Shown here piece after piece: positions 1 through 64,000 of a stretch of DNA of 64,000 nucleotides. This DNA comes from Candidatus Binatia bacterium. Its GTDB lineage: Bacteria; Desulfobacterota; Binatia; UBA9968; JAJDTQ01. Every line of letters begins with the position of its first letter. The first letter of the stretch is position 1. The stretch lies in contig OY762897.2 of the NCBI GenBank assembly GCA_963666515.2, positions 1,632,001 through 1,696,000 of the forward strand. Direction: 5' to 3'. A program made the position numbers and the translations under genes. The notes below the pieces were generated by a model, which made no database searches, was not told the DNA's origin, and saw nothing but the letters and a program-made list of their open reading frames with translations.

Positions 1-2
1 CG

Positions 3-386
3 GGTGTGGCCGACCGCGTCGAATGCGTTGCCGGCGACTACCGGACGGACGCCGTGCCGGGCGGCCAGGACGTGATCTTCCTGTCCAACATCATCCACGG
101 GGAAGATGAAGCCGGCAATGAAGCTTTGATGGGTAAAGTGGCGAAATCGTTGTCCCCCGGCGGACAGCTCATCATCAAGGACCACATCCTGGGGGGAAGC
201 CGCGCGGAGACCAACGCCGGCGCTGTCTTCAGTCTGCTGATGCTCCTGACGACGGCCCGCGGGCGCTGCTATTCCCTCGACGAAGTCCGGGGCTGGCTCG
301 AACGCGGGGGGCTGGTGGATGTGGAGCGGGTGGAGTTGCCTCCGCCCCTGACGTCGTCCCTGGTCATCGGACGCAAGCCCTTGTAA
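3..386 (+). CDS. SAM-dependent O-methyltransferase (Methyltransf_2 type), 5'-truncated by window edge
   Basis: C-terminal motifs GDY...DVIFLSNIIH and L.PGG.L.I.D; frame is open to the window start. Confidence 0.8.
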   Translation, partial: GVADRVECVAGDYRTDAVPGGQDVIFLSNIIHGEDEAGNEALMGKVAKSLSPGGQLIIKDHILGGSRAETNAGAVFSLLMLLTTARGRCYSLDEVRGWLERGGLVDVERVELPPPLTSSLVIGRKPL

Positions 387-387
387 T

Positions 388-408
388 GGGGGCCTCGAAG
401 CGGCCCCC
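388..408. terminator. GC-rich hairpin between convergent genes
   Basis: GGGGGCC-tcgaagc-GGCCCCC directly after the methyltransferase stop; no clear U-tract. Confidence 0.35.
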
Positions 409-441
409 GACCTCGATCAGGGAGACTGACTTGGCGGGGGG

Positions 442-600
442 CTATTCCAGAACGGCGCCGGGAGAGATCTTGAAGGCCTTGTCCAGCACCTTGGCGCGCG
501 CCTGCTCGTTCCTGGCTCCCCCAAGCTTCACACGCAGCTTTGCCAGACTCTTTCTCCGCCGCCGCCGCCGCTTTATTTCCATCGTTCTCTGAAGAGGCAT
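442..600 (-). CDS. Small basic protein, DUF6800-like (52 aa; absent from ORF track)
   Basis: Translated by hand: MPLQRTMEIKRRRRRRKSLAKLRVKLGGARNEQARAKVLDKAFKISPGAVLE; Arg-run / KLR.KL / K...ISP pattern recalls DUF6800. Confidence 0.65.
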   Translation of the reverse strand: MPLQRTMEIKRRRRRRKSLAKLRVKLGGARNEQARAKVLDKAFKISPGAVLE

Positions 601-654
601 GGCGGTAACGGTTAGCACACGTACCAGAGGGTCGCAACCCTGCGCCGGCCGCCT

Positions 655-1581
655 TCACACGGTCTCGCCGGCGTAGATCCGCATCACCTTGTCAAGCAGC
701 GCGAGGGCATCGGGCTTGCTCCGCTGGAACGAGTTCCGCCCGATGATAGAGCCGAAACCGCCACCGGCATGGATGGCGCGGATTTCCGCCAGCAACGCTT
801 CGTCGGTGGTGGCGGGGCCGCCCGAGAAGATGACGATGCGCCGCCCGTCGAAGGCCGACTGCACCACGTGGCGGATCCGGTCCGCGGGATCCGCGATGGG
901 GACGCCTTCCTTCTCGTAGACCTTGCGCGCGGCGTCCTGCTCGATGTTCTCTCCGGGGAACTTGATCTTGATAATGTGGGCGCCGAGTTGGGCGGCGATC
1001 TGCGCGGCGTAGGCGCACACGTCGACGGCGGTCTCGCCAGCCTTACTGAGCTCCGATGTCCTGGGGTACGACCAAATCACTACAGCCAACCCGTTTTGTT
1101 TGGCCTTATGGGCGATGGCGCGGAATTGCTGGTACATCTCAAAGCGGTGCTCCGACCCGGGATAGACTGTGAAGCCCACGGCCGCGCACCCCAGCCGTAG
1201 CGCGTCCTCCACGCTGGAGGTGACGGCCTGGGTCGGATCCCTCTCGTCGTTCAGGAGATCGTGGTTGTTGACCTTCAGGATGAGCGGGATCTCCCCGGCA
1301 AACTCCCGCGCCCCGGCCTCCAGGAAGCCCAGCGGCGCCGCGTACGCGTTGCAGCCCGCATCTAGGGCCAGCTCGAAGTGATAGCGCGGATCATAGCCCG
1401 CGGGATTGGGAGCGAAACTCCGCGCCGGGCCGTGCTCGAACCCCTGGTCCACCGGCAGGATCACGAACTTGCCGGTGCCGCCGAGCCGGCCGTGGTTGAG
1501 AATCCGCGCCAGATTCGTCAGGGTGCCGGGGTTGTCGCTGCCGTACCAGCTCAGAACTTCCCGTACTGTCTCGGTCATCAC
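655..1581 (-). CDS. fbaB: Class I fructose-bisphosphate aldolase (DhnA/FbaB type)
   Basis: ILPVDQGFEHGP, WSYPR, Schiff-base AHIIKIK, FSGG, IIGRNSFQR; adjacent to fbp. Confidence 0.92.
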   Translation of the reverse strand: MMTETVREVLSWYGSDNPGTLTNLARILNHGRLGGTGKFVILPVDQGFEHGPARSFAPNPAGYDPRYHFELALDAGCNAYAAPLGFLEAGAREFAGEIPLILKVNNHDLLNDERDPTQAVTSSVEDALRLGCAAVGFTVYPGSEHRFEMYQQFRAIAHKAKQNGLAVVIWSYPRTSELSKAGETAVDVCAYAAQIAAQLGAHIIKIKFPGENIEQDAARKVYEKEGVPIADPADRIRHVVQSAFDGRRIVIFSGGPATTDEALLAEIRAIHAGGGFGSIIGRNSFQRSKPDALALLDKVMRIYAGETV

Positions 1582-1600
1582 TCATCCTCCTCCGGCGGGA

Positions 1601-2599
1601 TCATCCTTCCGCCATGAACTTTTCATAAAGCGCGACGTTCTCGGCACTGCCGACGGCGATGGGCGTGCGCTGATGGATGGCCTCCGGTGTTACGTCCAGC
1701 AGCCGCTCCCGGCCGGTGCTGGCGGCCCCGCCCGCCTGCTCCGCCACGCACGCCAGCGGCGCGCACTCGTAGAGCAGCCGCAGCTTGCCGTTGGGGCTGC
1801 CGGGGTCTCCGGGATAGAAGTACATGCCCCCGTCCAGCAGACAGCGGTGCAGATCGGCCACCAACGCGCCCGTGTATCTCAGCGAATGGGGCCTGCCGCT
1901 GGGCTTGTCGTTGTCCGTCACGTAGTCCAGGTACTTCCGCACGCCGGCGTCCCATGCCTTGTGGCGCCCGACGTTGGCGCTGTAGACCGCGCCCTTCTCC
2001 GGACAGCGAATGTCGTGATGGGACAGGATGAACTCTCCCACCCCCCGGTCCAACGTGAATCCGTGAACGCCCGCGCCCACCGTGTACACCAGCACCGTGC
2101 TGGTGCCGTAGAGCACGTAACCGGCGCATACCAGCTCCGAGCCCTTCTGAAGGAACTCCTCGCCGGAGAGTTCGCCGACCCGGCTGCGCCTGAGCACGCC
2201 GAAAATCGTCCCCAGCGGGGCGTTGACGTCGGTGTTGGACGAGCCGTCCAGGGGATCCGTGCACAGAAGATACCGGGCGTCCTCCGACGTGCTCATCACA
2301 ACCGCTTCGTCCAGCTCCTCCGACGCGATCCCGGCCACCAACTCGCAGCCGGCGAAGGCATCCATGACGATCTCGTTGCCGATGACGTCGAGCTTCTTCT
2401 GCATGTCTCCGGTGGCGTTCTGGTCACCCGCCAGACCCAGCTTGCCGGCGAGAGCGGCCTGATCGACCTCGCGGGCCAGAATCTTTCCCGCCAAGGCGAT
2501 GGGCTCCAGCAGCGCAAGAAGGTCGCTGCTCCCGTCCTTGCGCCAACTTCCCTCCTCACCGAGATGTCGGTTCAGCGTCGTGCCTGCGGCCATCTTCAC
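1601..2599 (-). CDS. fbp: Fructose-1,6-bisphosphatase class 1
   Basis: QKKLDV, SEE, DPLDGSSN, LRYTGALVAD, GKLRLLYEC motifs. Confidence 0.95.
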   Translation of the reverse strand: MKMAAGTTLNRHLGEEGSWRKDGSSDLLALLEPIALAGKILAREVDQAALAGKLGLAGDQNATGDMQKKLDVIGNEIVMDAFAGCELVAGIASEELDEAVVMSTSEDARYLLCTDPLDGSSNTDVNAPLGTIFGVLRRSRVGELSGEEFLQKGSELVCAGYVLYGTSTVLVYTVGAGVHGFTLDRGVGEFILSHHDIRCPEKGAVYSANVGRHKAWDAGVRKYLDYVTDNDKPSGRPHSLRYTGALVADLHRCLLDGGMYFYPGDPGSPNGKLRLLYECAPLACVAEQAGGAASTGRERLLDVTPEAIHQRTPIAVGSAENVALYEKFMAEG

Positions 2600-2648
2600 T
2601 ACCCCTGATTCCCCTTGTTTGTAAACTTTTTCGGAAGTGGACTGTAAA

Positions 2649-3560
2649 TTACGCCTTGGCGGCTCTGACGCCGCTGGGCAGCACCCCGAAGTCCCTGAGG
2701 ATCCTCGCCAAGTGTTCCCTGTAGGCTTCGGTCATAACCGGCAGCGGAGGCCGCACCGGACCGCCAGCGAGGCCCACCATGTCCATGCCGGCCTTGACCA
2801 CCGCCGCGTGGCCGGCCGCTTTGCACAGCATCCGGTACTCGGCCAGCCGCAGGTACAGCGCCTGCGCCTCGTGGGCGTCGCCGCGGACCGCGGCATCGTA
2901 GATCTCCACCACAGATTCCGGCCAGAACGAAGCGGTGGTGGCGGTGTTGCCGATCATGCCCAGGGCCAGACATGTCCAGATCATGGACTCCGCACCGCCG
3001 ATGAGCGCCATCTTGTCGGCCGCCAGGGCCACCGTCTCGTCCAGCTCCACGGCATTCTGGCTAGCCTGCTTGATGCCGGCGATTCCGGCCACGTCCGCCA
3101 GCTCGGCGATCATCGCGGGCCGCATGCTGTAGCCCACCCGCGGCGGCGCGTTGTAGAGAAACACCGGCACGCCCACCTCGGCGATTCTCTCGAAATGGTC
3201 GCGGATGCTGGCGTCGTTGACGTTGTTGAAGTACGGCGGCGTCGCCATCACCGCGTCGGCTCCCAACTCCTTGGCGTAGCGGGTCAACTCCACCGCGGCC
3301 ACCGTGCCGGAGTGGGACACGCCCAGCATGATGGGCTTGCGCCCCTGGTTGGTCTCCACGGCGATGCGCATGATCTCCAGGCGCTCCTCGTCAGTCACCG
3401 CGGCGAACTCGCCCTGGGTGCCGAGGACCACCAGCACGTGCGCCGAACTGTCGGCAGCGAAAGAGACGTTGCGCGCCATCCCTTCCGTGTCCAGGGACAG
3501 GTCGTCCTTGAACGGCGTCGTCAGAATCGTGTGTATGCCTCGCCACCTGTCGTGATCCAT
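2649..3560 (-). CDS. Dihydrodipicolinate synthase / N-acetylneuraminate lyase family protein
   Basis: TPF, GTQGEF, PPYF, LYNAP, GIKQAS (catalytic Tyr and Lys). Confidence 0.85.
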   Translation of the reverse strand: MDHDRWRGIHTILTTPFKDDLSLDTEGMARNVSFAADSSAHVLVVLGTQGEFAAVTDEERLEIMRIAVETNQGRKPIMLGVSHSGTVAAVELTRYAKELGADAVMATPPYFNNVNDASIRDHFERIAEVGVPVFLYNAPPRVGYSMRPAMIAELADVAGIAGIKQASQNAVELDETVALAADKMALIGGAESMIWTCLALGMIGNTATTASFWPESVVEIYDAAVRGDAHEAQALYLRLAEYRMLCKAAGHAAVVKAGMDMVGLAGGPVRPPLPVMTEAYREHLARILRDFGVLPSGVRAAKA

Positions 3561-3767
3561 GTCCCCTCCCGACTCGTTTCCAGGATGTCCCGCGAACGGA
3601 ATGGCTTCAACGCTATATGGATCGCGGCGGGTCTGTCAACACGCATCCCGGACGCTGTCGCGCGTGGCGATCCTTGACAATACGGGCTCCCTTGGATAAC
3701 GGGAACGGACACGCCGGGGCCGGACGCGAAGAGACGACTCGGCGATTCGCCACTAGCAGGCGGCCAC

Positions 3768-4565
3768 GTGTCCAGCGACAAGTACACCGTAAAGCAGGTC
3801 AGCTACCCCAGCGGCGGCATCGACATCAACGCGCTCCTGTTCGAGCCCGCGGGCGGAACGGAGGGCGCGCCCGCCATCGTGCACCACCCGTCCCACAAGA
3901 GCCCGGCAAAGCACTACGAATGGTATCTCGGGAAGTTCGCAGAGGCGGGGTATGTGGGGCTGGGCATCGAGCAGCGCGGCTACGGCTCGGGGCCCGCTGG
4001 GCAGAGCGACCGCGGCGGACCCTTGCAACAGGGCGACATCGCCAACGGCATCACGTTCCTGAGCGGGTTGCCGTCGGTGGACGCCGGCCGCGTCGCGGTG
4101 AGCGGGCATTCCAACGGCGCGGCCTTGGCCCTGATCGTCAGCTCCAGAGACGAGCGCGTGAAAGCCTGTCTGAGCCTCGCCCCCAAGACCGACTGGGTCA
4201 AGGCGTTACGGGGGGCCAGGGAGTGGAAACCGGACTTCTACGAGCTGACGGTCAAGGAGATGACCGGCGGAGTCCCGCCGGAGGTGGACCCCAATCCCTT
4301 CCTGGAGCGGTCCCCCATCCACTACGCCGGGGACATCAAGGTGCCGGTGCTGTTCATCGTCGGGGCGCAGGACTGGGTCAACCCCTCCTACCACTGCACG
4401 GACATGGCCGACGCTCTCAGGCAGGCTGGGAACGAGCACGTGGCCGTGGAGATCATCGACGAGGTGGAGCACTTCTTCTGCCAACGGCACTTCCTCGGAT
4501 ACCGCTTCGACGCGGTGACCGGGCCGGCCCTGCACTGGCTTGACCGCTACGTCAAGGGAACATGA
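3768..4565 (+). CDS. Alpha/beta hydrolase (S9 peptidase / dienelactone hydrolase-like)
   Basis: RGYG, nucleophile elbow GHSNG, G.QD acid residue, VEHFF His; GTG start. Confidence 0.8.
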   Translation: MSSDKYTVKQVSYPSGGIDINALLFEPAGGTEGAPAIVHHPSHKSPAKHYEWYLGKFAEAGYVGLGIEQRGYGSGPAGQSDRGGPLQQGDIANGITFLSGLPSVDAGRVAVSGHSNGAALALIVSSRDERVKACLSLAPKTDWVKALRGAREWKPDFYELTVKEMTGGVPPEVDPNPFLERSPIHYAGDIKVPVLFIVGAQDWVNPSYHCTDMADALRQAGNEHVAVEIIDEVEHFFCQRHFLGYRFDAVTGPALHWLDRYVKGT

Positions 4566-4617
4566 CCGTCCCCCACTCCCGACCATCAGCACATCGAAGC
4601 CAGGAAGGATTGACTCC

Positions 4618-7530
4618 ATGAACGGCTCGCGCAGCGAACCGATGGCCCACATCTCCCTGACTATCAACGGCAAGCCGGCGGAGGCCGACGTCCCGGCGCG
4701 CAAGACGCTGCTGGACGCGGTCCGCGAGGAGTTGGGCCAGACCGGCACGCACGCAGGGTGCGAGCATGGCGTGTGCGGCTGCTGCAACGTGCTGCTGGAC
4801 GGCAAGGTGGTGCGTTCGTGCCTGCTGCTGGCGGTCCAGGCCGACGGGCGCGACGTCCGGACGGTGGAAAGCCTGGGTTCTCCCGAGCGGCTGGGACCGC
4901 TTCAGCGCGCCTTTGCAGAGAAGCACGCCATGCAGTGCGGCTACTGCACGCCGGGCATGATCATGGCCGCGGCGGACCTGCTGGCGGCCAACCCGGACCC
5001 GGACGAATCGGAGATCCGCACCGCCCTTTCCGGCAACCTGTGCCGCTGCACCGGCTACATGGAGATCGTCGACGCGGTGAAGGACGCCGCTGGGAGGATC
5101 GCTCGCGGCCAGGCCGCGGTGGAAGAGCCCCCTGCCCTTCCCGCGGACGCCGGCGGCGGCCCTTACATCGGACGCCGCATTCCGCCGGTGGAGGATCGCC
5201 GCTTCGTCGCCGGCAAGGGCGCCTACGTCAACGACTTCACGTTGCCGGATCTGCTGCACATGGCCATGGTACGCTCCCCCCACGCCCACGCGCGCATTCT
5301 GAGCATCGACACGAGCCGGGCCGAAGCCCTTCCCGGTGTGGCGGCGGTCATTCTGGGAGCGATGCTGCCGGACGTCATCGACCCGGTGCCACAGAACCTC
5401 GATATCCCTGACGTGGTCTGGTACCCGCTGGCGGTGGACAAGGTGCGCTACGCGGGCGAGTGGGTGGCCGCGGTGGTGGCGGAGAACCGCTACGTCGCCG
5501 AAGATGCGGCCGAACTGGTGGAGGTGGAGTACGAGATGCTGGCGCCGGTGGTGGACCCCGAGGAGGCCATCCGGCCGGGCACCCCGGTGCTGCACGAGAA
5601 GCACGGCAGCAACATCGCCTACGAGCGGGTGCTCACCTACGGTCCGGTGGAGGAGGCCATCGGCAAGGCGGAGCACGTGTTCGAGGAACGCTACCGCTGG
5701 AACCGCCACTCCGGCGTGCCGCTGGAGACTTTCGGAGCGGTGGCGAAGTGGGACGCCGCACGGCAGGAGATGGGTCTCTGGGCTTCCCACCAGACCCCCA
5801 ACATCGAGGAGCAGCTCGCCAGGGTGCTGCGCCTGCCGTTGAACCAGCTCCGCGTCCACCAGCACCTGGACGTGGGCGGCAGCCACGGGGTCAAGCGCGG
5901 CCGCAAGCACATGTTCCTCACCGCGGCCGTGAGCCGGATGCTGGACCGCCCGGTGAAGTTCATCGAGGACCGGTTGGAGAACATGAGCTCGGGGGACGGC
6001 CACGGACCCGACCGAGTCTACTACCTGCGCGCCGCCTGCGACGGCGACGGCGTCATCCAGGCCCTTGACATCCGCTGCATCGACGACGCCGGCGCCTACG
6101 CGGGCCGCGGCGCCATGCAGCTCATCAAGCCCATCACCGCCATCGTGGGCCCGTACCGCATCCCCGCGGTGCGCTACCACGCCATCTCCGCGCTGACCTC
6201 CAAGACCAACCAGTCGCCCTACCGGGGCTTCGGCCAGGCGCCCGCGGGATACGTGCTGGAGCGCATGGTGGACCTGATCGCCAGGGAGCTGGGGATCGAC
6301 CGGGCGGAGATCCGCTCGCGGAACTTCATCCAGCCCGACGAGTTTCCGTACACGATTCCCACCGGAGCGGAGTACGACAGCGGCGACTATCCCGCGTGCC
6401 TGGAGAAGGCGCTGGCGGTGTCCGGCGCCGACACCTGGGAACAGCGGCGGCAGGAGGCCCGGGGGCGCGGCAAGTGGCTCGGCTTCGGCCTCTCCACGGT
6501 CATCGAGCCGGGCGGCGGCACCGGCATGGTGTTCGCGGTCATGGGGCCGCAGATGGTGAACATGGACACCAACATGGAGGGCATCCGGGTGCACGTGGAC
6601 GTCACCGGGATGATCACCGTCACCATCGGCTTCCAGTCCTGCGGCCAAGGCCACGAGACCACCACCACCCAGTTAGCGTGCGATTTCTTCGGCGTCTCGC
6701 CGGACCGCGTCCGCATCGCCCGCGCCGACTCCATGGAGGGCATCGTCACCCGCGCCACGTCCGGCAACCGCCTGCACCTGATGCTGCCGCTGGCGCTGTT
6801 CAGCGCGGGCCGGAGGATCAAGGAGAAGATGCAGGCCATCGCGGCCAACGCCCTGGAGGTCCCGGCGGAGCGTATCGAGCTGGCCGGCGGCATGTTCAGC
6901 GACCGGGAGGACCCGGAGAAGACCGTGAGCTGGGACCAAGTGTGCTTCTACGCCTACCGCCGCGACACGCTGCTGTCGCCGGGCATGGAGCCCGGACTCA
7001 TGGCCAGCGCCATCGCCAAGCACCCGCGGGGGTTCGTCCCGCCCACTCCCGACGGGCGGGTCGCGGGCGGGTTCGCCACCTACACGTTCTCGGTGCACGT
7101 GCCGGTGGTGGAGGTGGATCCGGAGACCCTGGAGATCAAGCTGGTGGACTACTACGTGGTCCACGACTGCGGCAAGGTCATCAATCCGCTGATTGTGGAG
7201 AGCTTCTGCTACGGCGGCGTGAACCTGGGCATCGGCGGCGCTCTCTACGAGCAGTTCAAGTACGACGAGGACGGCCAGCTCCTGAGCCAGACCTTCATGG
7301 ACTATCTCCTGCCCTCCACCATGGAGGTGCCGGAGATCGTGCTGGAGGAGCACGAGACCCCGGCGCCGGGGAACCCGGTGGGCGCCAAGGCGGCCGGCGA
7401 GAGCGGCTACATGCCCGCGCCCCCCGCCATCGTGAGCGCGGTGGAAGACGCCCTGCGACACACCAACGTGCGCATCACCGACACGCCGGTCACACCCGAC
7501 ATCCTGTTCGGGCTCATCAACGGGCGTTGA
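4618..7530 (+). CDS. Xanthine dehydrogenase family Mo-hydroxylase with N-terminally fused 2x[2Fe-2S] (CoxS-CoxL-like fusion)
   Basis: [26 protein letters not shown] followed by [32 protein letters not shown]; start 4618 or 4642. Confidence 0.9.
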
Positions 7531-7549
7531 GGCTGGTGGGAGGCGCCGG

Positions 7550-8422
7550 ATGAAACCGCCGATATTCGACTACGTCGTGGCCGAGAGCCGGGAACACGCG
7601 CTGGAGGTGCTGCGCGAGCACGGCGACGACGCCAAAGTGCTGGCTGGAGGCCAGAGCCTGGTGCCGCTGATGAGCTTCCGGCTGGCGAAGCCGGCCGTGC
7701 TGCTGGACATCAACCGGCTGGAGGGACTGGACGCCATCGAGGTGTCCGACGGACGCATGAGCATCGGTGCGCTGACGCGGCAATGCGAGCTGCTGAGCGA
7801 TCCGCTGATTGCGGAGAATTGCCCGCTCATTCGCGCTGCCACGGAGTTCATCGGCCATCCCGCCATCCGCAACCGCGGCACCGTGGGCGGCAGCGTCGCC
7901 CATGCGGACCCCGCCGCGGAGCTGCCGGTCCTGCTCCAGGTGCTCGATGCAGAGGTCGAGGTGTGCTCGGCCGGATCGCGGAGAATCATCCCGGCGGATG
8001 ACTTTTTCATGGGTCTGCTGATGACCAGGATGACGCCCGACGAACTGCTCACCGGGGTCAGCTTCCCGGCACCCGAGAAAAGCGCAGGCTGGAGCTTTCA
8101 CGAGGTCGCGCGCCGTCACGGGGACTTCGCGCTGGTGGCCGCGGCGGCGCTGGTCACCCTGGACGGCGCGGGCGCGATCGACAGCGCGGCCGTGGCCTTG
8201 GGCGGCATCGCCGAGCGGCCGGTGCGTGTGAAGACGGTGGAGGACGCCCTCAAGGGCAACGCGCCGACCCAGGAAGGGATCGAATCCGCGTCACGGCTGG
8301 TCGCGGACTCGGTCACGCCCGTGGGCGACATCCACGCCGGCGAAGCCTACCGCGCTCACCTGGGACGGGTCCTGACCCGGCGGGCCATCCACGACGCCGT
8401 GGAGCGCGCCCGCAGCAACTGA
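7550..8422 (+). CDS. Mo-hydroxylase FAD-binding subunit (CoxM-like)
   Basis: AGGQSLVP, IRNRGTVGGS.AHADPAAE, RRHGDFA. Confidence 0.92.
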   Translation: MKPPIFDYVVAESREHALEVLREHGDDAKVLAGGQSLVPLMSFRLAKPAVLLDINRLEGLDAIEVSDGRMSIGALTRQCELLSDPLIAENCPLIRAATEFIGHPAIRNRGTVGGSVAHADPAAELPVLLQVLDAEVEVCSAGSRRIIPADDFFMGLLMTRMTPDELLTGVSFPAPEKSAGWSFHEVARRHGDFALVAAAALVTLDGAGAIDSAAVALGGIAERPVRVKTVEDALKGNAPTQEGIESASRLVADSVTPVGDIHAGEAYRAHLGRVLTRRAIHDAVERARSN

Positions 8423-8439
8423 TCAGCTTGGATCGATCA

Positions 8440-8468
8440 TTGACATCGCCTATTGAGGGGTGTAGGCT
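8440..8468 (+). promoter_or_regulatory. Sigma70-type promoter for the repeat protein gene
   Basis: TTGACA (8440-8445), 17-bp spacer, TAGGCT (8463-8468). Confidence 0.55.
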
Positions 8469-8512
8469 GTTTTGGAATGTTCAGTGTACACCAAACCGGG
8501 AGAGGCAGGGCG

Positions 8513-8971
8513 ATGGCTGAGGCGATCAAGAACAAACTGACCCATTGGATCAAGGACCATGCCGGATTTTGGAGCTTCGGCATATTCGTGGTAGCGACCC
8601 TGGGGCTGTTGGGAGGCCTTGGGGTGTGGGCTCTGGACTCGCAAGACAGGAAAATCATGGCCGTTCTTACGGCCGAAGACAAACGGCTCGATAGCAGGAT
8701 TGACGGCAACACGGAGCTTCTTAAACGTATAGACAAGAAAATAGATCGCGTGGACCAGAAAATCGATGGCCTTAGCGCCCGCGTGGACAAAAAAATCGAC
8801 AGCATGGACAAGAAGATCGACGACCTTAGCGCACGCATGGACAAGAAAATCGACGACCTGAGCGCGCGCATGGACCGGAAAATCGATAACTTGAGCGCAC
8901 GCATGGACAAGAAAATCGATAACCTGAGCGCACGCATGGACACAATCCTGGACAGGCTCCCGGCCAGATAA
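8513..8971 (+). CDS. Membrane-anchored coiled-coil repeat protein
   Basis: RBS-like GGAGAGG, one N-terminal TM helix, then DKKID(D/N)LSARM repeats. Confidence 0.7.
   Translation: MAEAIKNKLTHWIKDHAGFWSFGIFVVATLGLLGGLGVWALDSQDRKIMAVLTAEDKRLDSRIDGNTELLKRIDKKIDRVDQKIDGLSARVDKKIDSMDKKIDDLSARMDKKIDDLSARMDRKIDNLSARMDKKIDNLSARMDTILDRLPAR
8732..8941 (+). repeat. Intragenic tandem repeat of 33-bp (11-aa) and 21-bp (7-aa) units
   Basis: DKKIDRV / DQKIDGLSARV / DKKIDSM / DKKIDDLSARM x2 / DRKIDNLSARM / DKKIDNLSARM. Confidence 0.9.
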
Positions 8972-8984
8972 GGGTATTGCCGGC

Positions 8985-9851
8985 TCACTCCACCCCACCT
9001 TTCGCCCTGTCGCTCCACCCCAACGGCAGGTAGCGCAACGCCAGACCCGCAAGGATCGACCCGCCGCCGATGAAGGTGGCGAGGGACGGCACCTCCCCTA
9101 CCCACAGCGCGACCCACAACGGATTGAGCACCGGCTCCACCAGGGAGATCAGCGAGGCTTCCTGCACCGATATGTGCTCGATGCTCCGGAAGAAAAAGAA
9201 GTGGGCGAAAGCGAACTGGACGACCCCCAGGCAGGCCAGGGCTGCGAGCTGAGCCAGCGACACGGAAAGCGAGCCGTAGGCGAACCCGAGCAGGGCGAGG
9301 GTCGAGATGAAGTTGTTGGCGAGCATCAGCGCGAACGGGTCGAATCCCCTGAGGAAGCGGAGGTTGATGAAGTAGACGCCCAGCATGAACCCGCTGCCGA
9401 GGCCCACGGAAACGCCGGGCAGGTCCTGCGCGCCCGCGGCGCCGCCGAATATGATCAGGATACCGGCGGTGCCGAAAATCAGCGTCACCAGGTCGGGGCG
9501 CGCGGGGCGCTCGCGCAGCAGCAGCAACACCAGGACGCATACGAACACCGGGGCGGTGTTCTGCAGCACGATGGCGTTGGCCGCGGTGGTGAGCTTGGTG
9601 GCCCACACCAGCGAGCCGGTGGCCGCGGTGAACGCCAGACCGCAGAACAACAGATGCGGCTTCGGCCGCCACCGCCGGGTCACCGCGAAGGGGAGGAAGA
9701 AGAGCATGGCGAACAGGCTCCGGTAGAAGGCGATGACCGCGGGATGAAGCGCCAGCGACTTGATGAAGACGCCGGCCAGACTCCAGCAGAATGCGGCGAG
9801 CAGCGCGAACAGCCTGCACCGAGTGACCGACGACCTGGAGGCCTGTTCCAT
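8985..9851 (-). CDS. EamA/DMT family transporter
   Basis: About 10 TM helices, ANAIVLQNTAPVFV, ASLISLVEPVLNP; start uncertain. Confidence 0.85.
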   Translation of the reverse strand: MEQASRSSVTRCRLFALLAAFCWSLAGVFIKSLALHPAVIAFYRSLFAMLFFLPFAVTRRWRPKPHLLFCGLAFTAATGSLVWATKLTTAANAIVLQNTAPVFVCVLVLLLLRERPARPDLVTLIFGTAGILIIFGGAAGAQDLPGVSVGLGSGFMLGVYFINLRFLRGFDPFALMLANNFISTLALLGFAYGSLSVSLAQLAALACLGVVQFAFAHFFFFRSIEHISVQEASLISLVEPVLNPLWVALWVGEVPSLATFIGGGSILAGLALRYLPLGWSDRAKGGVE

Positions 9852-9959
9852 GACTTGTGTCCGTGAAGGGACGCCAAAACGCGAAAACCGGAGAAATGCG
9901 CGCATCTCTCCGGCTTTCCGGCGTTGCTCCGCGCCGCTCCGGTCTGTCCGAAGACCGGG

Positions 9960-10808
9960 TCAGGTGACCCGCAACTCGTCCGCCGGGAGCCCGATGGCGG
10001 CCCGGGCCAATCGTATCTGCTCCCTCGTGGTGATCACCCGGAAAGACCTGGCCGTCTTGATGGCCCAGAACGTCTCTTCCTGTATCTCCCGGGTGACGGC
10101 GTATTTCTTGAGGATGTCCAGCACCCCGCCGCCGTGGACCTGGTCCTTGCTCTGGTGGAGGCCGGCGTTCATCAGCGACCCTTCCGGAATTCCGCAGAGC
10201 TTCTCGACCCGGTTGGCGCTGGCCGCCCACGGGCCTTCGAACTCGCCCTTGTCGAGATAGCCCCGCTTGACCGCAACCCGGATGCTCTCGAGGCCGCCGA
10301 TGGCCGCGTAGCCGCCCTGCCACGTCAGTGTCCGGCTCAGATTGTCCAACGCGTGCATGCAGGCCATGAAGATCGGCGTGGGCTCGAACGCCTCTGCCTC
10401 CTCACGGGAGATGCCGAGTTGCTGAGAGTCGTAGTAGAGCACCTCGATGTGGCACATGCCGTCGGCGTCGGGGTCGCTCACCTCCTCGTCCCAGCAGTCG
10501 TGGAGGATCTCGCGGCGGACGTCCTGGTAGGGGCACTTGGCGGCGATGTTCATCAGGTAGCTGGGAAACATCTTTGCGAAGAAGCTGTGGTTCATCTGCC
10601 AGACGCCGAAGTACCGCCTGGCCTTGTCGGGGTCGTTCAGGACCTCGTCGGGAATCGGCGGGTGGTTCGTGTAGGTCCGCACCACGTCGGCCTGGGCCCG
10701 CAGGAACCGTGCTTCGTACTCCTCCGGGGAGAAAGCTGCACCATCGGTTTCCGGGGGCGCTCGGAAGAAAGTCTTCGTGGTGATCACATCGGCTTGGGCA
10801 TCGGACAT
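9960..10808 (-). CDS. Heme-oxygenase-like diiron enzyme (PqqC/CADD/TenA superfamily)
   Basis: DEE...H (WDEEV...CHIE), GGLES, H..KD..H (LHQSKDQVH) metal-ligand pattern. Confidence 0.7.
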   Translation of the reverse strand: MSDAQADVITTKTFFRAPPETDGAAFSPEEYEARFLRAQADVVRTYTNHPPIPDEVLNDPDKARRYFGVWQMNHSFFAKMFPSYLMNIAAKCPYQDVRREILHDCWDEEVSDPDADGMCHIEVLYYDSQQLGISREEAEAFEPTPIFMACMHALDNLSRTLTWQGGYAAIGGLESIRVAVKRGYLDKGEFEGPWAASANRVEKLCGIPEGSLMNAGLHQSKDQVHGGGVLDILKKYAVTREIQEETFWAIKTARSFRVITTREQIRLARAAIGLPADELRVT

Positions 10809-11029
10809 CGTAACGCTCCTTGGTTGGAATCGTTCGACACGAACGTCTCTTCCGCCCGTATCAGAAGGTCCGTAGTGTGTCAACGAAGCTCCTGACCGCA
10901 CCCGGAGCACGCTTTACTCCCCCGACGGGGATTGATATATCCGCTGCCAAACCGTCCGCCGGACCCCGCGTTGATCGTCCGTGAAGGCACTTGCGCGGCA
11001 CCACCCCAGCGGATGGACGAGGAGGTCCC

Positions 11030-12211
11030 ATGCGAAGCGCCTACGGTCTCAGGATACCGGAGATAGACCCCGAGCTGACCCGGGTGGGGCCGGGCACGCC
11101 GTGCGGCGAGTTGATGCGGCGGTACTGGCAGCCCGTTTGCCTCGCGGCCGACCTTACCGACCTGCCCAAGCGCATCCGCATCCTGGGGGAGGACTTGGTG
11201 GCGTTCCGGGACGGGCAAGGGCACCCGGGGCTCCTGTTCTTCCGCTGCAGCCACCGCGGCACCTCGCTGGAGTACGGCCGCGTGGAGCGGGACGGGCTGC
11301 GCTGCTGCTACCACGGCTGGCTCTACGACGTGGAGGGCCGCATCCTCGACATGCCGCTGGAGCCGCGCGACAGCACCGTGAAGGACCACCTCTGGCACCC
11401 CGCCTATCCGGTGCAGGAGTACGGCGGGCTGCTGTTCGCCTACATGGGACCTCTGGACAAGATGCCGCTCCTGCCCCGCTACGACGTGCTGGAGGCGGAA
11501 GGAGGCACGCTGAAGCCGCGCTTCGGCCCGCGCGTGGGCGGCGCCCAGGACTGCAACTGGCTCCAGAGCGAGGAGAACCTCATGGACGCGCTCCATGCGG
11601 TGTGGCTGCACACGGTGCACAGCGGACCCCAGTTCCCCACCCAGGCCCATTCGACCCTGCCGGAGCGGCTGGTCTACGAGGAGACCGACATCGGCATCCG
11701 CTTCGTCATGACCCGGAAGATGGAGGACGGGCGCTGGGCGGACGTCATATGGGAGAACCTCATGCCGCTCAACGTGCACCTGACCTACACGGACGAGCCC
11801 GTGACCGAGAAGGTGAACCAGGTGTCCTTCTGCGTTCCGGTGGACGACACCCACCAGTTGGGCGCGAACATTCGATGGATACCCGACGGCGCCGACCCGT
11901 CGGAGCTGTCAGGCCGTGAAAAGCTCGCGCCCGCCGGCCGGGGGCCACGGGACTACGAGTACAGCCAGCGCTACCCCGACGACAAGGAAGCCCAGGAGGG
12001 CCAGGGGGAGATCGTGGTGCACGCCATGGAGCGCCACGTAAGCTCGGACGAGGGCGTGCTGCTGTTCCGGAAGATCCTCAAGACCGCCATCGACGACGTC
12101 AAGGCCGGCAAGGACCCCAAGGGGATCATCCGGGACCCCGAGAAGGCGGCCTGCGTGCCCACCACCGCGGGAGCGATCGTGCACGCGGAGCGGCCCGCCC
12201 ACGTGGCCTGA
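11030..12211 (+). CDS. Rieske non-heme iron oxygenase alpha subunit (phthalate 4,5-dioxygenase/LigX-like)
   Basis: VGPGTPCGELMRRYW, CSH...CCYHG Rieske site, ENLMD..H...LH; RBS GGAGG. Confidence 0.9.
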   Translation: MRSAYGLRIPEIDPELTRVGPGTPCGELMRRYWQPVCLAADLTDLPKRIRILGEDLVAFRDGQGHPGLLFFRCSHRGTSLEYGRVERDGLRCCYHGWLYDVEGRILDMPLEPRDSTVKDHLWHPAYPVQEYGGLLFAYMGPLDKMPLLPRYDVLEAEGGTLKPRFGPRVGGAQDCNWLQSEENLMDALHAVWLHTVHSGPQFPTQAHSTLPERLVYEETDIGIRFVMTRKMEDGRWADVIWENLMPLNVHLTYTDEPVTEKVNQVSFCVPVDDTHQLGANIRWIPDGADPSELSGREKLAPAGRGPRDYEYSQRYPDDKEAQEGQGEIVVHAMERHVSSDEGVLLFRKILKTAIDDVKAGKDPKGIIRDPEKAACVPTTAGAIVHAERPAHVA

Positions 12212-12253
12212 CGCGCGGGGGTTCTCCATGCAGAAAGGGCAAGGGAGAAGCAC

Positions 12254-13858
12254 TTGAGCATTCAATCCATCGACCCACCGGCCCTGCAGGCGCTGCTGGC
12301 CTCGGACGCCCTTTACGCCTGCATCGACGTGCGCGAACGCGGCGAGTTCGCGCGGGCGCAGATCGCCGGCACCAGCCCGGTTAACCGCGGCATGTTGGAG
12401 ATCCGGCTGCCGGTGATGGTGCCGGACCGGCGCGTTCCCGTGGTGGTGTGCTGCAACGACGGGCGCCGTAGCGCGCTGTCGGCGGGGACCTTGGCGAGCA
12501 TGGGCTACACCGACGTCCGCATCCTCGCGGGCGGCATCGACGAATGGCAGCGCCAGGGGCTGCCGGTGCGCTCGGGCTGGGGGGTGCACGGGAAGGAATA
12601 CGGCGAGCGGGTCGCCCACGGCGGCGACGTCGTCCACCTGGACGCGGTGGAACTGGCCCGACGGCGCAAGGCAGGCGAGGACGTGATGGTGGTGGACGTA
12701 CGGTCGCGGGAGGAGTACCTGCGCGGCCACGTGCCGGACACCTACCACATCCCCGGCGGCAACCTGCTGGTGGACGCGCCGCGGCTGCCGCTCAAGGAGG
12801 ACACGACGCTGGTGGTGAGCTGCGCCGGCCGCACCCGCGGCATCCTCGGCGCGCAACTGCTGCACGACAACGGCTTCACCAACGTCTACGCCCTGGAGAA
12901 CGGCGTCATGGGCTGGTTCCTGGCCGGCGGCAACATCGCAACGGGCACGGGCAAGGAGGTGCCCGAGGCGGCATCGGCACCCCGGTCCACGCAGATCCGG
13001 CAAGCCACCGAAGCACTCGCCTCCCGAGAGCGCATCCGCCGCTGCTCGCGCGACGACTTCCGCGCCGCCTGCGAGTCCGGCGAAACCTTCTACCTGCTGG
13101 ATGTGCGGCTCCCGGAGGAATACGAGACCGGCCACATACCGCGTTCCATCTCGCTCCCGTTGGGGCAGATGGCCCTGGCCCACGAGAACTTTCTCGCGGT
13201 GCGCGCGGCGCCCGTATTCGTGGTTTCGGACGACGACTCCCGGCCGGTCTGGGCCGCCGCCCTGCTCCGAAATCTCGGCTTCCGCGACGTGTCGGTCCTC
13301 GACGGCGGCCTGCGGGGATGGACCGCGGACGGACTCGACCTGGAACAAGGCGTCCCGGAGCCCGCGGTCTTCGGTTTGGAGGAGACACGTGACCAGGTGA
13401 CCTTCATCGACGCCGTGGCGCTTCAGGCATACGTGGAATCGTCCGCTCTCGCGTTGGACGTCCGCAGCATCGGGGAGTACGGCTTCGCCCACATTCCCGG
13501 CACACGATGGCTTCCCCGCGGACGCCTGGAACTGGACATCGCGCGCGTCGCGCCGGACAAGGTATTGCCCCTGGCCCTGGTATGCGACAACGCCGTCCGC
13601 TCCACGCTGGCGGCCGGCACCCTGAGGCAACTGGCCTACACCGATGTTCGGGTGCTTCAGGGCGGAACCCGGGAGTGGGAGAGCGGCGGCCGCTCGCTGG
13701 AAGACGGGCTCGAAGGGACCGGGATCTCCACCGAGGACGCGCAGGCCGACTTCGGGCACAGCGTGTGGCACGGCGCCCTGGGAAAGTCCCGCGAGGACAT
13801 GGAACGCTACCTGTCCTGGGAGATTGACCTGGTCAAGGACGGGGAAGCAGCGTCCTGA
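12254..13858 (+). CDS. Four-domain rhodanese (sulfurtransferase)
   Basis: Four DVR...E(Y/F)...(H/Q)I.. modules with loops CCNDGRRS, CAGRTRG, SDDDSRP, CDNAVRS; TTG start. Confidence 0.85.
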   Translation: MSIQSIDPPALQALLASDALYACIDVRERGEFARAQIAGTSPVNRGMLEIRLPVMVPDRRVPVVVCCNDGRRSALSAGTLASMGYTDVRILAGGIDEWQRQGLPVRSGWGVHGKEYGERVAHGGDVVHLDAVELARRRKAGEDVMVVDVRSREEYLRGHVPDTYHIPGGNLLVDAPRLPLKEDTTLVVSCAGRTRGILGAQLLHDNGFTNVYALENGVMGWFLAGGNIATGTGKEVPEAASAPRSTQIRQATEALASRERIRRCSRDDFRAACESGETFYLLDVRLPEEYETGHIPRSISLPLGQMALAHENFLAVRAAPVFVVSDDDSRPVWAAALLRNLGFRDVSVLDGGLRGWTADGLDLEQGVPEPAVFGLEETRDQVTFIDAVALQAYVESSALALDVRSIGEYGFAHIPGTRWLPRGRLELDIARVAPDKVLPLALVCDNAVRSTLAAGTLRQLAYTDVRVLQGGTREWESGGRSLEDGLEGTGISTEDAQADFGHSVWHGALGKSREDMERYLSWEIDLVKDGEAAS

Positions 13859-13873
13859 GACGCCAGCGTGGGA

Positions 13874-14431
13874 TCAGGGCCCCGGCAACCTGTCCGGAAA
13901 GCCGTGGAAGATCAGGCCGCCCACGAAACCCACGATGGGCGGCAGCACGAGACTGGCCAGGAACCGGGCTACGGTTACCTCCAGGCCCAGTATGGGAATT
14001 TCCCAGATAATGACCCGGTGGAAGCCGATGAGGGACCACGACGTCAGATAGGCGATGATGGGTCCGGCGCCTGCGCCCGAGGCCATCAGTGAAGCCACGA
14101 TGGGAAAGTGCATCATGGGCCCGCCAGGGGTGAACGCTCCGGCGGCGGTGCCGATCATGAGCCCGCGCACCCCGGAGCCCTCTCCGATCCACTTGGAAAT
14201 CAGGTCCGTCGGGAGAATGACCTGGATCAGACCCGCCACCGCAAAGGCGAAGATCATCTTGGGAAGCGTGTTCATCAGGAGTTGGCCGCCGCTCGACAGA
14301 CCCGCCACCGCCCGCGGCGCACCATAGGAATGGACCACGTACACGCCCACGACGATGCTGGCCACGAACATGAACCAAAAGCCCCCGTCCATACCGAGTC
14401 TCCCTGTTATGCTGCGCTTTCTCTGTCGCAT
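13874..14431 (-). CDS. Predicted permease (DUF318-like, half-size)
   Basis: Hydrophobic protein with GAFTPGGP...FP and GAG.GP..AYLTSW; start 14431 or 14392. Confidence 0.7.
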   Translation of the reverse strand: MRQRKRSITGRLGMDGGFWFMFVASIVVGVYVVHSYGAPRAVAGLSSGGQLLMNTLPKMIFAFAVAGLIQVILPTDLISKWIGEGSGVRGLMIGTAAGAFTPGGPMMHFPIVASLMASGAGAGPIIAYLTSWSLIGFHRVIIWEIPILGLEVTVARFLASLVLPPIVGFVGGLIFHGFPDRLPGP

Positions 14432-14560
14432 ACCGCGCTCAACTCCATCGGCTCCCGATCCCGTTGACCCCTTTCGCGAAGCTTTCGCAACTTGACACAA
14501 ACGGAACCCCGATTGTAGTTCTTTAGGCTCGGCGAACAGCGGGAGAACACCGAGGACGGC

Positions 14561-15865
14561 ATGCTGACGAAGGAAGACAACGAGATTCTGACGAGGGTGG
14601 GGCCGGGGACGCCCATGGGCGAGTTGATGCGGCGGTACTGGGTGCCGGTGGTGCTTTCCGGCGAGTTGGAAGCGGGAGGGCGGACCAAGCGGGTGCGCAT
14701 CCTGGGCGAGGACATGGTGGCCTTTCGCACCTCCCAGGGCGAGGCCGGGCTGCTCGGCGAGTATTGCTCGCACCGGCGGGTCTCGCTCTATTTCGGCCGT
14801 GTGGAGAAGGACGGGCTCCGCTGCTGCTACCACGGGTGGAAATACGGGCTGGACGGGCGCTGCCTGGAGATGCCCAACGAGTCGCCGGAGACCGACTTCA
14901 AGCACGCGGTTCGGCACCCTGCCTACCCGTGCCGCGAGCGCGGCGGCGTCGTGTGGGCGTTCATGGGCGACCCGGCGCACATGAACGAGCTGCCGGACTT
15001 CGAATGGCTGCACCTGCCTGACAACCAGCGCTTCATCTCCAAGTACTACCAGGACAGCAACTACTTCCAGGCACTCGAGGGCGGTATCGATTCGAGCCAC
15101 ATCTCCTTCCTGCACGCGCCTCTCAGCTCAGCGGACCGGGCGTCGCTGAAGGACATCGAGAGGGCCGGCTTCGGCGTCGACACCGCGGTAGAGTCGTCGG
15201 ACCGGAGCCCGCGGTTCGAGGTGGTGGACACGGAATACGGCGTGATGATCGGCGCCCGGCGCAATGTCGCCGACGACCGGTACTACTGGCGCATCACGCA
15301 GTTCCTCATGCCCTTTTACACCATGCCGCCGCCCCAGGACGAAGACCCGATCCTGCATTCCCATGCCTGGGTCCCGGCGGACGACGGGCACCTGATCAAC
15401 TGGACCATCACGTGGCATCCGGGGCGGCCGTTGAAGGAGGAAGAGCTGGTGTCCTTCAACACCGGCCTGAGCGCGCACATCACGGAGTTCGGGCCAGCCG
15501 TGAACGGCCCTTACGGCGACGTTCGACCGGCCGCGACCCGGGCCGAGGACTACGGCATGGACTGGCAGGCGCACCGCACGCGCATGTTCTGCGGCATCCC
15601 CGGCTTCGGTATGCAGGACCGCGCCATGACCGAGAGCCAGGGTCCCATCTTCGACCGCACCCGCGAGAGGCTGGGGACCAGCGACACCGCCATCATCCAG
15701 GTGCGCAAGTGCCTCATCGACGCCGCCAAGATGCTGCGGCAGGAGCAAGCCGAACCGCCGGGGCTCGATCCGAAGCTCCACCACATCCGCGCCACCTCCG
15801 TGCGGTTGCCCAAGGACGCGGTGTGGGTCGAAGCAGTGAAGGATCAGGTGAACATCACGCCGTAA
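14561..15865 (+). CDS. Rieske oxygenase alpha subunit (phthalate 4,5-dioxygenase-like)
   Basis: LTRVGPGTPMGELMRRYW, CSH...CCYHG, EGGIDSSHISFLH, QDRAMTESQG. Confidence 0.9.
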   Translation: MLTKEDNEILTRVGPGTPMGELMRRYWVPVVLSGELEAGGRTKRVRILGEDMVAFRTSQGEAGLLGEYCSHRRVSLYFGRVEKDGLRCCYHGWKYGLDGRCLEMPNESPETDFKHAVRHPAYPCRERGGVVWAFMGDPAHMNELPDFEWLHLPDNQRFISKYYQDSNYFQALEGGIDSSHISFLHAPLSSADRASLKDIERAGFGVDTAVESSDRSPRFEVVDTEYGVMIGARRNVADDRYYWRITQFLMPFYTMPPPQDEDPILHSHAWVPADDGHLINWTITWHPGRPLKEEELVSFNTGLSAHITEFGPAVNGPYGDVRPAATRAEDYGMDWQAHRTRMFCGIPGFGMQDRAMTESQGPIFDRTRERLGTSDTAIIQVRKCLIDAAKMLRQEQAEPPGLDPKLHHIRATSVRLPKDAVWVEAVKDQVNITP

Positions 15866-15899
15866 GTTGCCGTGTTCATTGCCAGTTCGCCGGGAAACC

Positions 15900-16157
15900 A
15901 TGACGTTTGAAGAGTACATGGCCGTGCCCTACGTGCTGCGCGTCGCCGCGGTGCGGGGAGCCGACGGTCGCTGGCTGCGGCGGGCGGAGTATCCGGAGTT
16001 GCCGGGCTGCTTCGGCGAGGGACTTTCGCCGGAAGACGCCTTGGCCGATCTGGACCGAAACCGCGAGCGCATGGTTCGGGAGCTTCTCGCCGCGGGGGCG
16101 CGCGTCCCGGTGCCCCGCCCGCCCCTGGAAAGGTTGCTGAGAACCCGAATCGGTTGA
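15900..16157 (+). CDS. HicB-like protein (N-terminal RNase H-like domain only)
   Basis: AEYPELPGC..EG.S.EDAL..L......G..VP.P. Confidence 0.7.
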   Translation: MTFEEYMAVPYVLRVAAVRGADGRWLRRAEYPELPGCFGEGLSPEDALADLDRNRERMVRELLAAGARVPVPRPPLERLLRTRIG

Positions 16158-16205
16158 CGAGACATCGGAATTTCGAGTCCACGACACGGAGAAGGGAGAC
16201 TTGCT

Positions 16206-16664
16206 TTGAGCTTTGGAATGAAACAGGCACGGGCGCTGGTGGATGCGGGCATTCACGCGGCGGAGGAAAAAGGTTACCAGGTGGCGGTGACCATCGTCGA
16301 TGCCGGCGGGAACTTCATGTGGTCGGGGCGCATGGACGGGACCAAGTTCGTGGCTCCGGACATCGCCCGGGCCAAGGCGTTTACCGCGGCCGCCTTCCGC
16401 CAGAGCACCGCGGTGCTTGAGGAAAAGGCCAACCCGAAGCCGGTCTTCTACACCGGCGTGCAGGTGGTGCACGGCGGGCACATCGCCATCGGCCAGGGGG
16501 CGCTGCCCATCTGGATGGGAGATGCGGTGGTGGGAGGCATCGGCGTCAGCGGCGCGGCGCCCCAGGAGGACGAGGAAGTGGCGGCTGCGGCGCTGGAGGC
16601 CGAGGGCTATTCGTTCCCGGACGCGGACGTGGCTACCCGCGCGGCGCTGGGGCATTCAAGGTAG
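16206..16664 (+). CDS. GlcG/HbpS heme-binding family protein
   Basis: IVDAGG...RMDG, A..KAFTA, GGIGVSGA...ED. Confidence 0.88.
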   Translation: MSFGMKQARALVDAGIHAAEEKGYQVAVTIVDAGGNFMWSGRMDGTKFVAPDIARAKAFTAAAFRQSTAVLEEKANPKPVFYTGVQVVHGGHIAIGQGALPIWMGDAVVGGIGVSGAAPQEDEEVAAAALEAEGYSFPDADVATRAALGHSR

Positions 16665-16673
16665 ACGGGGCTC

Positions 16674-17459
16674 GTGGGACGCATCCAGGGAAAGGTCGCA
16701 TTCATCACCGGCGGCGGAGGCGGCATCGGCGCCGCCACCGCCATGCTGTTCGCGGAGGAAGGCGCCCGGCTGGTGCTCGTGGACCGCGACGGCGCCTCCG
16801 CCGACGCCGCGGCCGCCGATATCCGCGACAGGCTCCCCTCGGCGGACGTCATGCCCATGGCGGCGGACTTGAGCGACGAGACGCAGACGAACCGCGCGGT
16901 GGACGCCGCGGCGGCCTACTTCGGCGGCCTCGACATCCTCGTCAACGTCGCCGGGATCCGGGTATACGGGGCCCTCGCGGAAGCCGAGCCGGACAGTTGG
17001 GACTCCATCCTGGCGGTCAATCTCATGGCCACCGTCCATTGTTGCAGGGCCGCCATCCCGCTGCTGCGGTCGCGCGGCGGCGGCAGCATCGTCAACGTCT
17101 CTTCGGTCTTCGGGGTCACCGGACGGGCGGGAATGGGACAGTACGACGTAACCAAGGCCGCGGTGGTGAGCCTCAGCCGCACACTGGCCATCGAGGAGGC
17201 GAGTCACGGGATTCGGGTCAACGCCGTCTGTCCCGGCCCCACCATCACGCCCTTCCACATCCAACGGGCCAAGGCCCGCGGCGTGAGCGAGGAAGAAATG
17301 CGCCGCACCGGCGCGCAGCACACGCTGATGAAACGGTGGGCCGAGCCCCGTGAGGTGGCCCATACCATCCTGTTCCTGGCCGGCGACGAGTCGTCCTTCG
17401 TCACCGGCACGGCGCTGGTGGTGGACGGCGGCGCCTCTGCCGCGGTCGGCAGGTCTTGA
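16674..17459 (+). CDS. SDR family oxidoreductase
   Basis: TGGGGGIG, NVAG, YDVTK, RVNAVCPG. Confidence 0.92.
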   Translation: MGRIQGKVAFITGGGGGIGAATAMLFAEEGARLVLVDRDGASADAAAADIRDRLPSADVMPMAADLSDETQTNRAVDAAAAYFGGLDILVNVAGIRVYGALAEAEPDSWDSILAVNLMATVHCCRAAIPLLRSRGGGSIVNVSSVFGVTGRAGMGQYDVTKAAVVSLSRTLAIEEASHGIRVNAVCPGPTITPFHIQRAKARGVSEEEMRRTGAQHTLMKRWAEPREVAHTILFLAGDESSFVTGTALVVDGGASAAVGRS

Positions 17460-17473
17460 CGCGAACGGCGGCC

Positions 17474-17824
17474 TCAGTCCGCCAGCGGCACCACCGCGAA
17501 GACGTGGGGCTCGTCGCCGATGACGCGGCTCCGGTGGCCGCGCCCGGTCAGGTCGTCCGCAAGCATGATGTCGCCGGCCTGGAACCGCCGCACCTCGCCG
17601 CCGCCGCATTCGATGTCCCACTGCCCGGACAGCGTGAACAGGTACTGGCGCCGCGGCGCCGGGTGCCAGTCCAACAGCACGCCGGGCGGCACTCGCCGCA
17701 CGTGCACGCTCTTGGCGTCTCCGAGAGACGTGCTTTCCATGTTGCGGTCCGGCTGGAAGTCCAACTCGATCTCCTCGAAATGGGATTCGCCGTCGTCGCC
17801 GCTGTAGAGTCTCACTGCCTGCAT
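17474..17824 (-). CDS. Cupin domain protein
   Basis: LYSGDDGESHFE, WHPAPRRQ, D.TGRGH. Confidence 0.8.
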   Translation of the reverse strand: MQAVRLYSGDDGESHFEEIELDFQPDRNMESTSLGDAKSVHVRRVPPGVLLDWHPAPRRQYLFTLSGQWDIECGGGEVRRFQAGDIMLADDLTGRGHRSRVIGDEPHVFAVVPLAD

Positions 17825-17825
17825 G

Positions 17826-19007
17826 TTACCCCGCTTTCTTCTCGCCCTCATTCCAGACCACGGCGCCCGCCGTCGTGGGCACGCACGCGGCCTTGACAGT
17901 ATCCCGGATAATCCCCTTGGGATCCTCGCCCCGCTTGACCGCCTCGATGGCGGTCCGAAGTATCCTGCGGAACATCAGCACCCCTTCATCCGAAGTGACG
18001 TGATGCTCCAGCCGGTGGTTGGCGATCTCGCCCTGCCCTTCCTGGGCTTCCTTGTCGTCGGGATGGCGCTGGCTGTACTCGTAGCTCGTGTCCGACCTTC
18101 CGCCGGGCGCGAGCTTTGCGCGTCCGCTCAAAACGGTCTCGTCCACGTCCTCCGGCATCCACCGGATGTTGGCCGACCTGACGTGCGTGTCGTCCACGGG
18201 AACACAAAAGGAGACCTGGTTTACTTTCGTCGTCTTGAGCTCGTCCGTGTAGACAAGGTGGGCGTTCAGGGGCATGACCATCTCCCAGATCAACTCGGCC
18301 CACCGGCCGCCGTCGAGCTTCTGGACCATGACGAAACGCATGCCCATCTCCGTCTCTTCGTATCGGAGTTCCTCCGGCAGCGAGGTGAACACCTGGGTGG
18401 GGAACTGGGAGCCGCTGTGAAGCGTATGCAGCCACACGGTGTGCAGCGCGTCCATGAGGTTTTCCTCGGTCTGGAGCCAGTTGCAGTCGACGGAACCCCC
18501 AATGCGCGGCCCGAACCTCGCGTAGAATTTCCCTCCCTCATGGACCCAGGCGTCGTACTTGGGAAGCTCCGGCATCTTCTCCAGCGGCCCCATGTAGGCG
18601 AAGACCAGGCCGCCGAACTCCCGCACCGGGTACGCCGGGTGCCATAGATGGTCCTTCACCGTGCTTTCGGGCGGTTCCAGCGGCATGTCGAGGATGCGCC
18701 CCTCCACGTCGTAGAGCCAGCCGTGATAGCAGCAACGCAACCCGTCCCGCTCTACCCGTCCATACTCCAATGAGGTGCCCCGGTGGCTGCAACGAAAGAA
18801 GAGCAGCCCCGCCCGGCCTTCGCCGTCACGGAAGGCGACGAGATCCTCGCCAAGGATGCGGATGCGCTTGGGCAGATCTCCCAGATCGCGGGACAGGCAC
18901 ACCGGCTGCCAGTAGCGGCGCATCAACTCGCCGCAGGGCGTGCCCGGGCCGACACGGGTCAGTTCCGGATCGATTTCGGGGATCTTGAAGCCGTAGGCGC
19001 TCCTCAT
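17826..19007 (-). CDS. Rieske oxygenase alpha subunit, close paralogue of 11030-12211
   Basis: Near-identical N-terminus MRSAYG..IPEIDPELTRVGPGTPCGELMRRYW; same Rieske and Fe motifs. Confidence 0.9.
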   Translation of the reverse strand: MRSAYGFKIPEIDPELTRVGPGTPCGELMRRYWQPVCLSRDLGDLPKRIRILGEDLVAFRDGEGRAGLLFFRCSHRGTSLEYGRVERDGLRCCYHGWLYDVEGRILDMPLEPPESTVKDHLWHPAYPVREFGGLVFAYMGPLEKMPELPKYDAWVHEGGKFYARFGPRIGGSVDCNWLQTEENLMDALHTVWLHTLHSGSQFPTQVFTSLPEELRYEETEMGMRFVMVQKLDGGRWAELIWEMVMPLNAHLVYTDELKTTKVNQVSFCVPVDDTHVRSANIRWMPEDVDETVLSGRAKLAPGGRSDTSYEYSQRHPDDKEAQEGQGEIANHRLEHHVTSDEGVLMFRRILRTAIEAVKRGEDPKGIIRDTVKAACVPTTAGAVVWNEGEKKAG

Positions 19008-19155
19008 GGAGACGCTCCTCTCCGGTCCGGATCGTTCAGGACCCTAGAATCCTTGATCGACAGGATCTTGACTCAGGAAGACAAGATATTTGAACTGGAC
19101 TTCGTTCGTACATGAATACTATCGTAGGCCATCGCGAGTTGTAACGCTCGGTAGT

Positions 19156-20763
19156 TTAAGCGACGAGCTTCGCCTCATCGCAAATGGCATCGAGGTTCCT
19201 GGTGATGGCGGCAAAGCGCCGATGGGTCTTGGTATTGCCGCTCACGGCGTCGGGCGCAAGATGGGCCAGGCCGGGGCGAAGGATGCGGTTGTAGACACGC
19301 GTGTAGAACATCGCCACCTTGAGGCCGTGTTCGGTCAAGTGGTAGCGGTAGGCGCCGGGGATGCGCTCGATCAGGCCGTGCAGGCGCAGGCGTCTCAGGT
19401 CGTAACTCATTCGGCCCGGGCGCATTGGACTGGGATCGAGGCCCAGGAGTGCACCGAGGTGCCCGCGCAGGTCGCGGTTGGAGAAGCCGCGGGCCGAAAG
19501 AGTGAACAAGAGCAGGGCCTGCATCAGAGCCTGCACGCGCTCATCGGCGAAGCGCAGGGCCGAGGCGCGTTGTCCGTGGAACTCCAGGCCGCGTTGATGG
19601 CGTTGGAGTTCGTCTTCACCCAGGGCACAGTCGTGGCTGATGGTTTCTATCTGCAACAGACGACGGTTGGCTGTGAAGCCGACCTGGCACAACGCCGCCA
19701 GGTTAGACAGCCGCCGGCCCAGGGCGAAGTCATAGGTGTCGTTGACGGTGGTCTCGGTGCGCAGCGCCTGCCCTTCCTTGTGGTACTGCTTGATGCGCGA
19801 GTGCTTGTAGTCCACGTGCAAGGAAGGGGTGACGCCTGCGGTGATGACCCGGGTACGGAACCGACCGGGGGTGCGCCGGGTGACCCGGCGCTGGAAGATC
19901 AACTGCACCTGGCTGGGGCGACCGAGATCGAGGTTCTCGCGGATCACGTCCTCGAAAAAGACGCGGCCCGAGGCCGGGCGGTCGAGCACCTGGGTCAGGC
20001 TGAACTCCGCTTGCAGGATGGAGATGTCGTAGCGCAGACCGGCGCGACGGTCCTGAGGCGTATACGGATGCGGCAGGCGATCGAACCACTTGCGCGCCAG
20101 TCTGTCGATGAAAGCGGCATCGAAGCCTTCGCAGATCTGTTGCAGCGCCTCGGGGTCTCCGCAGCAGCGCACGCCGTTGTCCAAAGCCTCGAACGGGATG
20201 CCGCGCTCGCGCAACTGGCACTTGGCGTACTCGTTGCCGTTGAGGCACAGCTTGCCGTTGTACGGGAAGTAGGTGCAGAACTTGATGAAGAACGGCCCCG
20301 CCTGTTTGTCCACGCAATAGAAATACACATGGTTGACCATCGCGGTAGACGAGACCACCCACGGATAGGTGACCCCGGTGTCCGGGTTCCGGCGCCGCTC
20401 GGTGCGCATCACACGGGCCTTCTCCTGCGCTATCCCGATGTACAAAACCCCTTCGGTTCCCTTGAACCGCCCCAGGTACTCCTGCGTCACCTCGTCCTTG
20501 CGCTGGCCCTTCTTGAAGTGCACCACCTCGATCTGCTCCCGCTCCGCAAAGTCCTTCACCGCCTGCACGAACTCCCGACTCTTGGGCGCCAGCGCCACCG
20601 TCGACGCAAACCGCTGGCCATGGTGCTTGTGCAGATACCCCACTACCCCGCCCACGCTCTGCAACTGCGGCACATACAGGTTCAAGTACAGGCGATCCAC
20701 CGACTCGTATTCCAGCGTCACGTGATCGCGCAATACTTCCGCTACGGTTTGTGGTAGGCTCAT
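19156..20763 (-). CDS. Uncharacterised ~535-aa protein, putative Rep_trans-like tyrosine nuclease/transposase with C-terminal winged HTH
   Basis: SVDRLYLN, SILQAEF, IKQYHKEGQALRTE (Y-x-K...R-x-E); GFSNRDLR...SYDLRRLRLHGLIERIP..YRY wHTH; GGAG RBS before ATG 20763. Confidence 0.6.
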   Translation of the reverse strand: MSLPQTVAEVLRDHVTLEYESVDRLYLNLYVPQLQSVGGVVGYLHKHHGQRFASTVALAPKSREFVQAVKDFAEREQIEVVHFKKGQRKDEVTQEYLGRFKGTEGVLYIGIAQEKARVMRTERRRNPDTGVTYPWVVSSTAMVNHVYFYCVDKQAGPFFIKFCTYFPYNGKLCLNGNEYAKCQLRERGIPFEALDNGVRCCGDPEALQQICEGFDAAFIDRLARKWFDRLPHPYTPQDRRAGLRYDISILQAEFSLTQVLDRPASGRVFFEDVIRENLDLGRPSQVQLIFQRRVTRRTPGRFRTRVITAGVTPSLHVDYKHSRIKQYHKEGQALRTETTVNDTYDFALGRRLSNLAALCQVGFTANRRLLQIETISHDCALGEDELQRHQRGLEFHGQRASALRFADERVQALMQALLLFTLSARGFSNRDLRGHLGALLGLDPSPMRPGRMSYDLRRLRLHGLIERIPGAYRYHLTEHGLKVAMFYTRVYNRILRPGLAHLAPDAVSGNTKTHRRFAAITRNLDAICDEAKLVA

Positions 20764-20767
20764 GTCC

Positions 20768-20909
20768 GGCTCCGGTTGCTTCGGGCTTTTATGCCCATTT
20801 GACCCTTTGAGGTCCGACCTTGCAAGGTCCCATGACCAGGGATTCAATCCCTGCTACAAGCGACCGGAGCCAATCCCCTTACCCCCTCGTCGGTCTGAGG
20901 CGAAGCCTC
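20768..20909. promoter_or_regulatory. Multi-hairpin structured leader of the putative element
   Basis: 14-bp outer stem (20768-20781/20858-20871) enclosing four hairpins, plus terminal GAGGC-GAA-GCCTC. Confidence 0.6.
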
Positions 20910-20917
20910 GCTAGGAA

Positions 20918-21017
20918 ATGGCGTCCTTCGACTTCGCTTCGCTACGCTCAGGACGAACGGGAACAGGTTTCCAAACGTTCGTCCTGAGCGTAGCGAAGCG
21001 AAGTCGAAGGACGCCAT
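20918..21017. repeat. Perfect 42-bp inverted repeat (REP/MITE-like palindrome)
   Basis: ATGGCGTCCTTCGACTTCGCTTCGCTACGCTCAGGACGAACG (20918-20959), 16-nt loop, exact reverse complement (20976-21017). Confidence 0.85.
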
Positions 21018-21033
21018 CTACGCGGGAACGCAA

Positions 21034-21084
21034 ACCGGCCGGGACACGTGGATGGAGAAACCATGCCGGCGTGTCCCGGCCGGT
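21034..21084 (-). terminator. Hairpin downstream of tctC genes, probable terminator
   Basis: 15-bp stem ACCGGCCGGGACACG/CGTGTCCCGGCCGGT followed by TTGCGTT on the minus strand. Confidence 0.5.
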
Positions 21085-21118
21085 GGAGTATTCGCGGTGA
21101 CTCGAGAAAGCTCCGCTA

Positions 21119-22111
21119 CTACTTCTTCTGCAAGGCCTCCTTGAATATGGGCGCGTAGTGGTTGATCAGGCCGTAGAAGCCATCAAGCGTCTTGTTCCAG
21201 TCCTCACCCACGACCGGCGACATCTTGGCTTTCATCCTCTTGAACCTGGCGATGACCTCCGGATCCTTCAGCGCCGTCTCGAACGCCTTTTGCAGGATCA
21301 TCTGCCGGTCCTTGGGCATACCCGGCGGAGCGGTGGCCACGCGGTGTGAGGCGAGAACGCTGAGCTGCGGAAAACCCAGTTCCCCTACGGTGGGGACGTC
21401 GGGGTACCTGGGATCGCGCTTGTCCAGGTAGACCCACATGGGCCTCATGTTGCCGTCCTCCACGAACACCATCTGGCCCGGGGAATCCAGGCCCAGGGCC
21501 CTGGCGTGGCCCTCCCCTCTGACGATGCCCATGTTGGCCGCGGGAGCGCCCGGATAACCCAGGATGAACTTCGGATTGAACCCCATGACCTTGGCGGTCA
21601 ACAGGTTCGCGATCCATCCGGTGGCGCCTACCCCCGTGCCGGTGAGAAGGACCTCCTTGGCTTCCTGGAAGTCCTTGAGGTTTTGGAACTTGGTCTTGGC
21701 GCCCACCGCCCAGACGTAGGGGCCGGAGGATATCCGTCCGAGCCAGGAAAACTCCTTCAGCTTGTAGACCGGCTTGGGATCCGCGAACAGCTCGGAGACG
21801 ATGGCCCCGGGGATGTTGACGGTGCCGATGGTGTAGCCGTCTGGTTTGGCTTTCCACAGCAGGTTCCAGGAAATGGTTCCGCCGGCGCCCGGCCGGTTCC
21901 TGAGAATGACGTTCACGCCGAGGGCTTTCTTCAACCCGACGCTCACCGCCCGGCTGTGAAGATCGAACCCGCCCGCGGGTGCGTAGGGGATCAACCACGT
22001 GATGGTCTTGCCCTTCTCCGGCCAAGTCCCTTGAGCTGACGCATCCTGTGCGGGTACCGTCATCCCAAGGACGGCCAACAAAGAAAACACGCCGATCAGC
22101 TTACGCAACAT
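21119..22111 (-). CDS. Tripartite tricarboxylate transporter substrate-binding protein (TctC/Bug)
   Basis: Signal peptide, PYAPAGGFD, N.PGAGG, KPDGYT, PDVPT..E, APPGMP. Confidence 0.88.
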   Translation of the reverse strand: MLRKLIGVFSLLAVLGMTVPAQDASAQGTWPEKGKTITWLIPYAPAGGFDLHSRAVSVGLKKALGVNVILRNRPGAGGTISWNLLWKAKPDGYTIGTVNIPGAIVSELFADPKPVYKLKEFSWLGRISSGPYVWAVGAKTKFQNLKDFQEAKEVLLTGTGVGATGWIANLLTAKVMGFNPKFILGYPGAPAANMGIVRGEGHARALGLDSPGQMVFVEDGNMRPMWVYLDKRDPRYPDVPTVGELGFPQLSVLASHRVATAPPGMPKDRQMILQKAFETALKDPEVIARFKRMKAKMSPVVGEDWNKTLDGFYGLINHYAPIFKEALQKK

Positions 22112-22175
22112 CGAAAACCTCCTTGCCGGTTTGGTGCCTGTGCTCGCTTGTGTCCAGATGGTCCGTTCTCTTCCA

Positions 22176-23162
22176 CTACTTCTGCAGCGCCGCCTTGAAG
22201 ACGTCGCCATGCTCCTGAATCAGGCCATAGAAGTCCCCTAGCATCTTGTTCCAGTCCTCGCCCACCACCGGTTCTATGCGCGCCTTCATCTTGTTGAACC
22301 GGTCCAGCACTTCCGGGTCCCTGGTGGCCGCGTCGAACGCCTTCTGGAGCAGGGCCAGCCGGTCCTTGGGCATGCCCGGAGGAGCGGCCACCACCCGGTG
22401 GGAGGCAAGCACCGAAAGGCCCGGATAACCCAACTCTCCCACCGTCGGGACGTTGGGGAAGTCCGGATCGCGCTTGTCCAGGTAGACCCACATGGGCCTC
22501 ATGGTGCCGTCATGGATGAACGCCATCTGGCCCGGCGAGTCCAGGCCGAGGCCGCGGGCGTGACCCTCGCCTCTGACGATCGCCATGTTGGCGGCCGGGG
22601 CACTGGGGAAGCCCAGTATCTGCTTGATGTTGAACTTCATGACCCTACCGGTCAGGGTCGACGTGACCCACTCCGTGCCGCCGACCCCGGAGCCGGTGAC
22701 GAGGACTTCCTTGGCCTTCCGGAAGTCCTCAAGCGTCTTGAACGGCGTCTTCGCTCCCACCGCCCACATATACGGGGCGGCGGAGATTTGCCCGATCCAG
22801 GAGAACTCTTTCAGGCGGTACTCGGGGGTGGGTGTGCCGAACAGCTCGGAGACGATGGCGCCGGGGATGTTGACGGTGGTGATGGTGTAACCGTCGGGCT
22901 TGGCGCCCCAGGTGAGATTCCATGCGATATTCCCGCCCGCGCCGGGCCGGTTGCGGATGATGATGTTGACGCCGAGCGCCTTCTTCATGCCGATGATCAT
23001 GGCGCGGCTGTGGAGGTCGAACCCGCCGGCCGGACCGTAGGGAATCAGCCAAGTGATGGTCCTGCTCGGATACTTGTCCGCCGAGACGGCCGAACCCGAG
23101 AGGCCGAAGGCCAGCGCGATGATCCCGACCAGCAGTCCTGTCGCAATGCGTTTCGCTCGCAT
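22176..23162 (-). CDS. TctC/Bug substrate-binding protein, tandem paralogue
   Basis: Same motifs; extensive identity to 21119-22111. Confidence 0.88.
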   Translation of the reverse strand: MRAKRIATGLLVGIIALAFGLSGSAVSADKYPSRTITWLIPYGPAGGFDLHSRAMIIGMKKALGVNIIIRNRPGAGGNIAWNLTWGAKPDGYTITTVNIPGAIVSELFGTPTPEYRLKEFSWIGQISAAPYMWAVGAKTPFKTLEDFRKAKEVLVTGSGVGGTEWVTSTLTGRVMKFNIKQILGFPSAPAANMAIVRGEGHARGLGLDSPGQMAFIHDGTMRPMWVYLDKRDPDFPNVPTVGELGYPGLSVLASHRVVAAPPGMPKDRLALLQKAFDAATRDPEVLDRFNKMKARIEPVVGEDWNKMLGDFYGLIQEHGDVFKAALQK

Positions 23163-23236
23163 GGGGCACCTCCGAAGTTTCGTTGGCGTCGCCCCCGTAT
23201 GCCACAGGCGCGATGAGCCTGTCAACGAAAGCAGAA

Positions 23237-23860
23237 TCAGATGAGGCTCTTGAAGTAGCTCAGATCCCCCTGCCCTTCGCGCAGGATCTCAGTGGTGTCG
23301 TCCACCAGCGAGATCACGCTGGATGCCAGCACCGGAAGAGTCCCGCACTCCATGATGAGGTCCACCCGATGCCCGAAGATCCTCTCCAGGTCGGCCGGAT
23401 TGGTCACCACCTCTTCGTCGCTCTCGTTGGCGCTGGTGCTGACTACGGGACTGCCGAGCTGCTCCACCAGCGCCAGCGGCACCGGGTGATTCGGTATCCG
23501 GATGCCCACGGTCTTCTGCTTGGACTGGAACACCCGGGGCGTTTCCTTGGTGGCAGCGAGCACGAACGTGTAGGGTCCGGGAAGGAACCGCTTCAGGATG
23601 CGGTGCGCGAAGTTCGACACGTGGCCGTAACGGCTCACCTGGACCAGGTCCGAGCAGACGAACGACATGGGTTTGTTGGCGTCGCGCCCCTTGATGCGGC
23701 GGATGCGCTCCACCGCGGCCTTGCTGGTCACGTCGCAGCCCAGGCCGTAGATCGTGTCGGTGGGATAGACGATGACGCCGTCGCGCTTCAAAACATCGAC
23801 GGCGCGGTCCACGTGCCGTCCCTTAAGGTGGTGGGGGTCGATGCTTAGAGTGGTGGCCAT
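23237..23860 (-). CDS. L-threonylcarbamoyladenylate synthase family (YrdC/YciO/Sua5)
   Basis: YPTDTIYGLGC, K.R...KP, LPGPYT, GIRIP, STSAN. Confidence 0.9.
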   Translation of the reverse strand: MATTLSIDPHHLKGRHVDRAVDVLKRDGVIVYPTDTIYGLGCDVTSKAAVERIRRIKGRDANKPMSFVCSDLVQVSRYGHVSNFAHRILKRFLPGPYTFVLAATKETPRVFQSKQKTVGIRIPNHPVPLALVEQLGSPVVSTSANESDEEVVTNPADLERIFGHRVDLIMECGTLPVLASSVISLVDDTTEILREGQGDLSYFKSLI

Positions 23861-23869
23861 AGGAGTCTC

Positions 23870-24952
23870 TCAGGGCGAGGACACATCCGTGCGCCGGGTC
23901 ATGAACAGGTCCACCGGAAGCCGCGTGCCCAAGCTCCGCTTCCGGGCTTCCTCCAGCACCAGGTGGCCGATGGCGGCGAACTGGATGCCCATGCCGCAGT
24001 TGTTGTTGTGGTGGGTGATCTCCGAGGCGGTGGTGCGGCCGGCGATATTGCCGATGACCAGGTCGCCCAGCTCGTGGATCTGCTCCCAGCCGATGATGCC
24101 CTTCCTGATCGGCGACATCAGCTCGGGTTGCTCGTCGATCTCCACCTGCTCCTTGGAGTTCACCACGATGAGGTCGCAGTTCTCGATGGCGGCGTCGTCC
24201 AGCTCCCGGCGCTTGTCGAACCAGTCCGGGCCGATCATGGAGACGACGTGGGTGCCGGGCTCCAGCAGGTCACCGTCGAACACCGGATCGCCGGAGTTGG
24301 TGGCGGTCACCACGATGTCCGAGTCGTGGACCACGTCCTCGGGCCGCCGCACGGCCCGCGCCTTGACGCCGTAGCGCTCGGTCACTTCCCTGGCGAAGCG
24401 CTGTCGGTTCTCCTCCCGCAGCGAGAACACCTTCACCTCCCGGATCTTCCGCACCGCGCAAAAGGCCGACACCTGGCCGTGGGCCTGGGTGCCGCTGCCG
24501 AAGATGCCCAGCACTGAGGCGTCCTCCCGCGCCAGGTACTTGGCCGCAACCCCGCTGGTGGCTCCGACGCGCAACGCCGACAGGTAGTGGTCGTGGACGA
24601 TGCCCTTGAGAGCCCGCTCCTTGATGCTGAACAGCAGCACGAAGCCGGCAAAGTCCCCGGGGAACTCCATGCGGCTCGCGCCATCGACATTGCGGAACCG
24701 TATCTGCGACGAATCGAGCCGCACCGCGGCGGTATCGAAGGCCGGAACCGCCCCGGGAATGACGTTCAGCCAGTACCAGGTGCGCTCCAGGCCCTCCTGC
24801 GGCATGTGCAGCCGGCGCCGGGGCATCCCCTCGGCGATCTTCCGGCCCAACTCGCGGTACGCCGTCTCCACCGCCTCCACGATCTCCCCCATGTCGAGGA
24901 GACCCTCCATGTCCTCGTTGGTCAGGACCCGCACGTCCTCATCAGCCATCAT
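23870..24952 (-). CDS. Ornithine cyclodeaminase/mu-crystallin family protein
   Basis: LRVGATS..A.KYLAR, GIFGSG.QA, ATNS, G..QFAA. Confidence 0.85.
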   Translation of the reverse strand: MMADEDVRVLTNEDMEGLLDMGEIVEAVETAYRELGRKIAEGMPRRRLHMPQEGLERTWYWLNVIPGAVPAFDTAAVRLDSSQIRFRNVDGASRMEFPGDFAGFVLLFSIKERALKGIVHDHYLSALRVGATSGVAAKYLAREDASVLGIFGSGTQAHGQVSAFCAVRKIREVKVFSLREENRQRFAREVTERYGVKARAVRRPEDVVHDSDIVVTATNSGDPVFDGDLLEPGTHVVSMIGPDWFDKRRELDDAAIENCDLIVVNSKEQVEIDEQPELMSPIRKGIIGWEQIHELGDLVIGNIAGRTTASEITHHNNNCGMGIQFAAIGHLVLEEARKRSLGTRLPVDLFMTRRTDVSSP

Positions 24953-25154
24953 GAACCCCTTCCGTCCCGGTGTTTCCTGCCGCGCACGTCCCGCGTGGGC
25001 TTCGACGCGGCCCCTGTCGGTTCAACGACTTACGTAGACCGGTGGTCAGTCCCCGTCAAGTCGCGCCTTGCCGGCGGGGTTGCCATCGGTTCTTCCGAGC
25101 CCTTTGACTTCCCTTGCAAACGGCCCGTACCGGTATATAAATTTCAAGAGGACA

Positions 25155-26948
25155 ATGTTTCGACCCATGCGACCCATACTCACCCTCGCGGCAGCGGCGG
25201 CGCTCCTGATCTTCGCGGCGCCGGAACCGGCCCGTTCTCGCGACCTTGCGCTCGTCGAGCAACTGAAGAAGAACGCCGCCGAGTTCCGCTACGAGAACGG
25301 CAAGCCGGGAGGCGCGTTGACCTACTCGACGATCTCCGGTCCGAAGACCTTCAACCTCGCCATCTCGACGGAGACCTCCTCTACCGAGATCCTCAACTAC
25401 GTGTTCGAAGGGCTCGTCGAGACCTCATGGCTTACTGCGGAGGTAGAGCCGGCCCTGGCCGAACGCTGGGAGGCTTCCGAAGACGGGCTGGTCTGGACTT
25501 TCCACCTGCGCAGAGGGGTCCAGTGGGCAGACGGCGCGCCCTTCTCCGCCGATGACGTCGTCTTCACGTTCTCCAGGATCATCTACAACAACGACATCCC
25601 GGCCTCGGCCCGGCCCGGCCTGACCATCCGCTATCGCGACGACGCCACGCAGACCTGGAAAAAGGGCCGGCTCAAGGTCGAGAAGATCGACGCGCACACC
25701 GTGAAGTTCACCCTGCCGGCGCCGTTCGCGCCCTTCCTGCGGGGCATGTCCACCTCGATCTATCCCAGGCACATCCTGGAAAAACATGTGGACGACGGCA
25801 CTTTCACGTCCACCTGGGACGTGGGCACCAGGCCCGCCGACATCATCGGCACCGGACCCTTCACCATCGAGCGCTACGACGCGGGCGAGCGCATCGTCCT
25901 CAAGCGGAACCCGCGGTACTGGCAAAGGGACGCGGCGGGAACCCCCCTGCCCTACCTCGACCGGATCGTCTACCTGGTCGTGCCCAACCTGGCCACCTCG
26001 CTGCTGAAGTTCCAGGCCGGCGAGACCGATATCCTGCAGGTTACCGGGGAGCACTATCCGATCCTGAAACCGCAGGAGGCGGCAAAGGGCTTCACGCTGC
26101 ACAGGCGCGGGCCCAACTTCGGGACCACCTTCCTCGCCCTCAACATGAACCCCGGCAAGAATCCCAAGAACGATGCGCCGTTCGTCGATCCGGTCAAGCT
26201 GCGCTGGTTCCGCACGTTGGCCTTCAGAAAGGCGCTGGCCCACAGCATCGACAAGGACAGCATCATCGACAACGTCATGAACGGCCTCGGTTATCCCCAG
26301 TGGGCCGCGGTCAGTCCCTCGGCCGGCGACTTTCACAACCCGGCCGTCACCCGGTACCCGTACGACATCGCCAAGGCCAACGCCCTGCTCGACGGCCTGG
26401 GCTGGTTCGACGTGGACGGCGACGGCGTGCGGGAAGACGACGAGGGCAACCGCATCGTCTTCAACCTGTCGACCAACTCGGGCAATACGGTACGGGAACG
26501 GGTATGCACGATCATCAAGCAGGACTTGGCGAGAATCGGCATCCGGGTCAACCTGCGGTTTCTGGAGTTCAACACCCTGGTGTCCCAGCTCACCAGCACC
26601 TACGACTGGGAAGCCATCGTGATCGGCTTCACCGGCGGCGTGGAGCCTCACTACGGCATCAACTTCTGGCATTCCGGCGAACGGCTTCACCTGTGGTTCC
26701 CGAACCAGGAGGAACCCGCCACCGAGTGGGAACGGCGGATCGACGAGCTGTTCGTGAGCGGCAGCCGCGAGCTGGAGCATGACAAGCGCGTTGCCATCTA
26801 CCGTGAGTTCCAGCAGGTCGCGTCCGACAACGTCCCCGTCGTCTATACCGCGCTGGCCGAGCGTATTACGGCCCTGCGCAATCGCTTCGCCAATGTCACG
26901 CCGACCCTGTTCGAGCTGTTCGACGTAAGGCGGCTTCACTTGAAATGA
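25155..26948 (+). CDS. ABC transporter substrate-binding protein, family 5 (DppA/OppA-like)
   Basis: Signal peptide, PALAERWE.S.DG..WTFHLR.GV.W.DG, GTGPF. Confidence 0.9.
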   Translation: MFRPMRPILTLAAAAALLIFAAPEPARSRDLALVEQLKKNAAEFRYENGKPGGALTYSTISGPKTFNLAISTETSSTEILNYVFEGLVETSWLTAEVEPALAERWEASEDGLVWTFHLRRGVQWADGAPFSADDVVFTFSRIIYNNDIPASARPGLTIRYRDDATQTWKKGRLKVEKIDAHTVKFTLPAPFAPFLRGMSTSIYPRHILEKHVDDGTFTSTWDVGTRPADIIGTGPFTIERYDAGERIVLKRNPRYWQRDAAGTPLPYLDRIVYLVVPNLATSLLKFQAGETDILQVTGEHYPILKPQEAAKGFTLHRRGPNFGTTFLALNMNPGKNPKNDAPFVDPVKLRWFRTLAFRKALAHSIDKDSIIDNVMNGLGYPQWAAVSPSAGDFHNPAVTRYPYDIAKANALLDGLGWFDVDGDGVREDDEGNRIVFNLSTNSGNTVRERVCTIIKQDLARIGIRVNLRFLEFNTLVSQLTSTYDWEAIVIGFTGGVEPHYGINFWHSGERLHLWFPNQEEPATEWERRIDELFVSGSRELEHDKRVAIYREFQQVASDNVPVVYTALAERITALRNRFANVTPTLFELFDVRRLHLK

Positions 26949-27003
26949 CCCTGAACCCGTCCTGGTCGGCGATGGCGTTGCGGAGACCCCGGATGATGCG
27001 ACC

Positions 27004-28872
27004 ATGACGGCCTACATCGTGCGGCGGCTGCTGATCACGATCCCGTCGCTCTTCGCCCTCACCTTCGTGATATTCATGATCATCCAGATCGCTCCGGGGG
27101 ACTACTTCGACCAGTGGGCGCTTCAACCCGACCTCGATCAGCGGCAACTGCGCCAGTGGAAACGCGAGTTCGGCGCCGACAAGGGCTGGGGCACGCAGTA
27201 CCTGCGATGGTTGCGCGGCGTCCTGCTCGACGTCCGCTTCTCCCGTGAGCGCGTTCGCATCGCCGACTTCGAATACGCCGACCTGGCCGCCAACCGTGAC
27301 GCCTACCAGATCGGCGGCGACGCCACGCCCATCCTCGTCCCGTTGCGAGCGGACGGCACCTTCGCGCTCGCCTTCAACTTCGACGCCGCCGGAGACGTCG
27401 GCGTGCTGCGGAAGACGGACAATCCCAACCGGGCGAGCCGGCGCCCCGGCAACCACTGGTCCGGCGATGACTTCCGGTCCGTTGAAATGGAGCTCCGAAA
27501 CGACCGGGCCGGCGGCGCCGACGTCTTCCTGCGCATCCAGGATCGGAACGGAAAGGCGTTCCGGGAGCGCCGCTCCTTCGACGCCGGCGAACCGGCGGCG
27601 GTCTCGCTGACCGACACCGACTACGCCCGCTTCGGCGTGGACCGGAGCAGGCTCAAGGGGCTGTTCCTGTTCGCGCGTCAGCGCGGCGGAAGGCCGGCGG
27701 TGCTGGAGGTCGCCTACCATGCGGGGAACACGGTGCTGGCTACGGTGCGCCACACCCTGGATCCGACCCGGCGCCTGGCGTTGGCCCGCAATGCCTTTCC
27801 GGCCGGACTCGGGGACCCGGGCCGCGTGGACCGCATGACCTTCCGCACCATCCCGGAGCCGCTGCCGGACATGACGGTGACCGTGACCTTCCGGGACCTG
27901 GACTCGAACGCCTACGCCACCGGCGTCGCCCTGCCCGGAAACGTCACCACGTCGCTCTCGGTCGACTTCGCCGACATGCACGCCGCCGGCGTCGATACCA
28001 CGCGCATGGGGTCGATCTCGTTCCGCAGCGACGTCCCCGGATCCCTGTTCGTGGACGAGGTCCGCCTCGTGAAGGCCGGCAGCGGCTTCCACGTCGGCGC
28101 GCCGGATTTCGGCAAATCCATCGCCAACCGCCAGCCGGTGTGGACCACCATGTGGCCGTTTCTCAAGAACACCATGCTCCTGAACGTGCTGGCCATCCTG
28201 TTCACGTGGCTGCTGTCGCTGCCCATCGGCATCTACTCGGCGACGCACCCCTACTCCTGGAGCGACAAGGCGTTCGGCTTCATGGCCTACATGGGCATGG
28301 CCATCCCCTCGTTCTTCTTCGCGCTGTTGCTGCTCTACGCCGTGACGCTGACCTACGACTTCGACCCGGCCAACCCGTTGTACGAATGGCTTCCCATCGG
28401 CGGGCTCACGTCGGCGAACTACCACGAGCTGGATACGTGGGGGCGGATGATGGACCTGGCCCGTCACCTGGTTCTGCCGGTGCTCGTGCTCGGCACCGGC
28501 GCCATGGCCGCGCTGGTCCGCGTGCTGCGGGCCGAGTTTCTCGACAAGAGCCACATGCAGTTCGTGGTCACCGCACGGGCCAAGGGCCTCTCCGACGCCA
28601 TGGTCAACTACAAGCACATCCTGAGGAACGCCATCACCCCGTTCGTGGCCGGCTTCGGCTCCCTGCTGCCGACCCTCATCGGCGGCTCGGCCCTGGTGGA
28701 GATCGTTTTCGGCTACCCGGGGATCGGGCAACTGATGCTTGCCGCGGTGCGTTCCTACGACATCTACGTCGTCATGGCCAGCTCCCTGGCCGGGGGGCTG
28801 CTGCTGATCATCGGCAACCTGCTCGCCGACATCCTGCTGGCCTGGGTCGACCCGCGCATCAGCTACAGGTAG
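27004..28872 (+). CDS. ABC permease DppB-like with ~280-aa extracytoplasmic insertion
   Basis: YIVRRLL N-terminus, DFGKS, TARAKGL....V..KH.LRNA, DPRI; insert ~27241-28080. Confidence 0.85.
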   Translation: MTAYIVRRLLITIPSLFALTFVIFMIIQIAPGDYFDQWALQPDLDQRQLRQWKREFGADKGWGTQYLRWLRGVLLDVRFSRERVRIADFEYADLAANRDAYQIGGDATPILVPLRADGTFALAFNFDAAGDVGVLRKTDNPNRASRRPGNHWSGDDFRSVEMELRNDRAGGADVFLRIQDRNGKAFRERRSFDAGEPAAVSLTDTDYARFGVDRSRLKGLFLFARQRGGRPAVLEVAYHAGNTVLATVRHTLDPTRRLALARNAFPAGLGDPGRVDRMTFRTIPEPLPDMTVTVTFRDLDSNAYATGVALPGNVTTSLSVDFADMHAAGVDTTRMGSISFRSDVPGSLFVDEVRLVKAGSGFHVGAPDFGKSIANRQPVWTTMWPFLKNTMLLNVLAILFTWLLSLPIGIYSATHPYSWSDKAFGFMAYMGMAIPSFFFALLLLYAVTLTYDFDPANPLYEWLPIGGLTSANYHELDTWGRMMDLARHLVLPVLVLGTGAMAALVRVLRAEFLDKSHMQFVVTARAKGLSDAMVNYKHILRNAITPFVAGFGSLLPTLIGGSALVEIVFGYPGIGQLMLAAVRSYDIYVVMASSLAGGLLLIIGNLLADILLAWVDPRISYR

Positions 28873-28877
28873 CCGCC

Positions 28878-30035
28878 ATGCCTCTAGTTGCGGACAAGGC
28901 CACACCCCAAAAACGCAGGACTCCCGGGTCCCGCTCTCCGTTCCGGCGCGCCCTCGCCCGCTTGAGGCGCAACCGTCTCGCCATGCTCGGGTTCTGGATC
29001 CTCGTAGCTCTCTATGGCGGGGCCATTTTCGCGGACTTCCTGGCGCCCCATCACTATGCCTCCAGCGCCCGCAAGAAAGCCTATCATCCGCCCATGATCA
29101 CGTGGATTCATTTCTCGGACGAGGACGGGTTGAGGTGGCCCTACGTCTACAACAGCGCCTTCGAGTTCGACGAGAACCAGCGCAAGGTCTATCGCGAAAC
29201 CCCCGGCCCCACCTATCCCATCGGGTTTTTCGTCACCGGAGACCGCTACCGGTTCCTGGGACTGTTCGAGACCCGGCTGCACCTGTTCGGCTTGCGCGGG
29301 CTGGAGAACGTCCCGGCCGACGACCCCAATCGGCCCATGCTCTTCCTCCTCGGTTCGGACAGTTTCGGCCGCGACGTCCTTTCCCGCCTGTTGTACGGCG
29401 GCCGCGTGTCGCTGTCGGTGGGGCTGGTGGGGGTAGCCATCACCTTCGTCCTGGGAATGCTCATCGGGGGCGCCTCCGGCTATTTCGGCGGACGCACGGA
29501 CATGGTCATCCAGCGCCTGTGCGAGATGCTGATGATGGTGCCGGGCTTCTACCTGCTCCTGGCCCTGCGCGCGGCGATTCCCGCGGACTGGTCGTCGTTT
29601 GAGACCTACCTGGCCATCGTGGTGATCCTGAGCTTCATCGGCTGGGCCAGCCTCGCCCGGATCATCCGCGGACTCGTGCTCTCCATCAGCGAGATGGACT
29701 ACGTCACCAGCGCACGCGCCATGGGCGTTCCCCATTCACGCATCATCATCCACCACGTGCTGCCCAACACGTTCTCGTACGCCATCGTCGCCGCGACCAT
29801 GTCGATTCCGGGCTACATCCTCGGAGAATCGGGCCTGAGCCTCATCGGCCTCGGCATCCAGGATCCGGAGGCTTCCTGGGGCAACATGCTGGCTCTCGCC
29901 ATGGACATCGCGCAGATCCGCTTCCACCCGTGGATACTGATCCCCGGCGTGCTGATCTTCATCACCGTGATGGCGTTCAACTACGTCGGCGACGGTCTGC
30001 GGGATGCGCTGGACCCGCACGGGGTCCGGCAGTGA
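28878..30035 (+). CDS. ABC permease DppC-like
   Basis: LGSDSFGRD..SRLLYGGRVSL, ARAMG, H.LPN, GDGLRDALDP. Confidence 0.9.
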   Translation: MPLVADKATPQKRRTPGSRSPFRRALARLRRNRLAMLGFWILVALYGGAIFADFLAPHHYASSARKKAYHPPMITWIHFSDEDGLRWPYVYNSAFEFDENQRKVYRETPGPTYPIGFFVTGDRYRFLGLFETRLHLFGLRGLENVPADDPNRPMLFLLGSDSFGRDVLSRLLYGGRVSLSVGLVGVAITFVLGMLIGGASGYFGGRTDMVIQRLCEMLMMVPGFYLLLALRAAIPADWSSFETYLAIVVILSFIGWASLARIIRGLVLSISEMDYVTSARAMGVPHSRIIIHHVLPNTFSYAIVAATMSIPGYILGESGLSLIGLGIQDPEASWGNMLALAMDIAQIRFHPWILIPGVLIFITVMAFNYVGDGLRDALDPHGVRQ

Positions 30036-30055
30036 CGCGGCACCAGGGTGGCTGG

Positions 30056-30376
30056 TCAGGCGGGTTCGGTCGTGGCGGCCCGTTCCAGCGCCGCGTAGAA
30101 GTCCCGGTACGGTGTCCCGGCGATCTCCTGGGGCATCTCCCGGACGATCTCCACGGTATAGGAGCCGGGCAGCACCACGCCCACCACGGTGCGGACCGTG
30201 AGCGCGTCGCCGGGGCCGCCGTCCGCGTGGACGATGCCCACCACGTGCCGGAGCCCGTACTTGCCCCGGCCCGGCCTCAGGTCCCTCAGCACCAGCGGCG
30301 TCTCCACGCCGAACCGGAGGTCGCCCGGCCTGCGCACGAAGGTGTCCCAGGCCGGCGGCTCACTGCTTGAAGCCAT
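30056..30376 (-). CDS. Phenylphosphate carboxylase gamma-subunit-like protein
   Basis: W..FV..P..L..G....L..R.L.PG..KY....V...V......D.L.VR pattern recalled from the Thauera gamma subunit; overlaps the UbiD stop. Confidence 0.6.
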   Translation of the reverse strand: MASSSEPPAWDTFVRRPGDLRFGVETPLVLRDLRPGRGKYGLRHVVGIVHADGGPGDALTVRTVVGVVLPGSYTVEIVREMPQEIAGTPYRDFYAALERAATTEPA

Positions 30377-31793
30377 ACTCGCTCCAGTTCTTCAGCACCT
30401 TCTCCTGCACCTCCCTGGAGAAGATCGAGTCCAGGGTCGCCTTCACCGGCGTCTCCCACTCCCGCGACCACTCCCCCGGCCAGGTGCAGTCGTACAGCAC
30501 GGTGGCGCCCTTCTGCGCCGCCCGTTCCGCCTGGCTGTAGCAGGGCGTGAGCGTGTTGGCCCGGCCCTCGTAGTGGATCACGTGGATGCCGTTGGCCGGG
30601 TGGCACTTGGTGGAGAAGGCGTGCAGCACCTTGCCCATGTCGAACACGTCGGTGTCGGTGTCCACCAGGAAGAGCTTCGAGAGCAGCGCCCGGCGCGAGG
30701 TCAGCACCTGGAGCACCTGGCGGGCCACCTCCTGACCGCCGTAGTCCACGCTCATGACCGCAAGGTGCACCGCGCCTTCCGGCGGCACGTACACGTCCCG
30801 CACCGGCACGCCGTGGCGCTCCAGGCGCCGCTTGATGGCCAGGGCGCCGGACAGCGCGGTCACCGTGGAGCTGTCGTCCTTGTAGCCGGTGGCGTCCACG
30901 GTGAGCACCGGGTTTTCCCGATGGGTGATGGCGGTGGTGCGGAACAGGATGCCGTTGCCCATCTCGCCGGTGCGGTAGCCGGGATACTCGCCGTAGGGGC
31001 CCTCCAGTCCCACCCGGTCGGGTAGCACCTCGCCCTCGATGACGATCTCGGAATGGGCCGGGACCAGGAGATCCCTGGTCTCGCAGCGGATCATCTCCAC
31101 CGGCCGGCCGCGCAGCCCTCCCGCCAGGCTGGCTTCGTCGCCCCCCAGAGCGTAGGTGGCGGCCGCGGCGAAGTGCGACAGCGGGTCGGTGCCGATGGCG
31201 ATGGCCAGGGGCATGGGCTTTCCCTTGGCGACGTAGTGTTCCTGGAAGACCTTGCCCAGGTGGCTCGTGGGCCGCGGGAAGCCGGTCAGGTGGTGCGCGT
31301 CGTAGACCATGAACCGGTACATGCCCCAGTTCACCCAGCCGCTTTCCACGTCCTTGGAGATCACCAGGTCCCAGGTGCCCAGGTAACGCCCGCCGTCGCC
31401 CTCGTGGAGCATGGGGGTGGGCAGATCGAAGAGGTTGGCGTCCGCGCCCATGCGGACCACCTGCTTGCACGGCGCCTCCTTCACCTCCACGGGATCGACG
31501 GGGTTCGCCTCCCCCTTCTCGTAGGCTTCGTAGATCTCCCGCACCGTGGCGGTGGGCTCCAGGCCCAGGGCGATGGCGATGCGGCGCCAAGTGGCCACCG
31601 GGTTGACGAACACCGAGACCTCGTCCACGTAGTCCGTCACCCGCTTGAACCACACCGCCGGACCGTCCTTCTCGCAGGCAAGGCGGCTGATGGCGCCCAA
31701 TTCCAGGTCCCAGCTCACCTCCTTCTCCACCTCCACGAGGTCGCCGGACCGCCGGAGCGCCTCGATGAAGCTCCGATTGTCGTCGAAAATCAT
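30360..31793 (-). CDS. UbiD family prFMN-dependent (de)carboxylase
   Basis: P.LHEGDGGRY, NWGMYR, EIVIEG, EGPYGEYPGY. Confidence 0.9.
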   Translation of the reverse strand: MIFDDNRSFIEALRRSGDLVEVEKEVSWDLELGAISRLACEKDGPAVWFKRVTDYVDEVSVFVNPVATWRRIAIALGLEPTATVREIYEAYEKGEANPVDPVEVKEAPCKQVVRMGADANLFDLPTPMLHEGDGGRYLGTWDLVISKDVESGWVNWGMYRFMVYDAHHLTGFPRPTSHLGKVFQEHYVAKGKPMPLAIAIGTDPLSHFAAAATYALGGDEASLAGGLRGRPVEMIRCETRDLLVPAHSEIVIEGEVLPDRVGLEGPYGEYPGYRTGEMGNGILFRTTAITHRENPVLTVDATGYKDDSSTVTALSGALAIKRRLERHGVPVRDVYVPPEGAVHLAVMSVDYGGQEVARQVLQVLTSRRALLSKLFLVDTDTDVFDMGKVLHAFSTKCHPANGIHVIHYEGRANTLTPCYSQAERAAQKGATVLYDCTWPGEWSREWETPVKATLDSIFSREVQEKVLKNWSEYGFKQ

Positions 31794-31855
31794 GCCGCAA
31801 ACGTAAGGGGCCGGTGTGTCGATTGCAAGCGAGGGACGGGAAACCGCGCCTTCTG

Positions 31856-32989
31856 CTACCGGCGGGCCTCGTCGAGGGCGATGAGGGTGAAGACCTTCTT
31901 CATCTCCTGTTTCCTGAACTTGGCGGAGAGGCGGCGCATCACCTCGCCCTTGTTCTCGGACAGCGTGATGCCCACCTGGCGGTATTCGGCCATCACCCGG
32001 TTCTTGAACTCCATCTCCTCGTTCACCGCGGCGATGCACTCGTCGATGCACGACCTGAACCGCTCGATGTCGTCGTCGGCGTACTCCTCCGCCAGCAGCG
32101 GGTAGAGGGTCTCGTAGGTCAGCACGTCCTGGGTCTCGAACAGGTTCCAGCAGGTGGCGGTGACCGCGGCCTTGTTGATGCCGGCGACCCAGTGCACTTC
32201 CTCCACCGACTCGGGCTTGCACTTGAACAGCACGGTATCGCCGGCCTCCGTGCGGACGTACCACACGGCGCCCTCGACGCCGGCGATCTTGCCGTCCTCG
32301 GCCGGCCGGTTGCCGCTCTCCATCCTTTCGCGGATCGCGGCGTACTCCGCCACCGGATCGTTCCCCGCGGCCAGAGTGCCGTGCAGGGTCGCCACCGGGA
32401 CGCCCCGGCCATCCAGGGCCGACGGCGACAGCGGCTTTCCCCCCTCGGCGACGCCGAACAGCAGCACGCAGTCCAGGGGTTCGTCGTACAGGATCAGATG
32501 GGTGTTCCGCCGGCCGTAAAGCTCGAAGCCGATGGAGCAGCCGTTGACCTCCACCAGCTCGGGAATCACCGGATAGCGCAGCAGCATCTCCCGCCACATG
32601 TCCAGGAACGCGCCGAACCGCCCGTTTCGCAACACCGGCGACAGCCGCAGCTTATAGGTCAGGTAACGGCGCCCCCGGGCGTCATGGTAGGCGTACGACA
32701 GCACGTTGGTGCCGTCGTATTTCTCGAAGACCTCGATCTCGCGGACCGGCGGGAAGTTGAACTTGCCCTGCCGGTCGAAGGGGTAATGGAGCTTGGGCGT
32801 GGCGAAGACGATCTGCGGCGCAGGCTCCTCGTTGACGTGGGTGACGGCCAGCGCCCCGTAGCGATGGTCCGGCCTCTGCGACAGGAAGCCCCGCATGGCA
32901 ACGTCGTTGAACGGATCGACGACGTCGAACTCCTGGAGCCACTTGGGTTCCAGGGACAGGGCTTGGGCCGCGGTTTCGATGTCTTCCAT
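31856..32989 (-). CDS. ATP-dependent RNA-ligase-like nucleotidyltransferase
   Basis: Motif I EKYDGTN, III GFELYG, IIIa LLFGV, IV EGAVWY, V FKCK; no OB-fold evident. Confidence 0.7.
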   Translation of the reverse strand: MEDIETAAQALSLEPKWLQEFDVVDPFNDVAMRGFLSQRPDHRYGALAVTHVNEEPAPQIVFATPKLHYPFDRQGKFNFPPVREIEVFEKYDGTNVLSYAYHDARGRRYLTYKLRLSPVLRNGRFGAFLDMWREMLLRYPVIPELVEVNGCSIGFELYGRRNTHLILYDEPLDCVLLFGVAEGGKPLSPSALDGRGVPVATLHGTLAAGNDPVAEYAAIRERMESGNRPAEDGKIAGVEGAVWYVRTEAGDTVLFKCKPESVEEVHWVAGINKAAVTATCWNLFETQDVLTYETLYPLLAEEYADDDIERFRSCIDECIAAVNEEMEFKNRVMAEYRQVGITLSENKGEVMRRLSAKFRKQEMKKVFTLIALDEARR

Positions 32990-33045
32990 GACTATCTTCG
33001 TACAGGAAAACTCCGGACCCGCAAGCCCGCACACCGCCGCGGGCG

Positions 33046-34380
33046 TCACGACGGCCGCATGTCGCGGATGCGCCTCACCTTGATGCGGTTCTCGACTCCC
33101 AGGGACCGGGCCAGCTCTCCCGGCGGCAGCAGCGCGGCCTCCATGGTGAGACTCGTGGCCACCTTGAGTTCCCGCTCCAGCCGCGTCTTGATCTCGCCCG
33201 TGGCATCGCAGCCGGGGCGCATCTCCACCTCCACCGTCAGGGTGTCCCGCTGACCCACGCGGTCCACGGTGACCCGGTATTCGCGGGTCAGCTCCGGCAA
33301 CCGCTCCAGCGCCGTCTCCACCGACGTCGGATAGAACGGGATGCCGCTCACCTTGACCATGTCGCTCAGGCGGCCCTGGAGCTTGGAGATGCGCCGGAAG
33401 GTCCGGCCGCAGCCGCATTCGCCCTCGATGAACGTGCACAGGTCCTCGATGTTGTAGCGGATCACCGGCGCCGCCTCCTTGAACAGGCAGGTGACCACCA
33501 GCACGCCCTCCCGGTCCGGCGACACGGGCTCGTGGGTGACCGGGTCCAGCACCTCGAAGATGTAGGCGTCCTCGTTCACGTGGTAGCCGTTCCGCTCCTC
33601 GCACTCGAAGGTCGGCGAGCCGGTCTCCACGCTGCCGAAGTTGTCGTAGGCGGACACGCCCCAGCGGCTCTCGATGGCGCGCCGCGCCGGCTCCGTCATG
33701 GTCTCGGAAGTGTGGATCGTGCGGCGCAGGCGGAAGTCCTTCCTGAGATCGAAGCCCTGCCCCTCGGCCACGTCGGCCAGGTGGAGCACGTAGGACGGCG
33801 TCCCGGCCAGCACGGTGACGCCCCAGTCCCGGGCGATCTTCACCTGTCGCTCGCTCGGGGTGACGCTGCCGCTGCCCGTGGGCACCACCAGCGCGCCGAG
33901 GCGCATGGCCCCCTCCGAGGCGGTGAAGCCGACGATGAACAGCGTGTAGGCGAACAGTATCTGGAGGATGTCCCCTTCCCTGACCCCCTGGGCGTGGAAT
34001 CGCCGGCTCCACAGCCGCGCGATGATGTCCCAGTCGTTGCGGGTGAAGAAGAACGGCTTGGGGTTGCCCGAGGTGCCCGAGCTGGCCTGCACCCGCACCG
34101 CGGCGAAGTCGCCCTGGTAGTCGCCGAAGGGCGGATGGAGCCGCAGGCTGTCCTCGAAGTCGCTCTTGCGGATGACCGGGAGCTTGCGGATGTCGCCGGC
34201 GGTGCGGATGTCGCCCGGCTCGATTCCCGCCGCCTTCCAGCGGTCGCGGTAGAACGGAATGCGGTCCCAGGAGCGCTGCACCAAGGCGGCCAGGCGCTCG
34301 CCCTGCAGTTGGCCGATGACCTCCGGCGGACCGGTTTCGATCTCCCGGCTCTCCGGTGCGCCGGGGTACGCCGGGATCAT
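33046..34380 (-). CDS. Phenylacetate--CoA ligase family adenylate-forming enzyme (PaaK-like)
   Basis: SSGTSGNP, GTPSY, FGSVE, P.IRY...D, GR.SDM.KV.G; ATGA overlap with the swfB stop. Confidence 0.88.
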   Translation of the reverse strand: MIPAYPGAPESREIETGPPEVIGQLQGERLAALVQRSWDRIPFYRDRWKAAGIEPGDIRTAGDIRKLPVIRKSDFEDSLRLHPPFGDYQGDFAAVRVQASSGTSGNPKPFFFTRNDWDIIARLWSRRFHAQGVREGDILQILFAYTLFIVGFTASEGAMRLGALVVPTGSGSVTPSERQVKIARDWGVTVLAGTPSYVLHLADVAEGQGFDLRKDFRLRRTIHTSETMTEPARRAIESRWGVSAYDNFGSVETGSPTFECEERNGYHVNEDAYIFEVLDPVTHEPVSPDREGVLVVTCLFKEAAPVIRYNIEDLCTFIEGECGCGRTFRRISKLQGRLSDMVKVSGIPFYPTSVETALERLPELTREYRVTVDRVGQRDTLTVEVEMRPGCDATGEIKTRLERELKVATSLTMEAALLPPGELARSLGVENRIKVRRIRDMRPS

Positions 34381-36881
34381 CGAAGATTTTCCCGAATGCT
34401 CCGCCGCGTCAGGAACTCGCCATACGACGCGAAGGCCGCATCCACCGTCTCGGGCGTGAGGCCGTAGTCCTCCAGGGCGTAGCGATGGCGCTTCTCCTGC
34501 CGCCGGCGCTCCGCCTGCCGGAACAGCCAGTCATCCATGGCGTCAACGGTCCCCTGCTCCAGCGCCCAGTCGAACCGTTCATACACGCTGCGCACCACGG
34601 CCAGCGGATCCTCCACCAGATCGACGTAGTTCACGTCCATCCAGCGGTGCTCCAGCTCGGGATGGGATTCACGGAACTGCACCGCCCGGTCCATCATGCC
34701 GCTCATGAGGGCCAACATCTCGGCGCCGAGGTCGTTCCGCGGAGACGCCTCGCTGGAGAGCGAGCGCGCCTTTTCCACAAAGCTGCTGAAGGAACCCATG
34801 AATTGACCGGGGTTGCGGTGGGTCTGGATGAAGAGGGCGTCGGGGTAGGTCTCGACGAGCGTCTCCAACTCCATGAGATGAAAGGGCATCTTGAACAACC
34901 ACTGCCCCGGGTGCTCGGGCTCGCGCTGCCGGCGCTGCCAAGTCAGGTTCTGCATGATGCGGAGGTGATGGGCGTAGGCATGCATGCAACCGGCAGCGGC
35001 CAGCCAACGGCCGAACTCCGGGACATGGAACTGGACGGTCAGAGTCCATGAGCCGAAGGCCATGTTGAGTATCTGGAATTCCTCCGCCGGTTCGTTGACG
35101 TCGAAGTCGTGGACACCCTCGAAGAGCTCCACGATTCTGGATACTTCGAACATTTCCTCGAGGCGTTTCCGACGCGGATCGTCGAGGGTTCCACCGACCG
35201 CAGCATATTCGTCCTTCGACAGGGTCGGCGCACCGTACTCGTAGCCTCGCGGCGACCAGAACCGCCGGTCGCGGGCCATGAGCCGGTGTAGATAGGTGGT
35301 GCCGGTACGGTTGATTCCCACAATGAAGATCGGGCGCCGGATCTCCTCCCGCTCGATCTCCGGGTGCCGGCGCCGTTCACCCGCGAACCCGGCGTTGTTG
35401 CGCAAGAGACGGCTCAGGCCGAAGATCGTGTCGGCAAGCTTGTCCTCCAACAGCGCAGCATCGGGCGCCTGCAAGGCCCGCACCAACTGCTCCAGGTTGC
35501 GGCGCATCCATGCAGGATACACCTGCTCAAAGGAGACGCCGTTGCTGTCGGCATAATGCTCGGCCCGGGTCATCAGACAATCGAAGTCCAAACGGCCTTT
35601 CGACACCGGATGCGGCCATTGCCACCGATGATCCATAACCCATTGGTAGGAGCGTCTCAGCCTGGCCAACGTGCCCGGCCACTTGATCGGATGCGGGCAG
35701 TCCTCCCGGATGGCGCGGTCACAGACCGGCACCAGGTCCTCTCGCTTGTCCCTGCTGAACCAGTATTCCCCGAAGTGGTCGAGCACGGCCCAGTGCCCGT
35801 GAAGCGGGGAGTCCTTGCGCGCCTGGCAATCGCGCTTGAATGACTCGTAGGAGACTTCGGGCAGGTAGGTCCCGAAATCGGCGAGCTCGAGGTCAAGAGA
35901 ATCGAGCTTCGGGTTGCAGCAATGGTAGATCGTGAACCGTCGCTCGGGATTCAGGGAAATGGCCGTACAGACCCGGCTCAGCGTATCCACTGCCTCGTTG
36001 CTGGACCGGAACGTGACTCCGGCCGGCATGGTCCCGCATTGAAGCACCGCGCCCAATATCTTCATGGTAAGGTCGTTTGCCTGCACGAATCCCGTGCTGG
36101 ACACGCCGGTCTGCGGCAACCGGAAGATCGCCAACGGCATCCCGGCCTGTTGTGCGAACAGAAGGACCTGCTCGGACGTGAGCTTGCTCCACGGGTAGCC
36201 CAGCAAGCCGATCGGGAACCTTCTCTTCATGCTCGCGAGGTCCGGCTGCATCTGGTGGTCGATGGAGCTGTCCCGGAATTCACGCGCGAAAGCGAAGAAA
36301 TACTGCGGGAAGACGGCCATGGTCGAGGCATAGAACAGGTGCTTGAAGCGTTTCCGCAAGCACAGCTCGATCACGTTGTGAAGGCTCAGCGTATTGAGCT
36401 TGCGTATGGCGAGATAGGAAGAAGCGAGATTGATTTCGGCGGCGAGGTGATAGACCGCGTCGATCCGCTCACAGAGTTCGTTGAACTCCGCATCGCTCAG
36501 GCCGAAACGAGACTCGCCGATGTCGCCGACCACCACGCGGATACGCGACGCGAACGACTCATCCCAGATTTCGGCCTCTTGCAGCGCGTCACGCAACCGT
36601 CGAAACCCATGCTCGGCATCATCCGCCTGCACGACGCAGTGCACTACCAGACCGCTCTCGTGTTGCAAGAGATCGCGCAGAAAGAAACGGCCGATGAAGC
36701 CGGTGGCTCCGGTCAGCAGCACCTCCCGGAAATCGGCCGGCGATACGGCATCGGCCGGCGACTCCTGGCTGACGCAGCCATGAACGAACCGGCGCAAAGA
36801 GTCGACGTCCCTCCGGCATTGCGGCGGCAACGCTCCGACGAGGGGCGGCACCCTTGTATCGAGGGGTGAGATTTCAGCCAT
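34377..36881 (-). CDS. swfB: Thioester reductase (R) - sulfotransferase didomain protein, SwfB-like
   Basis: LLTGATGFIG, HLAA, GYPWSK; C-terminal GINRTGTTYL PAPS loop, W.FK.PFH, THR.P. Confidence 0.8.
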   Translation of the reverse strand: MAEISPLDTRVPPLVGALPPQCRRDVDSLRRFVHGCVSQESPADAVSPADFREVLLTGATGFIGRFFLRDLLQHESGLVVHCVVQADDAEHGFRRLRDALQEAEIWDESFASRIRVVVGDIGESRFGLSDAEFNELCERIDAVYHLAAEINLASSYLAIRKLNTLSLHNVIELCLRKRFKHLFYASTMAVFPQYFFAFAREFRDSSIDHQMQPDLASMKRRFPIGLLGYPWSKLTSEQVLLFAQQAGMPLAIFRLPQTGVSSTGFVQANDLTMKILGAVLQCGTMPAGVTFRSSNEAVDTLSRVCTAISLNPERRFTIYHCCNPKLDSLDLELADFGTYLPEVSYESFKRDCQARKDSPLHGHWAVLDHFGEYWFSRDKREDLVPVCDRAIREDCPHPIKWPGTLARLRRSYQWVMDHRWQWPHPVSKGRLDFDCLMTRAEHYADSNGVSFEQVYPAWMRRNLEQLVRALQAPDAALLEDKLADTIFGLSRLLRNNAGFAGERRRHPEIEREEIRRPIFIVGINRTGTTYLHRLMARDRRFWSPRGYEYGAPTLSKDEYAAVGGTLDDPRRKRLEEMFEVSRIVELFEGVHDFDVNEPAEEFQILNMAFGSWTLTVQFHVPEFGRWLAAAGCMHAYAHHLRIMQNLTWQRRQREPEHPGQWLFKMPFHLMELETLVETYPDALFIQTHRNPGQFMGSFSSFVEKARSLSSEASPRNDLGAEMLALMSGMMDRAVQFRESHPELEHRWMDVNYVDLVEDPLAVVRSVYERFDWALEQGTVDAMDDWLFRQAERRRQEKRHRYALEDYGLTPETVDAAFASYGEFLTRRSIRENLR

Positions 36882-38610
36882 GGTGCGTGAGTCTCTCTAC
36901 GTGTTCATCCACCGCGAATCGGAAGGTCTCCAATTCGGGCTCTATTTCGTCACCATCATAGCGATAGTCGCCGGGGATCGATCGGTAGCGGGCGTGGACC
37001 CGCGTGAACAACTCTTCCCTGCGGTCGTTGATCGCGTCCACCGGCTCGACGGGATGGGACAGCGTTTCCTTGAACAGGCTCAACTCGGCGGCCAGGAATT
37101 CCCTGAATTCGTGAATCGCCATCTGCTGCCGGGTGATCTTCTCGAAATGGTACCCCAGGGCGGCGAGGCGGATCGCTTCCGGGAGCAGGCGGGGATGCGC
37201 CTCGGAGACCCTGGCGATGAACCGGTTGAAGGCCGGAAGCTGTTCCCCGGAAAGCCTCTTGCGGAGGCCCATGAGTGCCAGGAACAGGGCCTGCTTGCTC
37301 ATCGGCTTCCGCAGGTGCGAGACGGGTCTGAGGTGCTCGAACAGTGTCAGGCAGCGCTTGAAGTAGTTCTCCAGCGTCGGGTCGTAGAGGGTGGTCATCA
37401 CTCGCCGATATCCATCGATCAGCGTCTTGATATCCATCTGCGGCTTGAAGTTGACGGCCGTGGCGACGGTTCCGATGGATACATCCAACAGCCGGTTCTC
37501 CCGGTACAGGCGCTCGTAAAGGTTCGTGTTCTTCAAGGCGGTCAACAGGTAGATGGCGGCCATCGGAATGCCGGCCTCCTGGATATAGTCGATTTGGGCA
37601 TCAAAAGCGTCCACGCCGTCTTCATCCAGCCCCAGTATGAAGCCTCCCTGGACCTGCATCCCCTTGCCTTGGATCTTGCGCACGGCATGGAGAAGATAGT
37701 TCTCCTCCCGCCGGTCGACGTTCTGCGGCTTCTTTACCTTGAGCAGGGCCTGGGGATTGGGCGTTTCGATTCCGAGGAACACGGCGTCGAACCCCGCGTC
37801 GATCATGAGATCCATCAAGGCGTCCGTCCGGGCCAGATTCACGGACGCTTCCGTGATCAGGGAGAAGGGATAGCCATGAGCCTTTTGCCACTCGGCGATG
37901 ACCGGCAGCAACCTGCCTGCTTCGCGCTTGTTGCCGATGAAGTTGTCGTCCACCAGAAAAAGAGGGCCACGCCAACCCAGTCGATAGACGGCCTTGAACT
38001 CGTTCAGCATCTGCTCCGGCGACTTGGTCCGGGGCACGCGCCCGTAGAGCTTGGTGATGTCGCAGAACTCGCAGTCGAACGGACATCCGCGCGAATACTG
38101 CAGGCACATCGAGTGGTAGGCCTTCATGTCGATGAGGTCGAAGCGGGGAACGGGCGCCCGGGTGACATCGGGCTTCCGCGGCTCCCGGTAGATGGCCTTG
38201 GCCGTGCCGTTCTCGAGATCGCGCAAGAACTCGGGAAAGACCTCCTCGGCTTCGTCCAGAACGAAATGATCGACTCCCTCGATCTCCTCGTGATACGTGG
38301 TGGGATAGGGTCCGCCCGCCACCACGGGGAGGCCGGCCCGACGGCATCGTTCGATGACCGCCTGGAGGGACACTCGCTGAACGATCATGGTGGAGGTAAA
38401 CGCCACATCGGCCCATTCCAGATCCGCCTCCTGCAAGGAAGTCGCGTTCATATCCACCACGCGGAGGTCGTATTCCGGGGGAAACATCGCGGCGATGGTG
38501 AGCAAGCCCAACGGCGGAAAGGCGGCCTTCTGACCCAGCAACTTCAGGGCATACTTGGCTCCCCAATAGGCCGGGGGTTGCTCGGGATAAATGAGAAGGG
38601 CATGCGGCAT
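36874..38610 (-). CDS. swfC: B12-binding radical SAM protein, SwfC-like
   Basis: PPLGLLT, GGPYPT, RGCPFDCEFC, DDNF, GIETP. Confidence 0.8.
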   Translation of the reverse strand: MPHALLIYPEQPPAYWGAKYALKLLGQKAAFPPLGLLTIAAMFPPEYDLRVVDMNATSLQEADLEWADVAFTSTMIVQRVSLQAVIERCRRAGLPVVAGGPYPTTYHEEIEGVDHFVLDEAEEVFPEFLRDLENGTAKAIYREPRKPDVTRAPVPRFDLIDMKAYHSMCLQYSRGCPFDCEFCDITKLYGRVPRTKSPEQMLNEFKAVYRLGWRGPLFLVDDNFIGNKREAGRLLPVIAEWQKAHGYPFSLITEASVNLARTDALMDLMIDAGFDAVFLGIETPNPQALLKVKKPQNVDRREENYLLHAVRKIQGKGMQVQGGFILGLDEDGVDAFDAQIDYIQEAGIPMAAIYLLTALKNTNLYERLYRENRLLDVSIGTVATAVNFKPQMDIKTLIDGYRRVMTTLYDPTLENYFKRCLTLFEHLRPVSHLRKPMSKQALFLALMGLRKRLSGEQLPAFNRFIARVSEAHPRLLPEAIRLAALGYHFEKITRQQMAIHEFREFLAAELSLFKETLSHPVEPVDAINDRREELFTRVHARYRSIPGDYRYDGDEIEPELETFRFAVDEHVERLTHHG

Positions 38611-38614
38611 GGCG

Positions 38615-41600
38615 TCAACGGATGGCGAGGTCTTTCGCGGGGTCCGATTCAACACCGGCCCATGACGGGAAATGCTCCTCCGGGGAATTAGCGAAAACGG
38701 ATGGAGTGCGGCGAACACGACGTCCGCCGGCTACGGACGCATCTTCGGACCCGGCCGCACCCGTCTCGGCCGGATCCTCGGCGGCGTCCTTCTTCCCGTG
38801 GATGATGTCCTGCGCCAACGAGAGCGAGGAAGCCGTGGTCATCAATTCCAGTGCGCTCACCCGGTGGTTGAACTGCGTCTGGATGAAGGTCCCCAACTCG
38901 GCCACCGAGATCGACGTCAGCCCGAAGCTCGACAACGGCTCCTCCACGCCGCCCTCGTCGTGGCCGCAGAGTTCCGCCACCTTGGCGGCGATCTGCGCCA
39001 CCACGGCGTCGACCGTCATCTCCCCGGCCGCCCCCACCTCGAAGGCGTCCTGGTTCGGCAGCAAACGTCCGATGCGCATGTAGTCCGGGGAGTCGACCCT
39101 CCACGCCGGGCTCTCGAACAGGGCCGTGATCAGGTGGTCCCGGTCGGGCATGGAGCGCATGGCGTAGTCCAGGTTGGAGACGGCGAACTGACTGCTCACC
39201 GGCGGAATGCCGGCCGCCCTCATCAGCCGCAGCACCGGGAGGCTGCGCGCGGCCATGCCGGCGTCGGCAACCGCGGCCATGTTGTAGGCCAGACCGGGCA
39301 GGCCCCGCCGCCGGCGGTACGCGGCCAGGCCGTCCAGAAAGGCGTTGGCGGCGCTGTAGTTCACCTGTCCGGGATTGCCCAACACCGAGGAAGTCGATGA
39401 GAACAGCACGAAGTGGTCGAGGGCGCAGGCGGCGGTGGCCCGGTGGAGATGGAGGGCTCCGGAGGCCTTGGGGGCGAAGACCTTTGCCACGGATTCCTCC
39501 GTCATGTCCACCAGCAGGCCGTCGTCGAGCGCGCCGGCCAAGTGAAACACGCCCTTCAGGGGCCTCTTCAATCCGGCGATGCAGCGTTGGACGTCCTCCT
39601 CCACCGCTACGTCGCCCGTTACGATGTCGAATTCGACCTCCTCATCCATGTAGGTCAAGGCGCCCGACCGGCGGATCCAATCGGCATCGCGGCGGCGCTC
39701 TGGATCGCGGTCCATGAGCGTGAGATGGCGAGCGCCGGCGGCCACCAGGTAAGGCAACAATCGCATCCCGAAGCCGCCCAGGCCGCCGGTCACCAGGTAG
39801 GTGGCGTCGGGGTCGAGGAACGGCCGCACTTCGGCCACCGTGAACCCGGCATCCTCGGACGCTTGCGGCGCCTTGAGCACCAGCTTTCCCTGATGCTGGC
39901 CGGTGGTCATCAAGCGCAGCGCCTTTGCGTAGTCCCTGTACGGAAAGACGGTTACCGGCAACGGCGGCAGCGCGCCTTGATCGAGCAGGTCCAGGCAAGC
40001 CTGGGAGAGTTGACGCGTGAGGAACGGGTCGTCGATCATCAAGCGGTCTACGTCGATGGCCGCGAAACGAAGGTTCTTGCGGAAGATGCGCAGACCGAGA
40101 TCGTTGTCCTGGTAGATGTCCACCTTGCCGATCTCGCAATGCCACCCGCCCGGCCGCAGCGCCCGCAGGCACAACTCGACGTGGCGCCCGGCCAGGGAGT
40201 TCAACACGACATCGACGCCCTCGCCGGCGGTGGCTTCCATCAGGCCGTCGTACCAGTCGAAGCGGTGCGAATCGAAGGCCGCGCGTGCGCCCAAAGCCCG
40301 CAATTGATCGCGCTTGCTCTCGCTCCCGGCCGTGGCGTAGATCTCCGCTCCCGCGTGCCTGGCAAGGGCGATGGCGGCCTGCCCGACGCCGCCCATGGCC
40401 GAGTGGATGAGAACGCGTTGGCCCTGCCGCAAGCGGGCCAGGTGGATCAGCGAATAGTAGGCGGTGACGTACACGGACAGCGATGACGCGGCCTCTTCCA
40501 TGCTCAGACGGGCGGGCTTGCCGAAAACCAGGTGTTCGTTGAGCACCACGCGATTGGCGATGCACCCGCCCGTGGTGAACGCCACCTCGTCGCCCACCCG
40601 GCAATGGGCCACGCCCGGACCGACGCGGCGGACGGTGCCGGCGCCCTCGATGCCGACTTCGCGGCCGAGAGCCGAGCGCTCGTACGCCAGCGCCGGCAAC
40701 AACCCCAGGGTCACCATGACGTCGCGGAAGTTGAGGGCGGCTGCCTCCATCTCTATTTCCACGTCGCGCGGCTTCAGCGCCGGAAGCTCGCGGGTCTTCA
40801 TCTCCAGGCCGGTGACTTGGCCCGGGTTGTCCAGGGTGAGCCGGTACGCGGCTTCCTCACCGGCCGGCACCCGCGGGTATCGGTCCCGGATGCTGACCAG
40901 CCGGGGCGCCCACAAACGGTTCCGGCGCACCGCCAATTCGCGCTCGCGTAGATCGCAGCGGGCGAGGCGCGCCAACGTCTCGATATCTTCGGAAGCGCCC
41001 AGGTCCACCAGACGGAACTGGATGCCGGCTTCCTCGCCGACCTCGATGTCCATGCTCCGAATCGCTCCCCACAACGCGCTGCCGCGCGGCTCCGCCACGT
41101 CGAAGGCGGCCCCGTGCGTCACCACGGTCAAGCGGCAAGGATGGTCCGCGTGTTCCATCCTGGCGAGCACCAGGGCCCGGACAAGGGCGATGAGTCGCGC
41201 CGATACCTTCTCGCCCGTCGGATCCTCAGGGTCGCTGCCGCAGAAGAAGTCGATGGCTCGCACGTCGGTGACTTCCGGCCACTCCGCAAGCGACTCGAAA
41301 TCTCCCGCGGCGACGGTCTCCCAGGGGATCCGGCGCAGATCGGGCGCGTCGAGCAGGGAGGCCCAGTCCTCTGCCCAGCTCTCCGCCTCGCCCAGAACCC
41401 ACCGCGGACCAGGAAGATCCCCTGTCTCACGCGCATCCGGACGGGCCTGGGGCGCCTGCAGCAGTGTGGTGCGCCGGCCCGCGCGAACCGTATCCCAGCC
41501 GGCGCCCGGCTCGATGACCTGGCCGTCGTCGTGGCAGACCAGGGCCAAGCCGCCGGCGACCGCCAGCCTGTTCAGGAAACGCCACTGCTCCGGCCCGAAG

Positions 41601-44600
41601 TCCCCGGCATCCCGATGGAGCAGGATGATCTCGGCGGCGCCCGGACGCAGCAGGCCTTCTTCCAGTTCATGCTCAACGGCCGGATCAAGGCTCTCGAAAC
41701 GGAGCGCGACCCCCTGCTGGTGGAAGGCCTCGTAGTGGGTCCGGCTACTCTCCTCGCTGTCGCTGATGAGCCAGAACTCCGACTGTCCGCCCGAATCCGG
41801 GAGCCGCTCGACGCACTGCTTGAGAATCGTCTGGTCGGGTTCGCGACCGCCGGCGAACTCGACGACATGGCAGGCGTAGCCCTGTCCCCGGCCGGACCCT
41901 TCCAGGGCGGCGATCAACCCGGCGGGCTCGATCTCGCCGTCCGGCAGCCGGTCGGCGAGACCCTGGCCGGTGGGAACGAACTTCGGCTGCCAGGAGATCC
42001 CGTGCTTGCTGCGCGGCAGGTCGCCCCAGCGAGGGTTGGATACGAACGATATGTAACTGTCGATGTGGGCGATGAGGCTTCCGGTGGCGTTGTCGTAGAA
42101 ACTCACGCTGCCGCCGGTGGTCTCGCCGTAGTGAACGGTATACTGGCCCTTCTCGTTCACATGGTACCACCCGTCCGCGGGTTTCGTGACGAGGACGGTG
42201 ATGCGCGGCGACGTCGGCGCGCCCAGGAACGTCACGCCTTCGGCCCGTTGCGGTATGGCGAAATGATCGCTGCCGAGCATCAGGTTGTACAGGAATATCT
42301 GGAGGCCTCCGTCCAGCAACGGAACGGACGCGACGTACCCTTCCTCCTTGCCGGTCTCCCACAGGGCCTCGTCCATCTCCACGTCGACAAGATAGGCCCG
42401 GGTGGTCATGTCCATCCGCACCCGCTTCATCGTCCTGAAATTGGGACCGTATTGAAACGTCTCGCTGAGCGCGGCTTCAAAGCGTTCGTAGCAATCGCTT
42501 TCGTCGGCGAGCACCGAGCGCTCGAAGCGGGTCATGTCGATGTCCGCCAGACGGTCCGGCGCCTTCACCGCATGGTCGCCGCTCAAGCGGCGCAGCTTGC
42601 CGCGGCAATGCAACTCGCTCCCCGCGTCGACGTCGAAGGAGCGGGACGAGATCGTGAAGGTGAATTCGCCGGGAGCATTGGAGATCGGGTACACGGCCGT
42701 CTGCAGGCGCACCGGCGTCTTGGGAATGGGACAGGGCTGAAGGAACTCGAGGACTTCGATATGGACCGGATCTCCTTCGAACGCTTCGAGGACCAGTTCG
42801 ATGTAGCCTGCCGCCGGCATGATGGCCGCGTAATGGACGAGGTGCTCCGCCAGCCATGGAAAGTCCTTGTCGGAAAGGCGCGCTTCGAAGAGCATGTGAT
42901 CGGAAGGCACCTTGTGCCCCACCAGCGGACCGTGGGAATATTGGCCCTGCTGGATGAACATCTCGTCATCGCACAGGACGTCGATGGTCGCCTGCTCTTC
43001 TCTCGGATGACCGGGCAGCAAATGGGCGACCGGCTTCGGACGCGGATACTGGGCGGCAAAATCCAGTTCCACGCCGGCCCTGAAAAGCGCCCCCAGCGCC
43101 TCCTGGAAGTTGCGGCAGTCGTCGGCATCACGCATCAACGTCGGAATGGACACCGGGTTCTGAGCATTGTCTTCCAGGCACTGCGCGATGACGGGCTGCA
43201 AGGCGCTGTGGGGCGCGATTTCCAGCACCACGTCGGGCCGGTATTCTCGCTGGATGGTCTCCATCGCCGCGGCGAACCGAACGGGCCGGCGGATATTGGA
43301 CCACCAGTAGGCGCTGTCCAGCCGTTCCGCCCGCTCGCCGGTCACCGAAGAAACGAGCGGAACGTCGGCGTCGATGACGCGTCCGTTCAAAAAGGACAGG
43401 CTCGCCAGCGCGTCGTCCCTGAGCACGTCCATGACGCTGGAATGGAAGGCGATGTTGCCCGGCAGCAGCCGGTTCTGCTGGCGGCGGCGATCCAACTCCG
43501 CGATGATCGGCGCCAGGGCCGCCTCCTTGCCGCAGATGACCGTGCTGGCCGGCGCGTTCTCGCACGCGATCTCCACCCGGGCCGGCCCTTCCTCCGGGCG
43601 AAAGGGAACCCCCAGCGTCTCGAGCAACTCTTCCGCGCCCTGCCTGCCGAGGCCCACGGCCAGCATGCGGCCGGAACCGGACGTGCGCTGCTGCAACGTG
43701 GCGCGATGAAAGACCAGCCGCGTCGCTTCGTCCAGCGAGAGCGCTCCGCAGGCGTAGGCGGCGGCCACCTCGCCGGAGCTGTGGCCGACGACGCAGTCCG
43801 GATAGACTCCCCAGGTCTTAAACAACTCCACCAGCGCGCACTGGAGCATGAAGATGACCGGCTGAGCCAGTTGGACCTCGTCGAGCGCCTCCTGGGGGGC
43901 GGAAAAACAGGCGTCGCGCAACGAGACGTCCGAATACTCCCGCCACCGCTCCTCGATGGCGTCGACGGCGCGCCGGAAAACGGGGTCGGCCTCGTAAAGC
44001 GCGCGGCCGCAACCGGCCCACTGCGTGCCCTGTCCGGAGAAGACCATGACCAGCCGCCTCTCGCCCGCTTCCATCGTGGCAACCGGTGAAGGGTCCTCCG
44101 CGAAGGCGTCCAGCGCCGCCTCCAGCTCCTTTCGGCTGCGGACCGCGAAGGCCGTGCGGACGGGGAAGTGGGTGCGGCGGCGGCCGAGATTGCCCGCCAG
44201 CGTATCAAGGTCGATGTCCGCTCCGGCGAGCGCTTCGCGCAGTTGCGCCGCGCTCCGCGTGAGCGTGGCGGTCGTGCGGGCCGACAGCGGAATCATGAAG
44301 CCCGCCTCCGGCGCCGGGGCCGCGGACCAGACCCGCGGCCGGGCCGGGCGATACTCCCCCACCACGCAGTGCCCGTTGGCGCCGCCAAAGCCGAAGGAGT
44401 TGATGCCCACCACCACCGGATGGTCCGGAAAGGGTTCACAGGCGGTCTGCACCTGCATGGGGCAACGCTCGAAGTCGATCTCGGGATTCGGCACCAGAAA
44501 ATTCCTGGAGATGGGCGCAAACGTGCGCCGTTGCATCATCAGGACGACCTTGAGCAGGGCGCAGTGGAAGGCCGCGGCCTCCATGTGACCCATGTTGCTC

Positions 44601-45658
44601 TTGACGCTGGCGATCCGTAGCGGAACCGCGCGATCGGAACCGCCGAACGCTTCCGCGATGGCGTTTCCTTCGATGCGGTCACCCACCACGGTGCCGGTGG
44701 CATGGGCCTCGATATAGTCGAAATCCGTTGGCGCGCGGCCGGCGCGGACGCAGGCCGTGCGCATCAGCTCCATCTGTGCGTGACGCGTCGGCGCGGTGAT
44801 GTAACGCCCTTGAGCCAAGCCGGCGGCGCCGTCCGCGCTGCCGGCCGCGTTGACCGCGGTGGCCTCGACCACGGCATGGATGGGATCCCCGTCGCGTTCC
44901 GCCGCGGCCAAGGGTTTGACGGCGTACACGAACGCCCCTTCCGAGCGCATGTACCCATTGGCCTCCGCGTCAAAGGAATGGCACTTGCCTTCCGGGCTGA
45001 TGACACCCAGCGCGTTGAAGGAAGCACTCACCCTGGCTGTGCCCAGGTAGTTGACGGACCCCACCACGGCCTGCTCGCAGTCGCCGTAACGGAGGGCGCT
45101 CACCGCCGAGTGCAGGGCGGTCAGGCTGGCCGAACACGCGGTGCAATAGGTCGTTGACGGCCCCATCAGATTGAAGTGGTATGAGATGCGATTGGCCAGC
45201 ATGGCCAAGCTGATGCTCATGACGTCGAACTGGGTGGAGCCGTACAGGGAACGCCAGTTGGCCACTGGCGGAACCTGCGCGCCGATGAAGACGCCGGTGG
45301 CGCTGTCGCGCAAGGAATGAAGATCCCAGCCGGCCCGCTCGAAGGCCTCCCAGGCGCAACTCAGCAACATCCTGACCTGGGGGTCCATGGCCAGCATCTC
45401 GTTGTGGGACAGTCCGAAGAAACCCCGGTCGAAGAGCTTTTCGACGTCGTCGCGAATCAGCCCCTCGTAGGGACTGGCAAAGCGGCCCGGGCCGGAGAAC
45501 CCGCCGATGGGCTGGTAGCCCCTGCCGTAGCGGCCGGTCACCGGCTCCCTGACGATCTCCCGTTCGCTGAGCAGACGCCAGAAGTCGTCGTCGGTGCGGA
45601 TGCCGCCGGGCATGCGGTAGCTGTATCCGACGATAGCAACCGCGTCTTCGGGCTTCAT
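38615..45658 (-). CDS. swfA: Mono-modular type I PKS/FAS (KS-AT-DH-ER-KR-ACP), SwfA-like
   Basis: KS TACSAS/HATGT/KSNMGH; AT GHSSG/AFHS; DH WLAEH...P and LDG; ER HSAMGGVG; KR GGLGGFG/YSAAN; ACP GLTS. Confidence 0.88.
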   Translation of the reverse strand: MKPEDAVAIVGYSYRMPGGIRTDDDFWRLLSEREIVREPVTGRYGRGYQPIGGFSGPGRFASPYEGLIRDDVEKLFDRGFFGLSHNEMLAMDPQVRMLLSCAWEAFERAGWDLHSLRDSATGVFIGAQVPPVANWRSLYGSTQFDVMSISLAMLANRISYHFNLMGPSTTYCTACSASLTALHSAVSALRYGDCEQAVVGSVNYLGTARVSASFNALGVISPEGKCHSFDAEANGYMRSEGAFVYAVKPLAAAERDGDPIHAVVEATAVNAAGSADGAAGLAQGRYITAPTRHAQMELMRTACVRAGRAPTDFDYIEAHATGTVVGDRIEGNAIAEAFGGSDRAVPLRIASVKSNMGHMEAAAFHCALLKVVLMMQRRTFAPISRNFLVPNPEIDFERCPMQVQTACEPFPDHPVVVGINSFGFGGANGHCVVGEYRPARPRVWSAAPAPEAGFMIPLSARTTATLTRSAAQLREALAGADIDLDTLAGNLGRRRTHFPVRTAFAVRSRKELEAALDAFAEDPSPVATMEAGERRLVMVFSGQGTQWAGCGRALYEADPVFRRAVDAIEERWREYSDVSLRDACFSAPQEALDEVQLAQPVIFMLQCALVELFKTWGVYPDCVVGHSSGEVAAAYACGALSLDEATRLVFHRATLQQRTSGSGRMLAVGLGRQGAEELLETLGVPFRPEEGPARVEIACENAPASTVICGKEAALAPIIAELDRRRQQNRLLPGNIAFHSSVMDVLRDDALASLSFLNGRVIDADVPLVSSVTGERAERLDSAYWWSNIRRPVRFAAAMETIQREYRPDVVLEIAPHSALQPVIAQCLEDNAQNPVSIPTLMRDADDCRNFQEALGALFRAGVELDFAAQYPRPKPVAHLLPGHPREEQATIDVLCDDEMFIQQGQYSHGPLVGHKVPSDHMLFEARLSDKDFPWLAEHLVHYAAIMPAAGYIELVLEAFEGDPVHIEVLEFLQPCPIPKTPVRLQTAVYPISNAPGEFTFTISSRSFDVDAGSELHCRGKLRRLSGDHAVKAPDRLADIDMTRFERSVLADESDCYERFEAALSETFQYGPNFRTMKRVRMDMTTRAYLVDVEMDEALWETGKEEGYVASVPLLDGGLQIFLYNLMLGSDHFAIPQRAEGVTFLGAPTSPRITVLVTKPADGWYHVNEKGQYTVHYGETTGGSVSFYDNATGSLIAHIDSYISFVSNPRWGDLPRSKHGISWQPKFVPTGQGLADRLPDGEIEPAGLIAALEGSGRGQGYACHVVEFAGGREPDQTILKQCVERLPDSGGQSEFWLISDSEESSRTHYEAFHQQGVALRFESLDPAVEHELEEGLLRPGAAEIILLHRDAGDFGPEQWRFLNRLAVAGGLALVCHDDGQVIEPGAGWDTVRAGRRTTLLQAPQARPDARETGDLPGPRWVLGEAESWAEDWASLLDAPDLRRIPWETVAAGDFESLAEWPEVTDVRAIDFFCGSDPEDPTGEKVSARLIALVRALVLARMEHADHPCRLTVVTHGAAFDVAEPRGSALWGAIRSMDIEVGEEAGIQFRLVDLGASEDIETLARLARCDLRERELAVRRNRLWAPRLVSIRDRYPRVPAGEEAAYRLTLDNPGQVTGLEMKTRELPALKPRDVEIEMEAAALNFRDVMVTLGLLPALAYERSALGREVGIEGAGTVRRVGPGVAHCRVGDEVAFTTGGCIANRVVLNEHLVFGKPARLSMEEAASSLSVYVTAYYSLIHLARLRQGQRVLIHSAMGGVGQAAIALARHAGAEIYATAGSESKRDQLRALGARAAFDSHRFDWYDGLMEATAGEGVDVVLNSLAGRHVELCLRALRPGGWHCEIGKVDIYQDNDLGLRIFRKNLRFAAIDVDRLMIDDPFLTRQLSQACLDLLDQGALPPLPVTVFPYRDYAKALRLMTTGQHQGKLVLKAPQASEDAGFTVAEVRPFLDPDATYLVTGGLGGFGMRLLPYLVAAGARHLTLMDRDPERRRDADWIRRSGALTYMDEEVEFDIVTGDVAVEEDVQRCIAGLKRPLKGVFHLAGALDDGLLVDMTEESVAKVFAPKASGALHLHRATAACALDHFVLFSSTSSVLGNPGQVNYSAANAFLDGLAAYRRRRGLPGLAYNMAAVADAGMAARSLPVLRLMRAAGIPPVSSQFAVSNLDYAMRSMPDRDHLITALFESPAWRVDSPDYMRIGRLLPNQDAFEVGAAGEMTVDAVVAQIAAKVAELCGHDEGGVEEPLSSFGLTSISVAELGTFIQTQFNHRVSALELMTTASSLSLAQDIIHGKKDAAEDPAETGAAGSEDASVAGGRRVRRTPSVFANSPEEHFPSWAGVESDPAKDLAIR

Positions 45659-45708
45659 GCCTTCCCTCTATCTTCAAAGGTCCGAGCCGGGGGCGGCTCC
45701 CGAGCCGT

Positions 45709-46005
45709 TCACTGGCTGGACTCTTCAATCACCTCGTTCAGGGTCACCTCGGCTGCGTTGAACATGTCCGCAAGAATCTGTTGGCGGCGCGCCTTCAGCC
45801 GTTGAACCCGTTGCCACAACGCGTCCTTTATCCGGGTGACCGCCTGCTCCCGCGTCTCGGCGGAGAGAGTGACGTTGTTCCTGAACTCGTACTTCTCCAC
45901 CGTGAACTCGGCGATGTCGAGAATGTTGTCGCCAACAACGTTCAGGTCCACCGAGCTGCGAATCCTTCCGATCTTTTCTTCCGTGTCCTTGTGGTGATCA
46001 GTCAT
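45709..46005 (-). CDS. Hypothetical helical protein
   Basis: RBS GGAGG, ATG 46005, co-oriented between STAS and PKS. Confidence 0.6.
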   Translation of the reverse strand: MTDHHKDTEEKIGRIRSSVDLNVVGDNILDIAEFTVEKYEFRNNVTLSAETREQAVTRIKDALWQRVQRLKARRQQILADMFNAAEVTLNEVIEESSQ

Positions 46006-46036
46006 CGTTTCCTCCCGGGTTTGATGTGAACCGACA

Positions 46037-46384
46037 CTACTCGTTTTCAAACGCCTTCACCGCCGCCGCCTGCGAATCGTAGACCGGGATGACCTTGTCA
46101 AAGCCGCTGACTTCCACGATGCCGCGGACCGCTTCCTGAAGCGCGCAGATGGCAAAGCTCTTTTCCGGCTCGTTGAATTTCTTGGCGATGCTCAGCGCGA
46201 CCCTCAGGCCGGCGCTGCTGAGGAAGGTCACGTGCTCGAAGTCGAGGATCAGGGCCTTGTCCGACGGATCGACTCCGCTTTCCAGCATGCGCTCGAACAG
46301 GTCCGCGTTGGCGCCGCTGAAACGACCGACCAGCATCGCGATCACGATACCGCCCTTCCGGCCCCACTTGATGTCGATGTCCAT
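46037..46384 (-). CDS. STAS domain anti-sigma factor antagonist
   Basis: LDF..V.FLSSAGLRV, SGFDK motif. Confidence 0.88.
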   Translation of the reverse strand: MDIDIKWGRKGGIVIAMLVGRFSGANADLFERMLESGVDPSDKALILDFEHVTFLSSAGLRVALSIAKKFNEPEKSFAICALQEAVRGIVEVSGFDKVIPVYDSQAAAVKAFENE

Positions 46385-46444
46385 GGCTTTCAACTCCTTT
46401 CCACCCGGACGGCGGCTGAAGCCTGCGACCCACGCCTGGATCGC

Positions 46445-47512
46445 CTACGGGTGTATGGTCTCCAGGAACCAGTCCGTGGGAATCTCCCTGCCGAGTCCCT
46501 CCTGCTTCGCCAGTTCCAGCACCCGCGCCCCCACCGCGGCGAACTGGATGCCCATGCCGACGTTGTTCTTGTAAACGGTGATGTCGGCGTCGCGGGTCCG
46601 GCCCGTGGCCCCGCCGATCATCAGCTCACCCAACTCGTGGATCTTGTCCCAGCCGAACACCCCTTCCTCGATGGGCTTCAGCAGGTCGGGATGGCCAGCG
46701 TACTCGGACTGGGCGCGGGAATTGATGACGATCACGTCGGCCCGGCGCAACGTCGCCTCGTCCAGCTCGATACGCTTGACCGATTCGTCGCTGTTCACGA
46801 TGGAGCCCACGTGGGCGCCATCTTCCAGCCACTCGCCCCTGAACGTCGGCTCGTTGGTGTTGGTGGCGGACATGACGATGTCCGAGCCCACCACCACGTC
46901 CCTGGGATCGTCCATCGCGCTCACCGGTATCCCCAGGCGCTCGTTCCATTCCGCGGCGAACGCCCGCCGGTGCTCCGGGGTCGGACTGAAGACCTTGACC
47001 TTGTCGAGCTTCCGCACCTTGGCGATGGCTTCGATGTGCGCCCCCGCCTGGAGGCCCGAGCCGAAGAGCCCCAGCACCCGGGCGTCCTCGCGGGCCAGGT
47101 ACTTCACGCCCAGGGCGCTGGTGGCCCCCACCCGGGTCTTCTGCAGGAATCCGTCCTGGATGATCGCCAGGGGCTCGCCGGTTTCGAGGCTGAAGAGCTG
47201 GATGAGCCCCACGTACTTCCTGCCGGGTGCAGCCGGAACCTTCTCCTGCCGTACCAGACCGGAAACGGTGGGAAAGTGGACGATATCGGAGGAGAGCCGT
47301 AGCGCCATGACCCCGAAGCGGGGAACGGCGCCGTTCATGGTCTTGAGACGGTAGGACTGCCTGGAGCTCTCCAACGAGACGTACGTGTGGGTGCGAAGCT
47401 GGTTGACCGCGATTCCCCGGCCCAGGTCCTGGAAGGCCTGCTCCACGGCCTCCAGACAGTCATCCATGGTGAGCACCTTCTCGACGTCGTCGTTGCTCAG
47501 GATGTGGGTCAT
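46445..47512 (-). CDS. Ornithine cyclodeaminase/mu-crystallin family protein
   Basis: RVGATSAL..KYLAR, GLFGSG.QA, GMGIQFAA. Confidence 0.85.
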   Translation of the reverse strand: MTHILSNDDVEKVLTMDDCLEAVEQAFQDLGRGIAVNQLRTHTYVSLESSRQSYRLKTMNGAVPRFGVMALRLSSDIVHFPTVSGLVRQEKVPAAPGRKYVGLIQLFSLETGEPLAIIQDGFLQKTRVGATSALGVKYLAREDARVLGLFGSGLQAGAHIEAIAKVRKLDKVKVFSPTPEHRRAFAAEWNERLGIPVSAMDDPRDVVVGSDIVMSATNTNEPTFRGEWLEDGAHVGSIVNSDESVKRIELDEATLRRADVIVINSRAQSEYAGHPDLLKPIEEGVFGWDKIHELGELMIGGATGRTRDADITVYKNNVGMGIQFAAVGARVLELAKQEGLGREIPTDWFLETIHP

Positions 47513-48072
47513 AGCGGCTCGATCAGCGAAACCTCTCCGGTCTCCACGTTGTAGCGCCGGCGGAGGATACGGGTGAGATCCGCGCTGAGGAACCGGAAGA
47601 CCACGGCCGGCGGTTCCGCCACCTGCGTCGAATGGATCTGGCCCGTCAGGTAGGGGTAGACGACGCCGGGCTCCAGCCTGTGGACCTCCTTGATGCGCAA
47701 GTCGGCTTTGTCGGGGTTCCGGCCGTCATCGGTGCGCTCGTAGAGGGGTATCTCGGTGACTCCCTGGTAGGCGCCGTAGACCACCCAGCAAGGCCCGTGG
47801 TCGTGAGGCGTGTTGCCGTGCCCCGGCGGGTGCACATGCCCCATCTGGACGAAGCCGTAGTCCGGGTCCCGGTAAAGCTCCCGCGACGGGTCGGCGTCCC
47901 TGATGATCTCGGCCATCCAGGGATCGTCCGGACGAGTGGCCGCGAGCATCCGCTCCATGGCCGCCTTTATCTTGAAAGGCAGCTCCGCATCGTTGCTGTC
48001 TCTCCAAAGAGAGCGAAGCTCCTCAATGTATCGGTCGAAGGTATTGTTCGCCATTGCCGGATCGAGCGCCAT
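47509..48072 (-). CDS. Cupin, cysteine dioxygenase-like
   Basis: PHDHGPCWVVYG, GQIH; 4-bp overlap with the OCD gene; start 48072 or 48054. Confidence 0.65.
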   Translation of the reverse strand: MALDPAMANNTFDRYIEELRSLWRDSNDAELPFKIKAAMERMLAATRPDDPWMAEIIRDADPSRELYRDPDYGFVQMGHVHPPGHGNTPHDHGPCWVVYGAYQGVTEIPLYERTDDGRNPDKADLRIKEVHRLEPGVVYPYLTGQIHSTQVAEPPAVVFRFLSADLTRILRRRYNVETGEVSLIEPL

Positions 48073-48361
48073 TTCACACCTCCTCGGTAAGTGCCTGAGT
48101 CCCTAGGCCTGAGTCCCTGGTCAACATCGACGTTACGGTCACCTTTTTTCGGATTATACAGAAACACGCAACGGAATCATAGAGGCGGACATGGCATAGT
48201 TTCCCCAATCAATACCACTATTGATATTAGTAGTTCATCAAATGTGCACTCTCCGTTGCCCCCCACTGGCCCATCAGCAACGCAGTGAAGCTTGACAACG
48301 CTGCACGGTTTTGGGGATTATCGGCGCGCCGGAGTCTGTTCTTGCCCGAAAGGAGGACGTC

Positions 48362-49417
48362 ATGAGGAAGGCAGCCTTCTCGATCCTGGCGGTCGCTCTC
48401 GGTTCCCTCTTATTGCTCGATCCACCGGCGGCCCGGTCGGCCGCTGAGGACTTCTACCAAGGGAAGACGATGAACTTCATCGTGTCCTTCACCCCGGGTG
48501 GCGGCTATGACGTCTACGCGCGTCTCCTTGCCCGGCACCTGCCCAAGTACATCCCCGGCAAGCCAAGGGTGTTGGTGCAGAACATGCCCGGCGCCGGAGG
48601 GATCGTTGCTTCGAACTACCTTGCCAAGGTCGCCAAGTCCGACGGGTTGACGCTGGGAACCCTGCCCCGTGAGCTCTACTTGGCACAGATCGCCGGGGTT
48701 GACGCCCTCAAGGCGGACTTCACGAAAATGCATCCGGTGGGGAGCCTGGCCACGGATATCCTCACCGTGTACATGCGGACCGACACGCCCTACACCAGCA
48801 TCTCGGCCATTCAGGCTGCCTTGAAGGAGGGCAAGAAGCCGCCGCCCGTGGGCGCCACCGGGGTCGGCGGCGGGGGCTATCTCATCAAGCGGATCACCGA
48901 GGAGTTGGTGGGAACGAAGCTCTTCGACATCGTCCTGGGCTATCGCGGCGGTCCGCAGATTGACGTGGCCGTGCGCAAGGGAGAGCTGCTGGGAGCCGGA
49001 AGGTCTCTGGCCTCCGCACGTGACCGGGTGGGCGACCTTCTCAAGGCCGGGAAGATCACGATCATCGTCCAGTCGGGGACTCAGGACCGGAAGCGGAGCC
49101 CGGAACTGCCCAAGGTGCCGACGCTGTGGGAACTGGCCCGTACGGAAGACGGCAAGGCCTTGACCGCGAGCTATTTCCCTTCCACGATCGCGGGAAGACC
49201 TTTCTGGCTGCCGGCCGGCGTGCCGGAGGAAAGAGTGAAGATTCTGCGAAGCGCCTTCGTGAAAGCCGCCGGCGATCCGAAGCTCCTCGCCGAAGCCCGG
49301 AAGAGCGGCCGGCCCATAAATCTGGTCAGCGGAGATGAAATGGTCGGACTCTACCGCGAAGGATTTCGGGTCACTCCCGCGCTGAGGACCCTTTGGAAGG
49401 AGTTGATGGGGGCGTAG
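48362..49417 (+). CDS. TctC/Bug substrate-binding protein
   Basis: RBS AGGAGG, signal peptide, PGGGYD.YAR, NMPGAGG, PKVPT.WE. Confidence 0.85.
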   Translation: MRKAAFSILAVALGSLLLLDPPAARSAAEDFYQGKTMNFIVSFTPGGGYDVYARLLARHLPKYIPGKPRVLVQNMPGAGGIVASNYLAKVAKSDGLTLGTLPRELYLAQIAGVDALKADFTKMHPVGSLATDILTVYMRTDTPYTSISAIQAALKEGKKPPPVGATGVGGGGYLIKRITEELVGTKLFDIVLGYRGGPQIDVAVRKGELLGAGRSLASARDRVGDLLKAGKITIIVQSGTQDRKRSPELPKVPTLWELARTEDGKALTASYFPSTIAGRPFWLPAGVPEERVKILRSAFVKAAGDPKLLAEARKSGRPINLVSGDEMVGLYREGFRVTPALRTLWKELMGA

Positions 49418-49461
49418 CGGCTGACCGCGCGCCACGAAGAGCGATTCACAGCGAGGTGCCG

Positions 49462-50553
49462 ATGCTTCTTCTCAACAATGACGACGTCCATGAACTGTTG
49501 GACATGAAGACCTGCCTCGAAGCCCTGGAAACAGGCTACCGGGACTTGGCCGCAGGCAATGCGGTGCATCGGCCAAGGCTCGACGTCTGGGCCCCCAGCG
49601 ACGAGCAGGACGCGTTCTTCCGCTGGGGCAGCATGGAGGGCGTGTGCCGGACCTACGGCGCCTTCGCCATCCGCATGAAGTCGGACATGGTGCGTTGGCC
49701 CGAAGGGGCCAACGAGGAGAAGTACTGCATCGAGCCCGGAACCTTCTGCGGTCTGGTCATGCTCTTCAGCACCAACAACGGCGAACCCCTGGCGATCATC
49801 AACGACGGCATCATCCAGCACATGCGGGTGGGCGCCGGCGCCGGCCTCGGGGTCAAGTACCTCGCCCGGGAGGATGCCGAAGTGGTGGGCATCATAGGCT
49901 CCGGCGGCATGGCGCGCACCTATCTCCAGGCCTTTGCCGAGGTACGCAAGCTGAGCCGGGTGAAGGTGTACAGCCGCTCCCGGGGGCGCCGCGAGACCTA
50001 TGCCGAGGAAATGAGGGAGTTGCTCGGCCTTCGGATCGACGTCCTCGACAACCCCGAAGACGTGGTGCGCGGCTCCGACGTCGTGTCCACCTGCACGGAC
50101 TCCATCGTCCCCGTGCTCACCGACCCGGACTGGCTCGAGCCCGGCATGCACGTGACCAACCTGGACCTGCGCGAGTTCGCGGCTGCCGAAGTATGGGACC
50201 GGTTCGACGTCACCGTGCGGCTGGGAGATCAGACCATGAGCCGCAAGCAGATGGAAAACGACTTCCGGCCGTTTCACTTCGCCGGATACACCGCGGGCCA
50301 GCCGGAGGAGCTGGCCCGCATCCCCAAGTCAAGGGTCCATATCGACGAGGAGCAGTACCCGAGGCTCGTGGAAGTGGTCCGGGGAGACGCTCCGGGCCGT
50401 TCCTCGCCGGAACAGATCACTTGCTTCATCAACGTCGGGACCCAAGGCCTGCAATTCGCCTCGGTGGGAGGGCGGTTGTACCAACTGGCCAGGGAACGCG
50501 GGGTCGGCCGCGAGCTGCCCACCGAGTGGTTCGTGCAGGACATCCGGGACTGA
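49462..50553 (+). CDS. Ornithine cyclodeaminase/mu-crystallin family protein
   Basis: HMRVGAGAGLG.KYLAR, GIIGSGGMA, GLQFAS. Confidence 0.85.
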   Translation: MLLLNNDDVHELLDMKTCLEALETGYRDLAAGNAVHRPRLDVWAPSDEQDAFFRWGSMEGVCRTYGAFAIRMKSDMVRWPEGANEEKYCIEPGTFCGLVMLFSTNNGEPLAIINDGIIQHMRVGAGAGLGVKYLAREDAEVVGIIGSGGMARTYLQAFAEVRKLSRVKVYSRSRGRRETYAEEMRELLGLRIDVLDNPEDVVRGSDVVSTCTDSIVPVLTDPDWLEPGMHVTNLDLREFAAAEVWDRFDVTVRLGDQTMSRKQMENDFRPFHFAGYTAGQPEELARIPKSRVHIDEEQYPRLVEVVRGDAPGRSSPEQITCFINVGTQGLQFASVGGRLYQLARERGVGRELPTEWFVQDIRD

Positions 50554-50629
50554 GCCTCGCGACCCACGAACATACCGACCTGCGAAGACAACCGGGGAGC
50601 CGGCGGCTCCCCTTTTCAACGGAGCATTT

Positions 50630-51745
50630 ATGATACTCGCCATCGACAACACCGAAGCGGAGCAACTCCTCGACATGGAGATGAGCCTGGACGCCCTCGA
50701 AGAGACCTACCGGGACCTCGGCACCGGGGCCTCCATCACCAGCCCGCGAATCGACCTGCTGACTCCGGATTCCTATGTCGACGACGAGGGCAACACGCTT
50801 CCCGGCGCCCACAGCCTCAAAACCATGTCGGCCTCCACCCAGAAGTACGCAGCCATTCGTTTCCTTACGGACAAGCTTTACTGGCAGGAGCGCCACGGCA
50901 ACTTTCGCCGCGACCGCACCCCCGGCACCCGAAGGGCCCATAGCGTGACACGGGGCCTCCTGTTCCTTTTCAGCCTGGAGAACGGCGACCTGCTGGCCCT
51001 CGTCAGCGAAGGGCACATCCGCAACCTCCGCGTGGGCGCGGCCGCAGGGCTGGCGGCGAGATACCTGGCCAAGAGCGGCGCCTCCAACATTTGCGTGCTC
51101 GGCAGCGGCTTCATGGCGGGCGCGCACCTGGACGCGATGCTGAGATCGGTCGACGGGATCAAGTCGGTTCGAGTTTTCAGCCCCAACCCCTCGCATCGAC
51201 AGCGTTTCGTCGAGGATCCGCGGTGGGAGGAATGTCCGGACGTGGCAGCCGCTGACAACGCCGAGGAGGCTGTCCGCGGGAGCGACATCGTGATCATCGC
51301 CACCAACGCCCTGACGCCGGTAATCCAGACAGGTTGGCTGAAGCCCGGTCAATATGTCTGCACCGTGCGCCACTGCGAGGTCGCGCCGGAGACCTTCGCC
51401 CGCTTCGACATTCTCGCCGTCAACTCCAGGGACAACCTGGGACCGACGACCTTCGTCGCCAACAACTCGCACGGGCCGTTGCCGCCGCAGGTGCTGCTGG
51501 ACATCGAGAAGGGCTACCCCCCGGGCGATGCCGTGAACATCGACTGGGACAAGGCTCCCGATCTTCCGGATCTACTGTTAAACCGTCACCCGGGCCGGAC
51601 CGACTCCGAACAGATCACCTGCTTCAACAACAGCGTCGGGTTCGGGCTACAGTTCGCCGCGTTGGCGGGGAAGGTGTACGAGGCCGCCGTGGACAAGGGA
51701 GTCGGACGGGAGATTCCGGAGGACATGTTTCCGGACCTGTTCTAG
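50630..51745 (+). CDS. Ornithine cyclodeaminase/mu-crystallin family protein
   Basis: LRVGAAAGLAARYLA, VLGSG.MA, GFGLQFAA. Confidence 0.85.
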   Translation: MILAIDNTEAEQLLDMEMSLDALEETYRDLGTGASITSPRIDLLTPDSYVDDEGNTLPGAHSLKTMSASTQKYAAIRFLTDKLYWQERHGNFRRDRTPGTRRAHSVTRGLLFLFSLENGDLLALVSEGHIRNLRVGAAAGLAARYLAKSGASNICVLGSGFMAGAHLDAMLRSVDGIKSVRVFSPNPSHRQRFVEDPRWEECPDVAAADNAEEAVRGSDIVIIATNALTPVIQTGWLKPGQYVCTVRHCEVAPETFARFDILAVNSRDNLGPTTFVANNSHGPLPPQVLLDIEKGYPPGDAVNIDWDKAPDLPDLLLNRHPGRTDSEQITCFNNSVGFGLQFAALAGKVYEAAVDKGVGREIPEDMFPDLF

Positions 51746-51989
51746 TGACCGCGGAGATAGTCTTCGCGCGGCCGGCCACCTGAGACGACGTCCGGTTAGC
51801 GAGAATGCATCACACCCCCCGGTTCCCTGCCACCTCATGAATCACTAACCCGAACTTCCCGGCGGACCAAGCTTGAGTTGCAGGGTCAAGTGGTTGAAAA
51901 GGCAAGGAAAATTGCAAATATCGAGTTGAAACGGGATTCCTATGTAGGCATGTATATAGGGGGATGCCTGGTTATTGCGGCTTTTATGC

Positions 51990-52026
51990 TTGACATTATA
52001 GTGGATCATGGCCTACTATAGTAGGC
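51990..52026 (+). promoter_or_regulatory. IS promoter with overlapping 16-bp palindrome
   Basis: TTGACA (51990), 18-bp spacer, TACTAT (52014); GCCTACTATAGTAGGC at 52011-52026 abuts the ATG. Confidence 0.55.
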
Positions 52027-53766
52027 ATGTACGTAACCGCCGTCCCCAATCGCAACTCGCCCCCGGCCATCCTGCTGCGGGAAAGCTACCGCCACAACGG
52101 TAAAGTCAAGAGCCGAACCCTCGCCAACCTCTCCAAATGGCCTCAAGCCAGGATCGAAGCCCTGCGCCGGGTGCTCAAGGACGAACCGCTGGCGGCCCCG
52201 GAACAAGCCCTCGACATCGTCCGCTCCCTGCCCCACGGTCATGTGGCCGCTACCCTGGGCACCGTGCGCAAGCTGGGACTGGACCGCCTCATCTCACCCC
52301 AACCCTCGCCTGAACGGGACCGCGTCCTCGCCCTGGTGGTGGCCCGTGTCCTGGCCCCGGGCTCGAAGCTGGCCACCGCCCGCGGCCTGGCTCGGGAAAC
52401 CGCTCGGGATTCGCTGGCCTCAACCCTCGGTCTGGACGACAGCAACGAGGATGACCTGTACGCAGCCATGGACTGGCTGTTGGAACGCCAAGGGGCCATC
52501 GAGAAGCGTCTGGCCAAGCGCCATCTTGAGGAAGGCTCCCTGGTGCTCTACGACGTGACCTCAAGCTACGTCGAGGGCCGACGCTGTCCCCTGGCCCGGC
52601 ACGGCTACTCCCGAGACGGCAAGCGGGGCAAGCTCCAGATCGTCTTTGGACTGTTGTGCAACCGAGAGGGCTGTCCCGTGGCGGTGGAGGTGTTTGAGGG
52701 CCACACCGCAGACCCGGCCACCCTGAGCACCCAGATCGACAAGCTGCGCCGACGCTTCGCTCTTGCCCGAGTGGTGCTGGTGGGGGACCGGGGCCTGCTC
52801 ACCACAGCGCGCATCCGCGAGGAAGTGCAACCCGCAGGGCTGGACTGGATCAGCGCCTTGCGCGCACCGGCCATCCGCAGGCTGGCCGAAGACGGGGCTT
52901 TGCAACCCTCGCTGTTCGACCAGCGCCACTTGGCCGAGATCACATCCCAGGACTATCCCGCAGAACGCCTGATCGTGTGCCGCAATCCCCTGCTTGCCCA
53001 AGAGCGGGCACGCAAGCGCGAAGCCCTGCTCCAGGCCACCGAACGAGAACTCGACCGCATCGCCGCCGCCACCACCCGTGAGAAGCGCCGCCTGAGCGAT
53101 CCCGGCCGCATCCAGCAGCGCCTCGGCAAGGTCTTGGGCAAACACAAGGTCGGCAAGCACTTCGAGACGGCTGTCTCCGAGGACGGCGTGTTGACCTATG
53201 AACGCCGTGCCACAGCCATCGCTCAGGAAGCCGCCCTCGACGGCTTCTACGTCATCCGTACCAACCTCCCCCAGGCCATGCTCAATGCCCAGGAGACGGT
53301 GGGCGCCTACAAGAGTCTGAGTGTGGTGGAACGAGCCTTCCGCAGCTACAAGACCGTGGACCTCAAGGTACGCCCCATCTTCCACTACGCCGCCCACAGG
53401 GTCCGTGCCCACGTCTTCCTGTGCATGCTCGCCTACTATGTCGAGTGGCACATGCGCCAACGCCTCAAGCCCCTGCTGTTCGACGACCACGATCCCCAAG
53501 CCGCCGAAGCCCTGCGCCCCTCCGTGGTCGCCCCCGCTCAGGTCTCCCCCGCCGCCAAGGACAAGGCCGACCGCAAAATCACCGCCTCAGGCCTGCCCGT
53601 GCACAGCTTCCGCTCCCTGCTCAAGGACTTGGCCACCATCGCTATGAACCGCGTCGTCACACCCCAACTCCCCGATGCACAACCCTTCGACATCATTACC
53701 CGCCCCACTCCCCTCCAGGCTCAAATCTTCAAACTCTTGGGGGTGCGCATCGAACGTACTCAGTAA
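52027..53766 (+). CDS. IS1634 family DDE transposase
   Basis: LLRESYR..GKVK.RTLAN, LYDVTS, GYSRDG, VGDRG, Y..L..VERAFR..K, RP.FH. Confidence 0.93.
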   Translation: MYVTAVPNRNSPPAILLRESYRHNGKVKSRTLANLSKWPQARIEALRRVLKDEPLAAPEQALDIVRSLPHGHVAATLGTVRKLGLDRLISPQPSPERDRVLALVVARVLAPGSKLATARGLARETARDSLASTLGLDDSNEDDLYAAMDWLLERQGAIEKRLAKRHLEEGSLVLYDVTSSYVEGRRCPLARHGYSRDGKRGKLQIVFGLLCNREGCPVAVEVFEGHTADPATLSTQIDKLRRRFALARVVLVGDRGLLTTARIREEVQPAGLDWISALRAPAIRRLAEDGALQPSLFDQRHLAEITSQDYPAERLIVCRNPLLAQERARKREALLQATERELDRIAAATTREKRRLSDPGRIQQRLGKVLGKHKVGKHFETAVSEDGVLTYERRATAIAQEAALDGFYVIRTNLPQAMLNAQETVGAYKSLSVVERAFRSYKTVDLKVRPIFHYAAHRVRAHVFLCMLAYYVEWHMRQRLKPLLFDDHDPQAAEALRPSVVAPAQVSPAAKDKADRKITASGLPVHSFRSLLKDLATIAMNRVVTPQLPDAQPFDIITRPTPLQAQIFKLLGVRIERTQ

Positions 53767-53836
53767 CCCATACCCCACTTCTCCTCTTTCCCCATCAAAA
53801 TCAATAAGTTAGTATATCGCGGCTCTCGAAGTTCAG

Positions 53837-53997
53837 ACTAACCGGTCGCGCCCGAGTTCGACGTAGTCGGAAGTATCGAGTGCAGAAAGGATCGCTTCCA
53901 GATTTCGTTGAAACAAGCCCTCAAGGTCCGCATTGCCGATGTTACCAGTGCAACCAAGAGCAGCTTGTGAGGTTTGCGCGTCAACGAGAAACCGCAT
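53837..53997 (-). pseudogene. DUF5615 PIN-like toxin remnant (internally deleted; last codons displaced to 51810-51849 by the IS)
   Basis: Translated by hand: MRFLVDAQ joined almost directly to TGNIGNADLEGLFQRNL...YVELGRDRL, continuing VIHEVAGNRGV* beyond the IS; TGATG overlap with DUF433. Confidence 0.7.
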
Positions 53998-54233
53998 CAG
54001 CCGACAGCCTGCACACCCTTCACTTGGCTCAAGCGCGTTGCGAAGGCAAAAACGGCCAAGATGTCCTCATGTTCCAAGTCGTCGTAGTCCGCAAGGATAT
54101 CCTCTTCGGTCATGCCTGCACTAAGCAATTCCAGGATCATGTCCACGGGGTACCGCAAACCGCGGATACACGGCTTCCCATGGCAAATTGAAGGGTCCGT
54201 TGTAATGCGTTCGAGCAGTTCCGAGGATTTCAT
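53997..54233 (-). CDS. DUF433 family antitoxin
   Basis: RIT.DP.ICHGKPCIRG.R.PV..IL..L..G....IL..Y..L..EDI. Confidence 0.9.
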   Translation of the reverse strand: MKSSELLERITTDPSICHGKPCIRGLRYPVDMILELLSAGMTEEDILADYDDLEHEDILAVFAFATRLSQVKGVQAVG

Positions 54234-54378
54234 CCGCCAAGCCCTCCTTCTCAAACGTTAACGCGCCGAACAACCAATGGGGGGTCCGCAACGCGAATCC
54301 GTTGGTTATCTTGCCTCAACAGCGATCCGGCAAGCAACCATCAATCTTCCCTACTCCGGTTACGAGAAAGAAGCGGGT

Positions 54379-56064
54379 TTATGGCACTGCCAGAAGTTTC
54401 CATGGAGTCGGCGGCGGCACCAGCGGAGTCGCGATGGGCTCGGTCCACAGCCGCGGCCCATCTTTCCCCTTCTCGATCAGTATCCACTTGAGCCATTTCT
54501 CGTCATCGCGGTCGGGGTAGTCCTCGCGCATGTGGCTCATGCGGCTTTCCCGGCGCAGCAGCGACGCTTCCAGCATCAGCCTGGCAGTTTCCACCATGCA
54601 TTGCGTCTCCCGCAGGCGCACGAACCCGTGGACGTGGGCGGCATGGCTTCGGCCGCCGCGCTCGGCGATGTCCTCCAACTCCCGCAATGCTTGCCGCAGC
54701 CGGGTTTCGTGCTTAAAGATGGAGACCTCGTAAGGGAAGATGAGGGACTGGAGCGCGCGCAGGAGGTCATCGTCGCTCTTCTCTTCGCCGTCGCGCCATC
54801 CCGCCGAAACCTCCGCCTTGACCGACCGGGCCTGTCCTTCGGACACCCGCGGCCCGTCGAGCCGCCGGGCGTCATCCGCGGCGCTCTTGCCGGCAATCCA
54901 GCCGGTGCCGTTGCAGGCGCCGATGTGGAACCCGGCGAAGTGGCTCGCGCAGCTCGCCTGCGCCAGTCCGGCCGCCAGCAGACCGGGGACCGATGAGCGG
55001 CACGCGGCGTCGGTCTTGATGCCGAGCTTGGTCATCTGGAATAGCGGGTAGTACTCGGTCTTGCCGAACATGTCGATGCGCGCCCGGTCCCCGAGCTTGC
55101 GGAAGAAGTAATCCATCCACGCCACTGAGCTTTGCAGGTACTGCCCGCGCTCTTCTTCCGGAATCAGCGACATGTCCAGGTAGAGCGGCGTTCGCCCCTC
55201 CTTCTTCTCCTGCACCATGGCCTTGCTCAGTGCCTGCACGTCGGCCCGGTCCGACCAGTCGGGTTCGTACCGTTCCATGAACGGCTCGCCTTCGGCGTTG
55301 ATGAACCTCGCGCCGTCCTGGATGGCGAAGGTGATGCCCTCGAAGTAGAACTTGGGTGTGCCCGGACGGAGATAGCCGAACTCGGCGTTGGTGAGCGCCG
55401 CGCCCGCGTCGTAGGCGAGGTGCGTGCCGGTGCCGGTGATGTCGCGGACGAAACCGGCCCTGAAGGTGACGCTGTTGGTGGCCAACACGGTGGCCCCGGC
55501 CCGGACCATGACGAACTCGCCGGTGCGGCCGTCGATCCCGAAGACGCCGGTGACGCGTCCGTCGTCGTCTCGGGCGAGATCAGTGACGAAGACCCGCTCC
55601 AGCAGGTCCACGCCCTCGGCCTCCAACGCCTTGCGTAGCCGCCAGCAGTACTCCAGTCCGCCGCCGTCAGGTTTGAGGACCTTGGTGACCTTGAGGCCGC
55701 GAGTGGGACGGCGGATGAAGCGGCCGTCCTCCTTGGGGAACACGAGGCCCATCTTCTCCAGCTCCAGCAACTGGAAGTGCGAGACCGACAGGACATCGCG
55801 GATGAGCTCCTGCTCGGCGATCCACTCGTTCCCCTCGACGATATCGCGCACGCAGGCGTCGAGGTCGTCGTCGGGCGTGACCACCACCATCCAGGCATTG
55901 GAGAAGGCCGTGTGCCCGGTGCGCCCCACCATGCGGGCGTCGAGCAGGGTAACCCGCCCGTCCGGCAGGTGGCGTTTCGCGCTCAGCGCGGCCCAGAGCC
56001 CACCGGCGCCCGCGCCAACGACGAGCACGTCCGTGTCGATAAGTCTGCCGATCCTGTCAAGCAT
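54379..56064 (-). CDS. FAD-dependent oxidoreductase, AprA/SdhA/NadB superfamily
   Basis: DVLVVGAGAGG, S.PGL.AAG, R.ESR..H.REDYP.RDD. Confidence 0.8.
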   Translation of the reverse strand: MLDRIGRLIDTDVLVVGAGAGGLWAALSAKRHLPDGRVTLLDARMVGRTGHTAFSNAWMVVVTPDDDLDACVRDIVEGNEWIAEQELIRDVLSVSHFQLLELEKMGLVFPKEDGRFIRRPTRGLKVTKVLKPDGGGLEYCWRLRKALEAEGVDLLERVFVTDLARDDDGRVTGVFGIDGRTGEFVMVRAGATVLATNSVTFRAGFVRDITGTGTHLAYDAGAALTNAEFGYLRPGTPKFYFEGITFAIQDGARFINAEGEPFMERYEPDWSDRADVQALSKAMVQEKKEGRTPLYLDMSLIPEEERGQYLQSSVAWMDYFFRKLGDRARIDMFGKTEYYPLFQMTKLGIKTDAACRSSVPGLLAAGLAQASCASHFAGFHIGACNGTGWIAGKSAADDARRLDGPRVSEGQARSVKAEVSAGWRDGEEKSDDDLLRALQSLIFPYEVSIFKHETRLRQALRELEDIAERGGRSHAAHVHGFVRLRETQCMVETARLMLEASLLRRESRMSHMREDYPDRDDEKWLKWILIEKGKDGPRLWTEPIATPLVPPPTPWKLLAVP

Positions 56065-56113
56065 TTGCGGCTACCCGTTGGCGCGCGGCGCCTTGCCCAT
56101 CCCGCGTTCGGCT

Positions 56114-56332
56114 TTACCAGGGAAGCGGCCGGCGCCTTACGATGGGATGGACGTCGATACACTGCACCGGGCAGAAGATCTCGCAGTTGAAGCAGGTGAC
56201 GCAGTGTTCCACGTGCTTGAGGACCGGCACGAGCCGGCCGCCTTGCTCTTCCATGTGGATGACGTCCGCGGGGCATACGGGGTCGCAGTCCCCACAACTC
56301 GTGCACTTCTCCAGGTCGATGTCGATGATCAT
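56114..56332 (-). CDS. 2[4Fe-4S] ferredoxin (AprB-like)
   Basis: CTSCGDC...CP and CVTCFNC...CP. Confidence 0.88.
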   Translation of the reverse strand: MIIDIDLEKCTSCGDCDPVCPADVIHMEEQGGRLVPVLKHVEHCVTCFNCEIFCPVQCIDVHPIVRRRPLPW

Positions 56333-56372
56333 GACGGAGCCGGCAATGAGCGGCGACGCTTCCGCCCGGCGG

Positions 56373-57347
56373 TCAGGAATCGAGGCCGAGAAGTCCCGCC
56401 GCGGTGCCGCCCATGATCGCGTCCTTCTCGGCGTCGGTCAACGGCAGCCCGCGGATGGCGTCGATGTAGTCCCGGAGCGCGGTCATGCCCTTGCCGGTGT
56501 CGGTGCTGACGCCGGTGAAGTCCTGGGGGTAGTCGGTGGCGAACACCAGCCGGTCGGGGCGGATGCCCTGGAGGGCGCAGCCCAAGGCGACGGTGCCCCC
56601 CTCGAAGCCGGCCATGTCGAAGTAGAGCATGTCGAAGTAGTGCTCGAAGGGTTTGTTCAGGGTGCCGAACCGGTACGCCTTGGCCACGAGCCGGTCCTTC
56701 ACCCCGGCGATGCCGCCGCCGAAGTGGCCGATGACGAACTTGAGATTGGGAAAACGCTCCAGCACTCCGCCGGCGACGATGCGCGTGGCGGCCACCGCCA
56801 AGTCCACCTCGCGGCCCAGGATGCGGGCCAGATCGTAGTCCAGCAGCAGCTCGTAGCCCTGGGGAACCATGGCGGGATGGACGAAGATGGGGACATCGAG
56901 GGCGCTGACCTTCTCGTAGAACGGATAGAGCTGCTCCGAATCCAGCGGCAGGCCCCGGAACTGGGAGGTGGTGGCGACGCCGTGGAGCCCCAACTCGCCG
57001 ACGGCCCGATCGAACTCGGCCATGGCGGACGGGCCGCCCAGGAGCGGCGCCTGCGCCAAGCCGACGAAACGACCCGGATAGCGGCGCTGCAACTCCGCAA
57101 GGCTGTCGTTGATGGCGCGGTTGTCCTCCAGGGCGGCGTCCCACCCCAGGAGGCAGGAGAGCACAGATACGTCCACCCCCGCGTCGTCCATGTCACGGAG
57201 CTGCATCTCGGCGTCGTAGAGCCGCGCGTGCATGGTCAGCCGGGGCACACCCGTGTCGAGCTTGGCGAAGGACGGCTCCTCGGAGTAGAGCCCGTGCTTC
57301 TGCGCGATCTCCTTGGGGACGTAGTGATGCTGGAAGTCGACGATCAT
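56373..57347 (-). CDS. Amidohydrolase_2 family (ACMSD-like decarboxylase/hydratase)
   Basis: DFQHH, FVHP, GHFGGG, FATDYP. Confidence 0.85.
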   Translation of the reverse strand: MIVDFQHHYVPKEIAQKHGLYSEEPSFAKLDTGVPRLTMHARLYDAEMQLRDMDDAGVDVSVLSCLLGWDAALEDNRAINDSLAELQRRYPGRFVGLAQAPLLGGPSAMAEFDRAVGELGLHGVATTSQFRGLPLDSEQLYPFYEKVSALDVPIFVHPAMVPQGYELLLDYDLARILGREVDLAVAATRIVAGGVLERFPNLKFVIGHFGGGIAGVKDRLVAKAYRFGTLNKPFEHYFDMLYFDMAGFEGGTVALGCALQGIRPDRLVFATDYPQDFTGVSTDTGKGMTALRDYIDAIRGLPLTDAEKDAIMGGTAAGLLGLDS

Positions 57348-57419
57348 GAAACAACCCTCAAGATGTCGGTGCCGGCAGCCGACGATCCGCGCCGGACACC
57401 CAGTCCACGCACCGCCAGC

Positions 57420-58508
57420 CTATGGTGACGGCGAGTATCCCTTGTCCAGCCACTCGCCCAGGTCGGCGCCGAACCACTCGGTGGGCAGCTCGCGGCCCAG
57501 GCCCCGCTTCTTGCACTCCTCGTAGATCACCGCGCCGGCCGCGGCAAACTGGATACCCACGCCGGTGTTGCTCTTGTAGTAGACGATCTCGTCGTCGCTC
57601 TTGCGCCCCGGGTTCTCGCCGATGAGCACCTGGCCCAGCTCGCAGATGTTGTCCCAGCTTATCTTCCCTTCGTCGATGAGATCGAGCATCTCCCGCTGCT
57701 GGTTGGTGAGCGAGGTCTGCTTGTTATTGAGCACGATCAGATCGGCCCGGAGGAAGGTGGTGGCGTCGGCCTCGGTGCGGCGGTGCACGCCGTCGCTGTT
57801 GACGATGGTGGTGACCAACTGGCCGGGCACGAGCCAATCCCCGTCAAACACCGGCGCGCTGGCGTTGGTGGCGCACATGACGATGTCCGCGCCCTCCACC
57901 ACCGCCCTTGCGTTGTCCACGGGGCGCACCTGGACGTCGAGCTTGCCGGTCATCTCCATGGCGAAGCGTTCCCGGTGCTCCTTGGTGACGCTGTAAACGC
58001 GCACCTCGCGCACGTCGCGGACCGCGCAGATGGCGGCCAGGTTCTGCTCGGCCTCGTTGCCCGAGCCGAAAAGCCCCACCACCCGGCTGTCCTCACGCGA
58101 CAGCGCGCGGGTGGCGACGCCCGTGGTGGCGCCGACGCGTATGGATGAAAGGCTGAAGTCGTGGATGATGGCCAGGGGCTGAGCGTCCTCCAGGCTGAAC
58201 AGCAGCACGAACCCCCAGCTCCGGCGCGCCGGGTACGGGTAGTCCATGCGCTTCAAGCCGTCCACCATCCGCTCCCGCACCACCATGGAGTCGTAACGGA
58301 GCGCCGCCACCCCGGAACTCGGCACCGCGCCGGGGATGATGTTGGCCATGTAGCCGTCGGAATCCCGGTCCGGCGGCACCTTGTAGCGGGTACGCGGCCG
58401 GTTGACCGCGATGCCCCGCGCCTCCTCGGCAAAGGCCCGCTCCATGTCGTCGATGATGTCCTCCACCCGAAGCACCTGCTTCACGTCGGGATCGGTGATC
58501 AGCAGCAT
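57420..58508 (-). CDS. Ornithine cyclodeaminase/mu-crystallin family protein
   Basis: IRVGATTG.A, GLFGSG, CATN, G.GIQFAA. Confidence 0.85.
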   Translation of the reverse strand: MLLITDPDVKQVLRVEDIIDDMERAFAEEARGIAVNRPRTRYKVPPDRDSDGYMANIIPGAVPSSGVAALRYDSMVVRERMVDGLKRMDYPYPARRSWGFVLLFSLEDAQPLAIIHDFSLSSIRVGATTGVATRALSREDSRVVGLFGSGNEAEQNLAAICAVRDVREVRVYSVTKEHRERFAMEMTGKLDVQVRPVDNARAVVEGADIVMCATNASAPVFDGDWLVPGQLVTTIVNSDGVHRRTEADATTFLRADLIVLNNKQTSLTNQQREMLDLIDEGKISWDNICELGQVLIGENPGRKSDDEIVYYKSNTGVGIQFAAAGAVIYEECKKRGLGRELPTEWFGADLGEWLDKGYSPSP

Positions 58509-58660
58509 TGGCAACTCCCCTTTCAGGCCGCGCCGACGGACGGATCGAGGCGGCGCGCGCTCACGCCGGACGGCCCGGCATCGGATACGGTTCCCATGAA
58601 AACAGCCCCATGTCTATCAGATCGATAGCGGTGTGACGAACACGCACGCCGCAACGCGTC

Positions 58661-58690
58661 TTGCCGCCCTCCGTGCCCCTCTGGTACACT
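58661..58690 (+). promoter_or_regulatory. Probable tRNA promoter
   Basis: TTGCCG, 18-bp spacer, TGG-TACACT extended -10. Confidence 0.4.
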
Positions 58691-58742
58691 CGAAACCGTG
58701 ACGTGATCGGAGCCCGACCGTCACGCCCGCATGGCCGACCAC

Positions 58743-58818
58743 GAGCCGTTAGCTCAGCAGGTAGAGCATCTGCCTTTTAAGCAGAGGGTCGCCGGTTCGA
58801 TCCCGGCACGGCTCACCA
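58743..58818 (+). tRNA. tRNA-Lys (anticodon UUU)
   Basis: 76 nt; acceptor GAGCCGT/ACGGCTC; D arm GCTCAG..GGTAGAGC; anticodon arm CTGC-CTTTTAA-GCAG; GGTTCGA; 3' CCA. Confidence 0.97.
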
Positions 58819-58953
58819 ACAATTTCAACAACTTATGCGGGAATCGGAAAACGTTACGAAACACCTTGTGAACGACTTTGTCACCGGCTCCCGGAAACTT
58901 GCATGGCGCGCACATTCTGGTGTCTACTGTAAGCGACGAAAGGGGAAAGGCCC

Positions 58954-59205
58954 ATGACCGAGTTTGAGATTGCAAACCTCGCAGTACGACACGCGGCGCT
59001 GACGGCCGTCTATGTGCAAGCGGCCGTGGCCGGGACTGTGGGACTGATTCAGGCCGGCTTGATTACATGGGGATTGCTTCTCATGCGCCGGGCTGGCGAC
59101 CAACGCGAGAAACGAGAGGATGCCCGGCACGCCGAGAGCATGGAAGCACTCAGGGCCTTGATTCACGGCATGGAGACGGTGATTGAACGGACCGGAAAGG
59201 GCTGA
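58954..59205 (+). CDS. Small membrane-anchored hypothetical protein
   Basis: One TM segment followed by a charged helix; G-rich RBS. Confidence 0.55.
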   Translation: MTEFEIANLAVRHAALTAVYVQAAVAGTVGLIQAGLITWGLLLMRRAGDQREKREDARHAESMEALRALIHGMETVIERTGKG

Positions 59206-59290
59206 GGTGACTGAGCAATCAGTCACGCGGACCGCGCGCTGATCGACAATCATCCGAGACCCTGGCGGGCCGGTTGTCCCTATAGCGGGA

Positions 59291-59725
59291 TCAGCCCAAC
59301 GTCCATTCCTGCCCTTCGACGACTTCGCCGTCCACGCATACGTAGTCCATCTCGTCCTCGGTGTTGGTGCCGCCGGAGGTGTCGATCCGTCGGATCCCCT
59401 TGCGGTCGGGCTTGTAGGCGGCGAAGCGCAGCAGGGCCAGCGGGATGTCGCCGGTGTTCTCGAACTGGTAGTAGTGGCCCTCCGGCAGCAGGATACCGTC
59501 GCCCTTCCTGAGCACCGTGCGCTTCTCTTCCTTGTCGAAGAACGTCGCCTCGCCGTCCAGCACCACGAACATGTGATCCTCGCCCGGGTGGGTGTGGAGC
59601 TTGTTCTTGCGGCCGGGGGCGTAGTAGTTGAGGCCGCTCATCAGGACGTCGGTCCGCACCAGCGGCATGTGGCTGCGGCCGCCGGTGATGCAGGGGGTCT
59701 TTACCGAAAAGGTCTGGGCTTCCAT
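59291..59725 (-). CDS. Cupin domain protein
   Basis: LHTHPGEDH.F.VLDG, LP.G.YY.F.N; RBS AGGAGG. Confidence 0.82.
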   Translation of the reverse strand: MEAQTFSVKTPCITGGRSHMPLVRTDVLMSGLNYYAPGRKNKLHTHPGEDHMFVVLDGEATFFDKEEKRTVLRKGDGILLPEGHYYQFENTGDIPLALLRFAAYKPDRKGIRRIDTSGGTNTEDEMDYVCVDGEVVEGQEWTLG

Positions 59726-59834
59726 GGTTCTCCTCCTTGGGAAAGTCCGGTGATGTGGCGCCGCGATGGACTCCATAGTGGCCTATCCCCCATTCCGATA
59801 GAAATTTCAAGGTCCATTGGCTAGGATGTCCGGC

Positions 59835-60476
59835 ATGGAACCCACCTACGTCATGGTGGTGAGGCACGGCGAGACCGAGTGGAACACCGAGGGCCGGCGC
59901 CAGGGCCACCTCGACAGCACGCTCACCGCCAAGGGGCGCGCGCAGGCGGAAGCGCTGGCGCAACGCTTCACCCCGGAGAGCTGCGACGCCATCTACAGCA
60001 GCGACCTGGGGCGGGCGTACGAGACCGCCAGGACCATCGCGGAAAAGACCGGCCACGAGATCGTCCCCGACGCCCGCCTGCGCGAGCGCAACCTCGGCAT
60101 CTTCCAGGGGCTCGACGGCGACGAGATCCGCGCGCGCTACCCGACGGAGTACGAGCAGCACCGCAACGGCGGCGCAGACCACGCCGTGCCCGAGGGCGAA
60201 AGCTTCCGGGAGCAAACCGAGCGGAACATGCGGTGCCTGGAGGAGTTGGCGAAGCGCCACGCCGGAGAGATCATCATGGTGGTGACCCACGGGGGGGTCC
60301 TGAGCGCGCTATTCCGGCACACCCTGGACATCTCCCTGGACGCGCCAAGGCGCTTCTCCTTCAAGAACGCCAGCGTCAATCTCTTCAAGTTCCAGGACGG
60401 CATCTGGGGGCTGGAGACCTGGGGCGACATCACCCACCTGCAACGGGTGGGCGCCCTGGACCTGTCCTACTTCTGA
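59835..60476 (+). CDS. Histidine phosphatase / phosphoglycerate mutase family
   Basis: [17 protein letters not shown]...G, VTHGG. Confidence 0.9.
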
Positions 60477-60498
60477 GCGACACGGAGACAAGGACGAC

Positions 60499-61380
60499 AT
60501 GGAAGACGAGAGATCACCGGGAGCCAGGTTCCGGCGCGCCGTGCGGGAGGAACGTCCGCTCCAGGTCGTTGGCGCCATCAACGCCTACTGCGCGCTGCTG
60601 GCCGAGCGCCAGGGCTTCCGCGCCCTCTACCTCTCCGGGGCCGGGGTGGCTAACGCCTCCTTCGCCCAGCCCGACCTGGGCATTACCACCCTGAACGACG
60701 TGCTGGAGGACGTGCGGCGGATCACCGCGGCGAGCCCGCTGCCTCTGCTGGTGGACATCGACACCGGCTGGGGCACGGCCTTCAACATCTCCCGCACCAT
60801 CCGCGAGATGGTCCGCGCCCAGGCCGCGGCGGTGCACATCGAGGACCAGGTCCAGGCCAAGCGCTGCGGCCACCGGCCCAACAAGCAAATCGTCTCCTGC
60901 GACGAGATGGTGGACCGCATCAAGGCCGCGTCGGACGGCCGCACCGACGACCAGTTCGTGATCATGGCCCGCACCGACGCCTTCGCCAGCGAAGGGCTGG
61001 ACGCCGCGCTGGAGCGGGTGCGGCGCTACGTGGAGGCGGGCGCGGACATGATCTTCCCGGAAGCGGTGCACACGCTGGAGGACTACCGCGCCTTCTGCGG
61101 GAACGTGGACGTGCCGGTGCTCGCCAACCTGACCGAGTTCGGCAAGACGCCGCTGTTCGGCGTGGACGAGTTGCGTGATGCCGGGGTCGGGCTGGTGCTC
61201 TATCCGCTCTCGGCGTTCCGCGCCATGAGCCAGACCGCCATGGACGTCTACCGCACGATCCGCGAGGACGGCACCCAGAGCGGCCTGACGGAGCGGATGC
61301 AGACCCGTGAGCAACTCTACGAGGTCCTGGGCTACCACGACTACGAGCAGAAGCTGGACGCCCTGTTCAGCAAGGAATAA
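60499..61380 (+). CDS. prpB: 2-methylisocitrate lyase
   Basis: [38 protein letters not shown]. Confidence 0.95.
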
Positions 61381-61443
61381 CCTGCTTCCGACGTTCGCTT
61401 TCAGCATTTGCACTCGACGTTTGCACCAACCCCGGCTCCGACC

Positions 61444-62898
61444 ATGACCGATTCTGCCGTGCGCGACGCGCACCGACCCCGACCCGACGCGGTGCTCTCC
61501 GACATGGCCGCCTACGCCCTCTCCAGCGGCCCGTTCCCGGACGAGGCGCGGGAGACCGCGCGCCTGTGCCTCATGGACAGCCTGGGCTGCGCCCTGGCCG
61601 CGCTGGAGTTCCCGGCCTGCACCAGGCTGCTGGGGCCGGTGGTGCCCGGCGCGGTCATGCCCGGAGGCGCGCGCGTGCCCGGCACCGCCTGGGAGCTTGA
61701 TCCGGTGCAGGCCGCCTTCAACATCGGCGCCATGATCCGCTGGCTCGACTTCAACGACACCTTCCTGGCCGCGGAATGGGGACACCCTTCCGACAACCTG
61801 GGCGCGATCCTGGCGGTGGCCGACTACCTCGACCGGAACGCGGCGGATGCAGGCGCCGTCACCATGGGCGACGTGCTGACCGCCATGATCAAGGCCCACG
61901 AGATCCAGGGCGTCATCGCGCTGGAAAACAGCTTCAACCGCGTCGGGCTGGACCACGTGCTGCTGGTGCGGGTGGCCAGCACCGCGGTGGCCGCAGCCAT
62001 GCTGGGCGGCAACGAGGAGCAGGTGGTGAACGCGCTGTCCAACGCCTGGATCGACGGCGGCGCCCTGCGCACCTACCGCCACGCGCCCAACACCGGATCG
62101 CGCAAGAGCTGGGCCGCGGGCGACGCCGCCGGCCGGGCCGTGCGGCTGGCGCTGATGGCGCTCCAGGGGGAGATGGGCTATCCGTCGGCGCTCTCGGCCA
62201 AGGGCTGGGGGTACTACGACGTGCTCTTCAAGGGCCGGCCGTTCTCGTTCAGCCAGCCCTACGGCAGCTACGTGATGGAGAACGTGCTGTTCAAGATATC
62301 CTTCCCCGCGGAGTTCCATGCGCAGACCGCGGTGGAGGCGGCGCTGGAGTTGCACGGCGCGGTCAAGGACCGGCTCGACGACGTCAAGCGCATCGTCATC
62401 GAGACCCAGGAAGCCGGCTCGCGCATCATCGACAAGACCGGACCGCTGGACAACCCCGCGGACCGGGACCACTGCCTGCAGTACATGGTGGCGGTCCCGC
62501 TCATCTACGGCGAGCTGACCGCTCGACACTACGAGGACGAGGTGGCCGGGGACCCGCGCATCGACGCCCTGCGCGACAGGATGGAGGTGCGGGAGAACCC
62601 GCAGTTCACCGTGGACTACATGGACCCGGACAAGCGCGCCATCGGCAACGCGGTCCAGGTGCACTTCAAGGACGGCAGTGCCACGGAACGGGTGGAAGTG
62701 CCCTACCCCATCGGCCACAGGCGGCGGCGTGGCGAGGGCGTGCCGCTGCTGCAGGAGAAGTTCGAGCGGCACATTGCCGCGCGGCTCTCACGGGGCCAGT
62801 GCAGGACGATTCTGGATGCGTGCGCGTCCCGAGGGTCCCTCGAACCGATGCGGGTCAGCGTCTTCATGGACGCCTGGGTGGTGGAGGACGGGGACTGA
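61444..62898 (+). CDS. prpD: 2-methylcitrate dehydratase
   Basis: [51 protein letters not shown]. Confidence 0.95.
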
Positions 62899-62941
62899 CC
62901 GGAGAATCATGATGGCCTTCTCGGCTACTGAAGCTCGCAAT

Positions 62942-63044
62942 CGTCATTCCGGCGAAAGCCGGAATCCAGGCGGGGTGGCGTGGGGAAACCAGTCGCGGTG
63001 CCCAACCTCTCCGCCCCTGGATTCCGGCTTTCGCCGGAATGACG
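62942..63044. repeat. REP-like palindrome (GTCATTCC..GGAATCC class), 29-bp arms
   Basis: CGTCATTCCGGCGAAAGCCGGAATCCAGG (62942-62970) and exact reverse complement (63016-63044); each arm is itself a hairpin. Confidence 0.85.
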
Positions 63045-63081
63045 GGTTCGGGCACTGGGGACGATTTCGCGGCAAGGAGAA

Positions 63082-63888
63082 ATGCGAATGAGGTGGTGCA
63101 GGTTCCAGCACAAGGGCAAGACGGCCTTCGGCATCATTGATGACGCGGAGGTCATCACCGTGATCGGCGGCAGCCCGTTCGAGAACTATACCGTGACCGG
63201 CGACACCCATGCCTTGGCGGACGTTAAGCTGCTGGCGCCCGTAATCCCTCCGACCTTCTATGCCGCGGGCGTGAACTACCGCGAACATGTGACCTTCGCC
63301 GCCCAAGTGCGCGGAGAAGAGCCGGTGTTTCCAGCCAAGCCCGACGTCGGCTACCGCGCGGTCAACGCGCTGGCGGCGCACGAAGACCCCATCGTCATTC
63401 CCCGCGACGCCTCGGAGAAGGTGCAGTATGAGGGCGAGCTGGTGGCGGTGATCGGCCGGAAGTGCCGGGACGTGCCCGAGGACGAGGCGCTGGACTACGT
63501 GTTCGGCTACACCATCGGCAACGACGTGAGCGAGCGCACCTGGCAGCGCTCCGACCGCACCCTGTGGCGCGCCAAGAACACCGACACCTTCAAGCCCATG
63601 GGCCCGTGGATCGTCACCGATCTCGACCCCGACGACCTGCACGTCACCATCACCTTGAACGACCGGGTGGTGGGCGAGTACGACGTGAAGGACGCCATCT
63701 TCGGCGTCGCCCGCTACATCAGCGCCATGAGCCGCTACCTCACCCTGGTGCCCGGGGACGTCTTGTGGATGGGCACCGACGGCGCCACCGAGAACATGAA
63801 GGACGGCGACGTGGTGGCCGTCGAGGTCAGCCGCATCGGCACGCTGCGCAACCCCGTGGTGCGGGAACAGGACCCGGCGGGTCCCTGA
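63082..63888 (+). CDS. Fumarylacetoacetate hydrolase family protein
   Basis: G.NY..H, YEGEL..VIG, GYTIGNDVSER, K..DTF.P.GPW. Confidence 0.9.
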   Translation: MRMRWCRFQHKGKTAFGIIDDAEVITVIGGSPFENYTVTGDTHALADVKLLAPVIPPTFYAAGVNYREHVTFAAQVRGEEPVFPAKPDVGYRAVNALAAHEDPIVIPRDASEKVQYEGELVAVIGRKCRDVPEDEALDYVFGYTIGNDVSERTWQRSDRTLWRAKNTDTFKPMGPWIVTDLDPDDLHVTITLNDRVVGEYDVKDAIFGVARYISAMSRYLTLVPGDVLWMGTDGATENMKDGDVVAVEVSRIGTLRNPVVREQDPAGP

Positions 63889-63898
63889 ACCCCGGCCG

Positions 63899-64000
63899 AT
63901 GTCCGAACTCTTTCTCATCCTCGTGACCTTCATCGCCTCCACCACCGCTGCGGTGGTGGGCCTCGGTGGCGGCATCCTGCTCATCTCGGTGATGCCCGGG
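63899..64000 (+). CDS. Sulfite exporter TauE/SafE family, 3'-truncated by window edge
   Basis: MSELFLILVTFIASTTAAVVGLGGGILL (G.GGG motif). Confidence 0.6.
   Translation, partial: MSELFLILVTFIASTTAAVVGLGGGILLISVMPG

Follow-up and report, generated by a model that had tools for sequence, protein, structure and literature searches.

A Predicted Antisense Cloverleaf RNA and a DNA Mini-Hairpin at the Left Tip of an Unnamed, Probably Rolling-Circle-Type Insertion Sequence

The Element, Its Copies and Its Target

The window, i.e., the whole 64,000-nucleotide stretch of DNA that was analysed, carries an insertion sequence with a single 535-aa putative transposase gene on the minus strand (Table 1). 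Positions 20764..20914 are the left tip of this widespread, unnamed and probably rolling-circle-type element. Two separate signals seem to be combined there, a small cloverleaf RNA and a tiny DNA hairpin, and both lie on the same (bottom) strand of the element, i.e., the window plus strand. The CTAG at 20911-14, noted in the preliminary description as terminal, proved to be the true end of a nine-copy element: window 19044-20914 occurs nine times in the genome with 0 mismatches and unrelated flanks, each copy having the form CTAG...CTAG. The element has no terminal inverted repeats.

Table 1. Features of the insertion sequence and its left end in the window.
Feature	Position	Strand	Basis
Whole insertion sequence, 1867 bp, followed by target CTAG	19048..20914	-	nine identical copies, unrelated flanks
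Target tetranucleotide CTAG beside the putative origin end	19044..19047	.	single CTAG at empty site; homolog right ends
Right end with family motif CTTGACTCA...TCAAG; putative origin	19048..19087	-	conserved 3' of homolog stop codons; kept in miniatures
535-aa putative transposase: TBP-like domain (~15-378) and MarR/PadR-like winged helix (~400-505)	19156..20763	-	structure prediction, homologs
Predicted extended -10 promoter TG-G-TAGGCT, antisense, over ORF codons 2-4	20752..20760	+	TAnnnT in leaders; NTA codon
Predicted antisense RNA: 14-bp closing stem (20768-81/20858-71) and four hairpins	20768..20871	+	folding, covariation; transcription inferred
Transposase Shine-Dalgarno GGAG within the stem that closes the mirror (mRNA) fold	20770..20773	-	sequence; 6 nt before ATG
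Inner hairpins of the cloverleaf	20783-96, 20801-14, 20816-29, 20837-53	+	minimum-energy fold
Variable C/U-rich spacer; U-tract absent in window copy	20872..20885	+	leader comparison
Subterminal motif (ORF strand: AGACCGACGAG), conserved	20886..20896	+	homologs; kept in miniatures
GAGGC-GAA-GCCTC DNA mini-hairpin, putative termination signal	20897..20909	+	GNA loop kept in homologs
Element-encoded terminal tetranucleotide, putative ter cleavage site	20911..20914	+	homolog ORF-strand tetramers, mostly CTAA

The empty site of another copy, in genome G008, contains one CTAG only, and the left and right tetramers are unlike in 54 of the 58 full elements with both ends; the left tetramer is therefore owned by the element, and the right CTAG is the target. 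The right end was CTAG in 57 of these 58 elements, in a search whose pattern permitted CTAG, CTGG or CTAA only. Insertion takes place 5' of CTAG without duplicating it, and the apparent CTAG duplication in this genome is a coincidence. Duplication of a CTAG or CTA target was rejected, since the left tetramers of homologs are unlike the target.

In relatives, the right end reads CTTGACTCA...TCAAG, then CTAG; that of the window copy carries an extra inverted box. A TTGACT in the right end was considered as the -35 box of a junction promoter and discarded, as inspection by eye showed no -10 box at 17 bp. At window 19088-19155, the right end stands ~108 nt 3' of the stop codon, compared with 45-60 nt in most relatives (about twofold). 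The target itself is rare in this genome, with 1197 CTAG sites versus 9757-28859 for five other palindromic tetramers. The left ends of L032, L039, L051 and L056 abut sequences that we take to resemble IS630 termini; such termini would provide CTAG targets where CTAG is scarce.

The element protein was not found in the 60 related genomes searched, 27 of them from the same genus, which suggests that the element is a recent arrival in this genome. The ORF itself has at least 8000 relatives (protein clusters), mostly on contigs of ~2 kb, and 10,355 representatives were retrieved at E 0.001. Its named matches are labelled 'hypothetical protein' or, for one distant relative, 'ArsR family regulator'. 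No relatives of the element were present in the phage records or viral contigs searched, and no published description of the family was listed in the literature searched, which lay mostly outside subscription journals.

The Left End and Its Mini-Hairpin

At the left end of relatives, a tetranucleotide is followed by a single base, a hairpin of 5 bp and AGACCGACGAG, and ~100 to 670 nt separate this end from the ATG. The ORF-strand tetramers of 82 left-end matches (two rows of which duplicate sites on one contig) were CTAA in 50, CTAG in 15, CCAG in 4, TTAG in 3 and other in 10. When the search imposed no loop sequence, 71 of the 82 matches had a GNA loop on the bottom strand; so did 36 of 47 further matches and, for 70 leaders retrieved via the protein, 42 of 61 matches. 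A simple estimate of the chance expectation is ~6%. The chief departure from GNA is a clade whose loop is AGG (11/61), which carries an inverted left-end copy further inside, an arrangement seen in 21 of 90 leaders.

Several left ends have additional structure. In the L064-L095 clade and in L045, L048, L055, L058, L059, L131 and L164, the left 22 bp recur in inverted form 30-65 nt inside and so make a long hairpin; in the L064-L095 clade, a U-tract lies between this inverted copy and the cloverleaf on the antisense strand. In L157 (181-860), the spacer from left end to cloverleaf is enlarged by ~500 bp that include a small gene in the opposite orientation, presumably for a GxxExxY protein, and text resembling the flank of this spacer precedes the L054 leader.

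Hairpins of the type GCGNAGC are described as extra stable in DNA and much weaker in RNA, the RNA figure in that source being for GCGAAAGC (PMC13037366). By analogy with IS91 and Helitrons, the GCGAAGC hairpin is most likely a DNA termination signal. The preliminary description had suggested an ssDNA origin or recognition structure; for this hairpin, with its GNA loop kept even in miniature elements, a role as ssDNA signal does seem likely, although at the probable termination end and not at the origin.

Miniature Elements

A motif scan returned 21 rows of elements of 80-582 bp that are reduced to their two ends. A single contig carries three copies of one 89-bp type, with differing flanks, and one miniature lies in a genome of the same genus. 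The miniatures keep the right-end motif, the subterminal motif and the GNA hairpin, while the cloverleaf model (see below) gave no match in the 13 miniature loci searched, a set to which five further loci did not belong. The hairpin is therefore tied to mobility and the cloverleaf to the ORF. Moreover, because miniatures of 80-90 bp without a cloverleaf exist in multiple copies, the cloverleaf is dispensable in cis for mobility, which weakens the earlier idea that it might itself be the ssDNA origin. At L188:296-710, five miniatures, four of one type and one of another, are arranged head to tail with single CTAG junctions, an array that may represent a concatemer or repeated self-insertion.

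Conservation of the Cloverleaf Fold

All stem arms listed in the preliminary description are present where it placed them. Folded as RNA, the 104 nt of 20768-20871 (+) adopt a five-way junction as the minimum-energy structure (-54.1 kcal/mol; z -7.31; 0/200 shuffles as stable), so that the outer stem and four hairpins proposed earlier are recovered together, and in a fold better than shuffled controls. Two of the hairpins needed correction: 20837-53 pairs as 7 bp with a 3-nt loop, and the supposed palindrome at 20816-29 folds as 5 bp with a 4-nt loop. The mirror strand of the same segment reaches -53.2 kcal/mol (z -6.43). For the longer segment 20750-20920, z is -4.44 as RNA and -2.56 as DNA, 5 of 200 shuffles being as stable in the latter case. 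The Shine-Dalgarno sequence had correctly been assigned to the outer stem: with the ORF on the minus strand, it is the minus-strand GGAG at 20770-73.

The structure is conserved upstream of homologous ORFs. Among 86 leaders, a count that includes the window leader and leaves out two with mis-trimmed stem ends, 84 have z < -2; 69 contain three inner hairpins and 9 contain four. Median identity of the leaders to the window leader is 41%. A covariance model built from 10 related leaders yielded 48 matches at E 0.0025 among 99 sources, including the window at 37.4 bits, all on the antisense strand, which is the strand used for model building. In the model alignment, 95.2% of cells are paired and 25 of 28 pairs show double changes; none of 500 shuffles reaches this pairing and slid controls remain far below as well, the support from covariation being somewhat overstated because the alignment was fitted to the structure. 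The cloverleaf fold is real and conserved, with compensatory changes. RNAalifold, run on a plain alignment of 56 leaders, recovered the closing stem only because subfamilies misalign, and the covariance model was used instead.

In the window and 20 homolog loci, no Rfam family covering the cloverleaf passed the gathering threshold, unrelated tRNAs alone doing so, and an E-value scan of Rfam gave chance hairpin matches only, none on the cloverleaf. The fold occurs in Proteobacteria, Acidobacteria, Actinobacteria and Verrucomicrobia. A relative with 41% identity has similar ends and a different leader without the cloverleaf, so the cloverleaf RNA is a trait of a subfamily.

A Conserved Antisense -10 Box

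An extended -10 box, TG-G-TAGGCT (20752-60, +), lies 7 nt upstream of G20768, the base at which pairing in the closing stem begins. TAnnnT is present in 85 of 88 leaders, the remaining three keeping TA, and in 33 of 34 sequence clusters formed at 70% identity; 42 of the 85 also have the extended TG. Placement is narrow, with a box-to-stem spacing of 5-8 nt in 69/85 leaders and 75/85 boxes located 9-10 nt from the CTCC of the stem. TGnTAnnnT at this spacing is a sigma-70 promoter. A comparable box was found in just 25 of 892 host ORFs.

The box leaves its mark on the protein-coding sequence. The codon beneath it is NTA in 88/88 leaders (Val 34, Ile 25, Leu 29), whereas NTA is used at the next three Leu/Val/Ile codons in 3/76, 6/84 and 8/83 cases and at 3.4% across the ORFs; this rare codon stands at that place because the box forces it. 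As the TA was located within a narrow window, the figure of 88/88 arises partly by construction, which is not so for the reading frame and the sixth T (84/88). To judge from the leader sequences, it is the stem that the box follows in its position and not the start codon. The closest ATG in frame precedes the NTA codon by two codons in 57 leaders and by one in 22; six leaders have TCG or TCC at the start position, with the nearest ATG 23 codons up, inside the fold, and the arrangement is otherwise different in three leaders of 88.

There is no conserved -35 box among the leaders, and a consensus promoter scan, which requires one, returned no promoter. From the box's conservation and distance to the stem, we infer promoter activity on the antisense strand. 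Most likely, the box drives outward transcription of the cloverleaf, with a predicted RNA start at about G20768. At least five U follow the stem in 23/85 leaders, mostly of one clade, and none in the window copy; the 3' end of the predicted RNA is uncertain.

Strand Signals in the Fold

Two features favour the antisense strand. Loops of the type cUUCGg occur 15 times on the antisense strand versus 0 on the sense strand (7 versus 0 among the 34 clusters), the window copy having no UUCG loop. Interior mismatches of the closing stem on the mRNA strand are A-C in 42 cases and G-T in 1. Less clear-cut is the refolded antisense strand, with 35 G-T versus 16 A-C. In a permissive, strand-neutral fold, G-U pairs in the closing stem number 65 antisense versus 27 sense, or 8 versus 9 by distinct contexts, and those in the inner hairpins 32 antisense versus 62 sense. 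GNRA loops are more frequent on the sense strand (7 versus 3), and the sense fold is the more stable one in 46/86 leaders. The strand signals are thus not uniform across leaders. Selection may act on both mirror folds, which is what an antisense RNA paired with a target leader would lead one to expect. It is unlikely that deamination of the displaced strand alone produced the stem asymmetry, since roughly one case in two is T-to-C on the ORF strand and A does not outnumber T at fourfold sites.

The preliminary description had also listed a cis-regulatory RNA among its readings. Sequestration of the ribosome-binding site in the mRNA is possible, but three features, namely the antisense -10 box conserved among leaders, UUCG loops on the antisense strand and G-U pairing in the outer stem, point to a separate RNA from the window plus strand, which is the strand drawn in the preliminary description. 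It is the placement of the box at start-site distance, together with the strand bias of cUUCGg, that leads us to read the cloverleaf as, most likely, an outward antisense RNA. A purely cis-acting structure in the transposase mRNA, which would hide the Shine-Dalgarno sequence from read-through transcripts, with the TA motif being an operator or a bias of translation starts, would account for the Shine-Dalgarno inside the stem, the equal stability of the sense fold, the sense-leaning G-U pairs of the inner hairpins and the lack of a cloverleaf in ORF-less miniatures. We nevertheless regard it as unlikely: it leaves unexplained why the box is fixed to the stem instead of the start codon, why six leaders keep stem and box with no ATG after GGAG, and why UUCG loops lie antisense and A-C mismatches in the mRNA stem, and a single hairpin would be enough to hide a Shine-Dalgarno sequence.

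The strand whose displacement is predicted carries the box, the closing stem and the G-T pairs alike, and the DNA fold beats its shuffles (z -2.56), which would also fit a single-stranded promoter: box and stem on the displaced bottom strand would form a pre-melted site for RNA polymerase that primes second-strand synthesis. Single-strand origins of this kind are known from M13 and rolling-circle plasmids. We consider such a role here quite improbable, since miniatures of 80-580 bp, some multi-copy, lack the structure, and since its loops are of the RNA type (UUCG), with one cGNAg triloop among 88 leaders, unlike the terminal hairpin. Furthermore, IS91 is described as inserting as a bottom-strand ssDNA circle, which the dsDNA circle did not do (PMC13181058).

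The Putative Transposase

Structure models of the 535-aa protein are confident, with a pLDDT of 85.7 over the full length and 90.7 for residues 1-378. The C-terminal part aligns with MarR/PadR-type winged helices (Z 9.4, rmsd 2.9, 90 aligned). The N-terminal domain aligns with TBP (Z 9.0, rmsd 4.3, 180 aligned) and with the Rep_trans structures 4cij (Z 7.3, rmsd 4.4, 184 aligned) and 4cwc (Z 6.7, rmsd 4.8, 180 aligned); Foldseek matched it to 4cij with a probability of 0.99 and E 4.9e-4, an unrelated cyclase ranking first by E-value. A TBP-like fold of the Rep_trans type is accordingly predicted for this domain, at middling match scores. Nearly invariant are D23, Q251-x-E253, Y327-x-K329 and R335-x-E337: D23 is kept in 73/73 covering rows, and E253, Y327 and E337 in 79, 77 and 78 of 80. 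The four residues D23, E253, Y327 and E337 are all on predicted beta-strands, the first and second of the strands bearing the proposed catalytic residues being separated in the model by ~200 residues (30-245).

Sequence comparison gave no name to the protein. No Pfam or NCBIfam family reached its cut-off for the 535-aa protein, searches of PDB, Pfam, NCBIfam and PHROGs placed the N-terminal domain in no named family, and Atlas offered unnamed clusters only, with no usable named match for residues 1-378. PF02486 (Rep_trans) matched 0/80 members at E 0.1, and PF02371 touched 1/80, at E 0.077 only. DUF7845 (PF25227) gave no match, although the profile set searched contains its model, and a profile comparison with one Rep-Arvir protein, HRPV3 ORF9, had a probability of 0.2%. 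The near-invariant residues include no conserved HUH motif. The distant relative at L265:1110-3000 (25% identity), annotated as an ArsR regulator, has a GACGAG box and a CTAA motif ahead of it and possibly represents another subfamily with different ends.

Proposed Mechanism

The two signals can be combined into one scheme, a rolling-circle ter hairpin plus an antisense cloverleaf RNA that damps the transposase, for which, as a whole, we see the probabilities for and against as evenly balanced. In its DNA part, which we hold to be most likely correct, the putative TBP-fold tyrosine nuclease would nick the bottom strand at the CTAG adjoining the right end, the bottom strand would then be displaced, and the GNA mini-hairpin, folded as ssDNA, would set the stop by marking the second cut at the terminal tetranucleotide, much as the IS91 ter and the Helitron 3' end do. 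In its RNA part, host RNA polymerase would make a stable RNA of ~100 nt beginning at the first base of the closing stem and complementary to the transposase 5' leader, Shine-Dalgarno included. Acting alongside the mirror fold of the mRNA, this RNA would damp transposase synthesis in the manner of art200 in IS200. Repression of transposase synthesis is probably the job of the cloverleaf RNA, by that analogy; it would be an unusual antisense regulator in having both RNA ends locked in a stem, and the AUG would stay uncovered.

Transposition with no rolling step is very unlikely in our assessment. It would proceed by peel-and-paste at both ends, as in IS200/IS605, or by a double-strand route, with the hairpin as a left-end binding site. 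Circles and one-ended insertions being hypothetical here, the fold match modest and inverted repeats present at both ends, such a route would have some footing. The layout, however, is IS91-like, with the target beside the end 3' of the gene and the element's own tetranucleotide beside one hairpin at the opposite end, the HUH motif is absent among the conserved residues, and the conserved Tyr is predicted on a beta-strand.

The antisense RNA could also be a structural partner of the transposase, either a cofactor or a titrating decoy, and not pair with the mRNA, in line with the protein-bound ncRNA among the readings of the preliminary description; the family would then be a widespread bacterial class of rolling-circle transposons with a non-HUH, TBP-fold tyrosine nuclease and an antisense four-way-junction RNA that binds it. 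We find this improbable. The junction topology of the RNA is conserved while the loops vary, its 5' and 3' ends are paired as in scaffold RNAs, a ~200-residue segment of the model (30-245) has no assigned role, and an RNA acting in trans would fit the absence from miniatures. Against this stand a target that is always CTAG and needs no guide, no leader segment being seen to vary with it, and a distant subfamily without the cloverleaf fold. In IS110/IS1111 elements, the target varies with a bridge RNA guide and the recombinase is of the DEDD type, in contrast to the CTAG with unrelated flanks found here.

Comparison with Known Systems

For the damping RNA of our preferred scheme, the nearest counterparts are the art200 antisense RNA of IS200, where a 5'-UTR stem additionally sequesters the Shine-Dalgarno, and RNA-OUT of IS10, likewise antisense (PMC4513863). 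Like art200 as described there, the predicted RNA is ~90-100 nt, cis-encoded opposite the transposase 5'-UTR and driven from a promoter in the ORF start, and as in IS200 an mRNA stem also hides the Shine-Dalgarno (PMC4513863). A conserved promoter opposite the transposase start, as in regulators of the art200/RNA-OUT type, is predicted here too, the conservation being that of sequence only. The element differs from art200 in its four- or five-way junction with paired ends, its unrelated transposase and the missing Rfam match, and its RNA is predicted to start upstream of the AUG, leaving the first codons uncovered, unlike art200 in the account consulted. The 535-aa protein also has no match to the small HUH Y1 TnpA family of IS200/IS605.

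IS91 is reported to insert without duplication, with the target next to ori, a palindrome beside the ter tetranucleotide and the bottom strand active (PMC13181058, PMC5714925). The present element shares the lack of duplication and the tetranucleotide target beside the end 3' of the gene; its opposite end likewise has one subterminal palindrome beside an element-encoded tetranucleotide, with the signals on the bottom strand. The published descriptions give IS91 an HUH Y2 enzyme, a CTTG/GTTC target and regulation by Orf121 (PMC13181058, PMC5714925), whereas here the predicted fold is TBP-like, a single Tyr is conserved, the target is CTAG and there is a structured RNA. As in the Helitron 3' end, the bottom strand (window plus) ends in a hairpin and CTAG-3', but the gap between them is 1 nt instead of 11 and the target is CTAG instead of AT (PMC4778049); moreover, the element is bacterial and has neither helicase nor HUH.

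By predicted structure, the protein resembles Rep_trans initiators (pT181 family, PF02486) in its TBP-like fold (4cij, 4cwc), and its order of Asp, acidic residue, Tyr-x-Lys and Leu-Arg-x-Glu matches D46, D142, Y191 and E214 as given for Rep_trans (PMC4797284, PMC5714925). It departs from them in having no PF02486 match, QxE in place of RxD, a large insert and a C-terminal winged helix, and it belongs to a multi-copy element of the chromosome for which the phage sets searched gave no match. The archaeal Rep-Arvir/DUF7845 initiators are described as joining a TBP-like domain (E25, D207, Y283, E303) to a MarR-like winged helix (PMC13107129). A TBP-like catalytic domain with a MarR-like winged helix and an origin 3' of the gene are common to both (PMC13107129), whereas there is no sequence link (no DUF7845 match), and Rep-Arvir belongs to a replicon, here to a transposon.

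Together, these comparisons suggest an element that would work like IS91 plus art200 while standing outside IS91, IS200, Rep_trans (by sequence), Rep-Arvir and Rfam. The rolling-circle transposases in the literature cited here are all HUH enzymes, as far as those accounts go; a Rep_trans-like fold as a transposase, if true, would mean that a replication initiator had been recruited once more, and independently. The 80-90 bp miniatures offer a ready minimal substrate, and the cloverleaf is an uncatalogued structured RNA with a precise, testable predicted start site. Where it is not followed by a terminator, an outward promoter at the tip of the element could also influence adjacent host genes.

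Genomic Surroundings of the Window Copy

The right end of the element lies ~37 nt upstream of an ORF that ends at 19007, which we take, from its motifs, to encode a Rieske-type oxygenase. Directly adjoining the left end, window 20915-21017 contains a REP-like palindrome to which the genome has 47 matches by BLAST, along with 32 core motifs, and contigs from three runs join 19042/3 to 21017/8, without the element and without the palindrome. Four contig sets contained no end-to-end joint of the element, and no RNA run was listed among the sequencing runs that carry it; these outcomes say nothing about circle formation or expression. A tRNA gene occupies window 58743-58815. At G000:C1:2645461-2645643, an internally deleted remnant of a related element retains part of the cloverleaf and fused pieces of the ORF.
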